Virus record (IMG/VR): IMGVR_UViG_3300030372_001090
Coordinates: 1-61,998 of that record
Strand: one strand, 5' to 3'
Length of the DNA stretch: 61,998 nucleotides
From: a virus
Lineage: Duplodnaviria > Caudoviricetes
The notes below the pieces were generated by a model. The model saw only the letters and a list, made by a program, of their open reading frames with translations, searched no databases and was not told the origin of the DNA. How positions within the stretch are numbered: position 1 is the first letter of the stretch; every line of letters starts with the position of its first letter. Positions 1 to 61,998 of the stretch are shown in pieces. A program made the position numbers and the translations under genes.

Positions 1-277
1 AGTTCCATGTGTTTGCCGTACCACCTGACAAAAATGCTTGAACTGAAAATGAATCTATAACCTCTTCTAAGTCTTTTACTATATCAGCATATCCTGTTCC
101 TGACTGTCTTAAATTTTCTCTGTTTATGTATTGATTATATTGATAAAAATAATCTTCAAACATATCCATCTGTGCTTGTTGTGCATACAGATTGAAATCT
201 TGAGGAGACAAGTATCCGTAATTATTTTTATTCATAATTGCCAATACTGTATTCCTTACGTTATTTATCATAGCCAT
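1..277 (-). CDS. N-terminal part (92 codons, runs off the window start) of a putative tail ring/adaptor protein; probably the same gene as 61627..61998
   Basis: Not in the ORF track. Manual translation from ATG 277 gives MAMINNVRNTVLAIMNKNNYGYLSPQDFNLYAQQAQMDMFEDYFYQYNQ..., open to position 1. A TATATTTG box lies upstream at 301-308. Confidence 0.75.
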   Translation of the reverse strand, partial: MAMINNVRNTVLAIMNKNNYGYLSPQDFNLYAQQAQMDMFEDYFYQYNQYINRENLRQSGTGYADIVKDLEEVIDSFSVQAFLSGGTANTWN

Positions 278-300
278 AGAAAATACATTTTAAATATTTA

Positions 301-308
301 CAAATATA
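301..308 (-). promoter_or_regulatory. Bacteroidota-type -7 promoter box (TATATTTG)
   Basis: Matches TAnnTTTG; intergenic, just upstream of ATG 277 and just downstream of a terminator. Confidence 0.7.
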
Positions 309-310
309 GC

Positions 311-342
311 AAAAAAAAAGAGGTCACTTTTTTTGTGACCCC
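311..342 (-). terminator. Intrinsic terminator
   Basis: Minus strand reads GGGGTCAC-A7-GTGACCTC followed by T9, after ORF 365..670. Confidence 0.85.
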
Positions 343-364
343 TTTTAAAATATGGTGCTTTCTA

Positions 365-670
365 TTAAGAGAACGCTAGGCTAGTAACCTCCACAGGATC
401 TCCTGCCGCATTATTTACACCGTGTAAATCAAGGTTAAATGACGGAGACGTCCAACCAGTTTGTAAAGCTGTAATCATTCCATCTTCAATAGCATCTCTT
501 ACTTCTTCGTTGTTTGCAGCCATGTTGTCATGGCTTACAGTAACTTTTTTTCCAGAAGTGTAAAAGATATCTACAGCACTAATGCTTGCTTGCTCTACTA
601 AAGCGATATCGTTAATTAAAACTTTTTGTCTTTGCTCGTTTTTAACCAAAATACTTAAATACTTTTGCAT
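365..670 (-). CDS. Hypothetical protein (possible virion accessory)
   Basis: 101-aa ORF in the head-gene region with its own promoter box and terminator. Confidence 0.75.
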   Translation of the reverse strand: MQKYLSILVKNEQRQKVLINDIALVEQASISAVDIFYTSGKKVTVSHDNMAANNEEVRDAIEDGMITALQTGWTSPSFNLDLHGVNNAAGDPVEVTSLAFS

Positions 671-710
671 AATAAAAAAATTTAAGGGTTATGTGAGATT
701 ATTCTCGCTA

Positions 711-718
711 CAAATATA
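711..718 (-). promoter_or_regulatory. Bacteroidota-type -7 promoter box (TATATTTG)
   Basis: TAnnTTTG about 40 nt upstream of ATG 670. Confidence 0.65.
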
Positions 719-724
719 CCTAAT

Positions 725-1483
725 CTATTTGTCTTTCTTTAGAGCGTTTTTTAATAACTTAAATGTTTCAATACCTTCATCTGATTGCATATATGATGCA
801 ACAATATAATTTGGATCTTCACCAAAAGGTATGGTTAAAATTTTACTTTTGTTTTTCTTTAAGTTAAAATAAACATCTTTTTGATTGTTTCTAAAAGCTA
901 ACAATCCTTCCGAAAAAAACTGCGAGACTTTATCTTGTAAATCTAACATAGGATCATCAAGAACTTCTAGAAATTCAAAAGGTTGATTTTTTGCATAAAT
1001 TAAAACATCTCTTTTAAGTTCAGGAGTAGACATATTATCTACTGCCGCTCCTAAGAAAACTCTACATACGCTAACTAATTTCTCTAGGCTTAAGTTTCTT
1101 GCTAAAATTTGTGCATCTAATTCAGCCTCAACATATTCTAGCTCTTCTTTAGCTTCTTTCTTTTTATTTATTTCATAAAAAATTGTTCCATTACCTGGAT
1201 GTATATGTAGAAACTTTTGTAATACTTGATTTTCTTTAGGTACTACTAACATACCATCTTCAAATACTATTGGCTCTAAAATAGCATTTCCGTCTTGCTC
1301 ATCTTCAAAAGGACTCTTTTGATTTCTAGCATAACGAAGAGGTCTATTTACGCCTGTTTCTTCATCAAAATATAATAATGGGGATCTTCTGTTGTGTCTT
1401 GAGGATAACATAAACGCTAATGGCGTTTTGTTACTTGCAAGTCTATAGACTTTTGTTTCAAATATTGGGTTTGGTTTTTTCAT
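725..1483 (-). CDS. Hypothetical phage protein downstream of the major capsid gene
   Basis: 252-aa ORF with an A-rich leader; no recognised motif. Confidence 0.8.
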   Translation of the reverse strand: MKKPNPIFETKVYRLASNKTPLAFMLSSRHNRRSPLLYFDEETGVNRPLRYARNQKSPFEDEQDGNAILEPIVFEDGMLVVPKENQVLQKFLHIHPGNGTIFYEINKKKEAKEELEYVEAELDAQILARNLSLEKLVSVCRVFLGAAVDNMSTPELKRDVLIYAKNQPFEFLEVLDDPMLDLQDKVSQFFSEGLLAFRNNQKDVYFNLKKNKSKILTIPFGEDPNYIVASYMQSDEGIETFKLLKNALKKDK

Positions 1484-1506
1484 TTTATTTAATTTTAATT
1501 TAATTT

Positions 1507-1535
1507 AAAAGAAAGAGGGGGGATAAACCCCCTCT
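1507..1535 (-). terminator. Intrinsic terminator after the major capsid gene
   Basis: Minus strand AGAGGGGG-TTTATC-CCCCCTCT followed by TTCTTTT. Confidence 0.8.
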
Positions 1536-1556
1536 ATTCTAAATACTACTTTCTAA

Positions 1557-3026
1557 TTACTGCTGAAAGATAAAGAAGTTATTCGCTCCTAAAGTACATA
1601 CAGCTCTTTCAGATAAGAAACTAACAGTCATACTGTCATTGGTATCAGTTCTTGCTGCTCCAGCCGAACCTGTAATCCAAGTCTTGTAACGTCTGTCTTC
1701 AGTTTCTGAAGCTCTGTATCTAACATGAAGGAATGGTCTCTTTGCGTTCTTTCCTAAGATTTGGTCATAAACTGTAGTAGAACCTGCTGGAACCATAAGC
1801 CCATTTACTCTACCACCTTCTATATCACCTCGCATTGCAGGGTCATTTAGATATTTCCAGTCAGACTTGTAGAAGTCATAACCTCTACGGAATCCTGTGA
1901 AACCTAAGTTTAATGCCATGTCTTTATCATTATCAAATAATCCATATGAAGTACCACCTGCTCCGTAAGAGTTTTGTGCTGCTAACATATCATCAATATC
2001 AAATGAGAAATTTCTATTTACAAAAAGAACATTTTCTTCAATAGCTCCTTGCTTATCTAGTCTTTGAATAACTGAGTCAAAACCTGCTAGAGTAACTGGG
2101 TTACCACCACTCCATACGTTTCCTCTGTTTTCAACTGCCCAGAAAATACCATCAGATCCTGATTGGTTTGCAACTGATAAACCAACACCTGTATCTTGGA
2201 TGAAATCTCCAGCTCCAGAAGCTGCATCTGCTGGTACAGTTTCTACCATTGCAGTTTCTAAGTAATCTTCAAAACGCATTCTAGTTTCGTGCTCTGATTT
2301 TAGATACCATAGGTATCCGTTTGCTCCGTTTTCAGTTGTAACTTCTATCCAACCGATTTGAGCCATATCAGAACCATTAACTGTATAATTGTCTTTGATG
2401 ATTATTGGCTTGTTGTCAAAGATTAAATCTTGAGACTCTAATGAACCTTGCATACCATCAGTTCCTTTAGCAAATTCAGATCCATAGATAAACATAGATG
2501 CAGTTGTTCCTGCTCCTGCCCATCCTTGTCCTGTAGCTTCATAGTATCCAACTGTGAATACGTTTGGAGCTGCTGCTGTAGGTGCTACTGTTACAATAGC
2601 TTTGTTATATAAAGTCGTTCCATTTGTATCAAGTGAAATCATAACTGTCTGTCCTTGTCTTATAGCTCCAAAACCATTTGCTGGTGCTGAAGATGCTGGA
2701 GGTGAAGCTGGATTTACTTGTGCTAAAGGAATAGTCCATACTGCTGTATCAGCTCCTGCTGCTGCTGGAGTTGTCATTGCTGTATACTTACTATGTAATC
2801 TTCCTTGTTCTGCCCACTTAATCAAGTCTGAGTTAGTTGGCATTTCAGCTCCCACCATTCTTAAGAATGATGCAACTGATCTATTTCCATAACGCTCAAA
2901 TTCTTTTTCATATGTATCTGGTAAATACTGACTTAAGAAATTGAAATCCGTTATGTAGTTTGTTCTAGTGGCTACTTGCTGTGCACTAGGCTGCAAGTCA
3001 AAGCCAGGTACTGCTTGTACTGACAT
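1557..3026 (-). CDS. Major capsid protein
   Basis: 489 aa; portal-scaffold-capsid synteny and a following terminator; motifs (WAEQGRLH, FIYGSEFAKG, GFTGFRRGYDFYK) resemble capsids of Bacteroidota podoviruses as I recall them. Confidence 0.85.
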   Translation of the reverse strand: MSVQAVPGFDLQPSAQQVATRTNYITDFNFLSQYLPDTYEKEFERYGNRSVASFLRMVGAEMPTNSDLIKWAEQGRLHSKYTAMTTPAAAGADTAVWTIPLAQVNPASPPASSAPANGFGAIRQGQTVMISLDTNGTTLYNKAIVTVAPTAAAPNVFTVGYYEATGQGWAGAGTTASMFIYGSEFAKGTDGMQGSLESQDLIFDNKPIIIKDNYTVNGSDMAQIGWIEVTTENGANGYLWYLKSEHETRMRFEDYLETAMVETVPADAASGAGDFIQDTGVGLSVANQSGSDGIFWAVENRGNVWSGGNPVTLAGFDSVIQRLDKQGAIEENVLFVNRNFSFDIDDMLAAQNSYGAGGTSYGLFDNDKDMALNLGFTGFRRGYDFYKSDWKYLNDPAMRGDIEGGRVNGLMVPAGSTTVYDQILGKNAKRPFLHVRYRASETEDRRYKTWITGSAGAARTDTNDSMTVSFLSERAVCTLGANNFFIFQQ

Positions 3027-3046
3027 AATTTAATTGTTTTAAATGT

Positions 3047-4183
3047 TTATACTCGTTTTATACTTCTAATTTTGAGTCCTCTACCACTATCATTAGATCT
3101 TACTGCTCTTATAGTTCTTCCGTCTTTTGTAACACTTTGTTGAGCTTGTCTGATATCCATATTAATGTTTTTTGATTTTTTTGAAACATCTTCTACAGTA
3201 TCAGCAACGCCTTGGTCATAAAAAAACTTAGCAAACTTTTCTGGATTCATAGCCATAGATAAAGCTCTATGGTATCCCGAAGCATCTTTCATTAATCCAT
3301 CTTTATCCATGTACTTATTTAGAAAAATATTTACATCGGATTGAAGATTTTTTAATTCTGTAGCCTCTCCAGGTTTAAAAGTTAAATTCTTTTCTCCAAC
3401 TTTAAACTCAAAACCTTTGAATTCGTTGCTGAAAACCTCATCAGTTTTCTTGAGAAAATAATCATATCTTTTTGCATTAGCTTCTTTGACAGTTTTAGAT
3501 TCATCAATGTAACTTTTATAAGCAGTTAACATTTCTTTTTCTTCTCCAGATAATCCACTCCCACTTGACTCAAGAGGAACTTTATACTTATCTTTCTGAT
3601 CGTTGAAATATTTCTTTGCTTTCGCAAGTTCTCTTTTTTTAGCTAGCTTTAATTTTTTGATAGCTTTTGGTTCGTCAATTTCTTCGTCAAAACCAAAATT
3701 ATCATCAATCAAATCCTTAATATCAATAGCGTCTAAACCTTCTTCAGTCGCACCATAATATTCAGCTAATAATTGATCAGAATCCATAGAATCAAAGTCT
3801 TTTTGTAAATTATAAAAGTCATTAATTCCACGGCCTGTTTCTTTCTTATACTTCAAATATGCTGAAACATCATCTGGTAATTCTTCGTTTGCTTCTTTTT
3901 GTGCAAACAAATCATCAACAGAAGATATGTCTTTATCATACCTTTTTTTAATATATGTAAGAACGTCTTCGTCATTTAACTCTGACGAGGGAGTTTTTTC
4001 TTCAACAGTCTCTTCTGTTGTTTCCTCTGGCTTTGATTCTTCAGCCACAGGAGTTTCTACTTTTTCCGTTTGTTCAACATTTTGAACATCTTCAAACTTT
4101 TCTTCATGCTTCTCTAAAAGTTCTTGTTCAATTTGCTGTTTTGATTTCTCTTCTTTATTTACTTCTTTTACTTTTATTTCCAT
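3047..4183 (-). CDS. Putative capsid scaffolding protein
   Basis: Acidic, helical, low-complexity N-terminus; lies between portal and capsid. Confidence 0.7.
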   Translation of the reverse strand: MEIKVKEVNKEEKSKQQIEQELLEKHEEKFEDVQNVEQTEKVETPVAEESKPEETTEETVEEKTPSSELNDEDVLTYIKKRYDKDISSVDDLFAQKEANEELPDDVSAYLKYKKETGRGINDFYNLQKDFDSMDSDQLLAEYYGATEEGLDAIDIKDLIDDNFGFDEEIDEPKAIKKLKLAKKRELAKAKKYFNDQKDKYKVPLESSGSGLSGEEKEMLTAYKSYIDESKTVKEANAKRYDYFLKKTDEVFSNEFKGFEFKVGEKNLTFKPGEATELKNLQSDVNIFLNKYMDKDGLMKDASGYHRALSMAMNPEKFAKFFYDQGVADTVEDVSKKSKNINMDIRQAQQSVTKDGRTIRAVRSNDSGRGLKIRSIKRV

Positions 4184-4204
4184 TTTATTTAATTTAAATT
4201 TTTA

Positions 4205-4212
4205 CAAAGTTA
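4205..4212 (-). promoter_or_regulatory. Bacteroidota-type -7 promoter box (TAACTTTG)
   Basis: TAnnTTTG about 20 nt upstream of the scaffold ATG. Confidence 0.65.
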
Positions 4213-4238
4213 ATAATTATAATCCACCTAAATTTAGG

Positions 4239-6677
4239 CTATCGTGGATCAAACTCAGCCAAGTCAAAACCATCCAAACTATCTTCGTTTGACTCAAAGG
4301 ATATAGGAGGTAAATTGTTCTTACGTTGAGTTATAAGTTGTGACTGTTGAGTTGATTGCTGGCTTATTCTTTTGTCTTTTGCTCTTTCCCTGTTTTGCTC
4401 TCTTCTGTCAATAGCTTGCTCATCTCTTCCTTTTAGTTGCATTTGGAACTGGAACTCAGTCATCATAAGCTGTTCTTTCAATGCAGCTTCATTTTTTAAT
4501 TTTTCAATCTCAAAACCAATCTCAGCCTGTTTTACTTGCATTTTAGATTGTGTTTCCATTTGTATTTTTTGCATAGATATTTGTGCGGCAGCTTGTTGCG
4601 ATTGCATATTATTTTGCTGCTGCATTTGCATTTCAGTTGCTTTTTGTTTTTGCTCCTGTTCTTGTCTTTGCTTACGTTTTACTTTTAACAACTGATTAGC
4701 CATTTTTATATTTTTGATTTCTCTGATATCAATAGCATCTTCTAAATCAATACCACCTTTAGATAATGCCATTTGAATGTTTTGTTCTAACTGTGCCTTT
4801 TCTTCTTCATCTGGGCTCATTTCAATAAAAATACCAAAATCGTATAAGTATAAATTTTTAATATCATCAAGTAGTCCTAAATTATATTTACCTATTTGCA
4901 TAGCAAATTCATCAGCAAAGTCTGAGTATTCTAAGACATCCGCAGTTCTAATAGAAAGAGCTTCTGCTAAAGTTTGTGTTAAGAACAGGCTACCCTCTAA
5001 TATATGTCTTGTTGCTGTGTTTGAATTTAGTGCAGCAAGTTTTTGAACTCCAACTAAAGAATTAGGATCAGGAGTTGAACCATCTCTCGCTTCGTTTAAT
5101 CCTGTTACTTGTCTAATCATATTAAGATAATGATTGTAATTACCTATCAGCATCTGCATTTTTTGTGAACCACTAGATGATGTCAACTGAGTTATTGGAA
5201 CTCTAGCTTGATTAAAATCACCATCTTGAGTATAACTTCTTCCTACAACACTACCTGTTTGAAAATATAATCTTAGTGCATCTGAAGGATCATATGCGTT
5301 TCCTGTTCCTAAATCAACCTCGTTCATTCCGTCAGCATCTATAAATACACCATCAGGCACAACTCTTTGAATTACTTGTTGCAGTTTCATATGGGTAAGT
5401 TGAATTAAATCTGCGAAAGGAATCATACGTCTAACTAAAGACTCAATAGTTCCTTTATACATTCTTGGTGCAGTAGCAACATAATTTGGCATTGCATACT
5501 GACTAGCTGAGTTAGGTCTAACCATATTTTTAGCCATTTCCCATTTTAGTAAAATGTTTGTTCCCATAACCATAACACCTTCATACCATACATCAATTCT
5601 TTTTTCAACTTTCTCAAACTTTCCTTCCTCCATCATTTCTTCAGGTGGATTAAACTGATCGTCTTTTGGGACTACAGTAAAATTACCATCAGCAGTTTGC
5701 TTTTTCTTATAAACAAAACTTTCTGTTGATTTGTAATTAAAATATAATAATGTGCAAGTATCTCTATAGAACATACTATTCTCATACATTTGTGCTACAT
5801 TATAATAATCATACCAAGACTGACTATATTTAGATATTTCTTCCATATCTGCTTGAGTCAAGTCTGGGTTTATTTTTAATACTTCAGTAATTGGAATAGT
5901 TTTGATTTCACCCCAGTAAAAACAATCTTTAAAGTACGGATCTTCAGTATAGCTGTAAACAACATTAGCGGGATCAACATACTTGACTTTTATACCATCA
6001 CCAAGCTGAAACTCATGTTTTACCATAGAAATTCCTAAAGTCATCAAATCCATATCACACCTTTTTCGTGTTTGATTATAATGGTTTTCTTCTAGTAAAG
6101 TATTGATTGCTGTTTCGTTAGCTATTTCAACGGCAGGCTTATAATTCATTTGCATATAAAGCTCCATTTCTAAATCACTTTCAGGTAGCTCGTCAGGATT
6201 AACTTGAAATACATCCATTCCAAAGTCTTGTTCTATTTGTTTGAAAAGAGGTTTTGCTATAACATTAGTTTCAATCATTTGCTGATACTCTCCTCTTCTT
6301 TCTGATGACATAGCGTCTTGAGCATAAGCCTTAACTTTAAATAAACGATCACTCATTCCGTTTACTACTATATCTACAAACTTTGGGATTATTGGTACGG
6401 GTGTCCAGTCTAAATTTAAATAAGATAAATCGCCATCAACAGCTAATTCATTTTTATATTTTGCTATGGACTGCTCACCTCTAGCGTATAATCGTAAACG
6501 ATTAAACTCCAACCATTGACTGTAAAACCTACATTGACCTGCTCCCTCTTTTCTAAACCATTCATATTGTATTGCTTGCCCTACCTGCAACCCAAACTCT
6601 TTTGTTTTCTTCTCTGAATCAGAAGCAAATTGGTTAGGAAATGTTGCTGATTTTATGTCAATAGTTACGTTATCCAT
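4239..6677 (-). CDS. Portal protein
   Basis: 812 aa directly after the terminase; PIIPKFVDIVVNG motif; Gln-rich C-terminal coiled coil like the barrel of P22-type portals. Confidence 0.85.
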   Translation of the reverse strand: MDNVTIDIKSATFPNQFASDSEKKTKEFGLQVGQAIQYEWFRKEGAGQCRFYSQWLEFNRLRLYARGEQSIAKYKNELAVDGDLSYLNLDWTPVPIIPKFVDIVVNGMSDRLFKVKAYAQDAMSSERRGEYQQMIETNVIAKPLFKQIEQDFGMDVFQVNPDELPESDLEMELYMQMNYKPAVEIANETAINTLLEENHYNQTRKRCDMDLMTLGISMVKHEFQLGDGIKVKYVDPANVVYSYTEDPYFKDCFYWGEIKTIPITEVLKINPDLTQADMEEISKYSQSWYDYYNVAQMYENSMFYRDTCTLLYFNYKSTESFVYKKKQTADGNFTVVPKDDQFNPPEEMMEEGKFEKVEKRIDVWYEGVMVMGTNILLKWEMAKNMVRPNSASQYAMPNYVATAPRMYKGTIESLVRRMIPFADLIQLTHMKLQQVIQRVVPDGVFIDADGMNEVDLGTGNAYDPSDALRLYFQTGSVVGRSYTQDGDFNQARVPITQLTSSSGSQKMQMLIGNYNHYLNMIRQVTGLNEARDGSTPDPNSLVGVQKLAALNSNTATRHILEGSLFLTQTLAEALSIRTADVLEYSDFADEFAMQIGKYNLGLLDDIKNLYLYDFGIFIEMSPDEEEKAQLEQNIQMALSKGGIDLEDAIDIREIKNIKMANQLLKVKRKQRQEQEQKQKATEMQMQQQNNMQSQQAAAQISMQKIQMETQSKMQVKQAEIGFEIEKLKNEAALKEQLMMTEFQFQMQLKGRDEQAIDRREQNRERAKDKRISQQSTQQSQLITQRKNNLPPISFESNEDSLDGFDLAEFDPR

Positions 6678-8923
6678 TATCTTATTATTTGACTTAGGGA
6701 ACTCTTGTTGTTATATCGTGCAAAGTTAATACTTATTTTTGATTTTTGTTTAGATGGTGTGTATAAGTGCTTCTGATTAGCCATTATAGCTAAACCAGAA
6801 CTTATAGCCGCATCAAACTTAGTTCTTTTACTAATATCAAACTTTGCCCAGTCTTCTAAAGTACGTTGGAAATACATAGCTCCCATATCATCTGCATCCC
6901 TGTATGTACCTGAAAAATCTAATCCTATATATTTTTCTATGTAAGATTCTATAGCTGAAGCATGAGACTGCTTTACGTCTTCAGAAGTATTAGGTATACC
7001 TCCTAATTCTCTTTCCGTTTTAGATAACTTATTAAAAGTTTTATCTGGTCGGTTTAAGCTAAATCCTCTATACCCTCTATTCTTCAAATGATACAATAAT
7101 CTTGGTTTATTATTCTCACATAAAATTGGCATACCATAAAATACGCATGCCATTAAAACTTCTTCAAAAAATATTTCTGCTGTTTGTGGTCTGGCTATAT
7201 ATTCTAAAAAGAAATGATTTGACGGAGCTTCTTCCATACTAAACTTAGTCATACCATGTAACGCACCATTAGAACCTTTGCCGACTACTACACCTGAAAT
7301 ATCATAAGAGTCACATCCAAAAGACCCAAGATGTTCGTTTCCTGGATACTTAATTCCATTACGAGTTATTACCCGATTTTGTAGATGGGCTCCTGGAGTC
7401 CAAGTTACTAAAAATCTACCACTTTTATTTGGGCTAAAAATTACTTTTGAATCTTTGATTCCGTTAGCCCACGAGAACGATCCTTTTGTAGTATGCTGAC
7501 CTAAAAGTAAAGAATCATTATAATCAATTTGTTGATATATTTTTGTTAAATTAAATAAAGATTGTTTGCTTTCATCTCTAAATGCGTGAGACTCTGATCT
7601 TGGAAACTGCCTGTAAAATTCATTTAGTGCATCAGGGTCTTGTGCTAAAGACTCTACTTCATTCTCCCAATAATTTATTGCACCAGTTGTTATATCTTCA
7701 CCATCAATACCGACTATAGGTTTTTCAGGGGTTCTTAAAACTGGCATACCATATCTATCAATATATCCTTCAAAGTTCCATTCCATAGGTATAAATAAAT
7801 TATATAAACCAGATTTTGTTTGTCCATTAGAATTTCTTTTTTTACTATCTGAATCTTCAAATAATTTTTTAAAATTAGAACCACCTTTGTCTAGTGAATT
7901 AGATGTTGAACCCATCATGCACTTACCAATAATCTTACTACCAAGCCTTAAACAAGTTTTTGTTACTCTCCAATTATTTAAAATGTTTTCAGGTTTTTCC
8001 CATTTACCACTTTCATCATGAAGCAAATATTGTAACTTCTCACCATCATAAGAGTTGTCAGAAGTATTCTTCCAATCAATAGTAGTGTCTAAGCCGTCAA
8101 GTTCTTCATTACCAATATCATACATATTTTTTTTAGTAATTTTAGATGCTGGTACTCTGTAAGCTAATTCTGTTTTTGGCTTATCCATACCATCCTGAAT
8201 AGGTTTGAAAAAGAATGGGTAATTATTGGATATAGGAACAACTTTGTCAGTAAACATCTTTTTAGCATCCGCACCAGTTTTAGACAAAATACCTATACGA
8301 GCATCTCTAGTTATTGTTGCTTGGTTAACACCTTCACAAGAACTCATAAATGAAAATCCTGAACGTCTTATTTTTAAATAACACATACCAAAACTTCTTT
8401 TGTCAGCTTTACACGCTTCCCAAAAAATATAAAATATTCTATTTGCTTCTCTAAAATCTGGATGACCTACATCAATTTTAGTCCATTGCAAATACATATA
8501 ATGAGTTCCAGTTATGTAAGTTGGCTTTCCATTATTTAAAAACCAATAGCCCTGTTCTCTTTTATCAAACTCGCCTTCAATGTAATCTACCCATTGAGCC
8601 TTAAATGTTGGCGGTGCTTCGTGCCATTGAAATATTGTTTGTATTCTTTTTAAAACTTTAGGTAATTGTTTTGGTTGCCAGACTTGATCTTCTTTTTTAT
8701 TTTTATCATTGTCAAATTTTTTAGGTGTTTTTGGCAGTCCTATTTTTACATTGCTAATTTCATAAATTTCACCTAAAGTTCCGTCCCTTGATATTATAAC
8801 TACATCATATTTTTCATTATACCCATATAGCCATGTTCTTGCCCTATTTTTGTTAGACATAACACTTTTAGGTATATAGTTTTTTAAAACTCTAAATATT
8901 TTATTTTGATCTTGATTCAGCAA
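6677..8923 (-). CDS. terL: Terminase large subunit
   Basis: Walker A-like KIRRSGFS, Walker B LLHDESGKW, coupling motif GSTSN, RNase H-like GCDSYD and FDAAISSG; upstream of the portal. Confidence 0.9.
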   Translation of the reverse strand: MLNQDQNKIFRVLKNYIPKSVMSNKNRARTWLYGYNEKYDVVIISRDGTLGEIYEISNVKIGLPKTPKKFDNDKNKKEDQVWQPKQLPKVLKRIQTIFQWHEAPPTFKAQWVDYIEGEFDKREQGYWFLNNGKPTYITGTHYMYLQWTKIDVGHPDFREANRIFYIFWEACKADKRSFGMCYLKIRRSGFSFMSSCEGVNQATITRDARIGILSKTGADAKKMFTDKVVPISNNYPFFFKPIQDGMDKPKTELAYRVPASKITKKNMYDIGNEELDGLDTTIDWKNTSDNSYDGEKLQYLLHDESGKWEKPENILNNWRVTKTCLRLGSKIIGKCMMGSTSNSLDKGGSNFKKLFEDSDSKKRNSNGQTKSGLYNLFIPMEWNFEGYIDRYGMPVLRTPEKPIVGIDGEDITTGAINYWENEVESLAQDPDALNEFYRQFPRSESHAFRDESKQSLFNLTKIYQQIDYNDSLLLGQHTTKGSFSWANGIKDSKVIFSPNKSGRFLVTWTPGAHLQNRVITRNGIKYPGNEHLGSFGCDSYDISGVVVGKGSNGALHGMTKFSMEEAPSNHFFLEYIARPQTAEIFFEEVLMACVFYGMPILCENNKPRLLYHLKNRGYRGFSLNRPDKTFNKLSKTERELGGIPNTSEDVKQSHASAIESYIEKYIGLDFSGTYRDADDMGAMYFQRTLEDWAKFDISKRTKFDAAISSGLAIMANQKHLYTPSKQKSKISINFARYNNKSSLSQIIR

Positions 8924-9176
8924 ATCCTTTTGGTGTTGTTGTTTTTGTTTCTACAGTCTTACCCTCTAATAAATTTTTTTCTTCTTCAATTCTTTTTAAT
9001 ATTTCAAAAGCATCCATGATACATAATTTTTTTGTTGCTGCGGCATTTTTCAATCTGTCTGCTGCTAGTTCATCATCAGCTTCATATTTAATTATATCTT
9101 CTTTTGCAACTTTAATTAATTGTTTTACAGCTTTTTCTCCTGCTGATATTATTTGAAACCTTAATTCTTTATTCAT
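8901..9176 (-). CDS. Hypothetical protein, possible terminase small subunit
   Basis: 91-aa helical protein overlapping the terL start; function inferred from position only. Confidence 0.5.
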   Translation of the reverse strand: MNKELRFQIISAGEKAVKQLIKVAKEDIIKYEADDELAADRLKNAAATKKLCIMDAFEILKRIEEEKNLLEGKTVETKTTTPKGFAESRSK

Positions 9177-9738
9177 CTATTATAGTTGTTATATTATTAG
9201 TAAACATTCTGTATAATAACTCATCTTCAACTGTAAACTCATATTCACTATGCGGAGTAAATATAACATTATCTCCAACAGCAACTCCTAAATTAATTAA
9301 TTCATCATTAATATATTTAACTGTTCCCTGAAGCCTTTCGTATTTACCTCCTTTATCAATAAAGGCTTTTTTTGCAAGCAAAGGTTTTATAAAACAATAT
9401 TTGCCGTGTGACTTCCAACCTTTATCGTTTTTAAATAAATAAAACTGATCGGGATCTACAAAAAATAAATTGTCTTTAAAATAACTCTTACCGCTTTTTC
9501 TTCTACCATACATATCATTGTAAAACTTAAATACGTTATGATGAACCAATAAGGTGTCTCCCTTTTTTACTTCTCCTTTATAATTTAGGGGTAGTTCCTT
9601 GACTATGGCAAATCTATTTGATGCCATATGGTCTTCTTCAGATACGCTAGTAATAAATTCCATACCACCTATTTTTCTTACATTATCATATCTCCTATCA
9701 TTAACAGGCTCTACAATAAACGAATGTATAGACCTCAT
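9169..9738 (-). CDS. Tandem GroES (Cpn10)-like protein
   Basis: Two halves each with a Cpn10-like pattern: FIVEP...AIVKELP...VKKGDTLLV and CFIKP...GTVKYIN...VAVGDNVIFTPHSEYEFTVEDELLYRM. Confidence 0.6.
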   Translation of the reverse strand: MRSIHSFIVEPVNDRRYDNVRKIGGMEFITSVSEEDHMASNRFAIVKELPLNYKGEVKKGDTLLVHHNVFKFYNDMYGRRKSGKSYFKDNLFFVDPDQFYLFKNDKGWKSHGKYCFIKPLLAKKAFIDKGGKYERLQGTVKYINDELINLGVAVGDNVIFTPHSEYEFTVEDELLYRMFTNNITTIIDE

Positions 9739-9962
9739 TAAAAGTTTATATTATATTCTAAGGTAATTGGAAGCGTATACAAAAACTCTTTCCATATAAA
9801 TATCTCATCGTTTTTTTCTACCCAGAGTTTATATGATTGTGTTTTTTCGTTAGCTTGTATTAGATGTATTTTATAATCACCTCCTAAGACGGGTTGATTT
9901 ACTATATAGTGCATTGAGCCTGACTTATAATCAGATCCAATGGAGATTTTTCTTATATCCAT
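9738..9962 (-). CDS. Hypothetical protein
   Basis: 74-aa ORF, translationally coupled (TAATG) to the next gene. Confidence 0.75.
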   Translation of the reverse strand: MDIRKISIGSDYKSGSMHYIVNQPVLGGDYKIHLIQANEKTQSYKLWVEKNDEIFIWKEFLYTLPITLEYNINF

Positions 9963-9968
9963 TTTATT

Positions 9969-10103
9969 TTATTTTTTATCTTCTATTAATCCTTTATTAA
10001 TCTCGGCAGTAATTTCTTCAACAATAGCTAGAGTGCTTATTGGAAGTGATTGTAATAGTCGGTTAATATTTTTAATAGATTCTTCATTTAATTCTACTCG
10101 CAT
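9969..10103 (-). CDS. Small hypothetical protein (44 aa, MRVELNEESIKNINRLLQSLP...)
   Basis: Not in the ORF track; fills the gap after the tail fibre gene; A-rich leader; amphipathic helix. Confidence 0.65.
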   Translation of the reverse strand: MRVELNEESIKNINRLLQSLPISTLAIVEEITAEINKGLIEDKK

Positions 10104-10112
10104 TTAATTTAA

Positions 10113-13100
10113 TTAGGTTGTCAATAATATATTGTAGTCTACGCCATTTATTCTAACTGGCCATTTATGAGTTGATGGTGTTGATGCTGACGTTGCAACT
10201 ACACCTAAATTTTCTGATGAAGAACCAAAAGCAATAGTATTAGTTGCTGCTGTTGCCGCATTTGGCCCTATTGCTACAGAATTTGCAAATGTTGCTTGAG
10301 CACCTACTCCTATGGCTATAGAATTATTTACTCCAGCTCCTGATGAAGCGTCAGAGTTAACACCGATAGCTATTGAGTTTGCACCCTGTGCCATAGCATT
10401 TGAACCTATAGCGATTGTTCCTCCTTGAATTACACCTCCTGATGTTCCTCCTGCTAAAGTACCTATAGCAATGTTACATACCCCAGACCTTGTTATGTTT
10501 TTATATGTTAATGGAGCTCCTTCAGCCTGATAACCTATAGCAATACCATTTGTTGATGTATTATAAGTATCAATATTAGTTGCTGAATCTCCAATACTAG
10601 CTTGATATCCTATTGCTATTTGTCCTTGTCTTCCGCCTGCACCATCCTTCATTGCCTCAGCACCAACAACTACATGGTAATCTGATCTGTTTGCAGATTG
10701 AAAAGCAGGCAGATTACTTCCCATACCAGCTTCGGTACCTATGTAAACTCCTCTTCCTTGATTAGTGTTTACAGATGTACCAGGATGCATATTAGCCGAA
10801 TATCCAATAGCTACTGTTCTAATATTATATCTATGACAATTTAGTATATCACTATTTTCTCCAGTCATCGCAAGAGTACCTATAGCAATTCTGTTCATAG
10901 CGTCTGAACCATTAGGATTATTAGATGTATTTATACAGTTTGTACCTGCGAGAGACCCAATAAAAATTTCAAAGTCTCCATAAGAATTATCTCCTGAACC
11001 CTCTCCTATAGTTACGCAGCTAGTATTAGCATTTGTAGATGTTGCGGGACTCGCAAAAGGATAAACACCATTTCTTGCATTATGACCTATTGTTACATTT
11101 TTACTTCCTGTTTTATTTTGTTGATCGGCTCTTAAGCCTATACCAATATTACCATCTCCTGTTGCACCACTAACTGCTGTGTTCAGTAATGCACTATCTC
11201 CTAATGCAATATTATTTTGAAGCCCTGGTTCAAAAGGGTTTCTATCTCCTATCCTAATATTAGCAAAATTTGACTCTGTAGCAATACCTATGTTTCCTGA
11301 GGCGTATATTTGTTGATCGTCATTTAATACTGCTGTAAAATTACCAAACCTTAGTCCTGTTGCAGTAGCAGAGGTTAATTCTACAAGATTACTAGAATAC
11401 ATATCAAGCTCCGTTTCAAATACACCTAGTGTTTTTGCCGTAGCACCTCCAGACGTACCTTTATCTGTTCCTGATAAACCTCTCCATGTTGTTGTAGTTA
11501 CTGTTCCAACAGACGCAACAGAAGCTACAGTTAATGTAGCTAAAGAAGTTCCATAATCAACTGTTAAAGTGTCTGCTATTGTCCAATCCTTACCACCTCC
11601 AAAAACTTGAACACCAGTTATTCCTCCTGTTCCATTTACAGATGTTACTCTAACTATAATACCGCTAGCCGTACCTACTGAAGAGGTGGCTTTGGTTGTT
11701 GGATAATAGTTGTTTGCAGCATATCCAGTACCTGCCGCAGTTATTGTTAATGTAAGAGCCGCTCTACTTCCTACTGTTGAATTTGCATTGCCATCTAAAG
11801 TTATATTGCCCCCAAAAGAGTTTACCTGAAGAACACCTGTATTGGTAAGAGTTATTGTTCTAGTTGCTGGCGTGCTTACTGAGCTAATACCTGCTCCACC
11901 AGCAATAGTTACTGTCTCTCCATCAGATACAGTACCAGCACCTCCACTATCTCCATTAATATTCCAAGATGTCATGTTACCTCCACCAGTTTGATTCACC
12001 CACTCCATATATCCTCCACTTGCACTATTAAAAGCAAGAACCTGTCCTGCTGTAGCAACAGAAGGTGATGCAGTTGTTCCAAGCACAAAAGAATTATTTG
12101 TTGTTCCGTTTGAGTTTTGAATTGTTAAGGCTGTGTCTAATAATGTACCGCCTTTTGTGGCTACAACCTGAATAGTTGGTGTTTCAGTAGATAGCTTTAT
12201 TGATGTTCCTGTGACTGCGGATGTTGTTCTTAAATATGTACCACTTGCTGCTTGTTCTGCAAAAGTAAATGTACCTGTTGATGTTATAGGTGTTCCAGCC
12301 GTTCCTGTTGAATCTGTTAAACTAATACTTTGAACTGTACCAGTTCCAGAGCCAGTAAATCCTAATTCAATAGTATTACTTCCTGCATTACTAAATACAG
12401 CACCACCCGATCCTTCCATAGTAAATGAGCTAGAACGAGTGCCATCTGAATTAGTAATAATCATTCTGTTACCTACATTGGTAACTGCAATATCCCAGTC
12501 ATTACCAGGAGGAGAAGAAAACTTACCTGTCTGGTCATAATATGTTTCACTAGCTATAGTATCAACTTCTATAATTAAATTATTGTCTGATCCTGTTTGA
12601 TTTACTCTAAACTTATCACCAGAAGCATAACCAGAACCACCAGAAACAAAAGATAAATTAGATAAAACAACATTACCTCCTGATGTTGAATTTATATTTA
12701 CAATAATTCCAGAACCACTTCCTACAGTTGCTGTTGTAGTTAAATTATTTGCTATAGTATAGTTTGTTCCAGTAGTATCATCATCATAAAAAACATTAGT
12801 TAATCCTCCTGGCCCTGTTGTTACTGAACCAGTTGTAACAAGTGCTGAACTTACTGATGGTGTAGCAGGGGTTGAATTGTCAACTGACATATCTACATAT
12901 GTAGTATCTGTAACATTAACTTGCGTTACTGTACCCGTTCCTGCCGCAGCCCATGTAGGTGGCCCTGATGGCCCTCCTGAAACTAAAACCTGCCCTAAAA
13001 GCCCTTTATCCGCATTTAGTTCTATGAAAGAGGTAGAGTCTATTAGTAAACTTCCTTGAGATATTTTTACGTTACCTGTTAATATTATATTTTGAGTAGC

Positions 13101-14108
13101 TGAGTTACCAGTATCTAATACTTGCTGTAGGGTTGGGTTTGTACCTGCTGCTGTTCCCCATATTGGCGTAGCTCCTACTCCTTGTGATATTAAAACCTGA
13201 CCTGTAGTTCCTGGATTTCCCTGAAGTTGTAACTCTGAATATAAACCAGCTATATTTAAAACACCTGCATTGATAGTTACTATACCCTGTGTGGATGTTA
13301 TTCCTGTATCTCCGTTACCAGTTAAAGTAATATTACCTGTTCCAGTAATAGCATTTGTACTAGCCAAACTAACACCTCCTGTTCCAGTAAATACAATACT
13401 ACTATTTAATAATGTATTACCTGCGGTTACAACTTGTTGTAAGGTAGGATTAGTAAGTGTTGTAGCACTAGACCATTCTAAACCAGTTGCAGTTCTTCTT
13501 AAAAACTGTCCTGTTGATCCGTAAAAATATACGCCTGTTCCATCATCAATACCTATTCTTGAAACAGGACTAATATTTAAATCAACAGCATCACTTAAAC
13601 GAGCTTCTCCTAAAAATGTTGCAACTCCATATGCTTGTAATGTGGACGTTCCTTCAATTACTAATCCGCCACCAGTTGCTATTGTAAATGTACCTGTTAA
13701 ATTTGGATTTGCTGTGGCTACTGGACTAACAGCTAATGTATCATTCCACGATTGATTAGTTCCTGGTGCATTGATCCACGATAAGCCAGTTCCTGTTGAA
13801 CTTAATACTTGACCCGCAGCTCCATGTGATCCAAGACCTCCAGCCGATATCGTTTGAGGAAATATATCATTTGCACTTATACTTGATCCTCCAGCATCTG
13901 CACTACCATTTAATTCTATATTAAGGTTAGATGTATTGCCTACCCCTAATACAGAATTAAGATCTTGGTTGACTGCGGCACCACCCCCTATTGAGCTAAC
14001 TGTAAATGTTACTGTCTTTTTGTTATCGCTAACATCTGTTCCAATAATTAAATCATTTGCAGCAGGTGTTACCGTTGGGTAAGCAGTAGTATTTTTTATT
14101 TTAGCCAT
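10113..14108 (-). CDS. Tail fibre/adhesin with YadA-head-like beta-roll repeats
   Basis: 1331 aa, G/T/S-rich; LQQVxxxGN repeats; GQVLxSxG shaft repeats; C-terminal (S/N)xAIGxxA repeats typical of trimeric adhesin heads. Confidence 0.8.
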   Translation of the reverse strand: MAKIKNTTAYPTVTPAANDLIIGTDVSDNKKTVTFTVSSIGGGAAVNQDLNSVLGVGNTSNLNIELNGSADAGGSSISANDIFPQTISAGGLGSHGAAGQVLSSTGTGLSWINAPGTNQSWNDTLAVSPVATANPNLTGTFTIATGGGLVIEGTSTLQAYGVATFLGEARLSDAVDLNISPVSRIGIDDGTGVYFYGSTGQFLRRTATGLEWSSATTLTNPTLQQVVTAGNTLLNSSIVFTGTGGVSLASTNAITGTGNITLTGNGDTGITSTQGIVTINAGVLNIAGLYSELQLQGNPGTTGQVLISQGVGATPIWGTAAGTNPTLQQVLDTGNSATQNIILTGNVKISQGSLLIDSTSFIELNADKGLLGQVLVSGGPSGPPTWAAAGTGTVTQVNVTDTTYVDMSVDNSTPATPSVSSALVTTGSVTTGPGGLTNVFYDDDTTGTNYTIANNLTTTATVGSGSGIIVNINSTSGGNVVLSNLSFVSGGSGYASGDKFRVNQTGSDNNLIIEVDTIASETYYDQTGKFSSPPGNDWDIAVTNVGNRMIITNSDGTRSSSFTMEGSGGAVFSNAGSNTIELGFTGSGTGTVQSISLTDSTGTAGTPITSTGTFTFAEQAASGTYLRTTSAVTGTSIKLSTETPTIQVVATKGGTLLDTALTIQNSNGTTNNSFVLGTTASPSVATAGQVLAFNSASGGYMEWVNQTGGGNMTSWNINGDSGGAGTVSDGETVTIAGGAGISSVSTPATRTITLTNTGVLQVNSFGGNITLDGNANSTVGSRAALTLTITAAGTGYAANNYYPTTKATSSVGTASGIIVRVTSVNGTGGITGVQVFGGGKDWTIADTLTVDYGTSLATLTVASVASVGTVTTTTWRGLSGTDKGTSGGATAKTLGVFETELDMYSSNLVELTSATATGLRFGNFTAVLNDDQQIYASGNIGIATESNFANIRIGDRNPFEPGLQNNIALGDSALLNTAVSGATGDGNIGIGLRADQQNKTGSKNVTIGHNARNGVYPFASPATSTNANTSCVTIGEGSGDNSYGDFEIFIGSLAGTNCINTSNNPNGSDAMNRIAIGTLAMTGENSDILNCHRYNIRTVAIGYSANMHPGTSVNTNQGRGVYIGTEAGMGSNLPAFQSANRSDYHVVVGAEAMKDGAGGRQGQIAIGYQASIGDSATNIDTYNTSTNGIAIGYQAEGAPLTYKNITRSGVCNIAIGTLAGGTSGGVIQGGTIAIGSNAMAQGANSIAIGVNSDASSGAGVNNSIAIGVGAQATFANSVAIGPNAATAATNTIAFGSSSENLGVVATSASTPSTHKWPVRINGVDYNILLTT

Positions 14109-14120
14109 AGGGTTGCATTT

Positions 14121-14390
14121 TTATTTTTCTACTTTCAAGTCAGCAGCTTCTTCTTCAGGTTCTGTAACATCACCTGTTTCTAAATTAATCGTTGCGTTTT
14201 TACCATACTTTTCCATCAATTTAACTTCTTCGGCAGCAAACTTTCCCTTACATTCTGCTACTTTTTCCATTAGTTGATTTTGTTGTAATACAGTATCACC
14301 CAAACTCATTTTTAGAGTGTTAAATTCTGCTTGTAACTCTTGAAGTAATGTTAATTCTTCTTCCGTTAGTTTTTTCATATTATCTTCCAT
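14121..14390 (-). CDS. Coiled-coil protein, possible fibre assembly chaperone
   Basis: 89-aa acidic heptad protein ending KYGKNATINLETG; adjacent to the fibre gene. Confidence 0.55.
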   Translation of the reverse strand: MEDNMKKLTEEELTLLQELQAEFNTLKMSLGDTVLQQNQLMEKVAECKGKFAAEEVKLMEKYGKNATINLETGDVTEPEEEAADLKVEK

Positions 14391-14421
14391 TTGATTTTAT
14401 TTATTTTAGTTATTAATTTAA

Positions 14422-14429
14422 CAAAGATA
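14422..14429 (-). promoter_or_regulatory. Bacteroidota-type -7 promoter box (TATCTTTG)
   Basis: Intergenic TAnnTTTG upstream of ATG 14390. Confidence 0.65.
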
Positions 14430-14451
14430 CAAAAGTTTTTTTATGTTATTA

Positions 14452-15342
14452 TTATGGAACATTGGTGCTAAAGGTTGGAGATCCTACTCCTGTACCCGTA
14501 AATCCATTACCTGAACTATCTGTATAAGATGTACCTGTACCCTCATTAAACCTCCACCATGCAGTTAGGTTTGCAGATTGATTATAACCACCCGCATCAG
14601 TTCCTAAATCTATAGGTGTTCCTGAGTTATATATTGCTGATATATTTGTAGCATTTAATTCAGTTGAGAATACAGCTAGATTATTTAACTCTCCATCAAA
14701 AGGACTACCTATTGCTGGTGAAGACCTTGTCCAAGCACCAAGACTACTGTCTCCCAAATAATTAAGAGTTACGTTATTGTTACCTGACCTTGTGTATGTA
14801 CCACTATAAGCAGATCCATTTATATAAAATAACCATGCGTTTCTGTTTTGTGTTGTACCCATACTACCTGCTGGAATTACAGCAGCGATATGATACCATT
14901 GTCCTGCCGCTATAGTTGAATTAGCTGTTCTAGTTGTGTTTCTATTGTTTGAGCCTGATCCAAAAAATCCTTGATTTAGACCCATGACATGAAGAACTAA
15001 TGCCCCATTACCATTAACAATAACCTTTAACCCACCATAATTATTTGTTCCTGAATTACCAATATTATATACAGCCTCACCCCCTGACAAAGAATCAATG
15101 TATATCCACGCTGTAAACGAAAGTCCGCTTGTATTTATTGAAGATTGTGTTGGTTCTAGTGCTGTTGAAGACAAGTCTCCTAAGTTTACATATTGAGTGC
15201 TACCATTCAAATCTAAAGAAAAATCTGTGCTGAAACCCGAAGGTAAATCAACTGTGTTTATTTTTTCCATGGTAGATATTTGAATATCGTCAATCTTACT
15301 AATTGAACTAGCAGATATGGTGTTGAGTTTAGAGATAGTCAT
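14452..15342 (-). CDS. LamG/concanavalin A-like lectin domain virion protein
   Basis: SLDLNGSTQYV, SFTAWI, GQWYHIA, FYING, FDGELNNLAVFSTEL and AWWRFNEG are LamG_3-type motifs. Confidence 0.85.
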   Translation of the reverse strand: MTISKLNTISASSISKIDDIQISTMEKINTVDLPSGFSTDFSLDLNGSTQYVNLGDLSSTALEPTQSSINTSGLSFTAWIYIDSLSGGEAVYNIGNSGTNNYGGLKVIVNGNGALVLHVMGLNQGFFGSGSNNRNTTRTANSTIAAGQWYHIAAVIPAGSMGTTQNRNAWLFYINGSAYSGTYTRSGNNNVTLNYLGDSSLGAWTRSSPAIGSPFDGELNNLAVFSTELNATNISAIYNSGTPIDLGTDAGGYNQSANLTAWWRFNEGTGTSYTDSSGNGFTGTGVGSPTFSTNVP

Positions 15343-15343
15343 A

Positions 15344-17446
15344 TTATGATAGCTCTATAAATGTATTGTCTGGATGAAAAAATATTTGACCATTAGTAGC
15401 ATCTATTTGTGTACCAATAATTCTTACAAAAGCACCAGTACCTGATGGAGGCTCGTGTGTTACTGTTCCGCTACTTGTGCTACTTAAATATAGAGGACTA
15501 CCAGCAGATGATCCAGTTGAAACGTAGCTCAAGGTAAACATACCTCTTGTTAAAAACCCATCTGAACCTGAAGTACCGAGTGCAATACCTAATAAACCAG
15601 CCACTTTACTTACTGAATTTGCTAGAGTTGCCTGCCATTCACCATCTGGAGTTGTCAAAACATATAATTTACCCGTAGCTGTAGATCCAGAAACACTACC
15701 AAAATAAACTACCTCTCCTTGAAAAGAATTATCAGTATTTGATGTTTTGTCTAGTTGTGTGTTTGCGTTCCAAGTACCTGTTGTAACCCCTCCTCCTACA
15801 GCACTTGAAGATTCGGTAGTTATTAGATTTGGTAAATCTTGAACTAAATTTCTGTTAAAATTTATTGTTGGATTTACTGTAGTTGAGCCTGAAATAAATA
15901 GAGGATTATTTGTTGCCCCACCTGTAGTTGGGTTTGCTGCTGAAACAGAAGTTACAGTACCCGCATTTTGAGTTATTGTTGTCCATTGTAATCCTCCACT
16001 AACACTTTTTAAAAATCCTCCAACCCCTGAATCTCCATCAACTTGTAAAGTGCTAGATGCTCCCAATAATATAGAGGCATTACTGCTTTCAAAATCTATG
16101 TCAGCACTCATAGTTAAAGTGTCAGAAATAGTTTTTGCTCCTGAAATAGTTTGAGTGTTATTTGTCAATACAACTGTAGAATCAACTGAAATGGTTCCAG
16201 AAGTTGTAATCGTACCACCAGTCAATCCTGTTCCTGTGGCTACTGATGTTACTGATCCGCTACCTTTGTTATTAAAAGTATTCCAGTCAGTAGAACTTAA
16301 GTATCCATTAGAAGATGTTGTTGCTTGTGTTATACCAATAGTTCCTGTGCTTGTTATTGTGCCTCCAGTTATTGGTGCATTAGTTGCTATTGAAGTAACA
16401 CCGTCAACAGGTAAAGTTGCTAAACTTAGGTTTCCTAATATTACTTGAGAAGATGTACCAGCACCAGCAATATTTATTGTTCCTGAACTTGTTACTGGCG
16501 AACCAGTTATTGTTAAAGCACTACCAGTTTCGGTCAGAGCAACCGAACTTACTGTTCCATAATTTTGACTTTGTACCCAGGCTGTAGATGCCGCAAAAGT
16601 TGTATTATCTGACAACCCTCTTGTACCTACATCGGGTACAGTCCCAAAAGTTTTTGTTCCATTTATTGTTTGAGGGCCTGAAGTTCTTACAACAGTAGAA
16701 TCAACATCAACTGTAATAGTATCGCTACTTCGTGTAGTATCAATTCCATCTCCTCCTTCAATATCTACAGTATCTCCGTCTACTATAGATGCTGTTCCAC
16801 CACTATCTCCTCTTAAATTCCAGCTTGACATGCCCGAAGTAAATGTTGCTAAAGAACCATCTCCTCTAATATATTGACTTGTTGTTCCAGCTCCTGTTAC
16901 AGCTATAGTACCGCTAGTGGTTACTGGAGAGCTTGATACTGTAAAGGCAGAAGGCATAGTTAAACCAACGCTTGTTACAGTTCCATTTCCTGTTCCTGCC
17001 CCTATATCGCTTCTAACTTGTGCACCAGTTCTATATTTAACAACACCACTATCGCTTACTAAAAATTTATCTGTATCTGATGAAGCGTTATCTATGGTAC
17101 TAATGGTTACTTTTCCTGTTACCGAAACACCAGAGCCTGTAGTTTCAAACTTAACAGAACTGTTTGCATATAGTTTAACAACACTATTTCCTGAACCTGT
17201 TTCAACAAAATCAGCTAAGTTGTCGTTTTGACCTATAAAATTTATTTCGTCAGCCAACATTTTTATTGGCTTAGGAACAGGCCCACTACCACCTGCGTTT
17301 CTAATTGCACTTATAATATTTGATGTTGATGCTGCACCTGGTGCGTTGTGAAATATGGTAAAATCTGCTACTCCGTTTGTGTGCTGACCAAACTCAAGTT
17401 TGACATTGTCTGCAAAATGTTGATCATTAAAAACGTTAGCTGCCAT
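15344..17446 (-). CDS. Tail fibre-like protein
   Basis: 700 aa; GTVTSV and GGTITxSGTI repeats; QTIxGxKTF motifs. Confidence 0.75.
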   Translation of the reverse strand: MAANVFNDQHFADNVKLEFGQHTNGVADFTIFHNAPGAASTSNIISAIRNAGGSGPVPKPIKMLADEINFIGQNDNLADFVETGSGNSVVKLYANSSVKFETTGSGVSVTGKVTISTIDNASSDTDKFLVSDSGVVKYRTGAQVRSDIGAGTGNGTVTSVGLTMPSAFTVSSSPVTTSGTIAVTGAGTTSQYIRGDGSLATFTSGMSSWNLRGDSGGTASIVDGDTVDIEGGDGIDTTRSSDTITVDVDSTVVRTSGPQTINGTKTFGTVPDVGTRGLSDNTTFAASTAWVQSQNYGTVSSVALTETGSALTITGSPVTSSGTINIAGAGTSSQVILGNLSLATLPVDGVTSIATNAPITGGTITSTGTIGITQATTSSNGYLSSTDWNTFNNKGSGSVTSVATGTGLTGGTITTSGTISVDSTVVLTNNTQTISGAKTISDTLTMSADIDFESSNASILLGASSTLQVDGDSGVGGFLKSVSGGLQWTTITQNAGTVTSVSAANPTTGGATNNPLFISGSTTVNPTINFNRNLVQDLPNLITTESSSAVGGGVTTGTWNANTQLDKTSNTDNSFQGEVVYFGSVSGSTATGKLYVLTTPDGEWQATLANSVSKVAGLLGIALGTSGSDGFLTRGMFTLSYVSTGSSAGSPLYLSSTSSGTVTHEPPSGTGAFVRIIGTQIDATNGQIFFHPDNTFIELS

Positions 17447-17461
17447 ATTCTTAGATTTTTA

Positions 17462-17469
17462 CAAATATA
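17462..17469 (-). promoter_or_regulatory. Bacteroidota-type -7 promoter box (TATATTTG)
   Basis: Intergenic TAnnTTTG 16 nt upstream of ATG 17446. Confidence 0.65.
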
Positions 17470-17523
17470 CGAATTTAAATAAAAGCGTTTCGCTGATATT
17501 CAAACTCGTATATGTAATTAATA

Positions 17524-20154
17524 CTAAAGTATTTCAGTAATTAAAACTCTAGCTTCGTTAGACCCTAGAGGTTCTACTGTAGATAAAGTAACAACCGATG
17601 TTGAAGTTCTTTCTACTCCTACAAACACAGTATCATATGGTGCTTCGTTTCTATATACTTGAACCATAACGTCTCTTGTTCCTAAACTATGAGTAATTGC
17701 ATAAGTTGTTGAGCTTCCATTACCAATGTTTGCAACAGCATTGTGATTATTACCAATACAAGTTGTTACTGCCGAGCAGAAATCTGTAATTTGTGAAGCA
17801 GGTATTGCAATAGTTTGTTCTGATAAAGAAGTAAGTAAACCTTTTGCAGTAACTGTTGCACTTAAAGATTTAGTTACGCCTCCTACTGATCCTGCACTTA
17901 CTCCTGTATTATCTAAAGTAACAAATCCGTTTGCTGTAACTCCAAAGTTTGCTGAATCAAATCCTGCAACCCCTTTTTCTGTTGCTCCGTCTGTAGCACC
18001 TGCTCCTGCAATGTTTTCATCTGCTATTACAACTGTATAGTCTGATAAAGAAGGTGAAGAACTCGCTGTAATATCTGAATTAGCAAATATTAAATCTCCT
18101 GGCTCTAAATTATCTGTAAAGAATGAACCAGCTACTGTAACTGCAAAGAAATCACCTTGTGTTAAAGCTATATTACTACCTCCAGTTAAGGCAGGGGAGT
18201 TAGTTGTTGCGTTATACCCTCCTTGGAATGAACCAACACCTGCAACTTGCGATAATACATATCCTTTAGATGCAGCGTCAGTAGATGCCGATGGCGTTGC
18301 TGGTACAGTTACTTGACCACCAAAAGAAGACTGACCTGTTCCTGATACAGTTAACTCACCAGTTACAGTTAAGTCATTTCCTATTGTTACATCACTTGGT
18401 AAACCTATCGTAATATCCCCACCGTTTCCTGTAGATGGTGTAGTTATTTCAATTTCATTAGTAGTTCCTGAGAATTTAGCAGTCGTTGTAGAACCACCAT
18501 TTGAACCAACTAAAGATAGTGTGCTTTCATTTGATGAGACAGCTCCAACACTCAATGCAAAAGTTGCGTCTGTGTTTGTAACTGTATTAGTAATTGTAAC
18601 TGATCCTGTTGATCCACTTACACTAATTCCAGTTCCTGCTGAAACTTCAGTTACACCTGAGTTAGTTATTGTTACAGCTCCTGTCGCTCCACTTACATTA
18701 ATACCTGTTCCTGCAACATTAGATGTTACACCAGAGTTGGTAATAGTCATACCAGTTGCTGTTGTAGCTGTAGTAATACCTGTTCCTCCAGCAAAGTCTG
18801 CTGTTGTATTACTTGTTACATTTAAGTCTGTACCAGAATCTCCTTCTAATACCCACTTAACATAATTATCGCTTGCTGGAACAGTCGGCATTGTTACAGT
18901 CTTAACATTAATAGCTGTTAAGTGACCTGTTGCATTTGTTGAAACACTATCTACTGCTGTAAATGTACCTGCTGATCCAGGAGATGTAGAGCTAGTTGTA
19001 TCACTTCTAGATGTAGAGTTGTGATTAACTGTTAAAGTATCCGTTGCAGATGCTGCTGTTGTTAAGTATGTACCTCCAGCTATATCTACAGTATTTCCGT
19101 CTGTAATTGTTTGCGACCCTGAGTCTCCAGTCAAAGTCCAAGAAGACATAGAACCAGAAGAACCACTACTTGCTGCTGTAATTCTACCTTGCTGGTCTAC
19201 TGTAATACTTGCTAAAGTATATGATCCTGGCGTTACGGCTGTGTCATCAAGAGTAATTGTTAAATCATCAGTTGCACTTGCTGCTGTTGTTAGACCAGTT
19301 CCTCCAACAAAAGTTGCGGTATTGCCATTTGTAATACTTTGAGAACCACTATCTCCTGCTAAAGTCCAGCTATCCATAGATCCAGTACCTCCAGTATAAG
19401 CAATAGTTACTGCTCCCGTTGCACTAGAAACGCTTATGTTAGATCCTGCAACTGCAGAAGTAACACCTGTATTTGTTATTGTTAAAAGATTTGGGGTTCC
19501 TGACGATACTGCCGTGCTGATTCCTGTTCCTCCAGTAAAATCAACTCTTTCACCATCTGTTATATCCTGTGCAGAACCTGAATCCGCTTCTAAGCTCCAT
19601 GAAGTATACGCACCTGCTGGAGTAGCCCATACGTTATCCCCTCTAAGGAAAGTAGTTGCACTTGGCGATCCACTTGCTGATAAATCAATAGTTCCCATCG
19701 TAACTGCTCCAGTAGCTGCCGTGTTTTCTGTACCTGCTGATATAAATGTTCCATTTGCATTAGTGAATGATGTTACACCTAATGTAGCTGATCCATTTGA
19801 TGCTGCGGTAATGATACCCTGTGCATTTACTGTTATACTAGCGTGAGTATAAGAAGCTGCTGTTACTCCTGAATTCGGCATATTAACCGATATCGTTCCA
19901 CTACTTGTTATTGGTGAACTACCAATGCTTAAGTAATTACTTGATATTCCAACAGATGTTACAGATCCGCCTGTGCTTAATTCTTCCCAAGAGTTTGAAC
20001 CCTTATGTAAATATAGTTCATTAGTATCACTCTTATATATTAATTGTCCCTCACCAGATAGTGATGATGGTAATGTACCTGTTATATTTTGTACCTTAAA
20101 ATTAGTTAGTTGCGTATTATTTAAGGATACGTCTTGTAAAAAATTAATTGCCAT
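17524..20154 (-). CDS. Tail fibre-like protein
   Basis: 876 aa; four WxLxxDSG...GGT modules; ITVxxxGxITAASxG repeats; C-terminal ITHSLG domain. Confidence 0.75.
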   Translation of the reverse strand: MAINFLQDVSLNNTQLTNFKVQNITGTLPSSLSGEGQLIYKSDTNELYLHKGSNSWEELSTGGSVTSVGISSNYLSIGSSPITSSGTISVNMPNSGVTAASYTHASITVNAQGIITAASNGSATLGVTSFTNANGTFISAGTENTAATGAVTMGTIDLSASGSPSATTFLRGDNVWATPAGAYTSWSLEADSGSAQDITDGERVDFTGGTGISTAVSSGTPNLLTITNTGVTSAVAGSNISVSSATGAVTIAYTGGTGSMDSWTLAGDSGSQSITNGNTATFVGGTGLTTAASATDDLTITLDDTAVTPGSYTLASITVDQQGRITAASSGSSGSMSSWTLTGDSGSQTITDGNTVDIAGGTYLTTAASATDTLTVNHNSTSRSDTTSSTSPGSAGTFTAVDSVSTNATGHLTAINVKTVTMPTVPASDNYVKWVLEGDSGTDLNVTSNTTADFAGGTGITTATTATGMTITNSGVTSNVAGTGINVSGATGAVTITNSGVTEVSAGTGISVSGSTGSVTITNTVTNTDATFALSVGAVSSNESTLSLVGSNGGSTTTAKFSGTTNEIEITTPSTGNGGDITIGLPSDVTIGNDLTVTGELTVSGTGQSSFGGQVTVPATPSASTDAASKGYVLSQVAGVGSFQGGYNATTNSPALTGGSNIALTQGDFFAVTVAGSFFTDNLEPGDLIFANSDITASSSPSLSDYTVVIADENIAGAGATDGATEKGVAGFDSANFGVTANGFVTLDNTGVSAGSVGGVTKSLSATVTAKGLLTSLSEQTIAIPASQITDFCSAVTTCIGNNHNAVANIGNGSSTTYAITHSLGTRDVMVQVYRNEAPYDTVFVGVERTSTSVVTLSTVEPLGSNEARVLITEIL

Positions 20155-20173
20155 AGCGTTTCTGTTTTTTTAT

Positions 20174-20569
20174 TTATAATTTATAGGTTAAACTTAATTT
20201 AAGTTCTCCTTCGTAATCTTCGTTTTCTAAGTCTAGTAGGTATGACGGCTCTATGTAAAGCTGATTCCAAACATTAAGAGAATAACCTACCCCCAAAGAT
20301 ACGTTTTCTTCTTCAGTTGTAATTAAGCCATATGCAAACAGTTTATCTCCTAAAGAATATCTAGCAGCCAAATCATATTCTTCTCCGTTCATCATTATTC
20401 CTACACTAATTTTATCCATAGAGTACATAACTCCTATGTTATCCGTTAAGTTATCTAAACTCATCTCTTCTCCATCTGCTGGCGAACTAATCATGCTTGT
20501 TACCATAAATTGTGCAGATGCAAAAATTGTCATCATACTTAATACTGATGTTAAAAATATTTTTTTCAT
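20174..20569 (-). CDS. Putative small outer-membrane beta-barrel protein
   Basis: Sec signal peptide MKKIFLTSVLSMMTIFASA|Q; amphipathic strands (GVMYSM, AARYSL, SLGVGYSL, LYIEPSY); C-terminal LSLTYKL resembles a beta-signal. Confidence 0.7.
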   Translation of the reverse strand: MKKIFLTSVLSMMTIFASAQFMVTSMISSPADGEEMSLDNLTDNIGVMYSMDKISVGIMMNGEEYDLAARYSLGDKLFAYGLITTEEENVSLGVGYSLNVWNQLYIEPSYLLDLENEDYEGELKLSLTYKL

Positions 20570-20584
20570 GTTTTGTTTTTTTAG

Positions 20585-21307
20585 TTAGTTAAAAAATGCC
20601 TGACCATTAGTAGGATCGGCAAAAGTTATTGTTACTTGATTCAAAGAATCGTATTCTACTTCCCCATATACAGTTATGTTTGCATTATTTACAACACTTA
20701 CTGATGGATATTTATTTAAATTGTGAGTTACTACCCAAGGATTTGCATTTGTCGGCTGAGTAAAAACATAATTTTTATCTCCTGAGGTAGCCCCTCCATA
20801 TGTCAGCAAAGATATGAAATAATCTTTATTTTTTATCAAGGTGCCAGCCCCTGCCCTGAAGGTAAGACCGATGTCAAAAAAATCTGGTTCAGCCCCGTCT
20901 TGAACTGCTGAATTCCAGTTATAAACTCCAAAGTTTGAAGGATCATCACATTGTGATATTAAAACTACAGATGATATGAGAGGAACGGAATAATATGAAG
21001 AGACATCAATGTTTGAATTTAACATAAACTTACTCAACATAAATGTTGTTATAGATGAAAAAGCTGGTGTTCCTGCGTCAGAAGTAGAAAATGATATAGT
21101 TCCTGGATTTCTTGTGGTTCCTGTAATCCAGTTTTGATACTTATACCTTAACGCATTAAGTTCAATCTTATTGTTAATATTTAAAAAAGTTGCTATATCA
21201 TCAAAAGTAAAATTTTTAGTTGCCATAGCATTTATGGCGTCACTACCAATAACTTTATCAGTTCCAACTATTACGTCTTGTATGGGATAAGAAGATATTT
21301 TGGCCAT
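20585..21307 (-). CDS. Putative virion/fibre-associated protein
   Basis: N-terminus resembles that of the 1331-aa fibre; C-terminal WVVTHNLNKYPSVSV domain resembles the C-terminus of the 876-aa fibre. Confidence 0.65.
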   Translation of the reverse strand: MAKISSYPIQDVIVGTDKVIGSDAINAMATKNFTFDDIATFLNINNKIELNALRYKYQNWITGTTRNPGTISFSTSDAGTPAFSSITTFMLSKFMLNSNIDVSSYYSVPLISSVVLISQCDDPSNFGVYNWNSAVQDGAEPDFFDIGLTFRAGAGTLIKNKDYFISLLTYGGATSGDKNYVFTQPTNANPWVVTHNLNKYPSVSVVNNANITVYGEVEYDSLNQVTITFADPTNGQAFFN

Positions 21308-21711
21308 TACTTATTTTTGATTTTAGTTCCTTTTTCATATGAGCGTCCACCAAAGTATGCTGCTACAACTGTAACAAGCAAAACTTTTAGCAAATCTTTC
21401 CACTCATCATCAACTACAAAGGTAATAAATCCTGAATCAATAAAAATAAGCAATATTGTGCTAAATATTAAAAAAATTAAAACTGCTGGCCTTACAGATT
21501 TTGATAGCGTATTATCTGAACTCATGTCGCTTTTCCAACGCTCTGTAATATTTTTTTGTTCTTCCGCTACACTATCTGAAAATATTTGTAGCATTTCTTT
21601 TTTAAACTGTTTTTTTTCGTCTGGAGTTTCTACAAACTTATCTACTACATCGCTTACCTTATCGGCTACCTCCATACCTGCCGCTCCAAAAACTTTATTC
21701 CATATACTCAT
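21307..21711 (-). CDS. Holin (GTA/3TM-holin-like)
   Basis: RWKSDM...LSKSVRP, two hydrophobic segments, AYFGGRSYEK; overlaps the endolysin. Confidence 0.75.
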   Translation of the reverse strand: MSIWNKVFGAAGMEVADKVSDVVDKFVETPDEKKQFKKEMLQIFSDSVAEEQKNITERWKSDMSSDNTLSKSVRPAVLIFLIFSTILLIFIDSGFITFVVDDEWKDLLKVLLVTVVAAYFGGRSYEKGTKIKNK

Positions 21712-22121
21712 ATCTTACTATATTCTTTTTTAGCATTAAAACTAGGACAGGCCTTTTTAGAAAAATCATTATGACCATATACAATAGCCTCAGGATGAAA
21801 TTTTTTTAAAGACTTTAATAAAATTATAAGTGATTCTTTTTGCTCTTCTGTTCTGGTGTCTTCCCAACTTTTCATGTCTTTATCCATACCACCAATGTAA
21901 CATATGCCTAAACTATCATAATTGTGACCACTTACATGAGCCCCAAACTTATCAACCATTCTACCATACTCTATTGTTCCGTCTAGTCTAACAACATAAT
22001 GATATCCTATATCACTCCATCCATTACCTTTTACATGCCAGTCTCTTATATCTTCTGCTGAAAAGTCTTTGTTTCTAGGAGTTGCGGAACAATGAACAAT
22101 GAGTTTGTTTATTGTTCTCAT
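21708..22121 (-). CDS. Endolysin, N-acetylmuramoyl-L-alanine amidase (T7 lysozyme/Amidase_2 type)
   Basis: IVHCSAT, GWSDIGYHYVV, GAHVSGHN, GICYIGG, GHNDFSKKACPSF with Zn-binding His/His/Cys. Confidence 0.95.
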   Translation of the reverse strand: MRTINKLIVHCSATPRNKDFSAEDIRDWHVKGNGWSDIGYHYVVRLDGTIEYGRMVDKFGAHVSGHNYDSLGICYIGGMDKDMKSWEDTRTEEQKESLIILLKSLKKFHPEAIVYGHNDFSKKACPSFNAKKEYSKI

Positions 22122-22124
22122 GAT

Positions 22125-22391
22125 TTATTTTTTTAAACTATAAATTCTATCGTCTAATCTGTTTAGAGTTTCTTTCATTTCTAACATTTCTGTTTTTATA
22201 AAAGTAAGCTCTTTTTGAATTTGAATCATTTGTTCTACTGGAACCTCAGAGGGTTTAGGCAATTCTTTTGCTTCTTGTATATCTGCTTGTAAAGTATAGT
22301 ACATACCAACAAAGCCCGATACTAACACAAGTATAGTAAAAAAGTTTTTAGGACTTAAACTAAATTTTGTGTCTTCTGATATTGTAATCAT
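22125..22391 (-). CDS. Single-TM coiled-coil membrane protein (lysis-associated?)
   Basis: TM segment FFTILVLVSGFVGMYY followed by a coiled coil; directly upstream of the endolysin. Confidence 0.6.
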   Translation of the reverse strand: MITISEDTKFSLSPKNFFTILVLVSGFVGMYYTLQADIQEAKELPKPSEVPVEQMIQIQKELTFIKTEMLEMKETLNRLDDRIYSLKK

Positions 22392-22392
22392 A

Positions 22393-23190
22393 CTACCAAA
22401 TAGCTAGACAACTGTTCTGTGCCGATAAAGATGTTCCAGTTGAAAATAATTGTTTTACTAAAACAGGTAAATATTCACCCACTTTGAAGTTCTTGAAAGT
22501 TACGTCATTATTTGCACAAGTTAAAACTCTGATATCTACATATTGAGTAGCATCTCCCATAGAAGCGTTTGCAGTATCACTACCAACATAAAGCAAACAA
22601 CAGTCTGCTGATTGCATTACAGTAGATCCATTAGCACCTCTTGCTGAACCTAAAAATATTTTGTAGTTGTCGTCATATGTTGTTGATGTTCCGAATATAT
22701 CTGTATCTAAAGTTAGTGCAGAACCATTTACACCAGTAACAAGTGCCTGCGTGCTTGCAGTTGTGTTGTAAACTAAGTCTCCTTCCCCAACTCCTAATGC
22801 TTTGAAATCATAAGTTGTATCAGCTAAAAGGTTTGGTCTAATAACTACATAATTTTCTCCTCCTCCTGCTGCATTGAATATAGCCGTTCCCAATACTAAA
22901 GCATCAGCAGCTATATCTGTAATAGTTGCACTTGCTGGAGTGCTTAAGTTAAACGCTTTATCTCCGCCAGCCGCAGTTGTTTGAACTGGTAATGGAGCAA
23001 CAGTAGAAGTAAAATCAACCCCTGTGTCTGTTAGATTTGAAGTACCACCTGAAGTTGTAGCTCCTGATATAACCTGTTTGCTTGTTCCTGTCAATGACTG
23101 AACTAATGCTGCCGCAGGTATATGATTAACATCGTCTGCAAAAACTTGTTGTGCTAGACCTGTATTTACTTGTATTTTTTGATATGCCAT
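22393..23190 (-). CDS. Putative virion structural protein
   Basis: 265 aa, T/G/A-rich, with an internal repeat (NLTDTGVDF / NLLADTTYDF); C-terminal GEYLPVLVKQLFSTGT. Confidence 0.6.
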   Translation of the reverse strand: MAYQKIQVNTGLAQQVFADDVNHIPAAALVQSLTGTSKQVISGATTSGGTSNLTDTGVDFTSTVAPLPVQTTAAGGDKAFNLSTPASATITDIAADALVLGTAIFNAAGGGENYVVIRPNLLADTTYDFKALGVGEGDLVYNTTASTQALVTGVNGSALTLDTDIFGTSTTYDDNYKIFLGSARGANGSTVMQSADCCLLYVGSDTANASMGDATQYVDIRVLTCANNDVTFKNFKVGEYLPVLVKQLFSTGTSLSAQNSCLAIW

Positions 23191-23195
23191 TTTTA

Positions 23196-23390
23196 TTATC
23201 TTTTATATGGAAACACTCTATTTAAAGTATCTCTTCTTTGTCCGCAACCACAGTCATCCATGCCTGCTGCTTTTGCCATTCTATTTGCTACCTTATCTAA
23301 TCCTGTAGCTTTTGTAACCTTTGCTATTGTGTCGCCTAGACCTCTAGACTTTCTATTTACATTTTGCATGTGCATGATTCGTTTGGACAT
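23196..23390 (-). CDS. Small basic protein (SRGLGDT...DCGCGQRRDTLN)
   Basis: 64 aa with a CGC motif; part of the basic-protein cluster. Confidence 0.7.
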   Translation of the reverse strand: MSKRIMHMQNVNRKSRGLGDTIAKVTKATGLDKVANRMAKAAGMDDCGCGQRRDTLNRVFPYKR

Positions 23391-23452
23391 CTCTCTACGT
23401 TTATTGTTAAGAGGATCATAACACTATTCCATTTGCATTGTAAATAATGATA

Positions 23453-23460
23453 CAAAGATA
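23453..23460 (-). promoter_or_regulatory. Bacteroidota-type -7 promoter box (TATCTTTG)
   Basis: Intergenic TAnnTTTG. Confidence 0.6.
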
Positions 23461-23480
23461 TTAATTTTTCTTTCATTTTT

Positions 23481-23705
23481 TTATCTGTTTCTTATTCTAT
23501 CGTTTATTGCAGTCTTTGGTCTAGCTCTAATAAACTGAACAACAGGTGCAGGTGCTCTATTATTTTCTTTTTCTTTTTTAACCTTACCTGGAACGCCAGA
23601 TGTTTTGATTGCAACTTTTTCTTCATATGTTAAATTAGGAACAGCCTTAGGTTCTTTCTTTAACAAGTCTTTCTTTTTACTTTTTGTTTTAGTTTTTTTA
23701 GCCAT
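23481..23705 (-). CDS. Small Lys-rich protein
   Basis: 74 aa, starts MAKKTKTKSKKK. Confidence 0.7.
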   Translation of the reverse strand: MAKKTKTKSKKKDLLKKEPKAVPNLTYEEKVAIKTSGVPGKVKKEKENNRAPAPVVQFIRARPKTAINDRIRNR

Positions 23706-23720
23706 AATATTTAATTTAAA

Positions 23721-23927
23721 TTACTTTCTTTTAGCCCTACACCCAAAGTTATTAGCGTAGTTAGCCATTTTTACCACAGACTCAGAATATTTTTCAGTAT
23801 CTTTCATTACTGCTGACGCAGCACTACAAGCATCCTTGAATCCATTTCTTTTAGCCCATGAGGTAAACTTACCCTGATTTGCTTTTTTAATCTCAGGGAA
23901 GTCACCTTTTTTTGTACGACCAGCCAT
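23721..23927 (-). CDS. Small basic protein
   Basis: 68 aa; NQGKFTSWAK...MANYANNF; TAATG coupling. Confidence 0.7.
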   Translation of the reverse strand: MAGRTKKGDFPEIKKANQGKFTSWAKRNGFKDACSAASAVMKDTEKYSESVVKMANYANNFGCRAKRK

Positions 23928-24121
23928 TACTTTAAGTGATCGTGAGTTTTCCAGTTAGACATATGTCTGTAAGACATAGACTTATCTGCTCCGTATGAGT
24001 GACCATACATTTTCTTAGACATTGCTTTTGACTCGTCTCTTCTGTCTTTCATTGACTGAGATTTTTTTCCATTTCTGGATCCCATAGACTCATCTAGTCT
24101 TGCGTTGTATCCTTGTTTCAT
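23927..24121 (-). CDS. Small basic, Met/Ser-rich protein
   Basis: 64 aa, QGYNARLDESMG...RRDESKAM. Confidence 0.7.
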   Translation of the reverse strand: MKQGYNARLDESMGSRNGKKSQSMKDRRDESKAMSKKMYGHSYGADKSMSYRHMSNWKTHDHLK

Positions 24122-24140
24122 TTTTTTTTGTTTTTAATAA

Positions 24141-24311
24141 TTAATAACCTGAACTCATTTTCTTCTCCATTCCATAACCTGGATTGTCCTTCTTTGTACC
24201 TCCCATAGTTTTAGCAAAAGTAGCAGCTTGTGCTTTACCTACTGCATTATATGGAAATGTTTTCTTTTTCATTTTGCCACTATCTGGGCATTTGTATTTT
24301 ACTGTTGGCAT
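24141..24311 (-). CDS. Small basic protein (56 aa, MPTVKYKCPDSGKMKKKTFPYNAVGKAQA...)
   Basis: Not in the ORF track; manually translated; fills the gap in the operon. Confidence 0.7.
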   Translation of the reverse strand: MPTVKYKCPDSGKMKKKTFPYNAVGKAQAATFAKTMGGTKKDNPGYGMEKKMSSGY

Positions 24312-24313
24312 AA

Positions 24314-24496
24314 CTAAGATTTTTTATTTTTTTTATTTGTTTTATTTTTATTCATGGTAGCTCCCGCTATTCTATCAGCTTTAGTTATATTTGGATTATT
24401 GTCAATACCTGCTTTAATACTTAACAAACCAAATTTATCTATATCTTTATTTTTAAAAGCTATACTATTATAGTCTTTCTTATTCATTTTAGCCAT
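24314..24496 (-). CDS. Small basic protein
   Basis: 60 aa, FGLLSIKAGIDNNPNITKADRIAGA. Confidence 0.7.
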   Translation of the reverse strand: MAKMNKKDYNSIAFKNKDIDKFGLLSIKAGIDNNPNITKADRIAGATMNKNKTNKKNKKS

Positions 24497-24996
24497 TATA
24501 ATCTTTTTCTATTAGGATTCTTTTTTCTATTTCTCATTTTGTTTTTGAGCTTTTTAACTTTATCTTTTACTCCTCTAGCTACTCCTGCTGCTAATCCTCC
24601 TGCTACTGCTAACGCTCCTGTTTTCATTGCTGCACCTGCAAGAATTGGATTTGCTGCTATTGCCATTCCTACTCCTGTTCCTTTTGCTAATGCTTTTGCT
24701 CCAGATTTAAGCCCTCTAACTACAGATCTTTTTCTTGCATTTTTTCGTTGTTTACGGGTGGTTGTTGTAGTTTTTCCGTCTTTAGTTTTAGTTATAGTTG
24801 CACCCTTTACCCCTTTTTTATACTCACGAGTTTTAGTAGCTCCACTTTTTTTAGTCTTAGTAGTTTTAAATGCTTTTTTCTTGCCAGCCTTAAACTCCTT
24901 AACTTTTTTTACAGAACCGTCTCTTCTTCTTTTAGTGACTGTCTTACTTCCGTCTTTATTGACAGTTGTAGTTTTTCTTTTTGTTTTTAAGGCCAT
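24496..24996 (-). CDS. Very basic Lys/Arg/Thr-rich protein with a Gly/Ala hydrophobic segment
   Basis: 166 aa; KDGSKT/RDGSVK/KDGKT hairpin repeats; AAMKTGALAVAGGLAAGVA. Confidence 0.7.
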   Translation of the reverse strand: MALKTKRKTTTVNKDGSKTVTKRRRDGSVKKVKEFKAGKKKAFKTTKTKKSGATKTREYKKGVKGATITKTKDGKTTTTTRKQRKNARKRSVVRGLKSGAKALAKGTGVGMAIAANPILAGAAMKTGALAVAGGLAAGVARGVKDKVKKLKNKMRNRKKNPNRKRL

Positions 24997-25010
24997 TAGT
25001 TATTTTTTTA

Positions 25011-25018
25011 CAAATATA
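25011..25018 (-). promoter_or_regulatory. Bacteroidota-type -7 promoter box (TATATTTG)
   Basis: Intergenic, 15 nt upstream of ATG 24996. Confidence 0.65.
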
Positions 25019-25030
25019 ATAATTATATAA

Positions 25031-25327
25031 TTAGCATTTCCAACGTCTTCTCGCTTGACGTATTCTTGAGTTTGGGTTGTTTCGTGTTTTAGCACTACTT
25101 CTTTTTAATTGCCCTAAACTTCTAGCACAATAAGACTTTCTTCTTTTTGCAGACTTACTACCAGCTTTTACCTTACCCGTAACAGCAGTTTTTAACTTAC
25201 TACCTGGATTAGCCTTACGATATGCAGCTACTCCTTTTTTAGTCATGCCAGCTCCTGACTTTGTCTTTCTGTAGTTACCGCCTTTTCCTATACTTCTTTT
25301 TATAGGTTTTGCTTTTGCTCTTGCCAT
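25031..25327 (-). CDS. Basic protein with RRKSYCARS...RRRWKC motif (DUF6321-like, from memory)
   Basis: 98 aa; GMTKKGVAAYRKANPGSKLK and RRKSYCAR motifs of a kind I recall from marine phage proteins. Confidence 0.7.
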   Translation of the reverse strand: MARAKAKPIKRSIGKGGNYRKTKSGAGMTKKGVAAYRKANPGSKLKTAVTGKVKAGSKSAKRRKSYCARSLGQLKRSSAKTRNNPNSRIRQARRRWKC

Positions 25328-25566
25328 TATGATCTTACTTTAGCTGCTCTTGTATTACTAACTACTGTTTTTCCTCTAGCTCCAGCTTTTTTCTTTTTAC
25401 GAGCTGTTGCTGCTCTTTGTCTTCTAGATAAGCTATTAGCCTTTGCTCTGGGTAAACATCTATCTGGATTCTTTTTGTCTTTAGAAGTACCGCACTTGCC
25501 TTTTATTTTACCATCAGCACCGATTCTTACCCAGTCTTGTTTAACCCAATTCTTAAGTGCCCCCAT
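25327..25566 (-). CDS. Basic protein with LKNWVKQDWV...CG...RCLP motif (DUF5872-like, from memory)
   Basis: 79 aa; TAATG coupling on both sides. Confidence 0.7.
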   Translation of the reverse strand: MGALKNWVKQDWVRIGADGKIKGKCGTSKDKKNPDRCLPRAKANSLSRRQRAATARKKKKAGARGKTVVSNTRAAKVRS

Positions 25567-25697
25567 TACTTCTTTTTCTTTGGAGTGCTCTTCATTGACT
25601 TTAACATTTTATCTATCTTAGCTGCTTGGCCTTTATGCATAGCAGATGCTTTTTTTAATTCCGAAGCTATTTTTTTAAGTTTATTTTTATCTATCAT
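25566..25697 (-). CDS. Small basic protein (43 aa, MIDKNKLKKIASELKKASAMHKGQA...)
   Basis: Not in the ORF track; ATGA and TAATG overlaps with its neighbours. Confidence 0.7.
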   Translation of the reverse strand: MIDKNKLKKIASELKKASAMHKGQAAKIDKMLKSMKSTPKKKK

Positions 25698-25855
25698 TTT
25701 TTTGATTTTTTTGCGTAGTTAGGGTCTTTACAATATTTACTTGCAGCCATGTTTGCATATGCACTTGGATAAGTATCAAATGTTCTCTTAGCCCAAGCTA
25801 TACCTGCTGCACAAATTTTGTTTCCCTTACTTTTTGTTCTACCTTTTTTTGCCAT
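25694..25855 (-). CDS. Small basic protein (53 aa, ...KICAAGIAWAKRTFDTYPSAYANMAASKYCK...)
   Basis: Not in the ORF track; YPSAYA motif and two Cys; coupled to both neighbours. Confidence 0.75.
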   Translation of the reverse strand: MAKKGRTKSKGNKICAAGIAWAKRTFDTYPSAYANMAASKYCKDPNYAKKSKK

Positions 25856-26331
25856 TATCTTTTAGTATTTCTTCTGTTCATAAAATTCTTTTTAGCATCA
25901 GACCTAGCCTTCAACATTCTTTTACCAACATTCTTTACCTTGTTGAAAAACTCATCTCTTGGATCATTTTTCTTTGGTTTACCAGGCTTTTTTGCCTTCC
26001 TCATTTTTTCCTCCAACATTAACTTACGTTTTTGATAAGGAGTCAGTTTGTCCGCTTTCTTATCTTTAAGAGTAGGCTTCTTCATTTTCTTTTTATCTTC
26101 CATCATTTTAAGCCTTTTCTTTTTCTCCATAGCCTTTTTTCTATCTTCAATAGCTTTTGGATTCTTATTGATTTTTTTCTGAATCTTTTTCTTTCTAGTC
26201 TCCTGAATTTTTGTTCTGAGCTTTTTTAAAGGAGCTTTCTTTTTGCTCTTTAACTTCTTTATTCTGTCAGCAGCTTTTTTTCTTTTTTCAACTAGCTTGT
26301 TGAGTTTTTCTCTGTCGGTTTTTTTTGCCAT
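25855..26331 (-). CDS. Very Lys-rich helical protein
   Basis: 158 aa; first gene after the promoter box at 26351. Confidence 0.7.
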   Translation of the reverse strand: MAKKTDREKLNKLVEKRKKAADRIKKLKSKKKAPLKKLRTKIQETRKKKIQKKINKNPKAIEDRKKAMEKKKRLKMMEDKKKMKKPTLKDKKADKLTPYQKRKLMLEEKMRKAKKPGKPKKNDPRDEFFNKVKNVGKRMLKARSDAKKNFMNRRNTKR

Positions 26332-26350
26332 GGTAGTAATTTTATTTTAA

Positions 26351-26358
26351 CAAAGATA
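26351..26358 (-). promoter_or_regulatory. Bacteroidota-type -7 promoter box (TATCTTTG)
   Basis: Intergenic, 20 nt upstream of ATG 26331. Confidence 0.65.
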
Positions 26359-26372
26359 GTAAAGATTTTTTA

Positions 26373-26798
26373 TTATAATTCTATGTTTTGTTGTAGCCAT
26401 CTGAATGCTTTGTTTACTAAACTATTTTCTTTTTTCTTTTTTTTAGCCAAACAAACTTTGCATAAAGAATCGGATACGCTAACTCTAACAGAGTCTACTA
26501 CTTGGGTAACAACAATCTTATAATCATATACTATACTATCTGTGCTTATTAGTTTTAAATTATTTAATTCATATATACTGTCAGTATACTTCTTTTCTAT
26601 TTTTTTTATATCTCTCTTCTTTCTCCATAAGTCTTGTTCTAACAAAACTTTTTGTTTTTTTTCTTTGTGAACCTGTTTTATTGTGGCATCAGCCAAACTA
26701 TCTAGGTCTATGCTAGTTGCATCGTCCATATCAGGTAGGGTTTCTGGCTGAGAACAAGACGATACTAAAAACAATAATATTAAAACACACCTAGTCAT
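26373..26798 (-). CDS. Lipoprotein, possible o-spanin
   Basis: Signal peptide with lipobox LVSS|C; overlaps the upstream TM coiled-coil gene. Confidence 0.55.
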   Translation of the reverse strand: MTRCVLILLFLVSSCSQPETLPDMDDATSIDLDSLADATIKQVHKEKKQKVLLEQDLWRKKRDIKKIEKKYTDSIYELNNLKLISTDSIVYDYKIVVTQVVDSVRVSVSDSLCKVCLAKKKKKENSLVNKAFRWLQQNIEL

Positions 26799-27006
26799 TG
26801 ATTTCCTGTAGAGTCTGTATAAATTTATCGTTTAACTTTTTGTAATCACTACGCAAAGTTATAACTTCTTCTTGTAATGCCTTAATCTGGTTGGTAAGTG
26901 TAGTTTTATTGTCTATATATAAGTAACCTATAGCTATAAGACAGAAAAATAATACACCAATTATAGGATTGGCAGCAAAATCTTTAAAATCTATGGGTGA
27001 TTTCAT
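26791..27006 (-). CDS. Inner-membrane coiled-coil protein, possible i-spanin
   Basis: TM segment PIIGVLFFCLIAIGYLYI followed by heptad repeats. Confidence 0.55.
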   Translation of the reverse strand: MKSPIDFKDFAANPIIGVLFFCLIAIGYLYIDNKTTLTNQIKALQEEVITLRSDYKKLNDKFIQTLQEIND

Positions 27007-27215
27007 TAATTTTCTGGTATTACAAGTGTATATCCGTTTTCTTTCATACTAACGCTTACATATGCGTCATCATAAGTAATATATTCGCCACTATCTAGCA
27101 TATCTATAATTATTTCCTCATCAATAGTAGGAATATAATCTTCTATTTGGTAATCAGGTAGTATATATTCGTTGATATAGTCTATATACTCCTGTGATCC
27201 TTTTACTATTTCCAT
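27006..27215 (-). CDS. Small acidic hypothetical protein
   Basis: 69 aa, D/E/Y-rich; follows the promoter box at 27230. Confidence 0.65.
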   Translation of the reverse strand: MEIVKGSQEYIDYINEYILPDYQIEDYIPTIDEEIIIDMLDSGEYITYDDAYVSVSMKENGYTLVIPEN

Positions 27216-27229
27216 TTTTTGTATTTTTA

Positions 27230-27237
27230 CAAAGATA
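27230..27237 (-). promoter_or_regulatory. Bacteroidota-type -7 promoter box (TATCTTTG)
   Basis: Lies in the 35-nt divergent gap. Confidence 0.6.
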
Positions 27238-27250
27238 TAAATTTAATTAA

Positions 27251-27691
27251 ATGTTTAATACCGACAAAAACTACCTGAAATATTGGAGGGTGGTGCGATT
27301 CTGGGTGAAAGCCAAACACAATTTAAGTACGCCAGAGTTAGAAATGCTTCTGTTTTTATATAGTGAAGAATATTTTAACAAAACTAAGTTCAAAGAGTTT
27401 GAACAATTAATGTCTTGGGATATAAATAGGTTTGACAACCTGCTCAAAGATGGGTGGATAAAAGTTTGGCGTAAGAAATCAGGTAAATATACTACTCTTT
27501 ACGAGCTTTCCTATAAAGGAAAGCGAGTCGTTGCGACAATATACAAGAAACTTAGTGGTGAAGAGATAGCAGAATCGCCAGGACTAAACCCTTTGTTTAG
27601 ATCTGATGCCACATATATGCAGAAAGTGTATAGAAACTCTATAAAAGAAATGAATGAGTTTATAAAACAACAACGATATCTCTCTCAGTAA
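27251..27691 (+). CDS. Winged-helix (MarR-like) DNA-binding protein
   Basis: LSTPELEMLLFL...LLKDGWIKVWR...LYELSYKGK pattern; the only plus-strand gene in the late block. Confidence 0.65.
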   Translation: MFNTDKNYLKYWRVVRFWVKAKHNLSTPELEMLLFLYSEEYFNKTKFKEFEQLMSWDINRFDNLLKDGWIKVWRKKSGKYTTLYELSYKGKRVVATIYKKLSGEEIAESPGLNPLFRSDATYMQKVYRNSIKEMNEFIKQQRYLSQ

Positions 27692-27917
27692 TAACAGTAT
27701 AAGTAATATTATTGAGAAGCAAGCTAAAGCCAGCAGACTTATCATAGTAAATAATATCGTGTTCTTTGATTTCATTGACTTCTGTCCCTGGTTTTACAAC
27801 TTTACCTTTTCTATATCTAAACTCATTCGCATCTGTAGCTGTTAATAACAAGCCTGATTTAGTTTTTAATTGTTCTTCTATAGTTTCTATAACTATATAC
27901 TTACCTATTGGCTTCAT
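27660..27917 (-). CDS. groES: Co-chaperonin GroES
   Basis: MKPIGKYIVI, mobile loop KTKSGLLL, GKVVKPG, VITERDIVVV. Confidence 0.9.
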   Translation of the reverse strand: MKPIGKYIVIETIEEQLKTKSGLLLTATDANEFRYRKGKVVKPGTEVNEIKEHDIIYYDKSAGFSLLLNNITYTVITERDIVVVL

Positions 27918-27920
27918 ATT

Positions 27921-28091
27921 TTAATCTTTAAATATAGCATAAATTTTTGCTTTTCGTGAAGACGATGTAATCTTGCCTTTGATGGTTCTTGTAGGCACTT
28001 CACAAATAAGTTCTCTACGAGGCTCTGTTTCTATAATTTGAGCCGCAGGCTCAAATTTTGGATTTTTAGAGTTCAGCTTTCTTTTCTTCAT
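27921..28091 (-). CDS. Small hypothetical protein between groEL and groES (56 aa, MKKRKLNSKNPKFEP...)
   Basis: Not in the ORF track; overlaps the groEL 3' end and stops 3 nt before groES. Confidence 0.6.
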   Translation of the reverse strand: MKKRKLNSKNPKFEPAAQIIETEPRRELICEVPTRTIKGKITSSSRKAKIYAIFKD

Positions 28092-29700
28092 CTGGTTGGT
28101 TTTGTCTTTTGTGAGTTATTATAGCATTAGTGCTAAGTATAGTTGTAGCCACACTTACTGCATTGAGCAGAGCGTTCTTAGTTACTTTCAAAGGATCAAT
28201 GACACCGAGCTTATACATATCACCATACTTGTCATTCTTAACATCGTATCCATAGTTGTATGTTCTGTCATATATAACATTAATGATCTCTGGTTTTTCT
28301 TTATTAGCATTATCTAATATCTGATTGATAGGAGCTTGGAGAGCAGTAGCTAGAATTATCTTGGCCATGTTTTCATTATCGTCTCTTCCCATGTCAGATT
28401 TTTTTAGTAATTTAGTAGATTGTCTAAATAAAGCTGTACCTCCACCACATAGTATACCCTCTTCTAATGCTGACCTGACAGCACAAACAGAGTCATCAAC
28501 CCTATCATACTTTTCTTTTTGTTCTACATCAGAGTTACCTCCAACATATATACAGCCTATGGCTCCAGCTAGACTTGCTATACGTTCATTCACAAACTCT
28601 CTCTCATGCTTTACTGTCATTCCTTTTTGCTGAACTTTCAACTCATCTATTCTTTTTTTGGTTTCTTCTGGCTTGTCATCTGTAGTAAATATTATTGTGC
28701 TGTCTAAACCTGAAACAATTTTATCTGCATGACCTAGATCCTCCATTCTAATTAAACTCAGATCATCACCAGTTTTTTCACTAAAGAACTTTGCACCTAC
28801 AGCAAAAGCTATATCGCTCATCAGCTCTGTAGACTTGTATCCAAAGTTAGGTGGTATGATATTACAAAACTTTAATCCATTACGAACTACGTTTGCAGCT
28901 AGTGTATTAATTACATTTCCTGCACACGGAGCTATAATTAATAGTTTGTCATTACTTTGTATAATTGGTTTTAGTACATTCTCAATCTGCAATACATTAC
29001 TTATCTCTGCATCACACACTAATACTTTTACATCTTCAAGAACACACTCGTCTTTCTTTTGATTATTGATAAACATATTAGATGTATATCCTCTGCCAAC
29101 TTTGATTCCGTTTGTTACCTCAGCATATGTCTCGGCTGTCATAGAGTTCTCCACAGTAACAATCCCGTTGATCCCAACCTTCTCATAGGCATCAGCAATT
29201 ATAGTTCCAATCTCTTTGTCGTTGTTTGCAGATATACAAGCAACATCTAACAACCTCTCCTGACTTACTTTCTTAGAATGTTTTTCTAGTCCTTGTATAA
29301 CTTCTTGAGTTATTTTATTTATATGTCGTATGACCTCAGTAACATTTGTGTCTTTCTGAATGTAACCCTGACCTGCTTTAACTAATGCTTCTGTTAATAC
29401 AATAGCTGTTGTCGTTCCATCTCCAGCCGTATTAGCAGTTCTATTAGCTGCGTCTTTCATCATTTGTATAGCAAGGTTCTCAATAGGATCATCCAAGAAT
29501 ACAGACTGTGCTACAGTTACTCCGTCTTTAGTTATAGTAATCCCTTTTAAATGATCGGCAGATTCTATAAGCACAGTTTTCCCTAAAGGCCCAAGCGTGC
29601 TCTTTACAGCTTTAGATATTGAAGTTATTCCTTGAATTAATTTTTGGCGAGCATCTTCGTCAAACGAAAGGTCTCTTGGGATGTATCCTTGTGATGTCAT
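28066..29700 (-). CDS. groEL: Chaperonin GroEL (phage-encoded)
   Basis: AVKSTLGP, ITKDGVTVA, AGDGTTTA, ISANND, ALEEGILCGGG, GVIDPLKV; no GGM tail. Confidence 0.97.
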   Translation of the reverse strand: MTSQGYIPRDLSFDEDARQKLIQGITSISKAVKSTLGPLGKTVLIESADHLKGITITKDGVTVAQSVFLDDPIENLAIQMMKDAANRTANTAGDGTTTAIVLTEALVKAGQGYIQKDTNVTEVIRHINKITQEVIQGLEKHSKKVSQERLLDVACISANNDKEIGTIIADAYEKVGINGIVTVENSMTAETYAEVTNGIKVGRGYTSNMFINNQKKDECVLEDVKVLVCDAEISNVLQIENVLKPIIQSNDKLLIIAPCAGNVINTLAANVVRNGLKFCNIIPPNFGYKSTELMSDIAFAVGAKFFSEKTGDDLSLIRMEDLGHADKIVSGLDSTIIFTTDDKPEETKKRIDELKVQQKGMTVKHEREFVNERIASLAGAIGCIYVGGNSDVEQKEKYDRVDDSVCAVRSALEEGILCGGGTALFRQSTKLLKKSDMGRDDNENMAKIILATALQAPINQILDNANKEKPEIINVIYDRTYNYGYDVKNDKYGDMYKLGVIDPLKVTKNALLNAVSVATTILSTNAIITHKRQNQPDEEKKAEL

Positions 29701-29726
29701 AGCAGTATATTAAATTTAATTGAACA

Positions 29727-29734
29727 CAAATATA
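29727..29734 (-). promoter_or_regulatory. Bacteroidota-type -7 promoter box for groEL (TATATTTG)
   Basis: 27 nt upstream of the groEL ATG. Confidence 0.65.
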
Positions 29735-29749
29735 ACAATTATTATTATA

Positions 29750-29967
29750 TGACAAAAGACAGAGTTTGCTTTTGTTTTTTGTATTTTATAAAATTATATA
29801 TATATTTTTTTTTATTCTATTTTATTTTGACTACTAAAAGTCTGCCATAAAAAAGTAATAAAAATATAAATAGCTGAGAAACAATAAGATAGAAAAAGTT
29901 ATATAAATAATAAACTCTGCCAAAACTCTGCCATATCTTTGTCTTTAGTTGTCATTAGTCTGTCATA
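29750..29967. repeat. Iteron-like repeats flanking an AT-rich core; candidate replication origin
   Basis: Tandem AAACTCTGCCA x2 (29912-29933); TGYCW cores at 29918, 29929, 29940, 29950, 29961; AGTCTGCCATA at 29839; inverted copy at 29750-29767. Confidence 0.55.
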
Positions 29968-29970
29968 TAC

Positions 29971-30000
29971 AAAAAAAAAGAGAAAACTTATCGTCTTCTC
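29971..30000 (-). terminator. Intrinsic terminator
   Basis: Minus strand GAGAAGAC-GATAA-GTTTTCTC followed by T9, after ORF 30034..30312. Confidence 0.7.
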
Positions 30001-30033
30001 CTTTTCACTACTAATCAAACTAAACGGGATCTT

Positions 30034-30312
30034 CTAAAAACTTTCGTACATACTATCTCCATCCATACGAAGTTTTGCTCTTTCTATTCCATCTGCTATA
30101 CTATCAATCTTGTATTGCTTTTCCATTTGCTTTCTGTATCGTGCTGCTTGAGCTATACCAGTCTCTCCATCAAAACGATCATTTATTAGTCTACCATTTT
30201 TTACATAAAGGCCTTCAACGTAATTACCCATACTATTATCTCTTTCCATATTATTTTTGTTTTTAGAACCATACGTCTTACACGGATTCATACCACAGCC
30301 ACAGTTCATCAT
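30034..30312 (-). CDS. Hypothetical protein
   Basis: 92 aa; N-terminal CGCGMNPC; GLYVKNGRLIN; variant promoter box TATCTTTA at 30325-30332. Confidence 0.7.
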   Translation of the reverse strand: MMNCGCGMNPCKTYGSKNKNNMERDNSMGNYVEGLYVKNGRLINDRFDGETGIAQAARYRKQMEKQYKIDSIADGIERAKLRMDGDSMYESF

Positions 30313-30369
30313 TTGTTTTTTTTGTAAAGATAATAAAAATATATTAGATATTCAGAGGTTGAGGATAAT

Positions 30370-30660
30370 ACACCGTCTCACGCACACGCCACGCAAACCG
30401 AAACCGATTTTTTTTTGGTGGGGGGGTTGTTGTTTTTGTGCAGTTGTTCCGTTTTTTTTGGCTTTTTGTTTTGGCTGGGCTGGGCTGGGTTGCCTGCGTC
30501 CCGCCCTGCGTCCCGTTCCCGTCCTCCGTCCTTTGTTTTGTCCTTTGCGGTGGGCTTTTCGTCCCCCGTTCCCCCGTTTGCGGTACGTTTAAAGGGTAAG
30601 CGTTCCGCATTTATGCCCGTACGAACTACACAAAAAGCAAACAAAACACGGGGAAATGTA
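30370..30660. other. GC-rich, strand-skewed non-coding island at the late/early divergence; candidate genome terminus or packaging region
   Basis: Only one A on the plus strand from 30408 to 30584; G7 run, GCTGG repeats, CCTGCGTCCCG x2, CCCCCGTT x2. Confidence 0.6.
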
Positions 30661-30733
30661 AAAAAATTTAGGGCTGTAACTTATTGAAACTCAACACATT
30701 AAAACAAAACTATAAAAAAAGTGTGCAGTTATG

Positions 30734-30764
30734 TTGCACAGTTTAAATAATTGTATTACATTTG
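30734..30764 (+). promoter_or_regulatory. First early promoter (TTG ... TACATTTG)
   Basis: -7 box at 30757-30764 and TTG at 30734-30736 with Bacteroidota-like spacing; overlapped by the palindrome TGTGCA-N7-TGCACA. Confidence 0.7.
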
Positions 30765-30802
30765 AACAATAATTAAACAAACTACTAACTAAATTTAATC
30801 AA

Positions 30803-31075
30803 ATGAAAGTAAAAAATTTTATCAGCAACAACGGAAACCCTATCGCAAATCAATTTCTAATAACAGAAAAAGATAAAGAAATTTTTCAAAGTTATAAGAG
30901 CATTATTGCCGTAAAAAACTACAAAACACAAAAAACGTATTTAGATGAATTTTACTGGGATTATTCAGTAACTACGGGAAAATATAGAAATATGTTTTTA
31001 GGTGAGGGAATTGCAGAAACTAGACAAAAGATCAAGGACGGAGTTTATAAATTAAAAAACCTAAATAAAAAATAA
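30803..31075 (+). CDS. Early hypothetical protein
   Basis: 90 aa, ANQF...FQSYKSIIA...WDYSVTTGKYRNMFL; ACTAACTAAA leader. Confidence 0.8.
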   Translation: MKVKNFISNNGNPIANQFLITEKDKEIFQSYKSIIAVKNYKTQKTYLDEFYWDYSVTTGKYRNMFLGEGIAETRQKIKDGVYKLKNLNKK

Positions 31076-31076
31076 T

Positions 31077-31484
31077 ATGAACACACAAACACACACTTAT
31101 ATTGACTCTTATGGAATGCAGAAGAGTTTAATAAATTCAGCGTTGATATATATGGAGGGCAGACAATACTATGTCCATATTGAATTGGTAGGTTATGCGG
31201 GTAATCCTGTCTATCTTATGAGAGTTGTAAGAAAAGGAAAGGAACATTTTTACAATATAGAGGCAAAAGTTGAAGGATTAGAAGACGCAACAAACAAACG
31301 TCTTTATCTTGTAATGATGGACGCAATATGTGTTAAGGGAGACAAACAGACTTCTTTTAATACCAGCCGAATTTCTCATTTATTTGAGTCATTTACAGAT
31401 ACTAGAAAAAAATACGGAGGGATAGTCTATCAAAATGGAAAAATAATGGACGGAGAATTTAAACCAAATAAAACAAACAAATGA
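31077..31484 (+). CDS. Early hypothetical protein
   Basis: 135-aa ORF in a tightly packed operon. Confidence 0.75.
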   Translation: MNTQTHTYIDSYGMQKSLINSALIYMEGRQYYVHIELVGYAGNPVYLMRVVRKGKEHFYNIEAKVEGLEDATNKRLYLVMMDAICVKGDKQTSFNTSRISHLFESFTDTRKKYGGIVYQNGKIMDGEFKPNKTNK

Positions 31485-31747
31485 AAATAATAATGACTAG
31501 AACGGAACTAGAAAAAAATCCAGATACAAAAACTACTTATTTGACAAAAGAAGTAGACACGGAAGAACTGACGGAAAAAGCATATAAACTAATAACGGGA
31601 GATGATACACTCAAATGGTTTAGACGTTTAGGCGGTACAGAAACGGCTCAAAAATCATATACATGTAGAGGGTACAACATAACCCGCTTAACATCTATAA
31701 GTCCCGACAGACAAACAAAAATAGTAAGAACCTTTAAATTCCAATAA
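31481..31747 (+). CDS. Early hypothetical protein
   Basis: 88 aa; ATGA overlap with the upstream gene. Confidence 0.75.
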   Translation: MKIIMTRTELEKNPDTKTTYLTKEVDTEELTEKAYKLITGDDTLKWFRRLGGTETAQKSYTCRGYNITRLTSISPDRQTKIVRTFKFQ

Positions 31748-31748
31748 T

Positions 31749-31931
31749 ATGAACATAATTGAACTAAGAAAACTAATATTTGAACTTCAAAAAGATCCGA
31801 TCGGCAACGAAAAACTTATTAAATTTTATCAGCAAAAAGACAAAGAACTAATAAATAAACTTAATAAGGAAATAAACGAAAAATTAAAAACTTTAAGTCC
31901 GTTTATTAGCCATAGATACAACGTAAGGTAA
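31749..31931 (+). CDS. Early hypothetical protein
   Basis: 60 aa; its stop codon lies inside hammerhead stem I. Confidence 0.65.
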   Translation: MNIIELRKLIFELQKDPIGNEKLIKFYQQKDKELINKLNKEINEKLKTLSPFISHRYNVR

Positions 31932-31982
31932 TTCTGATGAGTCCAAAAGGACGAAACGGGGCAAATTTGCCCCGTCAATTAC
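31928..31982 (+). ncRNA. Type I hammerhead self-cleaving ribozyme
   Basis: Stem I GUAAUU/AAUUAC; core CUGAUGA; stem II GUCC-AAAA-GGAC; GAAA; stem III ACGGGGCA/UGCCCCGU; GUC cleavage triplet (cut after C31976). Confidence 0.93.
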
Positions 31983-32000
31983 TAACTAAATTAAATTAAA

Positions 32001-32300
32001 ATGAAAATAGATATGAAAAAAAGATTAAAGAAAATTGAAGGCACAGAATATTGGAGAGCATTCAAAAATCTAGAAGTTACTAGCGTTAGATACTTTGAGA
32101 CTAGACGGGGACACGGCTATGAATGTAAAACAAACATTAATGACATTTCAATATGGAATGACGGAATGGGTGGCGGGACTTATCTTGCTTTTAGAGGAAA
32201 TAAAAACGCATTTCCTGAATTTGAAAAATATACTGAAAGGGATTTAGAAATTTTAATAGATGATTATGAAATTGATGAGTTTAATTACGGAGAAATGTAA
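32001..32300 (+). CDS. Early hypothetical protein
   Basis: 99 aa, VRYFETRRG...IWNDGMGGGTY; directly downstream of the ribozyme. Confidence 0.75.
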   Translation: MKIDMKKRLKKIEGTEYWRAFKNLEVTSVRYFETRRGHGYECKTNINDISIWNDGMGGGTYLAFRGNKNAFPEFEKYTERDLEILIDDYEIDEFNYGEM

Positions 32301-32329
32301 AAAAACTTTCACAATTAAAAATAATTGAC

Positions 32330-32337
32330 TATATTTG
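32330..32337 (+). promoter_or_regulatory. Second early promoter -7 box (TATATTTG)
   Basis: Context AAATAATTG..TATATTTGAACAA is nearly identical to the first early promoter. Confidence 0.7.
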
Positions 32338-32368
32338 AACAAATTTTACTAATTAAATTAAACACAAA

Positions 32369-32539
32369 ATGAATATATATAGAGATAAAAACGGATATTT
32401 AGTGATAGAGGACGTTTTGGGCGGAGAGTATAAAATGCTAAGATATTTATACTACTCTAAGAGAGACGCAATAAAATTATTTAAGCAAGAATATAAAGAA
32501 TTCTATCATAAAAACGGACACAAAAAATCTTGGCTATGA
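32369..32539 (+). CDS. Early hypothetical protein (56 aa, MNIYRDKNGYLVIEDV...)
   Basis: Not in the ORF track; TACTAATTAAA leader. Confidence 0.7.
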   Translation: MNIYRDKNGYLVIEDVLGGEYKMLRYLYYSKRDAIKLFKQEYKEFYHKNGHKKSWL

Positions 32540-32694
32540 AGATAAAAAGAAAAGAAGTAAAGCTATGGTTAGGCAATAGCTATGAAGATTGGATAGAAGA
32601 CTTAATTTTCAGACTACTAAACAATAAGGTTTCTGTCAAAGAAATCAAAGAGGAAGTAAAGCTAATGTATAAAGATTATATAAATAAAAATTAA
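32536..32694 (+). CDS. Early hypothetical protein (52 aa, MKIKRKEVKLWLGNSY...)
   Basis: Not in the ORF track; ATGA overlap. Confidence 0.65.
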   Translation: MKIKRKEVKLWLGNSYEDWIEDLIFRLLNNKVSVKEIKEEVKLMYKDYINKN

Positions 32695-32699
32695 ATTAT

Positions 32700-32909
32700 A
32701 TGAAACAGAGAAATGAATTAGACACACTAGAACACAATATTAACTTTTGGAAAAAAGTTGTAAAAATACAAGAACAAAAAATTAAAGAAGAAGTTTTTTA
32801 CTTTCCAATATCTTGGACTGAATATCTACACGCAAAAAGACAACTTGAAAGAGTTGAGAGAAAATACGGAACTACTGAAATTTGGGAGATTAGGGACTTG
32901 CACCGATAA
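32700..32909 (+). CDS. Early hypothetical protein
   Basis: 69-aa ORF. Confidence 0.7.
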   Translation: MKQRNELDTLEHNINFWKKVVKIQEQKIKEEVFYFPISWTEYLHAKRQLERVERKYGTTEIWEIRDLHR

Positions 32910-32996
32910 TTTATTTGTTGTGTTTCTGTGATTAGCTGAGGTTGAAATAGCCCTCAGCTTTTCGCAGTAGAAGACAATACTAACTAAACAAATAAA
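32910..32996 (+). promoter_or_regulatory. Long intergenic stem-loop (processing site or attenuator candidate)
   Basis: TTTATTTGTT/AACAAATAAA, CTGTGA/TCGCAG and AGCTGAGG/CCTCAGCT pairings. Confidence 0.55.
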
Positions 32997-33001
32997 AGCA
33001 A

Positions 33002-33292
33002 ATGGAAATAAAATTTAATGAAATAAATAATAAAGCGAAAATAAGTATAATTAAATATCAGCCCCAGTTAAGTAAAAGGGCAACATATTTTATAGACGAA
33101 AGTAGTTGGCTAAAAGTATTAAGAAAGAGAATGGCTGAAGACATTAAAATTAACGGAACATCTGATCAATTTTTAATGGACGAATGTTATCAAATAGGAG
33201 AGGCAACAGAAATAGAATTTCCTTTGTCTGAAGCAAAAAGATTAATAGTTGAATTGTTAAACATAAATAACAAAAACTATGGAGACGAATAA
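33002..33292 (+). CDS. Early hypothetical protein
   Basis: 96-aa ORF. Confidence 0.7.
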   Translation: MEIKFNEINNKAKISIIKYQPQLSKRATYFIDESSWLKVLRKRMAEDIKINGTSDQFLMDECYQIGEATEIEFPLSEAKRLIVELLNINNKNYGDE

Positions 33293-33473
33293 ATATATAG
33301 TTTGGGTAGGAGGAACACCAAATTATTTTAATTCTTTACTTGAAGCCCAAGCCGAAGTTTTAAAATGGATAGATAAAGGTTATGATGATATTAAAACAGA
33401 AAGAATAATACACACAATAGAAAAAAATAATAACTATGATGACGACTACAACAAAATGGGAAACATATTTTGA
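33279..33473 (+). CDS. Early hypothetical protein
   Basis: 64 aa, YIVWVGG...WIDKGYDD. Confidence 0.7.
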   Translation: METNKYIVWVGGTPNYFNSLLEAQAEVLKWIDKGYDDIKTERIIHTIEKNNNYDDDYNKMGNIF

Positions 33474-33900
33474 TGTTTCTGAATATATACACAAAGAAAT
33501 AGATTACTTTCAAAGAGATAAACAAGAGTTTCTTGTTAGTATATTATGGGACGAAGACAGAAAACCGTCTGATGTTACTGATAAAGAAATTGAAGATCAT
33601 TTTCTTAATGATTATTATATAGGAGAAAACCATTGGGAGTTTTTTAAAGAAGATTTAAATGAAGAATTTAAAAAACATATAGGCAAGACAATTTATGTTG
33701 AGGGAAAAAATATGGGGTGGAGAAATAGAACTGGATATAAAGAGTTTGAATTAAAAAAAGGAGAAGATATATTTAGAGAGATTGCTCCTGAATGTGAATT
33801 AACTTATTATATTAAAAAAGAAAAAGAGGGAGAGTATGAGGTAAAGATTAGCCACCACGATAGTCCGATGGGAGAATATTATAACATTAAAATTAAATAA
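33436..33900 (+). CDS. Early hypothetical protein
   Basis: 154 aa, acidic, MGWRNRTGY...SHHDSPMGE. Confidence 0.75.
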   Translation: MMTTTTKWETYFDVSEYIHKEIDYFQRDKQEFLVSILWDEDRKPSDVTDKEIEDHFLNDYYIGENHWEFFKEDLNEEFKKHIGKTIYVEGKNMGWRNRTGYKEFELKKGEDIFREIAPECELTYYIKKEKEGEYEVKISHHDSPMGEYYNIKIK

Positions 33901-33902
33901 AT

Positions 33903-34019
33903 ATGAAAACAAATTATGATAAACTGTTTAATGTATTAATTGAATGGTATAACGAAAAACAAATTGATGAAATTTGGGAACTATTAAAAAAATACGATAA
34001 AACAATTAAAACTAAATAG
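33903..34019 (+). CDS. Early hypothetical protein (38 aa)
   Basis: Not in the ORF track; MKTNYDKLFNVLIEWYNEK...; fills the gap exactly. Confidence 0.55.
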   Translation: MKTNYDKLFNVLIEWYNEKQIDEIWELLKKYDKTIKTK

Positions 34020-34021
34020 AT

Positions 34022-34432
34022 ATGAAAAAATTTAAAACACCAATTCCATTATGGAGAGAAATGACAAAAGACGATAGAGAAGATTTAATAGACAATTATA
34101 TAGAATGGATAAGAACAGATTGTTCTTCTCCATATTGCGAGGTAAGATGGCTCGTAGATCAGTTGTTGCATAGCAAACACGAACTAGATATGATCCAAAT
34201 TCTGAAAGATACAACAGAATGCTATTATATAGACGATAACAGAATTTCAGATTATGTAATATATGATAGGGCAAACAATAGTTTGGTAAGATTTAATGAA
34301 AGCGGAGAGATTATATTGTATGGAGATAAAGAAGAAGCAGTTGAAAATTGTTATGGTAACGAGGAAGTAATACAATTTGATAAATTACCAAAAGACAAAC
34401 AAAAAGAAATTATTAATCAATTAAATAAATAA
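34022..34432 (+). CDS. Early hypothetical protein
   Basis: 136-aa ORF. Confidence 0.7.
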   Translation: MKKFKTPIPLWREMTKDDREDLIDNYIEWIRTDCSSPYCEVRWLVDQLLHSKHELDMIQILKDTTECYYIDDNRISDYVIYDRANNSLVRFNESGEIILYGDKEEAVENCYGNEEVIQFDKLPKDKQKEIINQLNK

Positions 34433-34436
34433 AAAA

Positions 34437-34739
34437 ATGATAAAATTATATATAAGCACATTAGCTTTTGGCTTTGGAATATTAGCTGGAATTCAATTAG
34501 AAAGATTTGAACAAAAATATTCAAGCAACGCATACGTTGTAAGTTTTATAAATGAATTTGAGGGTTTTCAATTAGATATGCACGAGGACGTTTGGAACGG
34601 GAGAATAGATAGCGTTCCCGCAAGTTACTACTTGCATAATTTTGAAGTTATACTCCACGATCTAAGGAACGATCCGTCTGGATATACTTCATGGTATTGG
34701 GAGACAATGGATACTGATTATGGGCGTAAAAATAAATAG
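34437..34739 (+). CDS. Hypothetical membrane-anchored or secreted protein
   Basis: N-terminal hydrophobic segment LYISTLAFGFGILAGI. Confidence 0.65.
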   Translation: MIKLYISTLAFGFGILAGIQLERFEQKYSSNAYVVSFINEFEGFQLDMHEDVWNGRIDSVPASYYLHNFEVILHDLRNDPSGYTSWYWETMDTDYGRKNK

Positions 34740-34747
34740 TATCTTTG
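34740..34747 (+). promoter_or_regulatory. Bacteroidota-type -7 promoter box (TATCTTTG)
   Basis: Intergenic, about 10 nt before ATG 34758. Confidence 0.55.
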
Positions 34748-34757
34748 TAAGAAAAGC

Positions 34758-35624
34758 ATGAAAAAGTTTATTATATCTTCTGAGTTAAGCACGGATAACT
34801 TTACTAATAAAATAATATTAGTAAGAAACAGTATGCAAATTATAGAATCAAAAGAGAATCCAATTAAGGATATTCAAGATAATTTAAATGATTATGTTTT
34901 TACAATAGCAAAAGTAAATGTAAAAGCGTTAGTAAATATACCTATTGATGATTGGGATAGTAACGAAGTATTTATAAAAAATGCTTTTATCAAATTAAGA
35001 AAATCAAATATATCGGGTTATATAATTCATTACGATAGTTGTTCTGAGATTTGGTATGACGATCACGGGAGCGATATGAGAGTTACTGTTAAAGTGAAAG
35101 AAATTAATGACAACGATAGTGTAGTTGTTTCTCCTATGATGACAAATGAATTGTATACTTTAAATGATATAGTCTCTATGAATCTTTTAAATAATTTATG
35201 GGAAGTTACTCAGTTGTATGAAGAATACAAGTTTAAAGAATTAGGATATTTTATAGACAACAGAAGTTATTTTGAACTTAATTCTGATGAATATAATAAT
35301 CATATGTCTAAATTGTGGAGCTACGAGTACGAGAGAGAAGTTGATAATATAGAAAATACTTATATCTATCAAAATGAAACTTACAATTCTATTAAAGCAT
35401 TTACAAAGGAAGACAAAATGCGATTTAATATAGGCATGTATCCCGTGTCCTACTTCTTTACACAAGAAAAGTTAGATTATAATGATTATGATTTGAAAAC
35501 GGGAGATTTAATTACCTACACCAATAAACAATATATAGACGGAGAGCATAAAGAACAAGCATTATTAGTAATGGTTATTAGATCGGAAGATGATCTTCAA
35601 GATTTTTTTTCAACAAAACTTTGA
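34758..35624 (+). CDS. Hypothetical protein
   Basis: 288 aa, N/D/Y-rich, with its own promoter box. Confidence 0.75.
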   Translation: MKKFIISSELSTDNFTNKIILVRNSMQIIESKENPIKDIQDNLNDYVFTIAKVNVKALVNIPIDDWDSNEVFIKNAFIKLRKSNISGYIIHYDSCSEIWYDDHGSDMRVTVKVKEINDNDSVVVSPMMTNELYTLNDIVSMNLLNNLWEVTQLYEEYKFKELGYFIDNRSYFELNSDEYNNHMSKLWSYEYEREVDNIENTYIYQNETYNSIKAFTKEDKMRFNIGMYPVSYFFTQEKLDYNDYDLKTGDLITYTNKQYIDGEHKEQALLVMVIRSEDDLQDFFSTKL

Positions 35625-35674
35625 TTTAATCAAAAATTGTTGTAATATTACACTCTAATTAAACTAAATTTAAA

Positions 35675-35845
35675 ATGGATAAACTAACGGCTCAAGAAGA
35701 AAGAGAGTATAATCATTTAAAGCGTCAGCTTTTTGATCAGAAATCTTTTATTGAAATGGATTTTGTTTCTAATCAGTTATTACTAAACAGATATAACGAA
35801 TTAGCAAACAAGAAATCCAAAAGCGTATTAACAAAAACTTGTTAG
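35675..35845 (+). CDS. Hypothetical protein (56 aa, MDKLTAQEEREYNHLK...)
   Basis: Not in the ORF track; A-rich leader. Confidence 0.65.
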   Translation: MDKLTAQEEREYNHLKRQLFDQKSFIEMDFVSNQLLLNRYNELANKKSKSVLTKTC

Positions 35846-35852
35846 TGTGTAT

Positions 35853-36067
35853 GGAAGTTAATGTTAGGCGAGATCAACAACGTAATAAGAAACTGTATGG
35901 CGGGTTTCTTTCTTCCTAAAAAAGGTTTGGGTGGTAACGTAGTGAGTTCCCGAGTTGGAATTTATAAAATCTACAAACGGCAGGATAAAGCAAAATATCT
36001 AAGTACAATTACAGCTTTAAAGATAGTGCACGATTGAGACGATATAGTACCACACCTGCCCAACCTT
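35853..36067 (+). ncRNA. Candidate structured intergenic RNA
   Basis: Several nested complementary segments and a possible pseudoknot (see findings). Confidence 0.35.
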
Positions 36068-36091
36068 ATTTATTAACTTAATAATGTAAAA

Positions 36092-36268
36092 ATGGATAAA
36101 GAATACAGAAAATTTTTAAGCAATTACAAGTACAGAGTTTTAGATTACAACAGTTGGAGCGAGTATGTAAAGAATGAGTACAATAAGATGAGGGAAAAAA
36201 ACCTCAAAACAAGACAAAGAAAAGAAAGAAAGCAGTTAAAAGACACCCCAATAAATTTTAATTGGTAA
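36092..36268 (+). CDS. Hypothetical protein (58 aa, MDKEYRKFLSNYKY...)
   Basis: Not in the ORF track; TAATG coupling to the next gene. Confidence 0.65.
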   Translation: MDKEYRKFLSNYKYRVLDYNSWSEYVKNEYNKMREKNLKTRQRKERKQLKDTPINFNW

Positions 36269-36465
36269 TGGAAGTATATCTTGTAAGCAGATGTTGTGGA
36301 GACACCTTTGAAGAGGTAGAAATTATAGAAGATTGGAATAATCAATACATTTGTTCTGATTGCGGAGAGTATTGCGATACTATGACAAATTATGATTACG
36401 GAGAATTAGTAAGATACGATAGAGATGAAGCAATGGAAGATGAAAGAAGAGCATTCAGAAGATGA
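36268..36465 (+). CDS. Small zinc-ribbon protein
   Basis: SRCCG...ICSDCGEYC; start moved to ATG 36268. Confidence 0.7.
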   Translation: MEVYLVSRCCGDTFEEVEIIEDWNNQYICSDCGEYCDTMTNYDYGELVRYDRDEAMEDERRAFRR

Positions 36466-36599
36466 AAGAAATACACGACATGATCTTAAAAGAAAAGATG
36501 AAAGAGAAACCTAACAAAAGATTTATACAATGGTTGCAAAGGTTGAATCAAGACATCTTAAAAAAAATTATAATAAACAGTTATAAAGGGAGGGAATAA
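36462..36599 (+). CDS. Hypothetical protein (45 aa, MKEIHDMILKEKMKEKPNKRFIQWLQ...)
   Basis: Not in the ORF track; ATGA overlap. Confidence 0.6.
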   Translation: MKEIHDMILKEKMKEKPNKRFIQWLQRLNQDILKKIIINSYKGRE

Positions 36600-36724
36600 T
36601 CCCATTAATTAACGGGTACAGCCCATATATTAAATGTTTGCCCTTTATATTAAGGGGGGAGTTAAAAAGGCGATTTTGCCGTAACAGTTAATACTATTAG
36701 CTTTCCCCTTATAAATTAAATTAA

Positions 36725-37003
36725 ATGAAAAGACTATCACAATATCTAGTTGATAAACTTAGATCTGAACAACATCTAAGAAACTACAATAAAGCAAATA
36801 GATTAGACACTATTGAAATGAATAATTATTTCAAAGAGTGCGATAAAATAGAAATAAAAGGTAGATTTGTATCTGCCTGTAAATACGCTTTGCCTATACC
36901 TCAAAGGGTAATTATCAAAAATGATATGAGCAAGTATAAATTAAATAAACAACTAACAGAAGAATATATAAATAGATATGAAAGAAATAAGAAAAACTCC
37001 TAA
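36725..37003 (+). CDS. Hypothetical protein
   Basis: 92-aa ORF with an AAATTAAATTAA leader. Confidence 0.7.
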   Translation: MKRLSQYLVDKLRSEQHLRNYNKANRLDTIEMNNYFKECDKIEIKGRFVSACKYALPIPQRVIIKNDMSKYKLNKQLTEEYINRYERNKKNS

Positions 37004-37304
37004 CTACTATATAGGAAAAAATGAGTATGAAGCCATAGAGGTTATATACGGATTTTCCTGTTCATTCAATGTGGGTAACGCAGTTACTTATTTATTAAGA
37101 GCTGGAAAAAAAGGAGAGGAAGGTATGACTCAACTAGCCAAGCATATAGAGGATATAGAGAAAGCAATACATCATTTGCAAAAGGAAATAAACTTTCTTC
37201 ACATTGACGATCTAATGAAAAAAGGAATGAGTTATAAGAAGGCAAAAGAAACAATAGAAAAAATTAATCAATTAAAAAAAGAAAATGAAAAGAGAAATAT
37301 TTGA
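36978..37304 (+). CDS. DUF3310-like protein
   Basis: PNYY...EAIEVI...FNVGNAVTYLLRAGKKG...EDIEKAIHHL. Confidence 0.75.
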   Translation: MKEIRKTPNYYIGKNEYEAIEVIYGFSCSFNVGNAVTYLLRAGKKGEEGMTQLAKHIEDIEKAIHHLQKEINFLHIDDLMKKGMSYKKAKETIEKINQLKKENEKRNI

Positions 37305-37578
37305 TAAATATGCTACGGCAATAGCTGATAGGTTTCATCTTACTCTAGATGAAATGTTTAGTAAAACAAAAAAAAGAGAAATAGTAGACGCAAGACAAAT
37401 GCTTTACTTTTTGTCTAGAGAAAGACCAATAAGAATTTCATATATACAAAAATTTATGGAAGACAACGGGCATATTGTTACTCATTCCACAATTATACAT
37501 GGTTATAATAAAGCTAAAGAATCTGTTGACAACGATCAAGACTATGCTGACGTTATTAATCAAATAAAAAATGTATAA
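37285..37578 (+). CDS. DnaA C-terminal (domain IV)-like HTH protein
   Basis: SKTKKREIVDARQMLYFLSRE...HSTIIHGYNK matches the Bac_DnaA_C pattern. Confidence 0.75.
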   Translation: MKREIFDKYATAIADRFHLTLDEMFSKTKKREIVDARQMLYFLSRERPIRISYIQKFMEDNGHIVTHSTIIHGYNKAKESVDNDQDYADVINQIKNV

Positions 37579-37987
37579 CATAATAGATATATATAAACAA
37601 GCTATGAATGATGACGCTATGAAAATAGTAAGACATGATAATGTGAGCTATATAAACGTAGGCGTTAAGATAAGTAAGTTTCCAAGTAAAACAGAAATAC
37701 TTAATTGTTCAAGAAACGGAGATTACTTTCAAGAAATATCTAGCGATGAATATAATATGTTCTACAATAATGGGTGGGAGGCAGGTTGTATTATTCTTGC
37801 AATATCTAACTGTGTTAGAAAACTAAAAATGATACAACAAAAAATGCAGGAAGAAGTTAATTCAAGAAAAAACGATAAGTTTATCAAAAACTTAAAAACA
37901 AAACGGGAGTTTGTTATGAAAAGATATTCTTATTATACACAAAAACTAATTAAACTAAAAAATCATGACAAAATTAAAAACAGTTAA
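37571..37987 (+). CDS. Hypothetical protein
   Basis: 138-aa ORF overlapping both neighbours. Confidence 0.7.
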   Translation: MYNIIDIYKQAMNDDAMKIVRHDNVSYINVGVKISKFPSKTEILNCSRNGDYFQEISSDEYNMFYNNGWEAGCIILAISNCVRKLKMIQQKMQEEVNSRKNDKFIKNLKTKREFVMKRYSYYTQKLIKLKNHDKIKNS

Positions 37988-38492
37988 TATAAAAGGTAAA
38001 GAATATGTTGAAGTTAATACAAGACTCAAGTTCTTTAGAGAAGTATATCCCGAGTTTACTTTGGATACTGAGATCATAGAAATTACAGAAGATACCATAA
38101 CAATGAAAGCCATAATTCTTAACGAAGAGGGTAGATTGATTGCTTCGGGTACGGCAAAAGAAAGAAGTGGATCTTCGTTTATAAACAAAACATCATATGT
38201 AGAGAATTGCGAAACCTCAGCGTGGGGTAGAGCATTAGGTAATTTTGGAATCGGGTTGGATACGGCTGTTGCGTCTGCGGACGAAGTTTCAAATGCCATC
38301 TTAAATGAAAAGAAAAAACCCACAACACCTACTAGATTAGAGTTAGTAGTTGATGATGAAAATTGGGGTAAAGTATTAAGCTATCTAGCTGATAATAAAG
38401 CTCTTGGCTTAGACAAGTTAGTAAAAAACTTAGAACAAAAGTATACTATAAAAGCCACAGTCAAAAAGGAATTGTCAAAACATCTTAAGTAA
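37965..38492 (+). CDS. Single-strand annealing protein (Rad52/Sak-like)
   Basis: KGKEYVEVNTR...INKTSYVENCETSAWGRALG; adjacent to an exonuclease. Confidence 0.65.
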   Translation: MTKLKTVNIKGKEYVEVNTRLKFFREVYPEFTLDTEIIEITEDTITMKAIILNEEGRLIASGTAKERSGSSFINKTSYVENCETSAWGRALGNFGIGLDTAVASADEVSNAILNEKKKPTTPTRLELVVDDENWGKVLSYLADNKALGLDKLVKNLEQKYTIKATVKKELSKHLK

Positions 38493-39235
38493 TGGTAGAA
38501 TCAAAATTAACTTTAGACCTTAAAAAATTAAAAGAGGACAAATATTATTATGGAGATTTTGGAAGACAATGGCTATCTAATTCTGATATAAGACATCTGC
38601 TGAATGATCCTAGAAAATTTAGGCAACCTCAAGAAGAAACCAAAGCAATGCTAGAAGGAAGGTTTTTTCATACAGCTATGTTAGAAAAAGAAAAGCTAGA
38701 TAGTTATACATTACTAGACGTATCTAGCCGAAATACAAAAGCATACAAAGAATATTATGCAGAACATAATAAGATGGCTCTGCTAACACAGGAGGCACAT
38801 AATATATTAGATGTTGTAGACGCAATGAAATTAAATGTAGAGATGTACGAAACTATATATGACAAAACAAATGAGTATGAAGTCCCTATGATAAAAAATA
38901 TTATGGGTCTTGATTGGAAGGGTAAAGCTGATATTGTTTGTCAAGACAAACTTATAGATCTGAAGACAACCTCAGATATAAATAAATTTAAGTATAGTGC
39001 TAGAAAATACAACTATGATAGTCAAGCGTATATCTATCAAGAGTTGTTTGGTTTACCACTAGAGTTTTATGTAGTTGATAAAACAACATATCAATTAGGT
39101 ATATTTACGCCAACTGATGAGTTTTTAGAAAAAGGTAAAGAAAAAGTAGAAGACGCAGTCTTTATTTATAATACTTTCTTTTCTGAAAACGCAGTAGAAG
39201 ATATAAATCAAATTATTATACACGAAACATTATAA
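38492..39235 (+). CDS. PD-(D/E)XK exonuclease (RecE/DUF3799-like)
   Basis: LSNSDI, GRFFHTAMLE, KGKADIV, IDLKTT, YDSQAYIY. Confidence 0.85.
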   Translation: MVESKLTLDLKKLKEDKYYYGDFGRQWLSNSDIRHLLNDPRKFRQPQEETKAMLEGRFFHTAMLEKEKLDSYTLLDVSSRNTKAYKEYYAEHNKMALLTQEAHNILDVVDAMKLNVEMYETIYDKTNEYEVPMIKNIMGLDWKGKADIVCQDKLIDLKTTSDINKFKYSARKYNYDSQAYIYQELFGLPLEFYVVDKTTYQLGIFTPTDEFLEKGKEKVEDAVFIYNTFFSENAVEDINQIIIHETL

Positions 39236-39289
39236 AACAGTAGAAGTTCCAACTACTATTTTTTGGAACAATTAATTAAATAAAATAAT

Positions 39290-39541
39290 ATGGATAAAAA
39301 AATTTATGTAGGTAGCGGGACTGAAAAGTTTGACGGCAACCTAGTTTCTTGCAGTTTATGTTTAACTGATCTTCCTGCTGAACACATTTTTGAGTATAGT
39401 GGAAAGAAATATATTAAGCTAAATGTTCAGAAGAAACAGCAAGCTGATGAGTATGGCAAGACTCATTATGTTGCTGTTGACACATGGAAGCCAGAGCCAA
39501 AGAAAGAGCAGGCTACAAAAGAAGAGGACTTGCCGTTCTAA
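39290..39541 (+). CDS. Putative single-stranded DNA-binding protein
   Basis: 83 aa, GKKYIKLNV...DEYGKTH; acidic C-terminal tip EEDLPF. Confidence 0.6.
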   Translation: MDKKIYVGSGTEKFDGNLVSCSLCLTDLPAEHIFEYSGKKYIKLNVQKKQQADEYGKTHYVAVDTWKPEPKKEQATKEEDLPF

Positions 39542-39549
39542 TAATTGTT

Positions 39550-39658
39550 AGGCACTATAAGGGTAGCCCACAACGGGCGAATAATTTTATTAACCATATT
39601 AAATCTTAATTTGCGTTTCATAAATTTTAAATGTTAAGCCTTTATAGTGCCTTTTTTT
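39550..39658 (+). terminator. Long stem with a large loop followed by a T-run
   Basis: AGGCACTATAAGGG pairs with CCTTTATAGTGCCT, followed by TTTTTT. Confidence 0.5.
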
Positions 39659-39669
39659 CAACAAAAGAA

Positions 39670-42051
39670 ATGGAGATAACTATATTTAAAGACATTAAAA
39701 ACACATCGCAACCTTTTTACAGAAACGTAGAGGTAGTTTTAACAAGAATAGAGCAGGGTAATTCTAAAGATATTGTTAAGAAGATAAGGTCTGAAAGAGA
39801 TAAAGAAAAAAGAAACGAATTAAAAAAACTATTACCTGCTATTTGTTTTAGCGGAAAATTTACAAAGCGTAATGACTCATCCCTCACTCAGCATAGTGGC
39901 TTGATATGTCTAGATTTTGATGGGTACAAATCAAATAAAGAGTTACTTGAAGAAAAAGAAAAATTAGCTAAAGACAAATATATATTTGCAGTTTTTATTT
40001 CGCCTAGCGGTAAAGGTTTAAAGGCATTAGTTAAAATACCTGAAGATCTAGACAACCATAAAAATTATTTTAATTCTCTTAATAAACATTTTAATTCTGA
40101 TTATTTTGATACTACGTCTAAAAATGTATCAAGGGTTTGTTATGAGAGTTACGATCCATTAATTTTTATAAACTTTACATCTAGTCTTTGGGATAAGATA
40201 GACGCACCAGATTTTGTAGAATTCAACAAATACAAAGACAAGCCAACCATTCCTGTAACTGATGAAAACAAAATAGTTGAAATACTTTTAAAGTGGTGGG
40301 AAGGTAAGTACGGCTTAAGAGATGGAGAGAGAAATAATAATGTATATATACTAGCTGCGGCTTTTAATGATTTTGGAGTGCCAAAAAATTTAGCAGAGTA
40401 TGTCATGAGTAACTTTGACAGTAAAGATTTTTCTTCACAAGAAATTAAAAGAACAATAGACTCAGCTTATGCACAGGTACAAAACTTTGGAACAAAATAC
40501 TATGAAGATGAGGATAAAGTTAATCAAGTAAAACAACAACTAAGAAGAGGTGTATCAAAAAAAGAAATCCGATGTCAGTTAGAAGACGAAAATATTGATG
40601 TCGGAGATATTGATAATGTTATAGTTCGTCTAGAGGAAGAGCAGTCTAATTATAAGTTTTGGACTAAGAACGAAAAGGGAGTAATAAAAATAGTACACAT
40701 CTTATTCAAAAACTTTTTAGAAGACAATGGGTTTTATAAGTTTAATCCTGAAGGAAGTAAGAGTTATGTTTTTGTTAGGGTAACTAATAATTTAATAGAC
40801 CACACGACAGAAAAAGAAATAAAAGATTTTGTTTTAACTTATTTATTATCTGTTGACGACCTCTCTGTTTACAATTACTTTGCTGAACACACTAGATATT
40901 TTAGAGAAGAATTTTTGACATTGCTTTCTTCAATAAATGTATTTTTTATTGCCGACACAAAAGACACAGCTTATTTATATTATATGAATTGTGCAGTTAA
41001 AATAAACAAAAGCGAAATTGTGCTTATAGATTATTTAGATTTAGGTGGATATGTTTGGAGAGATCATGTTATTGATAGAAATTTTACCTTATGTAAAGTT
41101 GGCGAATGTGATTATAAAACTTTTATATCTAATATATGTGGAGAAGATAAGAGTAGAATTGACTCAATGGAATCTACCATTGGTTATTTGTTACACGGCT
41201 GGAAAAATTTATCCTATTGTCCCGCAGTTATATTAAATGATGAGGTTATATCAGACAACCCTGAAGGTGGTACGGGTAAGGGTTTGTTTATGAATGGTAT
41301 ATCTAAAATGAAAAAGAATGTTACCATAGATGGTAAGAGTTTTACTTTTGAAAGATCGTTTGCTTATCAGTTAGTTTCTGCTGATACACAAATACTTTGC
41401 TTTGATGATGTAAAAAAATCCTTTGACTTTGAAAGATTATTTAGCGTTATAACTGAAGGATTGACTTTAGAAAAGAAAAACAAAGACGCAATAAAAATAC
41501 CATTTGCAAAATCTCCAAAGGTGGCTTTGACAACTAACTATGCTATAAAAGGTAAGGGCTCATCGTTTGAAAGAAGAAAGTGGGAATTAGAGTTGGCTCA
41601 GTATTATACCAAAGACTTTACTCCTTTAGTTGAGTTTGGTAAATTAATGTTTGGAGAATGGGATGATAACGAATGGTGTCAGTTTGATAATTATATGATT
41701 AAAAATTTACAAATGTATCTTGAGCATGGATTATTGAAAAGTCAGTTTGTTAATCTAAAAGTAAGGCTTCTTATAGCAGAGACAGACCATGTATTTATAG
41801 AGTGGTGCGGACTCATTGGAAGCGGATCTATAAATGATAAATTAAAACCAAACACTAGAATATATAAACCTGATCTTTATACAGATTTTATTGAAGACAA
41901 CCCTGACTTTGCACCCAAGTCTAGATTTACAGTCTCAAGAATTAAATTTTATCAATGGATAAAAGCCTTTTGTTTGTTTTATTACAAGGTTGAGGCTCAA
42001 GAGGGTAAAGACTTAGGCGGAAGATATTTTATTTTTGAAAAGAATGATTAA
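39670..42051 (+). CDS. Primase-helicase (BT4734/VirE-N primase + PriCT + SF3 helicase)
   Basis: KKLLPAICFSG, HSGLICLDFD, FISPSGKGLK, SRVCYESYDP; GERNN; Walker A GGTGKG and Walker B ILCFDD; start moved to ATG 39670. Confidence 0.85.
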   Translation: MEITIFKDIKNTSQPFYRNVEVVLTRIEQGNSKDIVKKIRSERDKEKRNELKKLLPAICFSGKFTKRNDSSLTQHSGLICLDFDGYKSNKELLEEKEKLAKDKYIFAVFISPSGKGLKALVKIPEDLDNHKNYFNSLNKHFNSDYFDTTSKNVSRVCYESYDPLIFINFTSSLWDKIDAPDFVEFNKYKDKPTIPVTDENKIVEILLKWWEGKYGLRDGERNNNVYILAAAFNDFGVPKNLAEYVMSNFDSKDFSSQEIKRTIDSAYAQVQNFGTKYYEDEDKVNQVKQQLRRGVSKKEIRCQLEDENIDVGDIDNVIVRLEEEQSNYKFWTKNEKGVIKIVHILFKNFLEDNGFYKFNPEGSKSYVFVRVTNNLIDHTTEKEIKDFVLTYLLSVDDLSVYNYFAEHTRYFREEFLTLLSSINVFFIADTKDTAYLYYMNCAVKINKSEIVLIDYLDLGGYVWRDHVIDRNFTLCKVGECDYKTFISNICGEDKSRIDSMESTIGYLLHGWKNLSYCPAVILNDEVISDNPEGGTGKGLFMNGISKMKKNVTIDGKSFTFERSFAYQLVSADTQILCFDDVKKSFDFERLFSVITEGLTLEKKNKDAIKIPFAKSPKVALTTNYAIKGKGSSFERRKWELELAQYYTKDFTPLVEFGKLMFGEWDDNEWCQFDNYMIKNLQMYLEHGLLKSQFVNLKVRLLIAETDHVFIEWCGLIGSGSINDKLKPNTRIYKPDLYTDFIEDNPDFAPKSRFTVSRIKFYQWIKAFCLFYYKVEAQEGKDLGGRYFIFEKND

Positions 42052-43276
42052 GTTTAGAGACTATCAAGTAGATATTATAAATAAAGCGTTAGGCATTTTA
42101 TTTGCTCACGGCTTTGTATACTTAGCTATGGAAGTTAGAACAGGCAAGACCCTTACAAGTTTAGGAATTGCAAACAGAACGCCTTGTTCTAATCTTTTGT
42201 TCCTTACAAAAAAGAAAGCTATCTCTAGTATTCAAGAAGATTATGACTTGTTAAATCCTGAGTATAATATTACTGTAATAAATTACGAATCTATACACAA
42301 GATAAAACAAACGGGTTGGGATGTAGTTGTTTGCGATGAAGCTCATACTCTTGGTGCGTTTCCTAAGCCAAACAAAAGAGCACGACAAGTCAAAGAGATA
42401 CTTACAAGATCCGCACCACTTGTTATTTTATTGAGCGGTACTCCTACTCCAGAGTCTTACAGTCAAATGTTTCATCAGCTCTATGGGATACAAGGTAGCC
42501 CTTTCAAAAAATTTAAAAACTTTTATGCTTTTGCCAGAGTATATGTTAATGTCACACAGCGTAAAATAAATAGTTTATTTATTAATGATTACTCAAAAGG
42601 TTTACAGTCTATCATAGACGATGTTGCTCCTTATAAAATTAATTATACGCAAAAGATGGCAGGTTTTAAAACAGAAACTAACGAAAAAATACTTTATGTA
42701 GAATTAGAGGAAAAAACCAAATCGTTGATAAGTAGAGTAAAAAAAGACAGAGTTATTGAGGGTAAAGAGGAATTGTTGCTGGCTGATACTCCAGCTAAAC
42801 TTATGACTAAAGTTCATCAAATGTGTTCTGGTACAGTTAAGTTTGAAAGTGGTAACTCCATTACTTTAGATTACAGCAAAGCAAAATTTATACACAATTA
42901 TTTTAAAAATGAAAAAATAGCTATCTTTTATAAGTTTACTCAAGAATACAAAGCATTGAAAGAAATATTTAACGACAAGATTACCAACGATTTACAAGAG
43001 TTTAAGACGACAGATAAATGTATTGCTTTACAAATTGTTTCAGGAAGAGAGGGAATTAGTTTGAGACAGGCAACAAGTTTAGTCTATTATAATATTGATT
43101 TTAGTGCTACATCTTATTGGCAAAGTAGAGATAGAATGACAACAAAAAATAGAGAGACCAATAATATATTTTGGATTTTCAGTCAAGATGGAATTGAAAA
43201 AGATATCTACAAAGCTGTTGTTAAAAAGAAGGATTACACCCTTTCACATTTTAAAAGAGATTTATTAGATTTGTAG
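42044..43276 (+). CDS. SF2 (SNF2-like) helicase
   Basis: FRDYQ, VRTGKT, VCDEAH, LSGTP, GREGISL, QSRDR; start moved to ATG 42044. Confidence 0.85.
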   Translation: MIKFRDYQVDIINKALGILFAHGFVYLAMEVRTGKTLTSLGIANRTPCSNLLFLTKKKAISSIQEDYDLLNPEYNITVINYESIHKIKQTGWDVVVCDEAHTLGAFPKPNKRARQVKEILTRSAPLVILLSGTPTPESYSQMFHQLYGIQGSPFKKFKNFYAFARVYVNVTQRKINSLFINDYSKGLQSIIDDVAPYKINYTQKMAGFKTETNEKILYVELEEKTKSLISRVKKDRVIEGKEELLLADTPAKLMTKVHQMCSGTVKFESGNSITLDYSKAKFIHNYFKNEKIAIFYKFTQEYKALKEIFNDKITNDLQEFKTTDKCIALQIVSGREGISLRQATSLVYYNIDFSATSYWQSRDRMTTKNRETNNIFWIFSQDGIEKDIYKAVVKKKDYTLSHFKRDLLDL

Positions 43277-43277
43277 T

Positions 43278-43517
43278 ATGACTGAGCAGCAGATACAGAA
43301 TAAACGCATAGCTCAGTTAGAGAGCCAAGGTTACTATGTTATTAAACTAACAGTAACAAATAAAAACGGAATTCCAGATCTAATTGCAATACCTCACGGG
43401 TCTAAAGTTTTGTTTTCAGAAATTAAAAAACCAAAAGGTAAGCTCTCAGCTTTACAAAAATTTAGAATAAAAGAACTTGAAGAACACGGAATACAGACAG
43501 AAATATATAGAGGCTAA
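43278..43517 (+). CDS. VRR-NUC domain nuclease
   Basis: EQQIQ, GIPDL, FSEIK, GKLSALQ. Confidence 0.85.
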   Translation: MTEQQIQNKRIAQLESQGYYVIKLTVTNKNGIPDLIAIPHGSKVLFSEIKKPKGKLSALQKFRIKELEEHGIQTEIYRG

Positions 43518-43812
43518 AGGTTATGACGTTGAAGATTACTTCATGGACAACCTTTCTGAAATGAATTTATATACAGCATTGAAGATAGCTACCTTTATTG
43601 AAAAAAATATACAACTAATAGACGAAACAAAATTACGCTCTACAGTTTTAGGAGGCTGTATTGTTCATACTATTGGAGAGCCAATTACTTTTGTGATTGA
43701 AATGATACGCAAAAAAAAGGGATACACTACCTTAACAGACGTACAATTAATTGACATGGATGAATATTTAGATTTAATGTTATTAGATTGTTATATAAAA
43801 ACTTCTGAATAA
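43477..43812 (+). CDS. Hypothetical protein
   Basis: 111-aa ORF; start uncertain. Confidence 0.6.
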   Translation: MKNTEYRQKYIEAKGYDVEDYFMDNLSEMNLYTALKIATFIEKNIQLIDETKLRSTVLGGCIVHTIGEPITFVIEMIRKKKGYTTLTDVQLIDMDEYLDLMLLDCYIKTSE

Positions 43813-43835
43813 TTAGGATAAGTCATTTTTTTGTT

Positions 43836-43843
43836 TATATTTG
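43836..43843 (+). promoter_or_regulatory. Bacteroidota-type -7 promoter box (TATATTTG)
   Basis: Intergenic, about 16 nt before ATG 43860. Confidence 0.6.
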
Positions 43844-43859
43844 GAAAAACCAAGTATAA

Positions 43860-44051
43860 ATGCCCAGAGTAGCACCAGAAGACGCTTCAACTATCGCACA
43901 CATTAAATATGTATCTGACAGTATACATACTTTTGGTGATAACTTATACGAGGACTTAATGGAGAGAGATCATGAGGCTGCAAAGAAAAACGCACAAGAG
44001 TTAATTAAAATATTAGCTGATTTAATTCAATCTCTTTCTGATGAAATCTGA
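43860..44051 (+). CDS. Hypothetical protein
   Basis: 63 aa, helical. Confidence 0.7.
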   Translation: MPRVAPEDASTIAHIKYVSDSIHTFGDNLYEDLMERDHEAAKKNAQELIKILADLIQSLSDEI

Positions 44052-45153
44052 TAAGGAAAACAAATACGGCAAGCGTATCAGGTTATCTCCTGACGAAGTA
44101 GATTTTATCTTACAAAGAAGAGCAAAAAACTTAGACAATATAAACAATAACACCGCACTTGATATACATCTTGAAGAAAGAGGTATAGATAAAAAAGACG
44201 TTGTAAGCGTAAAGCATTGGCAAAGCGGAAGCGGGGACTACAGATTTTCTATTGTTACAAAAGAAAACTTAGAGTTAGATGAGCAGCAAATTTTTGGAAA
44301 AGTAAATTCATTTATAGCTAACTACGCACCTGATTATAAGCCACTCCGAAAAAAAATAAAAGAAAGAAAGTCAGGCCATCTTTTAGTTGTAAACCCTGCT
44401 GATATACACATAGGTAAATATGCTAATGAAAAAGAAACAAAGCAAGAGTATAATACTGAAATAGCCGTCTCAAGGGTTTTAGAGGGGGTTAGCGGCCTTA
44501 TAGAGAAGTCAAAGGGGTTTGATATTGATAGGGTTTTATTTTGCATAGGCAACGATGTATTACATATAGACAACGTATATTCTACTACAACTAAAGGTAC
44601 ATATCAGGATACAGATGGTAAGTGGTGGGAGCATTATGAAGTAGCTTTGCAACTTTATGTTAAATGCGTTGAAATGTTACGCAAAGTTGCCCCTGTAGAT
44701 GTTTTGCACAGTATGAGCAATCATGACTATCAGTCAGGATATCATCTAGCACATACTCTTAAAAGCTGGTTCAGAAAAGCAAAAGACGTTTTCTTTGATA
44801 TCAGCGTATCTCATAGAAAGTATTATAAATATGGAACAAACTTGTTAGGGTTAGAACACGGGGACGGAGCGAAAATGGTTAACCTACCTTTGCTTATGGC
44901 TCAAGAGAATCCAGTAGATTGGGCATCAACAACACATCGTTATTGGTATTTACACCACATACATCATAAAGTAAAACACAAGTGGTTAGACGGAAAAGAT
45001 TACATAGGAGTTACTGTAGAATATATGAGATCGCCTTCGTCTTCAGATAGCTGGCACTCACGCAAAGGATTTACTGGAGCTCCATTAGCCTGCGAGGGGT
45101 TTATACATAGTAAACTAACTGGGCAGGTGGCACGACTAACTCATTATTTCTAA
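44041..45153 (+). CDS. Calcineurin-like metallophosphoesterase
   Basis: ADIHIG, GNDVLHID, SNHD, EHGD, HHIHH. Confidence 0.85.
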   Translation: MKSDKENKYGKRIRLSPDEVDFILQRRAKNLDNINNNTALDIHLEERGIDKKDVVSVKHWQSGSGDYRFSIVTKENLELDEQQIFGKVNSFIANYAPDYKPLRKKIKERKSGHLLVVNPADIHIGKYANEKETKQEYNTEIAVSRVLEGVSGLIEKSKGFDIDRVLFCIGNDVLHIDNVYSTTTKGTYQDTDGKWWEHYEVALQLYVKCVEMLRKVAPVDVLHSMSNHDYQSGYHLAHTLKSWFRKAKDVFFDISVSHRKYYKYGTNLLGLEHGDGAKMVNLPLLMAQENPVDWASTTHRYWYLHHIHHKVKHKWLDGKDYIGVTVEYMRSPSSSDSWHSRKGFTGAPLACEGFIHSKLTGQVARLTHYF

Positions 45154-45296
45154 TGAAAAAGTATTTAATCAAATACACCTTAAGAGATGGAAGCAAAGAA
45201 TCTGTTGAATTAGAAACTCGTGATTTGTTTTTTTCTTTGTCTCAGTTTGAAAGAAACAGAGATATATTAAGCTGGGATCTTATTAAGTTAATTTAA
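45153..45296 (+). CDS. Small hypothetical protein (47 aa, MKKYLIKYTLRDGSKESVELET...)
   Basis: Not in the ORF track; TAATG coupling; last plus-strand gene. Confidence 0.6.
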   Translation: MKKYLIKYTLRDGSKESVELETRDLFFSLSQFERNRDILSWDLIKLI

Positions 45297-45533
45297 AAAA
45301 ACTATTTCAGATAATTGTTTTAGGTCTAAGAGTTCCTGACACTTTTCGTATTCTTCGGTATAAATATAATAATCAATTAATGTGTCATAGACTGGATCAT
45401 TACCATTTAGTATTGGTTGATCTGGATTATATATAAAGTACACCTCATCTTCATTAAAAAAATCTTCTAATCTTTTTCTACCTGTCAAAAGAAGATACGA
45501 GTTATTCATACATTTATCCTCATCAAACATCAT
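45288..45533 (-). CDS. Hypothetical protein with a UVR-like EEYEKCQEL motif
   Basis: 81 aa; ATGA overlap with the giant gene. Confidence 0.65.
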   Translation of the reverse strand: MMFDEDKCMNNSYLLLTGRKRLEDFFNEDEVYFIYNPDQPILNGNDPVYDTLIDYYIYTEEYEKCQELLDLKQLSEIVFLN

Positions 45534-48500
45534 CTTCTAGGTCTTTTCGGTCTACGAGGTGGTTTTTTATTAGGGTTTGCGTCTCTCCATGTTCTAGGGC
45601 TTCTCTTGTAATCAATAAAATTTTTATATGCCCTTTCATATCTTTCTAATTTCTTTTGATACATTACATCTTTATACTTTCTTGGGTTTTCTATCTTGAG
45701 TTTCTCAAGCTCCTCTCTAGATAAACCGCTTTTCTTTTCGTTTCTTAAGCCTTTATATATATCAGCCAACAAGACTTTTCTTACATCTCTATACAAAGGA
45801 ACAAAACCTGTATTACCTAAAATTTCTATTGGAATCCTTTGTTCTCTTTCTCTTACTTGTCTTTCTCTTGCTTCACTTGTTTTTCTATCTGGCTCTGTTA
45901 ATTTTCTAGTAGCAAATGCTAAAGTTTTTACTGGTGGAGAATATGGCCCTAAAAAGTTAGGAGCAATTTTACCTGCATCTAAACCTCTGCCAGACTTATA
46001 ATCTTGTCCTGTTTTTACTAAAGGTATGATGTTATATTGAATTGCATCTCTATATTGATCGTACTCACCATCACGCAAAGCATCACCAAACTCTGCGTTT
46101 AACAGCTCTATATTGTAATTTTGTATTGTTTTAAAAGCGTTACCAAAATTTCTACCTAAAAGAAGAGATGTAAAAGTAGTTGCTAAAGCCTGCCCAACTT
46201 GTTGTTCCATATCTTTTTCTTCATCATCTTCATTTTTAACATCTAATAACTCTAACATTAATTCTCCAGCTACTTTAATTCCTAACGAATACGCAGTCAT
46301 TCTGGTGGTAACAGCAGCCAGTAATTTTGCACCTTCAGCTCTTGTAAACTTACTATCGCCATAACCAAAAGAATTTTGAGCTAAAGCTTGTAGACCAATA
46401 ACTGATGTATCAAATTCTTGTTTTAAGAAAGTTGTCATAAAGTTATTAAAGTTTACCCAAACTTGAGCTAAACCTTTGGCATCTTTACCTTGTAGTCTAG
46501 ACATAAAAGGATTGTCAGAAGATCCAATAAGAGTTACAAATTCATCAGCTTCTTTTACAGCTTCTTGTAACGCTTCTTTATTTTCATTCATATAATTTTC
46601 ATCATTCTCTGATATTTTCTTATAGTCTATATCATTCCCTGTTATCTTTTTAAAGGTCTCTGACAGTTTTCCTAAATACATTGGCTTCATTACGATTTTA
46701 TCAGGACTACTAATTAAAGTATCTGCTATCAATGCTACAGCGTTCTTGAACTTTTTACCAGAAGCATCCCAAAGGCCAACAATTTTTTCTTTAGATGTGC
46801 TAACAAACCTTTCGCTTTTGTATGATTTTTTGTTAAGTATATCTACGTCAACTTTTGATGACATCAAATTTTCTCCAAGCAATCTTGTCAATACTTTACT
46901 TTTTAAATTTTGCAATACATCGGACAGTTCTTCAGTAGATAGTTTGTTCTTTTTAGAAATGCCTGAGTAGAAGACCTGTGGGTGTAATGCAGCAAATGCC
47001 ATGTTTGATAAATATTCCACACCAGCTCTTGGAACACTAGCTAACATGGTTCTATAACCTAGCCTTTGTAACGCTGCTGATACCATTTGCATATAATTAT
47101 TTTCTACAAAGTCGGCTGCTAAAGTATTTTGTATTGACTGATTAATTCCTTTTTCTAATGAATTTAAAAACGCCTGCACTTCTTTTGGTGGGCTACCGTT
47201 GTAGTCTTCAATAATTTTATCTCTCATGGTTTTAAAAGTTTCTTTTGCTTTTCTCACAGGAGTTGTCATATAGTAATCTAAGTTTGTAAATTTAGATCCT
47301 CTTTCGGAAGAGTTTAAAGCACTTGTATATATTGGATTTACTTGACCAGTTCTTTCAATACCTGACTTATCTTTAGTTGAAGGTCTTCTGTAATTATCAG
47401 TTGACTGGATAAAATTATCAATAACATCTTTATTTATATCAACACGCTCTCTACTTTTAGGTCTAACAGAAATATGAACATAGTTTTGTCTAGGAACAAA
47501 AGCTGCGTCTCTATTGTTAGCAGCATAAACTGCGTTAGCCGCATTATCATTATCTATTTTTTCAAGTATTTTTATTGCTTCTTTTTCATTTTTACTAAAC
47601 TTATTATATACATCGTCTATATTAAAATTATCTACATTATAATCTTCTCTGATCTTTTTTAATACTTCAAGCTCTCTAGCGTCTTGCTTGTCAAACAATC
47701 TGTTCGCCTCTAAATATTTGATAGTAGCGTCTAGCCAATCAATAGCTGCTGTCACTTCTTTGTTGTTTGGATTAGATTCAAATTCTTTTTGAATTCTGTA
47801 AAACATAATCCTAGCATCAGCTTCAGCCACTTTATTAAGAGCAACTACTGTTAACTTAGAATAAGTTTTCTCTATTAATCTACGAGCTCTATCTCTAAGT
47901 TTTCTTTCTTTTTTATTTTTGACCTCCATTTGTTGCTGACCTTCCGCCATGTCATTAAAGAAAGCCTCAAACATTTTTTTAGTATTGAAGTCACCAAACA
48001 ATCTATCTATATTGTATAGCTGCCCCCTTTCTATAGCGTTATATATTTTAGACTGTTTATTAAATGGATTAAATGTTTTTAATTTAGAATATATGCCCTC
48101 TATAGTAGGAAGTTTTAACTTACCAGCCTTAATATCAGTAATAATTGGTGCTGAATCTCTTACTGCTTTCATTTTAATAATAAGCCTAGACATTATACCA
48201 GGTGCGTAGCCTTTGTTTAAAGTATTAACTAATCGTGCTAAGTTTTTAAGATCGGTATTTTTCATGCCTTCCAATATTTTTGGGTCTTTAAGTAACTTAA
48301 CAAGCTCTCTTATATCTTCTCTAGTTTTTCTAAAAGGAAATGAAACATCAGAATCTTTCTCAAATCTATTTCTATCAACAGTTAGTTTCTTAATTTGATC
48401 TATTAGGCTTTCTTTCTCTGCTTGTATTTCTTCAGGAGTTTTAGGTTTTGACTCTTCTTTAGGATTGATTTCATTTTTATATGCTTGCATTAAATCGGCA

Positions 48501-51500
48501 TCCTCCTGTGAAATAATATTTTTTTTCACTAAATCATTTAAAGTTTTTTGTAAATCTATTTTACCATTTTTAAACAATATTTTCTTTGCACTATCAAAAA
48601 TACTTTTAAGTTCTTGTACTCTAGACTCCTGCTCATTCATGGCTTCCATGATGTTACGAGATTTTTCTGCATATACACCCGCCTCTTCAGCATTATCCAA
48701 CATTATATTTCTTTCACCTAATCCATTAATTATATCTTTATAGTCTTGATATACTTTTGCTGGAATAATAGAAGGGTCTATAGTTACGACCTCTCTTAAT
48801 AATGTTTCAAGACTTATATCTTTACCACTTAAAGCATCAGCTAATATTCTACCTATACTTCTTTTAAGACTCTTAGAGGCTCTAGCTGCTTTTTTTCTTA
48901 ATGTATTTTGCTCAGCTTCTCTATCTGCCTTTTCAAATATTTTCTTTATTTCGTCTACAGTTTTCTTTTTAGAAGCATCATCAGTAAAAGCCTTTTCGTC
49001 AGTAACCTTTTCCAGTATTTGATCCACTTGTTTTGTGGTTATTTTACCTCCTGCTTTCAAAGTCTTTAAATATCTTCTTATAGATCTTAATCCTTTTTTA
49101 TAGCCTTGATTTAAATTGTTTAATATATTATTTTCTATTTCATTTATAAGCTCTACATTTTCTGCGGTTTCTCCTTTTTGTTCCGCCTCTTCTTGTGCTA
49201 CCTGATCTTCTACATTCTCTTCAGGCATATTTAAGAACTTATTAATATTCTTTTTAGTTGGTTTTAATCCTGTAACTTTTTCAAACTCAGCTTTAAAATT
49301 ATTAAGATCAATATTGTCCAAACCAAAATACGCATCTATATCTTTTTGAGTTCTATAAGGAGATAGGAAGTCTACAATATCATCAGCACTTAATTGTTGC
49401 CCATTTATTTCTAAACCATCTTCTATGTTTTGTGCATTTGGGTCGTTCTTTTTAGCAATATATCTAGCACCAATAAATTCAGATGGGTTTCCACCAAAAT
49501 ATCTTTGTAAACTTTCATAAGAAAATTTTTCATTAAACAAAGATTCTTTACCATCGCCTCCCATAATATTGTCTCTATCTCCTCTACGGCTTTTTTGCTT
49601 TTGTTCTTCAACAAAAATATCATTGGCTATTTGACGAACTGTTCTACCATCTGTTCCTTCAATAGGAGCATCAGGATTTATCTCCTCCTGGCTCTCCTCA
49701 ACGACCTCCGTTGTTTGCTCGCCTTCTGGCGTGGTTTCTTCGGTGCTCTCTTCGGTAAGTTCTGTGACGTTGTCTCCAATTCCCACCTCTGGGCTATCTT
49801 CGGTAGATTCTTGTGCATCCACCTTCTCTGTGCTTGACTCTTGAACGGCATCTGTTTTATCTGTTTTAGTTTCTACTGCTGGTGTAACTTCAGTTATACC
49901 ACTTAACTCAGCTATCTCATTTTTAATTTGTTTTAGTCTTTCTTTACCCGCTTCCGTATTATTTCCTTCGTACTTATTTTTTTCTATTTCTAAATCTATA
50001 ATTTTTTCTATCTGCTCTTCATTTGTAATACCAGCTTCTTCTAGCTTTTGACGAATATTATCACCAGTAATAATACGCATTTTCCTATCATCGTATCTTT
50101 GTTTTAACTCAGGATTGTTTTCTATCTTATAGTCTAGACCCATAAAAGTTACATCGTCTGTATTATCAATAGCCTCAATCACATCTTTTTCTGTTACCAC
50201 TTCTGTTTCACCAAACTGATCTTTTAATGTATACTTGGCAGGAAATAAAATTTTTCTGCCCTGTTTAATTATTGCATCTTTAACAGGGTTTGTGACTGGT
50301 GATGATACTGTATTTAAAACGTAACTTACAGGTGCCTTACCAACACCACCTATAGTTTCAAAACCTATTTCTCTTACATCTTGATCTTGCCCTGCTAAAG
50401 CTCTAGCTGTAGATTCACCTACACCTCCCCCAATAGCTTCAGTAGTCAAAAAGGTAGCCGCTTTTTTAGGGTCTACTCCAAGGACTTTTTTGGTTGAACT
50501 AACTCTTTTTGCTAGCTTACCCCCTATTCCTAAAAATATTCTATCTATTATTGCTATAGAACCACCTCTAGCAATAGATTTATTTCTTGCTCTTTTGTAT
50601 GCGTCTTCATCTTCCAGTATTGCTCTTATACCTGCTTCGTCAAAACTCAGGTCTTCTCTTTTATCTATTTCTTCTCTAATAAATTCAGCAAAAGATAGTC
50701 CAGTTTCTAATGCACCACCTGCCGCAGCAAAAGCTAACTTTAATGTACCTGGGTTAAAAGCTCCTACAAGAGCTCCTGGTGCTGCTCCTACACCTCCAAA
50801 TCCTGCACCAGCAGTTGCACCTGCCGCAGCTCCACCACCAATAACTGTTCCTGCTGCCATTGCTGAAGATGGGTTTATCATTTGAGTAATAGTCTGTGCA
50901 CCTATTTGCAAAATAGCCGAAGGGTTTTTTCCTATACCTTCTAAAAATCCTAAAAACTTGTTGTCGGCAGCATCATAAATTTTATTAAAGTTTAGCATTT
51001 CATCAGTCTGTTTTGCACTCATTAACTGATCTTGAGTTTCTAGAAAAGCCATAATTTCTTCGTCTGTTGCAGACTGTCCCTTTAAAAATAATCTATTTGC
51101 TTCATCGGCAGTATTCCCCTGGGCAAATCCTGATTTCATAGACCTGTATATATCACTAATAAAATCAGTTACTGAGTTTTTACCAACAACATCTTCTAAT
51201 ATTGTATTGTCTTCTTGAGTTCCTTCAATAAAAAAATCACCACTACCAAAAGTTTCAGTAGTTTGGTCTCTAGGTTGTGGGGTTGTAATTTGTGTAGTAG
51301 TTTGATCTATTTGTTCTTCTCCAGATGGTGTATCAAAATCTACCTCTGCTTGATCTACAGTTTCTTCATCTTGAAAAGGCTGCCCTGTTGTAGGGTCTAT
51401 AGGGGCTGTTGGGCTACTTGGCTCGTCTGAAGATGCCAATGAAATAGGTTCCTGACTTTGTGGTGTAGGAGATTCCATAGGCTCCTGAGCCCCAAAAGGA

Positions 51501-51703
51501 TCGGTAGGTTCTTTTTTTTTTAAGCCATACGCCTGCTCAAAAACTTCAAGACTTTCAACATCATAGTTTGGTTCTATTATTTGCTCATAGAATTTTTTAC
51601 GCTTCACATCATCCATTAAATAAGCAGTAAATTCTTCTATGCTTCCTAATTCGTACTCGGCAGCTAGAGCATCATATAATTTCTTTATAGCCTCTTTGTT
51701 CAT
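45530..51703 (-). CDS. Giant internal virion/ejection protein
   Basis: 2057 aa, helical, Gly/Ala-rich hydrophobic block near the N-terminus; third of three consecutive ejection-type genes. Confidence 0.7.
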   Translation of the reverse strand: MNKEAIKKLYDALAAEYELGSIEEFTAYLMDDVKRKKFYEQIIEPNYDVESLEVFEQAYGLKKKEPTDPFGAQEPMESPTPQSQEPISLASSDEPSSPTAPIDPTTGQPFQDEETVDQAEVDFDTPSGEEQIDQTTTQITTPQPRDQTTETFGSGDFFIEGTQEDNTILEDVVGKNSVTDFISDIYRSMKSGFAQGNTADEANRLFLKGQSATDEEIMAFLETQDQLMSAKQTDEMLNFNKIYDAADNKFLGFLEGIGKNPSAILQIGAQTITQMINPSSAMAAGTVIGGGAAAGATAGAGFGGVGAAPGALVGAFNPGTLKLAFAAAGGALETGLSFAEFIREEIDKREDLSFDEAGIRAILEDEDAYKRARNKSIARGGSIAIIDRIFLGIGGKLAKRVSSTKKVLGVDPKKAATFLTTEAIGGGVGESTARALAGQDQDVREIGFETIGGVGKAPVSYVLNTVSSPVTNPVKDAIIKQGRKILFPAKYTLKDQFGETEVVTEKDVIEAIDNTDDVTFMGLDYKIENNPELKQRYDDRKMRIITGDNIRQKLEEAGITNEEQIEKIIDLEIEKNKYEGNNTEAGKERLKQIKNEIAELSGITEVTPAVETKTDKTDAVQESSTEKVDAQESTEDSPEVGIGDNVTELTEESTEETTPEGEQTTEVVEESQEEINPDAPIEGTDGRTVRQIANDIFVEEQKQKSRRGDRDNIMGGDGKESLFNEKFSYESLQRYFGGNPSEFIGARYIAKKNDPNAQNIEDGLEINGQQLSADDIVDFLSPYRTQKDIDAYFGLDNIDLNNFKAEFEKVTGLKPTKKNINKFLNMPEENVEDQVAQEEAEQKGETAENVELINEIENNILNNLNQGYKKGLRSIRRYLKTLKAGGKITTKQVDQILEKVTDEKAFTDDASKKKTVDEIKKIFEKADREAEQNTLRKKAARASKSLKRSIGRILADALSGKDISLETLLREVVTIDPSIIPAKVYQDYKDIINGLGERNIMLDNAEEAGVYAEKSRNIMEAMNEQESRVQELKSIFDSAKKILFKNGKIDLQKTLNDLVKKNIISQEDADLMQAYKNEINPKEESKPKTPEEIQAEKESLIDQIKKLTVDRNRFEKDSDVSFPFRKTREDIRELVKLLKDPKILEGMKNTDLKNLARLVNTLNKGYAPGIMSRLIIKMKAVRDSAPIITDIKAGKLKLPTIEGIYSKLKTFNPFNKQSKIYNAIERGQLYNIDRLFGDFNTKKMFEAFFNDMAEGQQQMEVKNKKERKLRDRARRLIEKTYSKLTVVALNKVAEADARIMFYRIQKEFESNPNNKEVTAAIDWLDATIKYLEANRLFDKQDARELEVLKKIREDYNVDNFNIDDVYNKFSKNEKEAIKILEKIDNDNAANAVYAANNRDAAFVPRQNYVHISVRPKSRERVDINKDVIDNFIQSTDNYRRPSTKDKSGIERTGQVNPIYTSALNSSERGSKFTNLDYYMTTPVRKAKETFKTMRDKIIEDYNGSPPKEVQAFLNSLEKGINQSIQNTLAADFVENNYMQMVSAALQRLGYRTMLASVPRAGVEYLSNMAFAALHPQVFYSGISKKNKLSTEELSDVLQNLKSKVLTRLLGENLMSSKVDVDILNKKSYKSERFVSTSKEKIVGLWDASGKKFKNAVALIADTLISSPDKIVMKPMYLGKLSETFKKITGNDIDYKKISENDENYMNENKEALQEAVKEADEFVTLIGSSDNPFMSRLQGKDAKGLAQVWVNFNNFMTTFLKQEFDTSVIGLQALAQNSFGYGDSKFTRAEGAKLLAAVTTRMTAYSLGIKVAGELMLELLDVKNEDDEEKDMEQQVGQALATTFTSLLLGRNFGNAFKTIQNYNIELLNAEFGDALRDGEYDQYRDAIQYNIIPLVKTGQDYKSGRGLDAGKIAPNFLGPYSPPVKTLAFATRKLTEPDRKTSEARERQVREREQRIPIEILGNTGFVPLYRDVRKVLLADIYKGLRNEKKSGLSREELEKLKIENPRKYKDVMYQKKLERYERAYKNFIDYKRSPRTWRDANPNKKPPRRPKRPRR

Positions 51704-51707
51704 TTAA

Positions 51708-53489
51708 TTAAATAGGTAATTTTTTCTTTTTGCTTTTGAATTTTCTCTCTTGTTCTTTTATTAAGGTATCTACTGCTGGCTCTAATAAGTATCTTTGCAT
51801 ATAGTCTAATATTTCTTGATTCTTATCAAAATCATCAGCACTAATTCCCATTGAGGTATCAAAGAACCAGTCATTAAATGATGTATCAAGATTTTCCATA
51901 CCTGTTCTAACCGCATCTATTTCTCCATCACCATTAGAGTCAACAGCATATTGTCCGTTTTTCATTGGTGGCCCTGTGTATCCACCTGCTTTTAACTCTG
52001 CATTTAACATTCCAAGATCATCAGTTGAATATTTCAACTGTGATTGTAAAGGAGGGTATTGTATTTTTTTGTCTCCAAGCTCCATTGTAAATCTATCTGC
52101 TCCCTCATCTTCATAATAAAAATCGTATGGCTTAAACTTCTTACCATACTCTCCTCTTTGTAAATCTTCTATAATTTTTGGATCTATTGCTGCTAATGCA
52201 ACTTTATTAAACACCTTCTTTAACTCTTTATCAGAATCTATACCAAAGAGCTGCTGAATATCTGTACCTAATTCAGCATTTAAGTATGCCTTTGCATTTT
52301 TATTATCTAACTTACCTTCTTGAACCGAATATATATTTGGCCTGTACTTCATGGCTTCAAAATCTTCTTCTATTAATTCATTTTCATTTTCCTCTAATTT
52401 TTTTAATCTTTCCCTTTCTAACGCTAGTCTTTGTCTTTGATATTCAGTAAGATCTTTGTCACCAGCTTTGACTGCTTCTTTATTGTCTAGCATAGCAATC
52501 ATTCTATTTTTTAATAGCTCATTAGCTTCTTCTACTTGAGACTCCCAAAAAGGAGCGTCTTTTACTGGAACAGGCATACCAAGCTCATTGTATTCAACTA
52601 AAACTAATTTAGGATCTAACGCAGCTTTTTTTGGATCAAACTCTGGCTTATACCCCTGCCCCATATCTCCTAATATACTGAACACAGTATTGTCGTCATC
52701 GGTCAAAGTACCTACTGTATTGTCTAAATACTCTTGAATTAAATCAGTCTCTAATGCTTGCTTCTGCCCTTCAATAGATAAAATATTTCCAGACTTATCT
52801 ATATCAGCTAATATCAATTCACCAAGTCTATCAACTGAGCCTTCTAATTGTTTATCTATAGCTCCATTTTTTGTTACGTTGTTGATACGAGTATTAAACC
52901 TATTTTGTATAACATTCATACTTACATGCCTAGAAGGATCCATTGATATTGATCCATCTTCATTTGGTCTTACTAAAGATAACCTTCCAGAATCTGGATT
53001 TACATAGCCTTTTACATTTTTCAAATTTCCAAACTCTGCGTTTTGTTCATTAAACCAAATCTCAAATGATGATGCGTCTTTGTTTTCTGCACGCTTTACC
53101 ATTTCAGTATAATCAGACTCCCACCTTTTAGAAACATTACCAAACTGTTTCCAATCTCCTAACACTCTTTGTTTTGCTTGTGCAAATTCTGTTTGTGTAA
53201 TTAAGCCTCTTTTAAATAAATCGTTTTGTGTTCTTAAAAAATTAGCAGAGTTTCCAGACATATCAAGAGCTAAATTTTGTAGAGACTGATTTGTGTAGTC
53301 CTCCATTTCATTCAGCTTACTTTCTACTTCCGAAGTATTAGCATCTATTTCTGCTCTTTTAGCTTCTCTTTCTTTTCTTATTCTAAGTAAGTCGGTTGTT
53401 AAATTACTTGCAACGCTACCCCAGTTTACAGTAGTTTTGTCAAGATCTCTTTTGACGTAAGTATTGAAATTTATATTTTTTTTCGCCAT
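51708..53489 (-). CDS. Putative internal virion/ejection protein
   Basis: 593 aa, helical; inferred from synteny. Confidence 0.6.
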   Translation of the reverse strand: MAKKNINFNTYVKRDLDKTTVNWGSVASNLTTDLLRIRKEREAKRAEIDANTSEVESKLNEMEDYTNQSLQNLALDMSGNSANFLRTQNDLFKRGLITQTEFAQAKQRVLGDWKQFGNVSKRWESDYTEMVKRAENKDASSFEIWFNEQNAEFGNLKNVKGYVNPDSGRLSLVRPNEDGSISMDPSRHVSMNVIQNRFNTRINNVTKNGAIDKQLEGSVDRLGELILADIDKSGNILSIEGQKQALETDLIQEYLDNTVGTLTDDDNTVFSILGDMGQGYKPEFDPKKAALDPKLVLVEYNELGMPVPVKDAPFWESQVEEANELLKNRMIAMLDNKEAVKAGDKDLTEYQRQRLALERERLKKLEENENELIEEDFEAMKYRPNIYSVQEGKLDNKNAKAYLNAELGTDIQQLFGIDSDKELKKVFNKVALAAIDPKIIEDLQRGEYGKKFKPYDFYYEDEGADRFTMELGDKKIQYPPLQSQLKYSTDDLGMLNAELKAGGYTGPPMKNGQYAVDSNGDGEIDAVRTGMENLDTSFNDWFFDTSMGISADDFDKNQEILDYMQRYLLEPAVDTLIKEQERKFKSKKKKLPI

Positions 53490-53494
53490 TTTAA

Positions 53495-54412
53495 TTAGCT
53501 TCTATTTAGACTTAGGTTGCCTAATAATTGTGAATTTAAAGTAACTGGGCCTCTATTTTGTAATTGTTTCATCCTATCCGTAAATGAAAATCCATAGTTT
53601 ATTTTTGGCTCAAAGTTAAATTTATTTTCTTGATTTAATGCAAAAGCTGATTGGCCTCTTTGAAAACCAAAGTTCGGAGTAAAATTTAACAAATTTTCAT
53701 TTACCATTGGTTCTTGAGTTGTGGCAGCTACAGTAGCAGGTTTTAAAAGACTGGCGTATTTTCCTGGATCTTTTAAATATTCAGATCTGCTTATGTTGTT
53801 TTTTGTAAATATGGCTTTATTTTTATCAAAAGTTTTAGAAAGCTCTCTATCTGCTTTAGATACAGGGTTCAAAGCCTGAGCTTCAGCAGCAGCACTTATA
53901 CCTCCTATTATTGATTGAGCCGCTCCAGCTTGTAACATACCAACCTTTTCATCAGCCTGTGCGGCTCTTGCTGCTTGGTCTTGGGCAGCAGCTACATCCA
54001 TCTGAGCTAGTTGCTGATTTACAGCATCAGCTCCTTCGGCTTTTAATTTATCTAATTCAAAAGCATCTTGAGCTTGTTGAGCTCTTATCTTTTGCACATT
54101 TTCATTTGATAGTGCACCGATTCTTCCAACTCCTGCCGCCAAAGTTCTTGCATCCGCTTGCTGTAAAGCCTCCACGCTTTCTCTTTGGGCTTGTGCGTTT
54201 GCTTCATATGCTTGGTCGTATGCCTCCGTAGGCAGCTTTAGTCCTTCATAAAAATCTTTTTCTATCTTCGCTCTAGCGTCTGCTAATAATCTACCTGCTG
54301 CTCTATCGGCATCTCTTTGTTGATCTCTTGCTCTTCCTGCTGCTACTAAATTAGCCGCACCCCCTACTGCTGCTCCTCCTAATGCTATGATTGTTGCTGT
54401 TGTTAATGCCAT
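53495..54412 (-). CDS. Putative ejection/pilot protein
   Basis: N-terminal Gly/Ala hydrophobic segment followed by an Ala/Gln coiled coil, as in T7 gp14/P22 gp7-type proteins. Confidence 0.65.
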   Translation of the reverse strand: MALTTATIIALGGAAVGGAANLVAAGRARDQQRDADRAAGRLLADARAKIEKDFYEGLKLPTEAYDQAYEANAQAQRESVEALQQADARTLAAGVGRIGALSNENVQKIRAQQAQDAFELDKLKAEGADAVNQQLAQMDVAAAQDQAARAAQADEKVGMLQAGAAQSIIGGISAAAEAQALNPVSKADRELSKTFDKNKAIFTKNNISRSEYLKDPGKYASLLKPATVAATTQEPMVNENLLNFTPNFGFQRGQSAFALNQENKFNFEPKINYGFSFTDRMKQLQNRGPVTLNSQLLGNLSLNRS

Positions 54413-54814
54413 TTATAATATTTTTATCATTGCTTGCGTGTTACTATCTCCCTTCTGATAACCTAACTCCTGGTATATTTCAATCAAAGACTTGCTCTTC
54501 AAAAGTGAATATACATATTTTTTTTCTAATGTGCCCGCTAAACTTGTTACTGTCTGTACTAACATCAATAACGCTTCTTTTCTAATTTTTCTATCCTTAA
54601 ATTTAAAATTAGATATTATCCATTCTAATAAAACTACTTTAGAATTAGTAACGTACATATAGCCCGCACAGATAGGCTCATCATTATAATACACCATATA
54701 GCCCATATCAGGTAAAAAGTCTTGTGCGGGTGCAGTCCACTTCCAATCCTTCCACCAACCACACAAAATATTGTCATAATCGCTATCACTTAGTGGTTTG
54801 ATATTTAAAGCCAT
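54413..54814 (-). CDS. GNAT-fold protein in the tail/ejection module
   Basis: IKPLSDSDY...GYMVY...ICAGYMY...LEWIISN...IYQELGY; same position as T7 gp13/P22 gp14-type genes. Confidence 0.6.
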   Translation of the reverse strand: MALNIKPLSDSDYDNILCGWWKDWKWTAPAQDFLPDMGYMVYYNDEPICAGYMYVTNSKVVLLEWIISNFKFKDRKIRKEALLMLVQTVTSLAGTLEKKYVYSLLKSKSLIEIYQELGYQKGDSNTQAMIKIL

Positions 54815-54819
54815 CTATG

Positions 54820-54827
54820 CAAAGATA
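54820..54827 (-). promoter_or_regulatory. Bacteroidota-type -7 promoter box (TATCTTTG)
   Basis: Intergenic, only about 5 nt from ATG 54814, so the transcript may be near-leaderless. Confidence 0.55.
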
Positions 54828-54834
54828 ATAAAAT

Positions 54835-55596
54835 CTACGGATAACTTTTCATGACGCTACTACCTACAGAAAACAGCTCTACTGGTGTAGTGTCATTATT
54901 TTCAAGCGTAAATCTCATAAAATATCCACGAGCTCCATTTGATTCTGCGACAGGGTTTTTATATATAAAACCAAAGTCACCAGCAACAGGAGTGTTTGCT
55001 ACAGTAGTTACAGTAACTGTGTTTGTAGTTTGATTTACAGCAGTAATTTCACCAACTGGCCTGAAGGTTGTAGGAACTAATGCTGGCTGAAAATATAAAG
55101 TGTCTCCAATGCTAAGTATGTTTCCTAAAGTTACTCCAAAAACAACATCTATTCCGCCCCCCAGAGCAACATTGACTGCTGTTATATCGCCAATTCCGTT
55201 TGCTGATCTTAATTTAAAATTAACATTATTACTTTTATTTCTAATAAATGAAAACCACTCACCCTCTTTTTGTTTAAAAAATGTACTTAGCATATCACCA
55301 ACACTAAGATCCGTAATTAATTCTGTTACACCCCAAGCCGCATCACTTTCCAAAGACATGGTTTTGAATAGTTTTATTGTCTGTGGCTCAACATTAAAAA
55401 CTCCTGTCATTTTTGAATTGTACTGAACACCATAATAATTATTTCTTGTTTCATTGGTGTTGTGTCTATATAGTTGTCCTTGATGAAATGAATAGAAAAA
55501 GCTATTCATACCAATTAAGTAATCAGGGATAAATGAATAAAAAGATGGCCATCCTTTTACTCCGTCACTATATGATAATGTTTCTTTTATTGCCAT
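54835..55596 (-). CDS. Tail protein, probably a C-terminal portion of the nozzle/muzzle
   Basis: TLSYSDGVKGWPSFYSFIPD...GQLYRHN...KLFKTMSLES...KEGEWF. Confidence 0.6.
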   Translation of the reverse strand: MAIKETLSYSDGVKGWPSFYSFIPDYLIGMNSFFYSFHQGQLYRHNTNETRNNYYGVQYNSKMTGVFNVEPQTIKLFKTMSLESDAAWGVTELITDLSVGDMLSTFFKQKEGEWFSFIRNKSNNVNFKLRSANGIGDITAVNVALGGGIDVVFGVTLGNILSIGDTLYFQPALVPTTFRPVGEITAVNQTTNTVTVTTVANTPVAGDFGFIYKNPVAESNGARGYFMRFTLENNDTTPVELFSVGSSVMKSYP

Positions 55597-55597
55597 A

Positions 55598-55765
55598 TTA
55601 ACAATTTACATAAGGTTCTAATTTTCCATTAAGTTGTTGTCTAACCACACCGCCAAAAGCATAAAAGCCATCGGCTGCTGGAATAGTTAATTTTTGATCG
55701 TCATATACTGCATAAGCAAAAGCAAAATTACTTCCGTCATGCCATTTGTTTACTGTTGTTGCCAT
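55598..55765 (-). CDS. Small protein (55 aa, MATTVNKWHDGSNFAFAYAVYDDQKLTIPAADGFY...)
   Basis: Not in the ORF track; fills the gap; loosely resembles the C-terminal domain of the 1641-aa protein. Confidence 0.7.
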   Translation of the reverse strand: MATTVNKWHDGSNFAFAYAVYDDQKLTIPAADGFYAFGGVVRQQLNGKLEPYVNC

Positions 55766-55775
55766 ATTTTAATTT

Positions 55776-58700
55776 TTAAGGACATGATAATATACTTGTT
55801 ACTATACCATTAGTATTTGATTGTATAAACATTATATCTCCATTTGATAAATAGTAATAACCAGAGTCTCCTTTTAAACCTTGATTACATGGTATAGAAG
55901 GATTTGGCCCTGCTGTTTTGAAAACCTTATCACCGACCTGAGGGAATGTAGCCGTTCCGTTATGGTGGTAACTTGTTCCTCTCATTGGAAGGCCTGCTCC
56001 TCCATTACAAGCATCAGCAAATAAAGCCTGTGGATCTGATGCAGAAAACGCAGTACAATTAGGAGTTGGAGCACAACCAATACATGCGTCAGTTGCATCT
56101 ATTGTGGAGTAGCACATATCTTCATTTCTTCTGTCCCTTAAATCCCAGACTAAATATAATGTTTTAGTATTAGCCCCAATAGTTATTGCTGAAGATGTTG
56201 CTGAATATATTTGATCTACATTGTTAGAGTCTGGATTAGAGCCAACAATAGGCCCTAAAGGCGTGTTTAGTAAAGCTAAATTAAAAGTAGATCCTGAACT
56301 AGCTGGTAAATTGTTATCAGGTATAACATAAAATCTATTTTCAGTATCGCTAAATACAAATGTGTCAGGTGGTATTTTATTAGAACGCATTGTTATTGTA
56401 GCACCATTAGGCGGGAACAATCCTAAAGATGATTGCCCACTAGCTATAGAGTAAGCACTTACATTATCAGTACCGCTAAAAGTTACTTGGTCTGATTGAG
56501 TTGGGCTTGTAATCTGTCCGTTACTCCAATTATATTCATAATGTATTGTTTGAGCACCTGTGCCTATCAATCCACTTATAGGCGAGCCTAAAACAACTCT
56601 TACAACATTCAAAGTTTGTGTTTCTACACATCTTGCAAATAAAGTATACGAAGATGCGGAGTTTGGAGTTACAGTTATTGTAGCTGTTTTTGGGAATGAC
56701 TTATTTTTGTTTATTGAAATAACTGTACTACTTGTTAAGTTATTATTAGTCGTAGTATTACCATCCCAAACAATTACCACATTTACATCCATAGATCCTC
56801 CACTTGGATTTATAGCTACTTCAAAATTACCAGTAGCACTTGTTACGTCTACTGTTATTGAAAGAGGCACAGTTGTATTGTTTTTATCAAGTCTTGCACC
56901 GCACTCTATGGTTTCTGTAGTCATAGGTATTGGCGTATTGTTTGTTGAAAAAACATACTCATCCATGTATGGATCATAACCTCCTAGCTTCTGTGTTGTA
57001 AGTTGATCAGCAAATTTATTTCTAAAATAAGAACGCATACCAGATGCTGATATAACCTCAAGGCTATCACTTTGTAGTCCAGCACCTGTTAATTTAATTA
57101 TCGCACCCCTTTTAGTATCACTAAAATACATATCTCTACCCCAACTTGCAAAACTTTCTGGATTGAAACTAATACCATACTCTTCTATTCTTGCTATCTG
57201 CTGCCCTAGTATTTCAGGAACTGATACTATGGCACCACCACCCGTTGAATCGCTAATTAAGTTTTTGTTTGCTAAAACATAAGATATTCTGTCCTCCTGT
57301 AAAACTAATATATCTGTTTGTCTAGAGTGTAATTTCATTATAGGCCCATAAATTGCTTCACAATCTTTAAAATTAACTAGACCTAAGTTAAACTCATTTA
57401 GATTGTTTATGTTGGTAGGGTCGTTAAATACTCCACTATAAGTCAATCCTGCAAATCTATCTTCTTCACGAAACAATGAATTACTAACGGCAGAAACTCT
57501 TTCACCTACTCTAAAAAAATTAGTAGTAGGTAAATCTCTGTATCTGAAACTTTCAATACCATTACCAAAAGTATAGCAGTCAGCAAAAGGTAAACTAACA
57601 ATAGCAGGGGTGTTTGTTGAAATTACTTGGTTTTGACTTATACTACTATTGTCGCCCATATGAGCTAAATCACCATTTACATCTGGTAAAATATTATACA
57701 TTTCTGAACTATCATAATAAAGGTCGGCATCTGCTATTTCTGGCTTTGTTTCAAAAGCCATTAAATTGTTGTTTTTATTTATTACTATATGTCCTTCAAC
57801 ATGGGCTGGCCTTTGATCTATTCCAGCACTTGTAGCACAAACAGTAAGTCTTACAACTAAAAACAATGTTGATGTTGGGTTTCCAGGAAATTGTTGTTCA
57901 AAGTAAAACTGTATTTTATCATTTGTTGCTGCTGGGTTTGAGTTTATAGTTGGAAAATATTGTGCTTCAATCTCTTTTTCTCCATCACTTCTCATAAAAG
58001 AAGCTGGATTTAATCCTTCTTGATCCCAAAAGTCTTTAAAGTCTGATGCTGCTGCTGATGCAATAACCTCGTACCTATAAGGAGCAGTCTCTACATTTAC
58101 ACTTTCTGTTCCATACCATGATCTACTTCTCCAACCTCTAAAAGTCATTTCTATTGCCGCACCTGCTGGTATGTCAATATTACTAACATTTCCAAGAGTA
58201 TCTGTTTCCGTTAAGGGTATTCTGATAAAAGGATCACAGCTAGTACCATCTACTGTGTTTTCTATAAATCCTGTGTCTACTATAGCACCGACAGCAGTAG
58301 ACGCTATAAAGTTTCTTGGCTGAATCTTCATGTATAAACCTGCTGGAGCTCCAGTAGGTAAATTTTCTTCGCCTGTTGAGCCGCCTCTAGATTTTGCTAC
58401 TACATCTAAAACTGTAGTTTCAACAAATGTATTTACTATGGTTCCGTTACTTTGTATTTTAACTGTTAATATATCTCCTTTGCTAACTATAGACCCTGCG
58501 TAGCCCTCTAGCCTTACCCATGATATACTAGAATTTAATTCGTCAGTAAAAATTGAATTTGAATATATTATATCATAATTTAATAAAGAAGGTTTTAACA
58601 AAAATTTATATTTTGTTGCCCAATGCGGTGGCTTGTTAAATATATGTGCGGTTATTGTATTTAAGTCTATAGAAGTAGATGCTGGAAAAAAAGCTGTATT

Positions 58701-60701
58701 GTTGGACGAAACTAAAACAGTAGTTGCTCTTCCGAAATCATCCATATACATAATTCCAGCTTCATAGTTTCTGTTACTATGCAAACTAAAAAAATCTTCT
58801 GAGTTTCTAATTCTAAAAGAAGAATCAGTAGTTTTTCCTCTAACTGGGTTAGTTAATGGGACAAGTTCAGTATAGGTGTATGCAAAAAACTCATATACTT
58901 TTGTTCCTGAACCTGTGTTTGATAAGTAATGAACTGAAGGAACTTGTAATACTAAAGTGTCATCAGTTATATTTGTTGTGGTAATCGCTTGTCTAAATCC
59001 GTCTTGCGTTGAAGTAGCCGTCCACAAACCTGCTGTTTCAAAATTAAACCCTGCGGGTGGTGTAATTCTACTATAAAACTGATCTGATAAAGAAAAGCCA
59101 TATTCACTTGGTGGTGTTGTTATTGGAGTAATTGTAGATCCTGCCGAACCTGGAGTTCCTGTTCCTACTGCTTCTGCTAATTCAACGCTAGTCAAAAAAG
59201 CATTGAAAGTATTATATGTATTTCTCGCTATTACTGTTGTTGTAATTTCTAATGGTGAGCCTAAAGAATTTGTTTTAAAAGATGAAGGAAAATCTGCGTT
59301 TCCTGTGTCTCCACTTAGAGCTTTTCGCCCCTGCACACCGACAGCATAAGCGGCTGTTGAAGTTATAGTTAGAGAAATATTTATTTGTGAAAACTTCTTT
59401 ATCGGCAACGGAACCTCTGCTTCTGTAAATACAAACTTTGCTGTAGATAAAGGAACAAATCCAGCAGCGTCTCCAAAAGGAATTGCTGGGTTTATATAAT
59501 TAAATGCACCTCTTTGTAAACCAAATGTAGTATCGGGAAATACTGCGGAGTTAACAATTCTATCTGATACTGGAAAAACCTCGTAATCTATAGGTATTTG
59601 TTGACCATCAGCCGTTTCTATATTATATTGTTCAACATAATTACCATATATAAGACGATTACCCATAATTGTTTGAGCCTTAGCAAATCTTGGTACATTA
59701 TCATATAACCTTAACAATTCATCACTTCCTAAAACTGTATATATTTTAGAGTTAGTAAACCTGAAAGTTTGTAGTTCATTATCTGACCACCCTAAATCAG
59801 CCTTGTCAAACCTTTCTATAACATTAATAGTATTTTTTGAAGATTCTTTAAATAACAATTCTATTGCAATAACTAATTCTCCACCTGTATTAAAAGTAAG
59901 ATCAACAGAATTAAAACTATTTTCCATTCCTGCATTGTAGTAATTACCAAATTCAAAAGAAAAAAGTCCAGGTTGAAAAGCTGGTCTTGTAAATAATGAT
60001 GTTGCACTATATTCATTGTCCTTATATTGATATCTATATGCAAAACAAATAAATTTATCTTTTAAATAATTTTCTTCACCTGCCACATTAGACAAGGCTA
60101 ATAAAGGTGCGGCTAATTCATATTCTGTAACACCTAAAGAAGTTGTGTATGAACTAAATCCAGGTGGTTTTACAATAACATTTAATTCTTCGGCTGTTAT
60201 TTGGTCTCCTGAAACATTAGGTTCAGGGTAGTTTCTGTTTATATTTATTTTTCTAGGAGGATTAAAATCATCTGTAAAAAACAATAAATCATCAAGTAAA
60301 TTTACACCTGTAATTAAAAACTGTGGATTAAAATTTAAAACTGATTCACTAATAACATGATAAGTTGTTGCCTGAGAAGTGGTATTAAAAGATAGTATCA
60401 TATCCACTTTTGTGGTTGCTGACATAGCCGAGCTAGGATCATGAACAAACCAATAAATATTTTCTTTTACCCCGTCTTCAAACGCACCTATACATTTGGC
60501 GTTAGCAGATAAAGTAACGCCTTCGTGTGATATATCAGTTAGTATTGTATTTCCTTTAGAGTTTTCAACTGCACCTATGTCTGTGTTTTCAGTTGATCCA
60601 AGTCTTACGTTAAGTGCGTCTATGTATTGTCCTACAGGTACCAAGCGTTCATCAACGCTTTTATTCATTTTACCTGCTATAAAATTAGTGTTAATATCCA
60701 T
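55776..60701 (-). CDS. Tail nozzle/stabilisation (muzzle-like) protein
   Basis: GKMNKSVDERLVP.GQYIDALN, LFFTDDFNPPRKIN, GNRLIYGNY, YGISFNPESFA, GGYDPY; beta-rich. Confidence 0.75.
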   Translation of the reverse strand: MDINTNFIAGKMNKSVDERLVPVGQYIDALNVRLGSTENTDIGAVENSKGNTILTDISHEGVTLSANAKCIGAFEDGVKENIYWFVHDPSSAMSATTKVDMILSFNTTSQATTYHVISESVLNFNPQFLITGVNLLDDLLFFTDDFNPPRKININRNYPEPNVSGDQITAEELNVIVKPPGFSSYTTSLGVTEYELAAPLLALSNVAGEENYLKDKFICFAYRYQYKDNEYSATSLFTRPAFQPGLFSFEFGNYYNAGMENSFNSVDLTFNTGGELVIAIELLFKESSKNTINVIERFDKADLGWSDNELQTFRFTNSKIYTVLGSDELLRLYDNVPRFAKAQTIMGNRLIYGNYVEQYNIETADGQQIPIDYEVFPVSDRIVNSAVFPDTTFGLQRGAFNYINPAIPFGDAAGFVPLSTAKFVFTEAEVPLPIKKFSQINISLTITSTAAYAVGVQGRKALSGDTGNADFPSSFKTNSLGSPLEITTTVIARNTYNTFNAFLTSVELAEAVGTGTPGSAGSTITPITTPPSEYGFSLSDQFYSRITPPAGFNFETAGLWTATSTQDGFRQAITTTNITDDTLVLQVPSVHYLSNTGSGTKVYEFFAYTYTELVPLTNPVRGKTTDSSFRIRNSEDFFSLHSNRNYEAGIMYMDDFGRATTVLVSSNNTAFFPASTSIDLNTITAHIFNKPPHWATKYKFLLKPSLLNYDIIYSNSIFTDELNSSISWVRLEGYAGSIVSKGDILTVKIQSNGTIVNTFVETTVLDVVAKSRGGSTGEENLPTGAPAGLYMKIQPRNFIASTAVGAIVDTGFIENTVDGTSCDPFIRIPLTETDTLGNVSNIDIPAGAAIEMTFRGWRSRSWYGTESVNVETAPYRYEVIASAAASDFKDFWDQEGLNPASFMRSDGEKEIEAQYFPTINSNPAATNDKIQFYFEQQFPGNPTSTLFLVVRLTVCATSAGIDQRPAHVEGHIVINKNNNLMAFETKPEIADADLYYDSSEMYNILPDVNGDLAHMGDNSSISQNQVISTNTPAIVSLPFADCYTFGNGIESFRYRDLPTTNFFRVGERVSAVSNSLFREEDRFAGLTYSGVFNDPTNINNLNEFNLGLVNFKDCEAIYGPIMKLHSRQTDILVLQEDRISYVLANKNLISDSTGGGAIVSVPEILGQQIARIEEYGISFNPESFASWGRDMYFSDTKRGAIIKLTGAGLQSDSLEVISASGMRSYFRNKFADQLTTQKLGGYDPYMDEYVFSTNNTPIPMTTETIECGARLDKNNTTVPLSITVDVTSATGNFEVAINPSGGSMDVNVVIVWDGNTTTNNNLTSSTVISINKNKSFPKTATITVTPNSASSYTLFARCVETQTLNVVRVVLGSPISGLIGTGAQTIHYEYNWSNGQITSPTQSDQVTFSGTDNVSAYSIASGQSSLGLFPPNGATITMRSNKIPPDTFVFSDTENRFYVIPDNNLPASSGSTFNLALLNTPLGPIVGSNPDSNNVDQIYSATSSAITIGANTKTLYLVWDLRDRRNEDMCYSTIDATDACIGCAPTPNCTAFSASDPQALFADACNGGAGLPMRGTSYHHNGTATFPQVGDKVFKTAGPNPSIPCNQGLKGDSGYYYLSNGDIMFIQSNTNGIVTSILSCP

Positions 60702-60702
60702 A

Positions 60703-61623
60703 CTACTTTATCCATTTACTCTGACCTCTCATATTCATCAGCAATCTACCTGGGTGCATATTACTTAATCTTAATTTAGCATTTCTTAATAAAGAAGACT
60801 TTTCTTTTCTTGCTCTATTAACAATATACTCTTGCACTCCGTACTTACTGTTAAGTAGTGAATATCTTATGTATGCGTATATAAATTCTTCAAATAATTT
60901 GTTTACATTAATTTGAGAATTGTCTCCATTTTTCATTCCATCAGAAACATATTCTAGCACTACAGACTTACCGCTCATATCTGAACTAAAATATATTGCT
61001 CCCTCTTGTTTGTTTATGGTAAAAACAGGATTTATATTTGCTGTTTCTGTGTTCAAACCAAATCTATCTCCTATCTGTCTTTCAAAATACCAACAACCAT
61101 CAATACAATGACCCATGCAGTTGTGAAAAGGGCCTTCTCCCAAATAAAGTTTTGCCATACCATCTCCCTGCCTTGATAAATCTACTTGAGAATTTTCAGG
61201 TTTTAGAACATTACCATTTATATCAAATAATATTTTAGCTTTATTATCTTGTAAGTACGCACTACTCCACATTGTCTGAATGTTTTCAGTCATAGGAAAT
61301 AACACGCCATCTCTATAATATGATATTCTAACATAGTTTACATAATCTTGAGGTAGGGTAAATCTAATTTGAGAATCTACAGTTAACTGAAGGATTTTTA
61401 TTTCCTTCATAGCATCGTAGTTTAGTTCTTGTATACCCCTTTTTGCATGAAACAAAACTTGATATCTCTCAACATTATTTAATATTTCGTTGTTGCCATT
61501 ATAAATAAGCATAAAGTTTGAAACTATGTCTTCCAAACTAACATACTGATACGAACCCCAATTTTTATCTACTGGTGATGCACCGTTATTTTCATAATAT
61601 TGATAATCAGTAATATATGCCAT
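60703..61623 (-). CDS. Tail ring/adaptor protein
   Basis: 306 aa, LPQDYVNYVRIS...LEYVSDG; directly upstream of the nozzle gene. Confidence 0.65.
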   Translation of the reverse strand: MAYITDYQYYENNGASPVDKNWGSYQYVSLEDIVSNFMLIYNGNNEILNNVERYQVLFHAKRGIQELNYDAMKEIKILQLTVDSQIRFTLPQDYVNYVRISYYRDGVLFPMTENIQTMWSSAYLQDNKAKILFDINGNVLKPENSQVDLSRQGDGMAKLYLGEGPFHNCMGHCIDGCWYFERQIGDRFGLNTETANINPVFTINKQEGAIYFSSDMSGKSVVLEYVSDGMKNGDNSQINVNKLFEEFIYAYIRYSLLNSKYGVQEYIVNRARKEKSSLLRNAKLRLSNMHPGRLLMNMRGQSKWIK

Positions 61624-61626
61624 ATG

Positions 61627-61998
61627 TTATACTTGTATTTGGTTTTCTTGTACTTCTTCGGTTGATCCAAAGTTGTAAACTTCACTTTCTCTAATCTCCA
61701 CACCTGCATATTGACAGATTTTTGCAATTAAGCCAGGTTCGTCTGATAATGGTAATTCAAAATCTTGATAGTCGGCTGCTGCTGCGTTAAATAAAGGTTC
61801 TCCTGCAACAATAGAATTAAATGTCCACTTAGGTGGTTTAGGATATCTAATATATTGAGTTTTAATTGTGCCTTCAGTCTGAATAGATGTGGGGTAAACT
61901 GTTATTGTGTTTCCATCTAAAACATATGCTGGGAACAAAGTAGATGGAGCAGTTAAAGTTGAGCTAGTCAAATAAAATAATTTGTTTTGACTTACTCT
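61627..61998 (-). CDS. C-terminal part of a tail ring/adaptor protein (open to the window end)
   Basis: Frame is open to 61998 (RVSQNKLFYLTSS...YIRYPKPPKW...DFELP); probably continues from ORF 1..277. Confidence 0.7.
   Translation of the reverse strand, partial: RVSQNKLFYLTSSTLTAPSTLFPAYVLDGNTITVYPTSIQTEGTIKTQYIRYPKPPKWTFNSIVAGEPLFNAAAADYQDFELPLSDEPGLIAKICQYAGVEIRESEVYNFGSTEEVQENQIQV

Follow-up and report, generated by a model that had tools for sequence, protein, structure and literature searches.

Short words are distributed non-randomly in several well-described systems. The purine excess of coding strands is a transcription asymmetry of the Szybalski type. Chi, KOPS and other skewed oligomers are 5-8 nt long, occur genome-wide and are tied to the direction of replication. 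GATC, a palindrome with a known methylase, clusters at oriC and at the dnaA promoter and is read by SeqA. At the level of genome layout, phage N4 has a rightward early block facing a leftward late block, with the genome ends at the divergent point.

Other systems read short words on RNA, or avoid them in DNA that enters the cell first. T4 RegB cuts GGAG in early mRNAs and serves the switch from early to late expression; GGAG is read as single-stranded RNA, secondary structure protects it, and some cuts fall within coding sequences (PMC3014915). In work touching on MazF, the abundance or scarcity of a 3-7-nt word in given transcripts is read as a sign that a sequence-specific RNase targets them, and reference 19 of that work, by its title, reports one mRNA with a MazF pentad in unusual abundance (PMC7470975). 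For the Autographiviridae, a restriction logic of the leading region has been described, with avoidance of Type I motifs (PMC12455610). Narrow literature searches turned up no account of ACGG as a phage signal, and a search for skewed oligomers in phages returned nothing pertinent.

Here, we describe a phage locus where the tetranucleotide ACGG appears to change strand at a single point. Almost certainly, this flip is a coding-strand preference for ACGG turning over at divergent early promoters, accompanied by a genuine 4- to 5-fold excess in the synonymous sites and spacers of whichever accessory genes fill the early operon's first 2-4 kb, as well as in the adjoining non-coding island, the excess being limited to this phage's subclade.

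Strand polarity and gene orientation

The window, meaning the whole stretch of DNA analysed (61,998 nt), is an entire 62-kb podophage contig of about 33% GC from a group whose cultured members infect Flavobacteriia. The contig ends fall within the structural module, and wrapping the right-edge ORF round the contig adds only 18 codons, without an ATG. Genes lie on the minus strand up to 30644, on the plus strand from 30803 to 45296, and on the minus strand again beyond. Promoter-like sites were sought by a pattern scan with the Bacteroidetes promoter consensus. The relevant features are:

30034-30312, minus strand: conserved gene for a 92-aa protein, downstream of the island
30344-30644, minus strand: GC-rich non-coding island (45-47% GC, against 33% for the genome), recognised by composition and holding the eight left-arm sites
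30648-32517, plus strand: ACGG-rich head of the rightward early operon, with 18 sense ACGG and 3 CCGT over six small genes and their spacers
30705-30712, minus strand: candidate leftward -7 box, TAGTTTTG, from the pattern scan
30722-30740, no strand assigned: operator-like inverted repeat TGTGCA-N7-TGCACA, a stem-loop on the minus strand, between the divergent promoter-like sites and overlapping the rightward TTG box
30734-30764, plus strand: promoter-like site TTG-N20-TACATTTG, from direct repeats D1/D3 and the pattern scan, 39 nt upstream of the first early gene
30803-31075, 31077-31484, 31481-31747, 31749-31931, 32001-32300 and 32369-32539, plus strand: the six head genes
31928-31982, plus strand: candidate type I hammerhead ribozyme, between the fourth and fifth early genes
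32287-32342, plus strand: second copy of the ACGGRGAAATGTAAAAAAA word and of the promoter-like repeat (identity with the copies at 30648 and 30734: D1 91%, D3 72%)
45153-45533, no strand assigned: convergent point of the plus block (30803-45296) and the following minus block, where the ACGG/CCGT ratio flips back

The second promoter-like copy, at 32307-32342, carries TATATTTG. The inverted repeat is conserved by alignment in three relatives (L003, L030 and L034).

A preliminary description of this DNA had counted by hand 8 CCGT and no ACGG in 30370-30620, and 18 ACGG and 3 CCGT in 30640-32520, and had proposed an oriented signal pointing away from a switch between the two. The count is exact: CCGT lies at 30373, 30449, 30513, 30519, 30526, 30566, 30574 and 30617 in the left arm and at 30909, 31899 and 31972 in the right, and neither word occurs between 30620 and 30648. 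Polarity as a property of the signal did not stand. ACGG is found 135 times in the sense orientation and 29 times in antisense across the genome (63/15, 50/9 and 22/5 in the three blocks of gene orientation), and every change of ACGG skew coincides with a change of gene orientation. Many purine-rich words, including GAGA, GGAA, GGAG and GACG, show a similar sense preference. Because ACGG is sense-biased genome-wide and flips back at ~45.3 kb, its polarity reflects a preference for the coding strand, as opposed to a signal centred on an end, and the flip at ~30.63 kb corresponds to the divergent early-promoter region of the phage. A strand preference that turns over with gene orientation, here at 30.63 and 45.3 kb, is the behaviour of Szybalski-type asymmetry, but that asymmetry explains direction only, not a 4- to 5-fold excess at synonymous sites. 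In the rich zone of the window and of the relatives L033 and L034, no opposite-strand gene separates skew from orientation, and a search of the operon heads for such genes, as a means of telling transcription from position, found none.

These data bear directly on the proposal that a genome end or origin lies at ~30.63 kb with a polar DNA signal around it, acting in Chi-like protection, in loading or translocation, or in binding a protein to the end. In favour of this, island and arm have inverse orientations around the switch, and phage N4 has such a layout with its ends at the divergent point. The genome also has a spacer that is AT-rich and bears repeats (29700-30034), and it encodes a small protein of the DnaA-C type (37285-37578). 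However, gene orientation fully accounts for the polarity, the skew flips a second time at 45.3 kb, the excess itself is not demonstrably polar and stops at the island without extending further leftward, the core is only 4 nt long, and relatives outside the subclade lack the enrichment. DnaA-box-like words form no cluster at the switch. ACGG shares with Chi and KOPS the character of an oriented short word that switches direction at a defined point, but it falls short of the 5-8 nt of those words, is local to 2-4 kb, is tied to transcription, and is not conserved in the family or shared with relatives at or below 82% GroEL identity. Nothing indicates a Chi-like function, the consensus stopping at ACGG plus not-T, and an end-centred signal is highly improbable.

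Local excess of ACGG at the head of the early operon

The plus arm contains 18 ACGG against 3.7 expected (naive Poisson 7e-8). Naive Poisson best-of-256 values of 1e-4 to 1e-7 are common in relatives (16/17 sequences), and for this reason the weight is placed on codon-level nulls alone. The six arm genes hold 16 ACGG, against 3.9-4.6 expected from codon resampling, 4.9 from a codon-order shuffle and 8.3 from within-gene synonymous permutation (P=2e-4). The enrichment also survives a protein- and dipeptide-preserving codon resample, which had been proposed from the outset as a refutation test. In a family-wise scan under a protein-preserving null, covering 256 oriented tetramers in all 2-kb windows and 200 simulated genomes, ACGG is the strongest word anomaly of the genome (23 vs 6.6, -log10 p 6.3); the null maximum is 5.3, and 0/200 simulated genomes match the score.

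The excess is specific to the word. Synonymous contexts able to spell ACGG are used in 15/22 cases in the arm versus 101/731 elsewhere; outside ACGG contexts, the use of these codons does not change (ACG, 1/28 vs 39/952; xAC, 35/99 vs 956/3191). ACGG makes up 40% of the CpGs in the arm as opposed to 10-15% elsewhere. The sites occupy all three reading frames and the spacers, including the five ACG-G threonine codons (31502, 31559, 31571, 31595 and 31643) already noticed in an 88-aa head ORF and an xxA-CGG site, which lies at 32105. Sense sites per kb fall from the switch as 10, 8, 2 and 1, in agreement with the reported decay past ~32.5 kb, and there is a weaker zone at ~34.6-38.6 kb (4, 4, 3 and 4 sense sites per kb). 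The flanks of 37 head sites show nothing beyond ACGG plus not-T, and no regular or helical spacing is evident. Chance is ruled out by the codon-level nulls, the family-wise scan and a non-homologous cassette in L003 (see below), and an amino-acid or codon-usage artefact by the resampling and the control contexts. Also ruled out are a by-product of ATGG, CAG or CTG avoidance and a general relaxation against CpG, ACGG alone going up.

The island sites read ACGG on the minus strand and are set in short tandem G/C-rich units (GGACG, ACGGG and ACGGGGGA), so the eight left-arm sites are not independent events. The island is 263-266 nt long in five relatives, and the units are kept across relatives whose islands are 62-92% identical. 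An 88-aa gene in the island was considered and is not supported: the frame is not kept, length varying by 1-2 nt between relatives, with a switch of frame in L034 and no counterpart of the ORF in L033. Composition leaves almost all six island frames open, and the 88-aa ORF has no Pfam or PHROG match. A structured small RNA is likewise not supported: both strands fold worse than shuffles, the island avoids structure (z +2.7), and there is no Rfam match. The candidate -7 box would drive a leftward transcript through the island and the 92-aa gene, which is followed by a terminator-like hairpin at 29974-30006. The sequencing runs found all consist of contigs. RNA-library contigs fall exactly on 30008-30323, and their near-absence over 30640-32520 carries no weight either way. 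The 92-aa gene uses 0/6 of its potential ACGG contexts. Its product is conserved group-wide and is therefore not lineage-specific, and the structure model is poor (pLDDT 65).

Comparison with relatives shows that the excess follows position and not particular genes. L003 is 89% identical to the window up to 30816 and carries a non-homologous cassette beyond; the cassette contains 11 ACGG versus 3.2-3.6 expected, and its distal genes contain 3 versus 3.1. Between the window, L003 and L033, no more than 3-17% of the heads can be aligned. Four heads pooled hold 53 sense ACGG against 13.8 expected (3.8x), or against 28.3 under within-gene permutation, where 0/3000 permutations reach 53. The same heads hold 12 antisense CCGT against 2.3 (5.2x, reached by 0/3000 resamples), an excess driven by L034 (6 vs 0.43; 2, 2 and 2 vs 0.39, 0.56 and 0.92 in the other three) and marginal under within-gene permutation (P=0.04). 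Because the pooled antisense word rises by a similar factor, the excess is not demonstrably polar, contrary to the initial proposal. The proposed check of relatives gave a divided result: the closest relatives share the enrichment, and it is missing in those with GroEL identity of 82% or lower. In one natural variant, the sites at 31559 and 31571 are lost within a diverged patch. A search of viral contigs for relatives through a 135-aa head protein found none.

Sister phages show the opposite tendency. Raw early-versus-late word comparisons in the depleted subclade are confounded by many other differences, so a synonymous-context test was used instead. ACGG is lost at early-side synonymous sites of L013 (0/41 early vs 17/80) and L083 (1/64 vs 7/33), with a weaker trend in L008 (1/32 vs 14/82) and L022 (2/35 vs 13/72); in L062 and L010, ACGG is low on both sides. 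Measured against a protein-preserving expectation, ACGG is under-represented in L013, L083, L062 and L010 and over-represented in the window. The depleted early regions have no homology to one another. A single inherited module is therefore ruled out both for the enrichment, with its non-homologous heads, and for the depletion, with its non-homologous regions. That this part of the genome is the first-injected segment is a live possibility, because the early-side-only avoidance in the sister subclade resembles the restriction logic described for the leading region in the Autographiviridae (PMC12455610). The same resemblance is the further point in favour of the end-centred signal discussed above, as it fits a leading, first-injected early region.

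Candidate readers of the word

The first question is whether ACGG is read on RNA. The preliminary description had assigned one ACGG and one CCGT to a ribozyme stem, and both (31956 and 31972) do belong to the type I hammerhead candidate at 31928-31982. Its score of 32.6 bits is below the Rfam gathering score of 34, and a default scan misses it. The core CUGAUGA...GAAAC is intact, with three stems (I, GUAAUU/AAUUAC; II, GUCC/GGAC; III, GGGGCA/UGCCCC) followed by the cleavage triplet GUC. In 9/24 relatives, a strict core pattern is found on the early side in the sense orientation, and stem II there reads GUCC/GGAC, GCCA/UGGC, GGAC/GUCC, GGAU/AUCC or GUUC/GAAC. Stem II covaries across these loci, the pattern of a helix apparently kept by compensatory change. 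The early operon would then be processed as RNA by a conserved hammerhead, which we count in favour of reading on RNA.

We tentatively propose that ACGG is read on immediate-early transcripts by a sequence-specific factor, a reading that is possible rather than probable. ACGG would be present in the RNA of both divergent units, at ~1 per 100 nt in the rightward mRNA and, if the island is transcribed, at ~1 per 30 nt in a leftward leader that avoids secondary structure. The reader would be a sequence-specific endoribonuclease or RNA-binding protein of phage or host origin. Immediate-early messages might be made shorter-lived, as with T4 RegB at GGAG, or might soak up the factor; sister phages without early ACGG would have escaped from the same kind of factor. 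The sense excess is context-specific under within-gene permutation and the antisense excess barely so, and the island sites are oriented as sense for the leftward unit. Against this reading, antisense CCGT is also over-represented, which a signal confined to RNA would not predict, the 92-aa gene of the leftward unit leaves all six of its contexts unused, and the enrichment is absent at or below 82% GroEL identity.

While these data are compatible with described RNA-targeting systems, the match is incomplete. The sense enrichment expected of an RNase-target array is present (53 vs 13.8), but no cognate RNase came to light in the 50 window ORFs scanned, and many small ORFs have no assignment. 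More broadly, no RNase, RNA-binding protein or methyltransferase was recognised in 50 different ORFs scanned, of 81 called (Pfam and/or PHROGs), nor was a RegB-like gene. To our knowledge, no toxin or cleavage activity specific for ACGG has been described. The likeness to RegB is a tetranucleotide on early transcripts and the difference is that RegB sites are mostly ribosome-binding sites in spacers, as opposed to dozens of synonymous-site copies here. Targeting of the MazF type would account for enriched and depleted lineages alike, but the antisense excess would not be expected.

The antisense excess would be accommodated if ACGG/CCGT were read on duplex DNA, by an enzyme of the restriction-modification type or by a DNA-binding protein, on the first-expressed and possibly first-entering region. 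Sister phages would purge a restriction target, and this lineage would concentrate the word, for example as a binding field or a modification-dependent timer. Enrichment is similar in both orientations (3.8x sense, 5.2x antisense), CGG and CCG both rise in the window (21 vs 5.3 and 6 vs 1.9), and the early-side-only synonymous removal in L013 and L083, weaker in L008 and L022, affects non-homologous regions. The window genome has zero TCGA, GCGC, CCGG and CGCG, which indicates extreme restriction pressure on CpG tetramers. GATC and SeqA offer a precedent: this 4-bp word is several-fold denser in a control region, coding sequence included, and some phages avoid it elsewhere; ACGG differs in being asymmetric, and no methylase was found in the ORFs scanned. 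We know of no mechanism by which enriching a restriction-type word benefits a phage. The antisense excess comes largely from one relative and is marginal under within-gene permutation, the ORFs scanned include no methyltransferase or nuclease of such specificity, and the 92-aa gene next to the island uses none of its ACGG contexts. Motif avoidance limited to the leading region is documented for Type I systems, and that work parallels our data in short-word selection confined to a variable early region, as in the loss from L013 and L083 and the hypervariable head; it differs in its bipartite motif and in avoidance, where the window shows enrichment (PMC12455610). On balance, a duplex-DNA word is a doubtful explanation.

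Both orientations would also be affected if the excess had no function and were a by-product of hypervariable cassette history, either because frequent recombination came with mismatch repair biased from TG or CA to CG in an A..G frame, or because the cassettes were drawn from a gene pool of distinctive word usage. The rich zone coincides with the stretch of the early operon where close relatives differ, and it yields to genes still alignable with L003 (33436-34739), where 1/9 contexts is used. The changes xAT-GGx to xAC-GGx and ACA-G to ACG-G are transitions that create the same CpG. However, CpG shows no rise in other contexts, the loci of 31 relatives revealed no donor that uses ACGG heavily throughout its genome, the island keeps its units despite divergence, and the opposite, equally word-specific depletion in sister phages argues for selection. 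A functionless origin is improbable.

Reading on immediate-early transcripts, our tentative preference, may be extended to a four-letter immediate-early tag. Any accessory genes that come to lie at the start of the early operon would gain ACGG through synonymous changes, the island would be a dense array, and the reader would be an RNase, an RNA-binding protein or a defence nuclease. Sister lineages scrub the word from their early regions, and one tetranucleotide would thus be contested in an arms race restricted to whatever part of the genome is expressed first or enters first. This extended proposal is unlikely as it stands.

Implications for the phage and its relatives

A striking polarity switch can be mere gene orientation, and the trivial part was separated from the real one only by protein-preserving nulls and by relatives with different genes. 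If functional, ACGG would offer a rare example of synonymous-site selection for a short signal irrespective of the genes that carry it, and of opposite selection on one word in sister phages. It would also provide a way towards a sequence-specific factor that acts when phages meet their marine Flavobacteriia hosts, and towards the forces that shape the variable leading region in podophages.

Gene orientation and the direction of ACGG

The window, a single 61,998-bp contig with 33% G+C, is the entire assembly of a tailed phage that was found in marine metagenomes from seven studies. The portal, large terminase and virion proteins are encoded on the − strand; the genome also encodes a primase-helicase, an SNF2-type helicase, a PD-(D/E)XK protein, an exonuclease and a full-length GroEL homologue (28066-29700, − strand). 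The terminase best matches that of the uncultured podovirus record MW202828.1 (72% identical), followed by those of Flavobacterium, Cellulophaga, Tenacibaculum and Maribacter phages. GroES is annotated beside GroEL in MW202828.1; within the window, Cpn10 similarity is confined to a weak match below threshold in a 189-aa protein (9169-9738, − strand), distant from groEL. Simple longest-ORF calling, with no trained gene finder, gave 81 ORFs, and the genes form three blocks: − strand from 30644 to 1, + strand from 30803 to 45296, and − strand from the contig end to 45288.

The preliminary description reported that ACGG changes strand near 30.63 kb and proposed an oriented signal around a probable genome end or first-injected segment. 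Its hand counts are exact: the left arm (30370-30620) has eight CCGT and no ACGG, the + arm (30640-32520) has 18 ACGG and three CCGT, and the gap at 30620-30648 has neither. Also confirmed are the five ACG-G threonine codons reported in an 88-aa ORF, together with the A-CGG at 32105; the ACGG/CCGT pair at 31956/31972, ascribed to a ribozyme, lies in a hairpin that fits the type I hammerhead model. The gene blocks diverge at the very place, ~30.63 kb, where the motif switches strand. On the sense strand, ACGG and its complement stand at 63:15, 50:9 and 22:5 in the respective blocks (135:29 in total); the pair ranks second among tetramer pairs for asymmetry, alongside GAGA, GGAA, GGAG and GACG. 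The ACGG/CCGT ratio reverses again near the convergent point at 45.3 kb, a change that the preliminary description did not mention. Since the ratio changes at both points, the direction of the motif is a coding-strand preference that follows gene orientation. This preference accounts for the direction, so that a polar signal centred on an end or origin is not needed and appears very unlikely. The contig ends fall within the structural module, ~30 kb from the switch.

A local excess maintained on the word itself

The + arm contains 18 ACGG, against 3.7 predicted from the genome outside it. Of the CpGs in the arm, 40% fall in ACGG (10-15% elsewhere), and the word explains the arm's locally raised CpG ratio of 1.12, compared with ~0.5 in both − blocks and 0.73 in the remaining + block. 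The enrichment does not vanish under codon shuffling: the six + arm genes hold 16 ACGG, against 4.9 when codon order is shuffled and 3.9-8.3 in protein-preserving nulls (3.9 or 4.6 with synonymous codons resampled from genome or block usage; 8.3 with synonymous codons permuted within each gene, P=2e-4). Naive Poisson values of 1e-4 to 1e-7 for the best of 256 words are ordinary among relatives (16 of 17 sequences), and therefore 200 genomes were simulated with every protein kept and all 256 oriented tetramers scanned across all 2-kb windows. The top anomaly of the genome was ACGG at 30501-32500 (23 vs 6.6, −log10 p 6.3); the highest value across the simulated genomes was 5.3. The strongest raw anomaly, sense-strand AAAA/AAAG at 24300-26450 (185 vs 58), probably reflects lysine-rich small proteins and is gone under the protein-preserving null.

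It is the word as such on which the excess is maintained. Contexts able to spell ACGG with the protein unchanged (Thr ahead of a codon starting with G; Asn, Asp, His or Tyr ahead of Gly) do so in 15/22 cases in the arm and 101/731 elsewhere, while control contexts unable to form the word are at background (ACG 1/28 vs 39/952; xAC 35/99 vs 956/3191). ACG without the fourth G is not enriched, and other NCGG contexts show a weaker spill-over. The constraint covers ACGG plus any following base but T, which comes next in 0 of 37 sites. The notion that the excess is the shadow of avoided alternatives was rejected from counts in the arm (ATGG 8 vs 13.2, ACAG 6 vs 8.3, ACTG 3 vs 5.3; CGG 21 vs 5.3).

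Genome-wide, glycine is GGT in 6/62 cases after an xAC codon vs 547/1285 after other codons, and Thr-Val is spelled ACG-GTx in just 1/104 cases; ACGGT is thus avoided throughout. A second, weaker sense ACGG rise spans 34600-38600 (4, 4, 3 and 4 per kb), with 4/5 contexts realised at 34758-35624. RNA-library contigs, in which DNA carry-over is possible, coincide exactly with 30008-30323 and parts of 35.7-37.5 kb, and scarcely with the rich zone; those in the second rise match exactly at 35689-36005, 36202-36580 and 37297-37451. In one natural variant, divergence over a patch at 31507-31573 removes the ACGG sites at 31559 and 31571. The 88-aa early protein encoded at 31481-31747 (+ strand) belongs to PHROG 16226, with homologues 42-49% identical in 24 Vibrio phage records, including ICP1 (annotated ORF18), VPMCC14 and PWH3a-P1.

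Early operons of related phages

GroEL searches returned 26 loci on viral contigs and a further 80 on contigs from metagenomes. Thirty-two were chosen by hand for the most sequence past the groEL start, and the 31 with at least 3 kb were surveyed; the shorter L030 lay outside this survey and served for comparisons of island, per-kb counts and head alignability. Among these groEL loci, L007=L070, L009=L083 and L010=L090 are duplicates, and L029 stands for the phage of the window itself.

L003 (GroEL 95% identical) is 89% identical to the window as far as 30816, where 2.3 kb without DNA homology replaces 30816-32354 before collinearity resumes. The genes of this cassette contain 11 ACGG vs 3.2-3.6 expected (matched in 0/4000 resamples; within-gene permutation P=0.0013), and its five genes without even protein homology contain 8 vs 2.4-2.9; the distal early genes of L003 show no excess (3 vs 3.1). 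The heads of the early operons of L034 (92%) and L033 (87%) are enriched like the window's. Pooled, the four heads hold 53 ACGG vs 13.8; since the subclade members are related, they count as roughly three independent sets of genes. The window, L003 and L033 heads are mutually 3-17% alignable, and the window shares 58% of its head with L030 and 32% with L034. The rich zone begins at the switch and extends 1-4 kb.

ACGG per successive kb from the switch
Window: 10, 8, 2, 1
L003: 8, 4, 4, 5, 1
L034: 8, 2, 1, 0
L033: 5, 4, 5, 0

The excess tracks early-operon position, not gene identity. We judge it unlikely that biased repair, or the origin of the cassettes in this hypervariable region, produced the excess as a by-product. 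Relatives with 80-82% GroEL identity show a mild rise at most (head contexts 4/15, 7/33, 6/22, 9/27, 9/29 and 2/19), and more distant ones, MW202828.1 included, show no rise in head ACGG. One 94-kb metagenome contig carries the groEL loci of both L033 and L034; two related phages were probably joined in it by chimeric or concatenated assembly.

The synonymous-context statistic was also applied to both flanks of groEL, the early and late sides, at 18 loci.

ACGG contexts realised on the two sides of groEL
L029 (window's phage): early 31/66, late 15/91, p=7e-5
L016, L007, L079, L077, L085, L005, L035, L040, L096, L107, L034: 12-26% on both sides
L013: early 0/41, late 17/80, p=6e-4
L083: early 1/64, late 7/33, p=2e-3
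L008: early 1/32, late 14/82, p=0.06, same-direction trend
L022: early 2/35, late 13/72, p=0.14, same-direction trend
L062: 1/54 and 0/23, low on both sides
L010: 3/53 and 2/64, low on both sides

By this statistic, one subclade has its early genes cleared of ACGG and another has the word concentrated; control contexts are flat (20-44% throughout). The depleted early regions share little DNA (0-40% coverage mutually, 0-8% with L062). Compared with their late sides, the early sides of L013, L083/L009, L008 and L022 are also strongly poor in CAG/CTG-containing words, AGCT, CATG, GACG and GCGG (in L022, CAGG occurs once early vs 35 times late), which may reflect either protein composition or further avoided sites.

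In the window genome TCGA, GCGC, CCGG and CGCG are absent (Markov expectations roughly 18-44 each), and ACGT, CATG and GTAC stand at about half of expectation; in relatives it is instead CTAG that is missing or avoided, with CATG and GATC scarce. These differences suggest lineage-specific restriction avoidance, and from the missing and avoided words restriction pressure on short words appears strong in the phage family.

The excess is not demonstrably polar. Antisense CCGT in the same four heads numbers 12 vs 2.3 expected (5.2-fold, matched in 0/3000 resamples), compared with 3.8-fold for sense ACGG. This antisense excess comes largely from L034 (6 vs 0.43; the other three heads have 2, 2 and 2 vs 0.39, 0.56 and 0.92) and is marginal under within-gene permutation (12 vs 8.1, P=0.04). 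No opposite-strand gene, which would split "sense" from "away from the switch", was found in the heads. A reading of ACGG in double-stranded DNA, by a binding protein or one of restriction type, would account for the antisense excess and the family avoidance pattern better than reading on transcripts, and is consistent with the leading-region restriction logic outlined in PMC12455610. It gives no reason for enrichment, and we hold it to be possible but doubtful.

Switch anatomy and a proposed reading of the transcript

Features around the switch
30344-30644: GC-rich island, 45-47% G+C, short tandem units, holding the eight left-arm sites
39 nt upstream of the first early gene: promoter-like TTG-N20-TACATTTG
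32307-32342: second copy of the promoter-like repeat
30712-30705, leftward: candidate −7 box
30006-29974: strong hairpin past the 92-aa gene
31928-31982, + strand: type I hammerhead candidate, 32.6 bits (gathering score 34)

We read the island as non-coding. It is 263-266 nt long in the window, L030, L003, L034 and L033, and an 88-aa frame across it is not conserved among them; almost all of its frames are open because the − strand is T-poor. The eight left-arm sites are not eight independent events. On either strand the island folds less well than its dinucleotide shuffles (z +2.66 and +1.72), and no Rfam family matched it. MW202828.1 has a GC-rich low-complexity island of other units, without ACGG, at the equivalent position.

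The promoter-like sites were recognised by the Bacteroidetes promoter consensus. A leftward transcript from the −7 box is possible; it would cross the island and the 92-aa gene and end at the hairpin. Conserved and unannotated, the 92-aa gene forms part of the group's core (83 clusters, many of them on contigs of 60-67 kb) and realises 0/6 ACGG contexts. Between it and groEL, a spacer of 21-30% G+C (29700-30034) contains CTGCCA(T)A and TGTCAT repeats and long A/T runs, and could be an origin or control region; ATCGACATA repeats occupy the equivalent position in MW202828.1. In that record (locus L002, 43.7-44.9 kb), the palindrome GTGTCGTTAACGACAC is repeated ahead of successive early genes and looks like an operator. 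A 97-aa protein of the window (37285-37578, + strand) is a DnaA C-terminal helix-turn-helix domain (E 1.6e-9, over the Pfam cutoff); DnaA-box-like words form no cluster anywhere in the genome.

The hammerhead candidate, which lies between early genes four and five, falls below the Rfam threshold and was overlooked by a default scan, and its catalytic core and three stems are intact. A strict core pattern found hammerheads in 9/24 relatives (10 hits), in sense orientation on the early side, with compensatory changes in stem II. The early sides of L003, L030, L004, L005, L040, L039, L013 (two copies), L083 and L062 carry one. Prophage gene blocks flanked by hammerheads have been reported (PMC3088659).

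Our tentative preference is that ACGG is a signal on immediate-early transcripts, where a sequence-specific RNase or RNA-binding protein would read it. We favour this reading because the sense excess is strongly context-specific, because the ACGG of the island is sense for the leftward unit and the island shuns structure, and because the operon, judging by the hammerhead candidate, appears to be processed as RNA. T4 RegB acts on GGAG in early mRNAs (PMC3014915), and MazF-type motif abundance is named in the title of a reference cited in PMC7470975. By analogy, such precedents may explain both the enrichment and the avoidance of ACGG in the early genes of this phage family.

Follow-up and report, generated by a model that had tools for sequence, protein, structure and literature searches.

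Judging from its sequence, the segment at 31928-31982 on the plus strand of the phage genome analysed here is a genuine, unannotated type I hammerhead ribozyme, typical of those found in phages, and self-cleavage is predicted for it. We consider it likely that this ribozyme lies in an early plus-strand transcript and cuts that transcript after C31976, separating the two halves of an operon. We infer cleavage in vivo, the extent of the transcript, and the effect of the cut on stability and translation.

The DNA analysed (the window) is an entire virus record of 61,998 b. The portal, the large terminase, the primase-helicase and the virion proteins identify it as a tailed phage. Its terminase matches 87 phage records, 68 of them from Flavobacterium, 15 from Cellulophaga, two from Tenacibaculum and one from Maribacter, with one unclassified. 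The best terminase match is MW202828.1, at 72% identity, and the Elemovirus phages of Flavobacterium reach 45%. The genome is thus that of a ~62 kb marine podophage of the Flavobacterium/Cellulophaga phage group. MW202828.1 itself gives no match to RF00163 or RF00008; what it has in common with the window is the replication genes and none of the early small ORFs, so the position of the ribozyme is not comparable there. Elsewhere in the window, a minus-strand gene at 28066-29700 encodes a GroEL-like chaperonin of 544 aa, and in related records the corresponding place is annotated with GroEL and a 10-kDa co-chaperonin.

Sequence, fold and statistical support for the ribozyme

Read along the plus strand, 31928-31982 is GUAAUU-CUGAUGA-GUCC(AAAA)GGAC-GAA-ACGGGGCA(AAUU)UGCCCCGU-C-AAUUAC (Table 1). 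Helices I, II and III comprise 6(+1), 4 and 8 pairs, respectively; helices II and III are capped and helix I is open, which makes the hammerhead a type I ribozyme. With the Rfam family RF00163 (clan CL00010) it shares an identical core, the closing pairs, the GUC cleavage triplet and the open helix I. Cleavage by a hammerhead leaves a 2',3'-cyclic phosphate on the upstream product and a 5'-OH on the downstream product, as described in PMC8782182.

Table 1. Features of the ribozyme and its surroundings, with positions in the window.
Feature	Position	Strand	Basis or remark
Type I hammerhead ribozyme, complete	31928..31982	+	sequence, RF00163, model R1, fold, descriptor versus shuffles
Helix I	GUAAUU 31928-33 with AAUUAC 31977-82	+	sequence; G31927-U31983 possible extra pair
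Hammerhead core CUGAUGA	31934-40	+	sequence; C3-U4-G5-A6-N7-G8-A9
Helix II hairpin GUCC-AAAA-GGAC	31941-52	+	sequence; closing pair G-C
GAA	31953-55	+	sequence; G12-A13-A14
Helix III hairpin ACGGGGCA-AAUU-UGCCCCGU	31956-75	+	closing A15.1-U16.1 pair is A31956-U31975
C17	C31976	+	sequence; H17, not G
Predicted self-cleavage site, 3' of C17	31976..31977	+	hammerhead rule on RF00163 and R1 alignments
A/U-rich 24-nt leader of the predicted downstream product	31977..32000	+	ACTAACTAAA at 31981-90, 10 nt before ATG
60-aa ORF upstream of the ribozyme	31749..31931	+	TAA stop at 31929-31 within the helix I 5' strand
99-aa ORF downstream of the ribozyme	32001..32300	+	starts 24 nt past the predicted cut
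ORFs of 90, 135 and 88 aa, tightly packed	30803..31747	+	would share a transcript with the 60-aa ORF
Promoter-like box TACATTTGAAC	30757..30767	+	ahead of the block's first ORF; the ribozyme-carrying transcript may start here
Promoter-like box, second copy TATATTTGAAC	32330..32340	+	8 nt before leader motif ACTAATTAAA of ORF 32369

A search with Rfam hammerhead models, as proposed by the first-pass annotation, gave a divided answer. RF00163 (Hammerhead_1) aligned over model positions 1-45 of 45 with 32.6 bits and was the sole Rfam match at E<=1 in the window (E 3e-4, for the entire window and 4227 families). The same window searched at Rfam gathering thresholds gave no match, the site falling 1.4 bits short of the 34-bit cut-off of RF00163, and a standard annotation run would therefore miss it. 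In the RF00163 alignment, helix III carries a 14-nt insertion and helix I is A/U-rich relative to the model consensus.

A covariance model of other phage copies was more favorable. A MAFFT alignment of 89 copies (A1) put the 3' strand of helix III in the wrong place, and no model was built on it; instead, model R1 was built on a gap-free subset, A2, of 22 other phage type I hammerheads, with the window excluded. R1 scored the site at 41.2 bits (E about 1e-10). The runner-up in the window reached just 13.1 bits (E 0.19), which means that the genome holds one hammerhead, and a good one.

The predicted fold and the pattern statistics point the same way. Over 76 nt, folding to minimum free energy gives the three-way junction, at -22.8 kcal/mol (z -4.35), and none of 200 shuffles was equally stable. 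Folded in a context of 191 nt, the three-way junction is still the minimum-free-energy structure, and the centroid structure lacks the weak helix I. A strict descriptor, defined as the core plus at least 5, 3 and 4 pairs in helices I, II and III, matches the window at a single site and has no match in 500 dinucleotide shuffles, whereas a relaxed version matches 31 of the 500. A still looser pattern, CTGANGA...GAAA...TH, was discarded as a source of further candidates: it gave 42 overlapping matches against 14 expected, and the helices form at the ribozyme site only.

Minimal hammerheads cleave slowly at cellular Mg2+. In our reading of the sequence, helix I contains no internal loop and the AAAA loop has no pseudoknot partner, and no contact of loop II with helix I or its flank is apparent. 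This lack of an identified tertiary contact, the Rfam score below gathering level and the single copy in the genome would all fit a chance look-alike or a decayed, inactive copy. We nevertheless regard such an origin as extremely improbable in view of the strict descriptor's absence from the 500 shuffles, the window-wide E value over all families and the R1 score; the core is moreover free of any deviation, and all changes in the ribozyme of a related contig, L172 (below), are neutral.

A second way to discount the ribozyme would be to let the helix III hairpin, 8 bp long and G+C-rich, act without cleavage as a terminator, an attenuator or a stability hairpin. There is indeed a terminator-like call on the minus strand, at 31976-31955, which we rejected because it is helix III read backwards and antisense to the gene block. 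On the plus strand no intrinsic terminator was called at the ribozyme, and the hairpin is followed by CAAUUACUAAC, with no U-run. Since a role confined to the hairpin would also leave the exact CUGAUGA and GAAA core, helices I and II and the model scores unexplained, we hold it to be very improbable.

The claim that prompted this analysis, of an intact hammerhead with all core nucleotides and three stems, thus stands: the sequence is identical to the one claimed, and the R1 score and the compensatory changes described below support it. The cut that had been predicted between 31976 and 31977 likewise follows from the hammerhead rule applied to both the RF00163 and the R1 alignments.

Gene context, predicted transcript and leader

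From 30803 to 45153 every ORF is on the plus strand, with many small ORFs first and the replication genes after them; judging from this layout, we take the block of small ORFs to be early genes. The four ORFs preceding the ribozyme are separated by gaps of +1, -4 and +1 nt, and the ribozyme fills the 69-nt gap between the 60-aa and 99-aa ORFs, among phage genes of the same strand and close to a start codon. The 90-aa and 88-aa ORFs belong to PHROG families of unknown function, and neither of the ORFs flanking the ribozyme, of 60 and 99 aa, has a match in Pfam or PHROG. Hypothetical genes from three Pelagibacter phages match the region of the 90-aa ORF (30780-31053) at 68-91% nucleotide identity. 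These matches were set aside as relatives of the ribozyme, as they cover at most 8% of the query and leave the ribozyme untouched. The 90-aa ORF may represent a small gene that phages of different hosts have in common, the structural genes pointing to Flavobacteriia phages.

Upstream of the ribozyme we found no convincing plus-strand terminator; the single call, at 31197-31210, is a weak 5-pair hairpin inside an ORF. Together with the block of same-strand ORFs, this makes a cut within a polycistronic early transcript the natural reading, and it bears out the earlier proposal that the ribozyme, which is on the coding strand amid same-strand small ORFs, is placed to cut an early polycistronic mRNA. 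Two further points of that proposal were also correct: the upstream stop codon (TAA, 31929-31931) is inside helix I, and a cut after 31976 would leave the 99-aa gene, whose ORF starts at 32001, with a 24-nt leader.

Our model is as follows. Once the 55 nt are transcribed, the three-way junction would fold and the RNA would cut itself after C31976. The upstream product would carry the 90-, 135-, 88- and 60-aa ORFs and end in a 2',3'-cyclic phosphate directly behind the G+C-rich 8-bp hairpin of helix III; as the ribozyme is of type I, nearly all of it would remain on this product. The downstream product would begin with a 5'-OH, followed by an unstructured, A/U-rich leader of 24 nt and the 99-aa ORF. 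Helix I, which is short (6 bp) and A/U-rich, should allow the two products to separate. Each half of the operon would then likely have a stability and a translation rate of its own, with no need of a terminator or promoter.

The leader contains a motif, ACTAAYTAAA, that occurs seven times in the window (20580, 30784, 31981, 32348, 32979, 37945 and 46709) against 1.9 expected. Six of the seven copies sit 9-13 nt ahead of the ATG of an ORF, so the motif behaves as a leader element before start codons and, on this distribution, looks like a translation-start leader element of the phage. Most genes that follow gaps of at least 50 nt are preceded by similar A/U-rich strings, and by eye no Shine-Dalgarno-like sequence is apparent upstream of these genes.

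A scan of the window with the sigma-70 consensus gave 36 sites, no better than the 35.7 found in shuffles. A different candidate is the box TAnnTTTGAAC (TANNTTTGAAC), which the window matches exactly at just two places, 30757 and 32330. This box is similar to the Bacteroidota -7 promoter element, as would suit a phage of this host group. The same resemblance is seen in a longer promoter-like box, AATAATTG..TA..TTTGAACAA, two copies of which lie ahead of leaders, at 30745-30769 and 32318-32342. The first-pass annotation had described the leader motif as one also found at promoter-generated 5' ends. This may apply to only two copies of ACTAAYTAAA, at 30784 and 32348, which follow the promoter-like box. 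The leader that the ribozyme would make, AAUUACUAACUAAAUUAAAUUAAA-AUG, resembles the leader after the second box, UUUUACUAAUUAAAUUAAACACAAA-AUG, and as a description of the sequences "mimicry" of a promoter-made leader seems fair.

Two other non-coding elements lie near the ribozyme-carrying block. The minus-strand genes end near 30.0 kb and give way to a non-coding G+C-rich stretch of 360 nt. This stretch (30340-30700), locally G+C-rich, separates the divergent gene blocks and contains long T/G and C runs as well as short direct repeats (CCTGCGTCCCG, twice; GGCTGGGCTG-like, twice). An alignment over 29202-30815, which spans it, has 96% identity to L172. The stretch may be an origin or have a regulatory role. 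Further downstream, at 32934-32959, a hairpin of AGCUGAGG and CCUCAGCU is followed by UUUCG, just ahead of the leader of ORF 33002. Although uncalled by the consensus scan, it may be a weak terminator between early transcription units.

Relatives of the ribozyme and of the genes around it

Homologues of the 99-aa ORF were found at 11 viral loci and 79 metagenome loci. None of the 11 viral loci has an Rfam match at E<=1. In the metagenome set, R1 finds hammerheads at 11 of the 79 loci and none in the flanks examined of the other 68. No relatives of the 135-aa or the 60-aa ORF turned up in viral contigs, and tblastn of the 99-aa ORF against the phage collection gave no match.

Two of the related contigs are close to the window. 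L171 is 99.9% identical to window positions 29501-34797 and has the same ribozyme, and therefore represents the same phage population. L172 is a contig of a related phage, with 87-96% nucleotide identity to the window. Its ribozyme differs at two of the 55 positions, both changes being neutral for the structure (in loop II an A is replaced by G, and in helix III a C by U, so that a G-C pair becomes G-U). The ORF upstream of the ribozyme is kept, at 61 aa and with synonymous changes in its last codons. The homology between the window and L172 runs through this ORF, the ribozyme and the leader and ends at the ATG, behind which L172 has a different ORF of 116 aa; its homologue of the 99-aa gene comes later and is not preceded by a ribozyme. 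This arrangement indicates that the ribozyme goes with the upstream gene and the leader and not with the 99-aa gene.

With the window, the copies from 8 metagenome loci form a lineage of 12 distinct ribozymes, the other 11 being in L172, L176, L178 (three), L180, L181 (two), L183, L203 and L204. The core and C17 are invariant in all 12. Helix I is GUAAUU/AAUUAC in two copies and GUAAAU/AUUUAC in 10, so that both sides have changed in one compensatory swap. The second pair of helix II occurs as four pair types, and helix III has several compensatory changes. In A2, 12 of 15 pairs change on both sides. The helices are thus backed by compensatory changes in related copies, in the lineage and in A2 alike; the copies were picked by a pairing descriptor, which makes their 100% pairing circular, although the variety of pair types is not. 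Ten of the 12 copies have the ATG 24-27 nt past the predicted cut, and one has it at 31 nt; the 116 nt scored for the twelfth are due to the ORF-length filter.

The exchange of the gene behind the ribozyme in L172 raises the question of whether the ribozyme and its leader serve mainly as a conserved unit of ~80 nt at which downstream genes are swapped by recombination, with cleavage secondary. The lineage copies do share helix I and the leader and differ in helices II and III, and two or three of them occur on one contig in L178 and L181. Yet the basis for this is one mosaic junction, and at another junction of the same comparison (L172 1591-2500 versus window 30792-32060), where L172 lacks the 90- and 135-aa ORFs, the break falls at a plain A-rich leader and ATG with no ribozyme. 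As the intact catalytic core in 12 of 12 copies argues for selection on catalysis, we find a role mainly in recombination distinctly unlikely.

We next placed the locus among phage type I hammerheads at large. The class set comprises 151 viral-contig loci, at least 120 from a scan for the core with a GUCC/GGAC helix II and the rest from another search, with copies extracted by descriptor; among the matches listed, it gave at least 146 different copies of type I, each flanked by 200 nt or more. The counts that follow are to be read with frames measured stop to stop, with many copies coming from the same or related contigs, and with seeds that favored a single helix II sequence. Of the 146 copies listed, 124 have an open frame of 50 codons or more upstream that ends between -150 and +4 of C3. 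In 93 of these 124 frames the stop lies at -12 to +1 of C3, that is, in the 5' strand of helix I or in the core's own UGA; the peaks are at -3 (25 frames), +1 (23) and -8 (20), another 12 frames end at -30 to -13, and 19 end further off. Downstream, an ATG-ORF with a minimum of 50 codons starts no more than 200 nt from the cut in 132 of the 146 listed copies (median 31 nt, with 52 copies at 20-29 nt). Helix I has 6 bp in 121 of the 146, and 74 of the 146 combine a stop overlap with an ATG at 10-50 nt. Measured against these listed copies, the ribozyme of the window, with its stop at -5, its ATG at +24 and a helix I of 6 bp plus a G-U pair, is typical.

Among viral contigs with an exact GUCC-AAAA-GGAC core (L133-L163), most of the 33 carry, by eye, type III hammerheads. 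There the layout is a terminator-like hairpin, then the type III hammerhead, then an ATG 20-30 nt later, and the ribozyme stays on the downstream RNA.

The recurrent stop overlap suggests a translation-coupled switch, in which the cut would be made only when the upstream gene is not translated, tying downstream expression to upstream translation. A ribosome that terminates at UAA 31929-31 would sit over both helix I and the core, which would bring translation into competition with folding. The footprint of a ribosome is such that it would reach the core from stops at the positions seen, which are those of the 93 of 124 listed frames in the class and of all 11 scorable copies of the lineage, whose frames end at -5 to -16 (at -5 in five, -11 in three, -16 in two and -9 in one; one copy is unscorable). 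However, tight gene packing by itself predicts an overlap of stop and ribozyme and accounts for the layout equally well: helix I is free to hold a stop, and the core supplies a UGA, which 23 of the 124 listed frames use. The helix I UAA is moreover present in all lineage copies and is the actual stop in just five of the 11 with a scorable upstream ORF. On balance we assign the switch a low probability and prefer self-cleavage of the early transcript as such.

One extension of that preferred reading, offered tentatively because we consider it unlikely, is that the ribozyme and its leader of fixed length form a portable, promoter-independent "cistron-start cassette". Such a cassette would place a 5'-OH 24-27 nt before the AUG, serve as the joint for swaps of downstream genes, and travel with the upstream gene. 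Bacteroidota ribosomes generally do not rely on Shine-Dalgarno pairing, and to initiate afresh inside an operon they might require a free 5' end of this unstructured kind.

Comparison with known phage hammerheads and significance

The general background given in the first-pass annotation, that hammerheads have been reported in phages, agrees with the literature. In PMC3088659 (Perreault et al. 2011), hammerheads of phages and prophages are described as flanking genes and as cleaving within in vitro transcripts of ~2 kb. Like the ribozyme of the window, these are intergenic and sit among small phage genes of the same strand, and a part in the processing of long transcripts was proposed for them; that proposal of 2011 (PMC3088659) was repeated in a 2019 review (PMC6765202). 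Relative to the hammerheads described there, the window differs in having a single copy and no array, and in its host group, marine Flavobacteriia phages.

The HHphage ribozyme of the haloviruses HF1 and HF2 is a parallel in position, lying shortly upstream of an early-gene start codon, and a mapped 5' end falls at most 3 nt from the hammerhead cut, as reported in PMC3088659. It is, however, a variant hammerhead of an archaeal virus and precedes the first gene of its transcript by 13 nt, whereas the ribozyme of the window is canonical and lies 24 nt before an internal gene.

A second comparison comes from the phage group of the window itself. Flavobacterium phage vB_FspP_elemoA_13-1A contains an unannotated type III hammerhead on the minus strand of MT497065.1, at 18489-18545 (L169 4490-4546), which scores 36.3 bits with RF00008 (E 8.7e-8), below the 48.5-bit cut-off. 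It belongs to the same group (terminase 45%) and, as in the window, is in the early region, ~20 nt before an ORF start; it sits just past a divergent intergenic region. In contrast to the window, the ribozyme is circularly permuted and would stay on the downstream product, and the positions of the two are not homologous.

RAGATH-1 (RF03152) resembles the ribozyme of the window in its long helix III with a 4-nt loop, and part of its upstream loop (AGCCA) matches. We rejected membership in that family, given a score of 29 bits against a cut-off of 56.3 and two of four upstream-hairpin pairs being non-standard.

Among the matches listed in our literature search, no paper links hammerheads to Flavobacterium or Cellulophaga phages, and a literature search on stop codons at the intergenic hammerheads of prophages found nothing relevant. 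In its main text, PMC3088659 makes no mention of stop codons, ribosomes or translation; its supplement may list copies of the lineage or stop overlaps. The ribozyme of the window joins a kind that has been known from phages since 2011, and the locus leaves knowledge of hammerheads themselves unchanged. It adds marine Flavobacteriia phages to the groups that carry hammerheads, and it illustrates that genuine phage hammerheads are narrowly missed by standard Rfam thresholds.

The role of self-cleaving ribozymes in phages is still open, according to the review PMC6765202. This locus offers a simple test case for that role, with one ribozyme, one short operon, a near-constant spacing to the start codon (24-27 nt in 10 of 12 copies) and a closely related phage in which another gene has taken the place behind the ribozyme.
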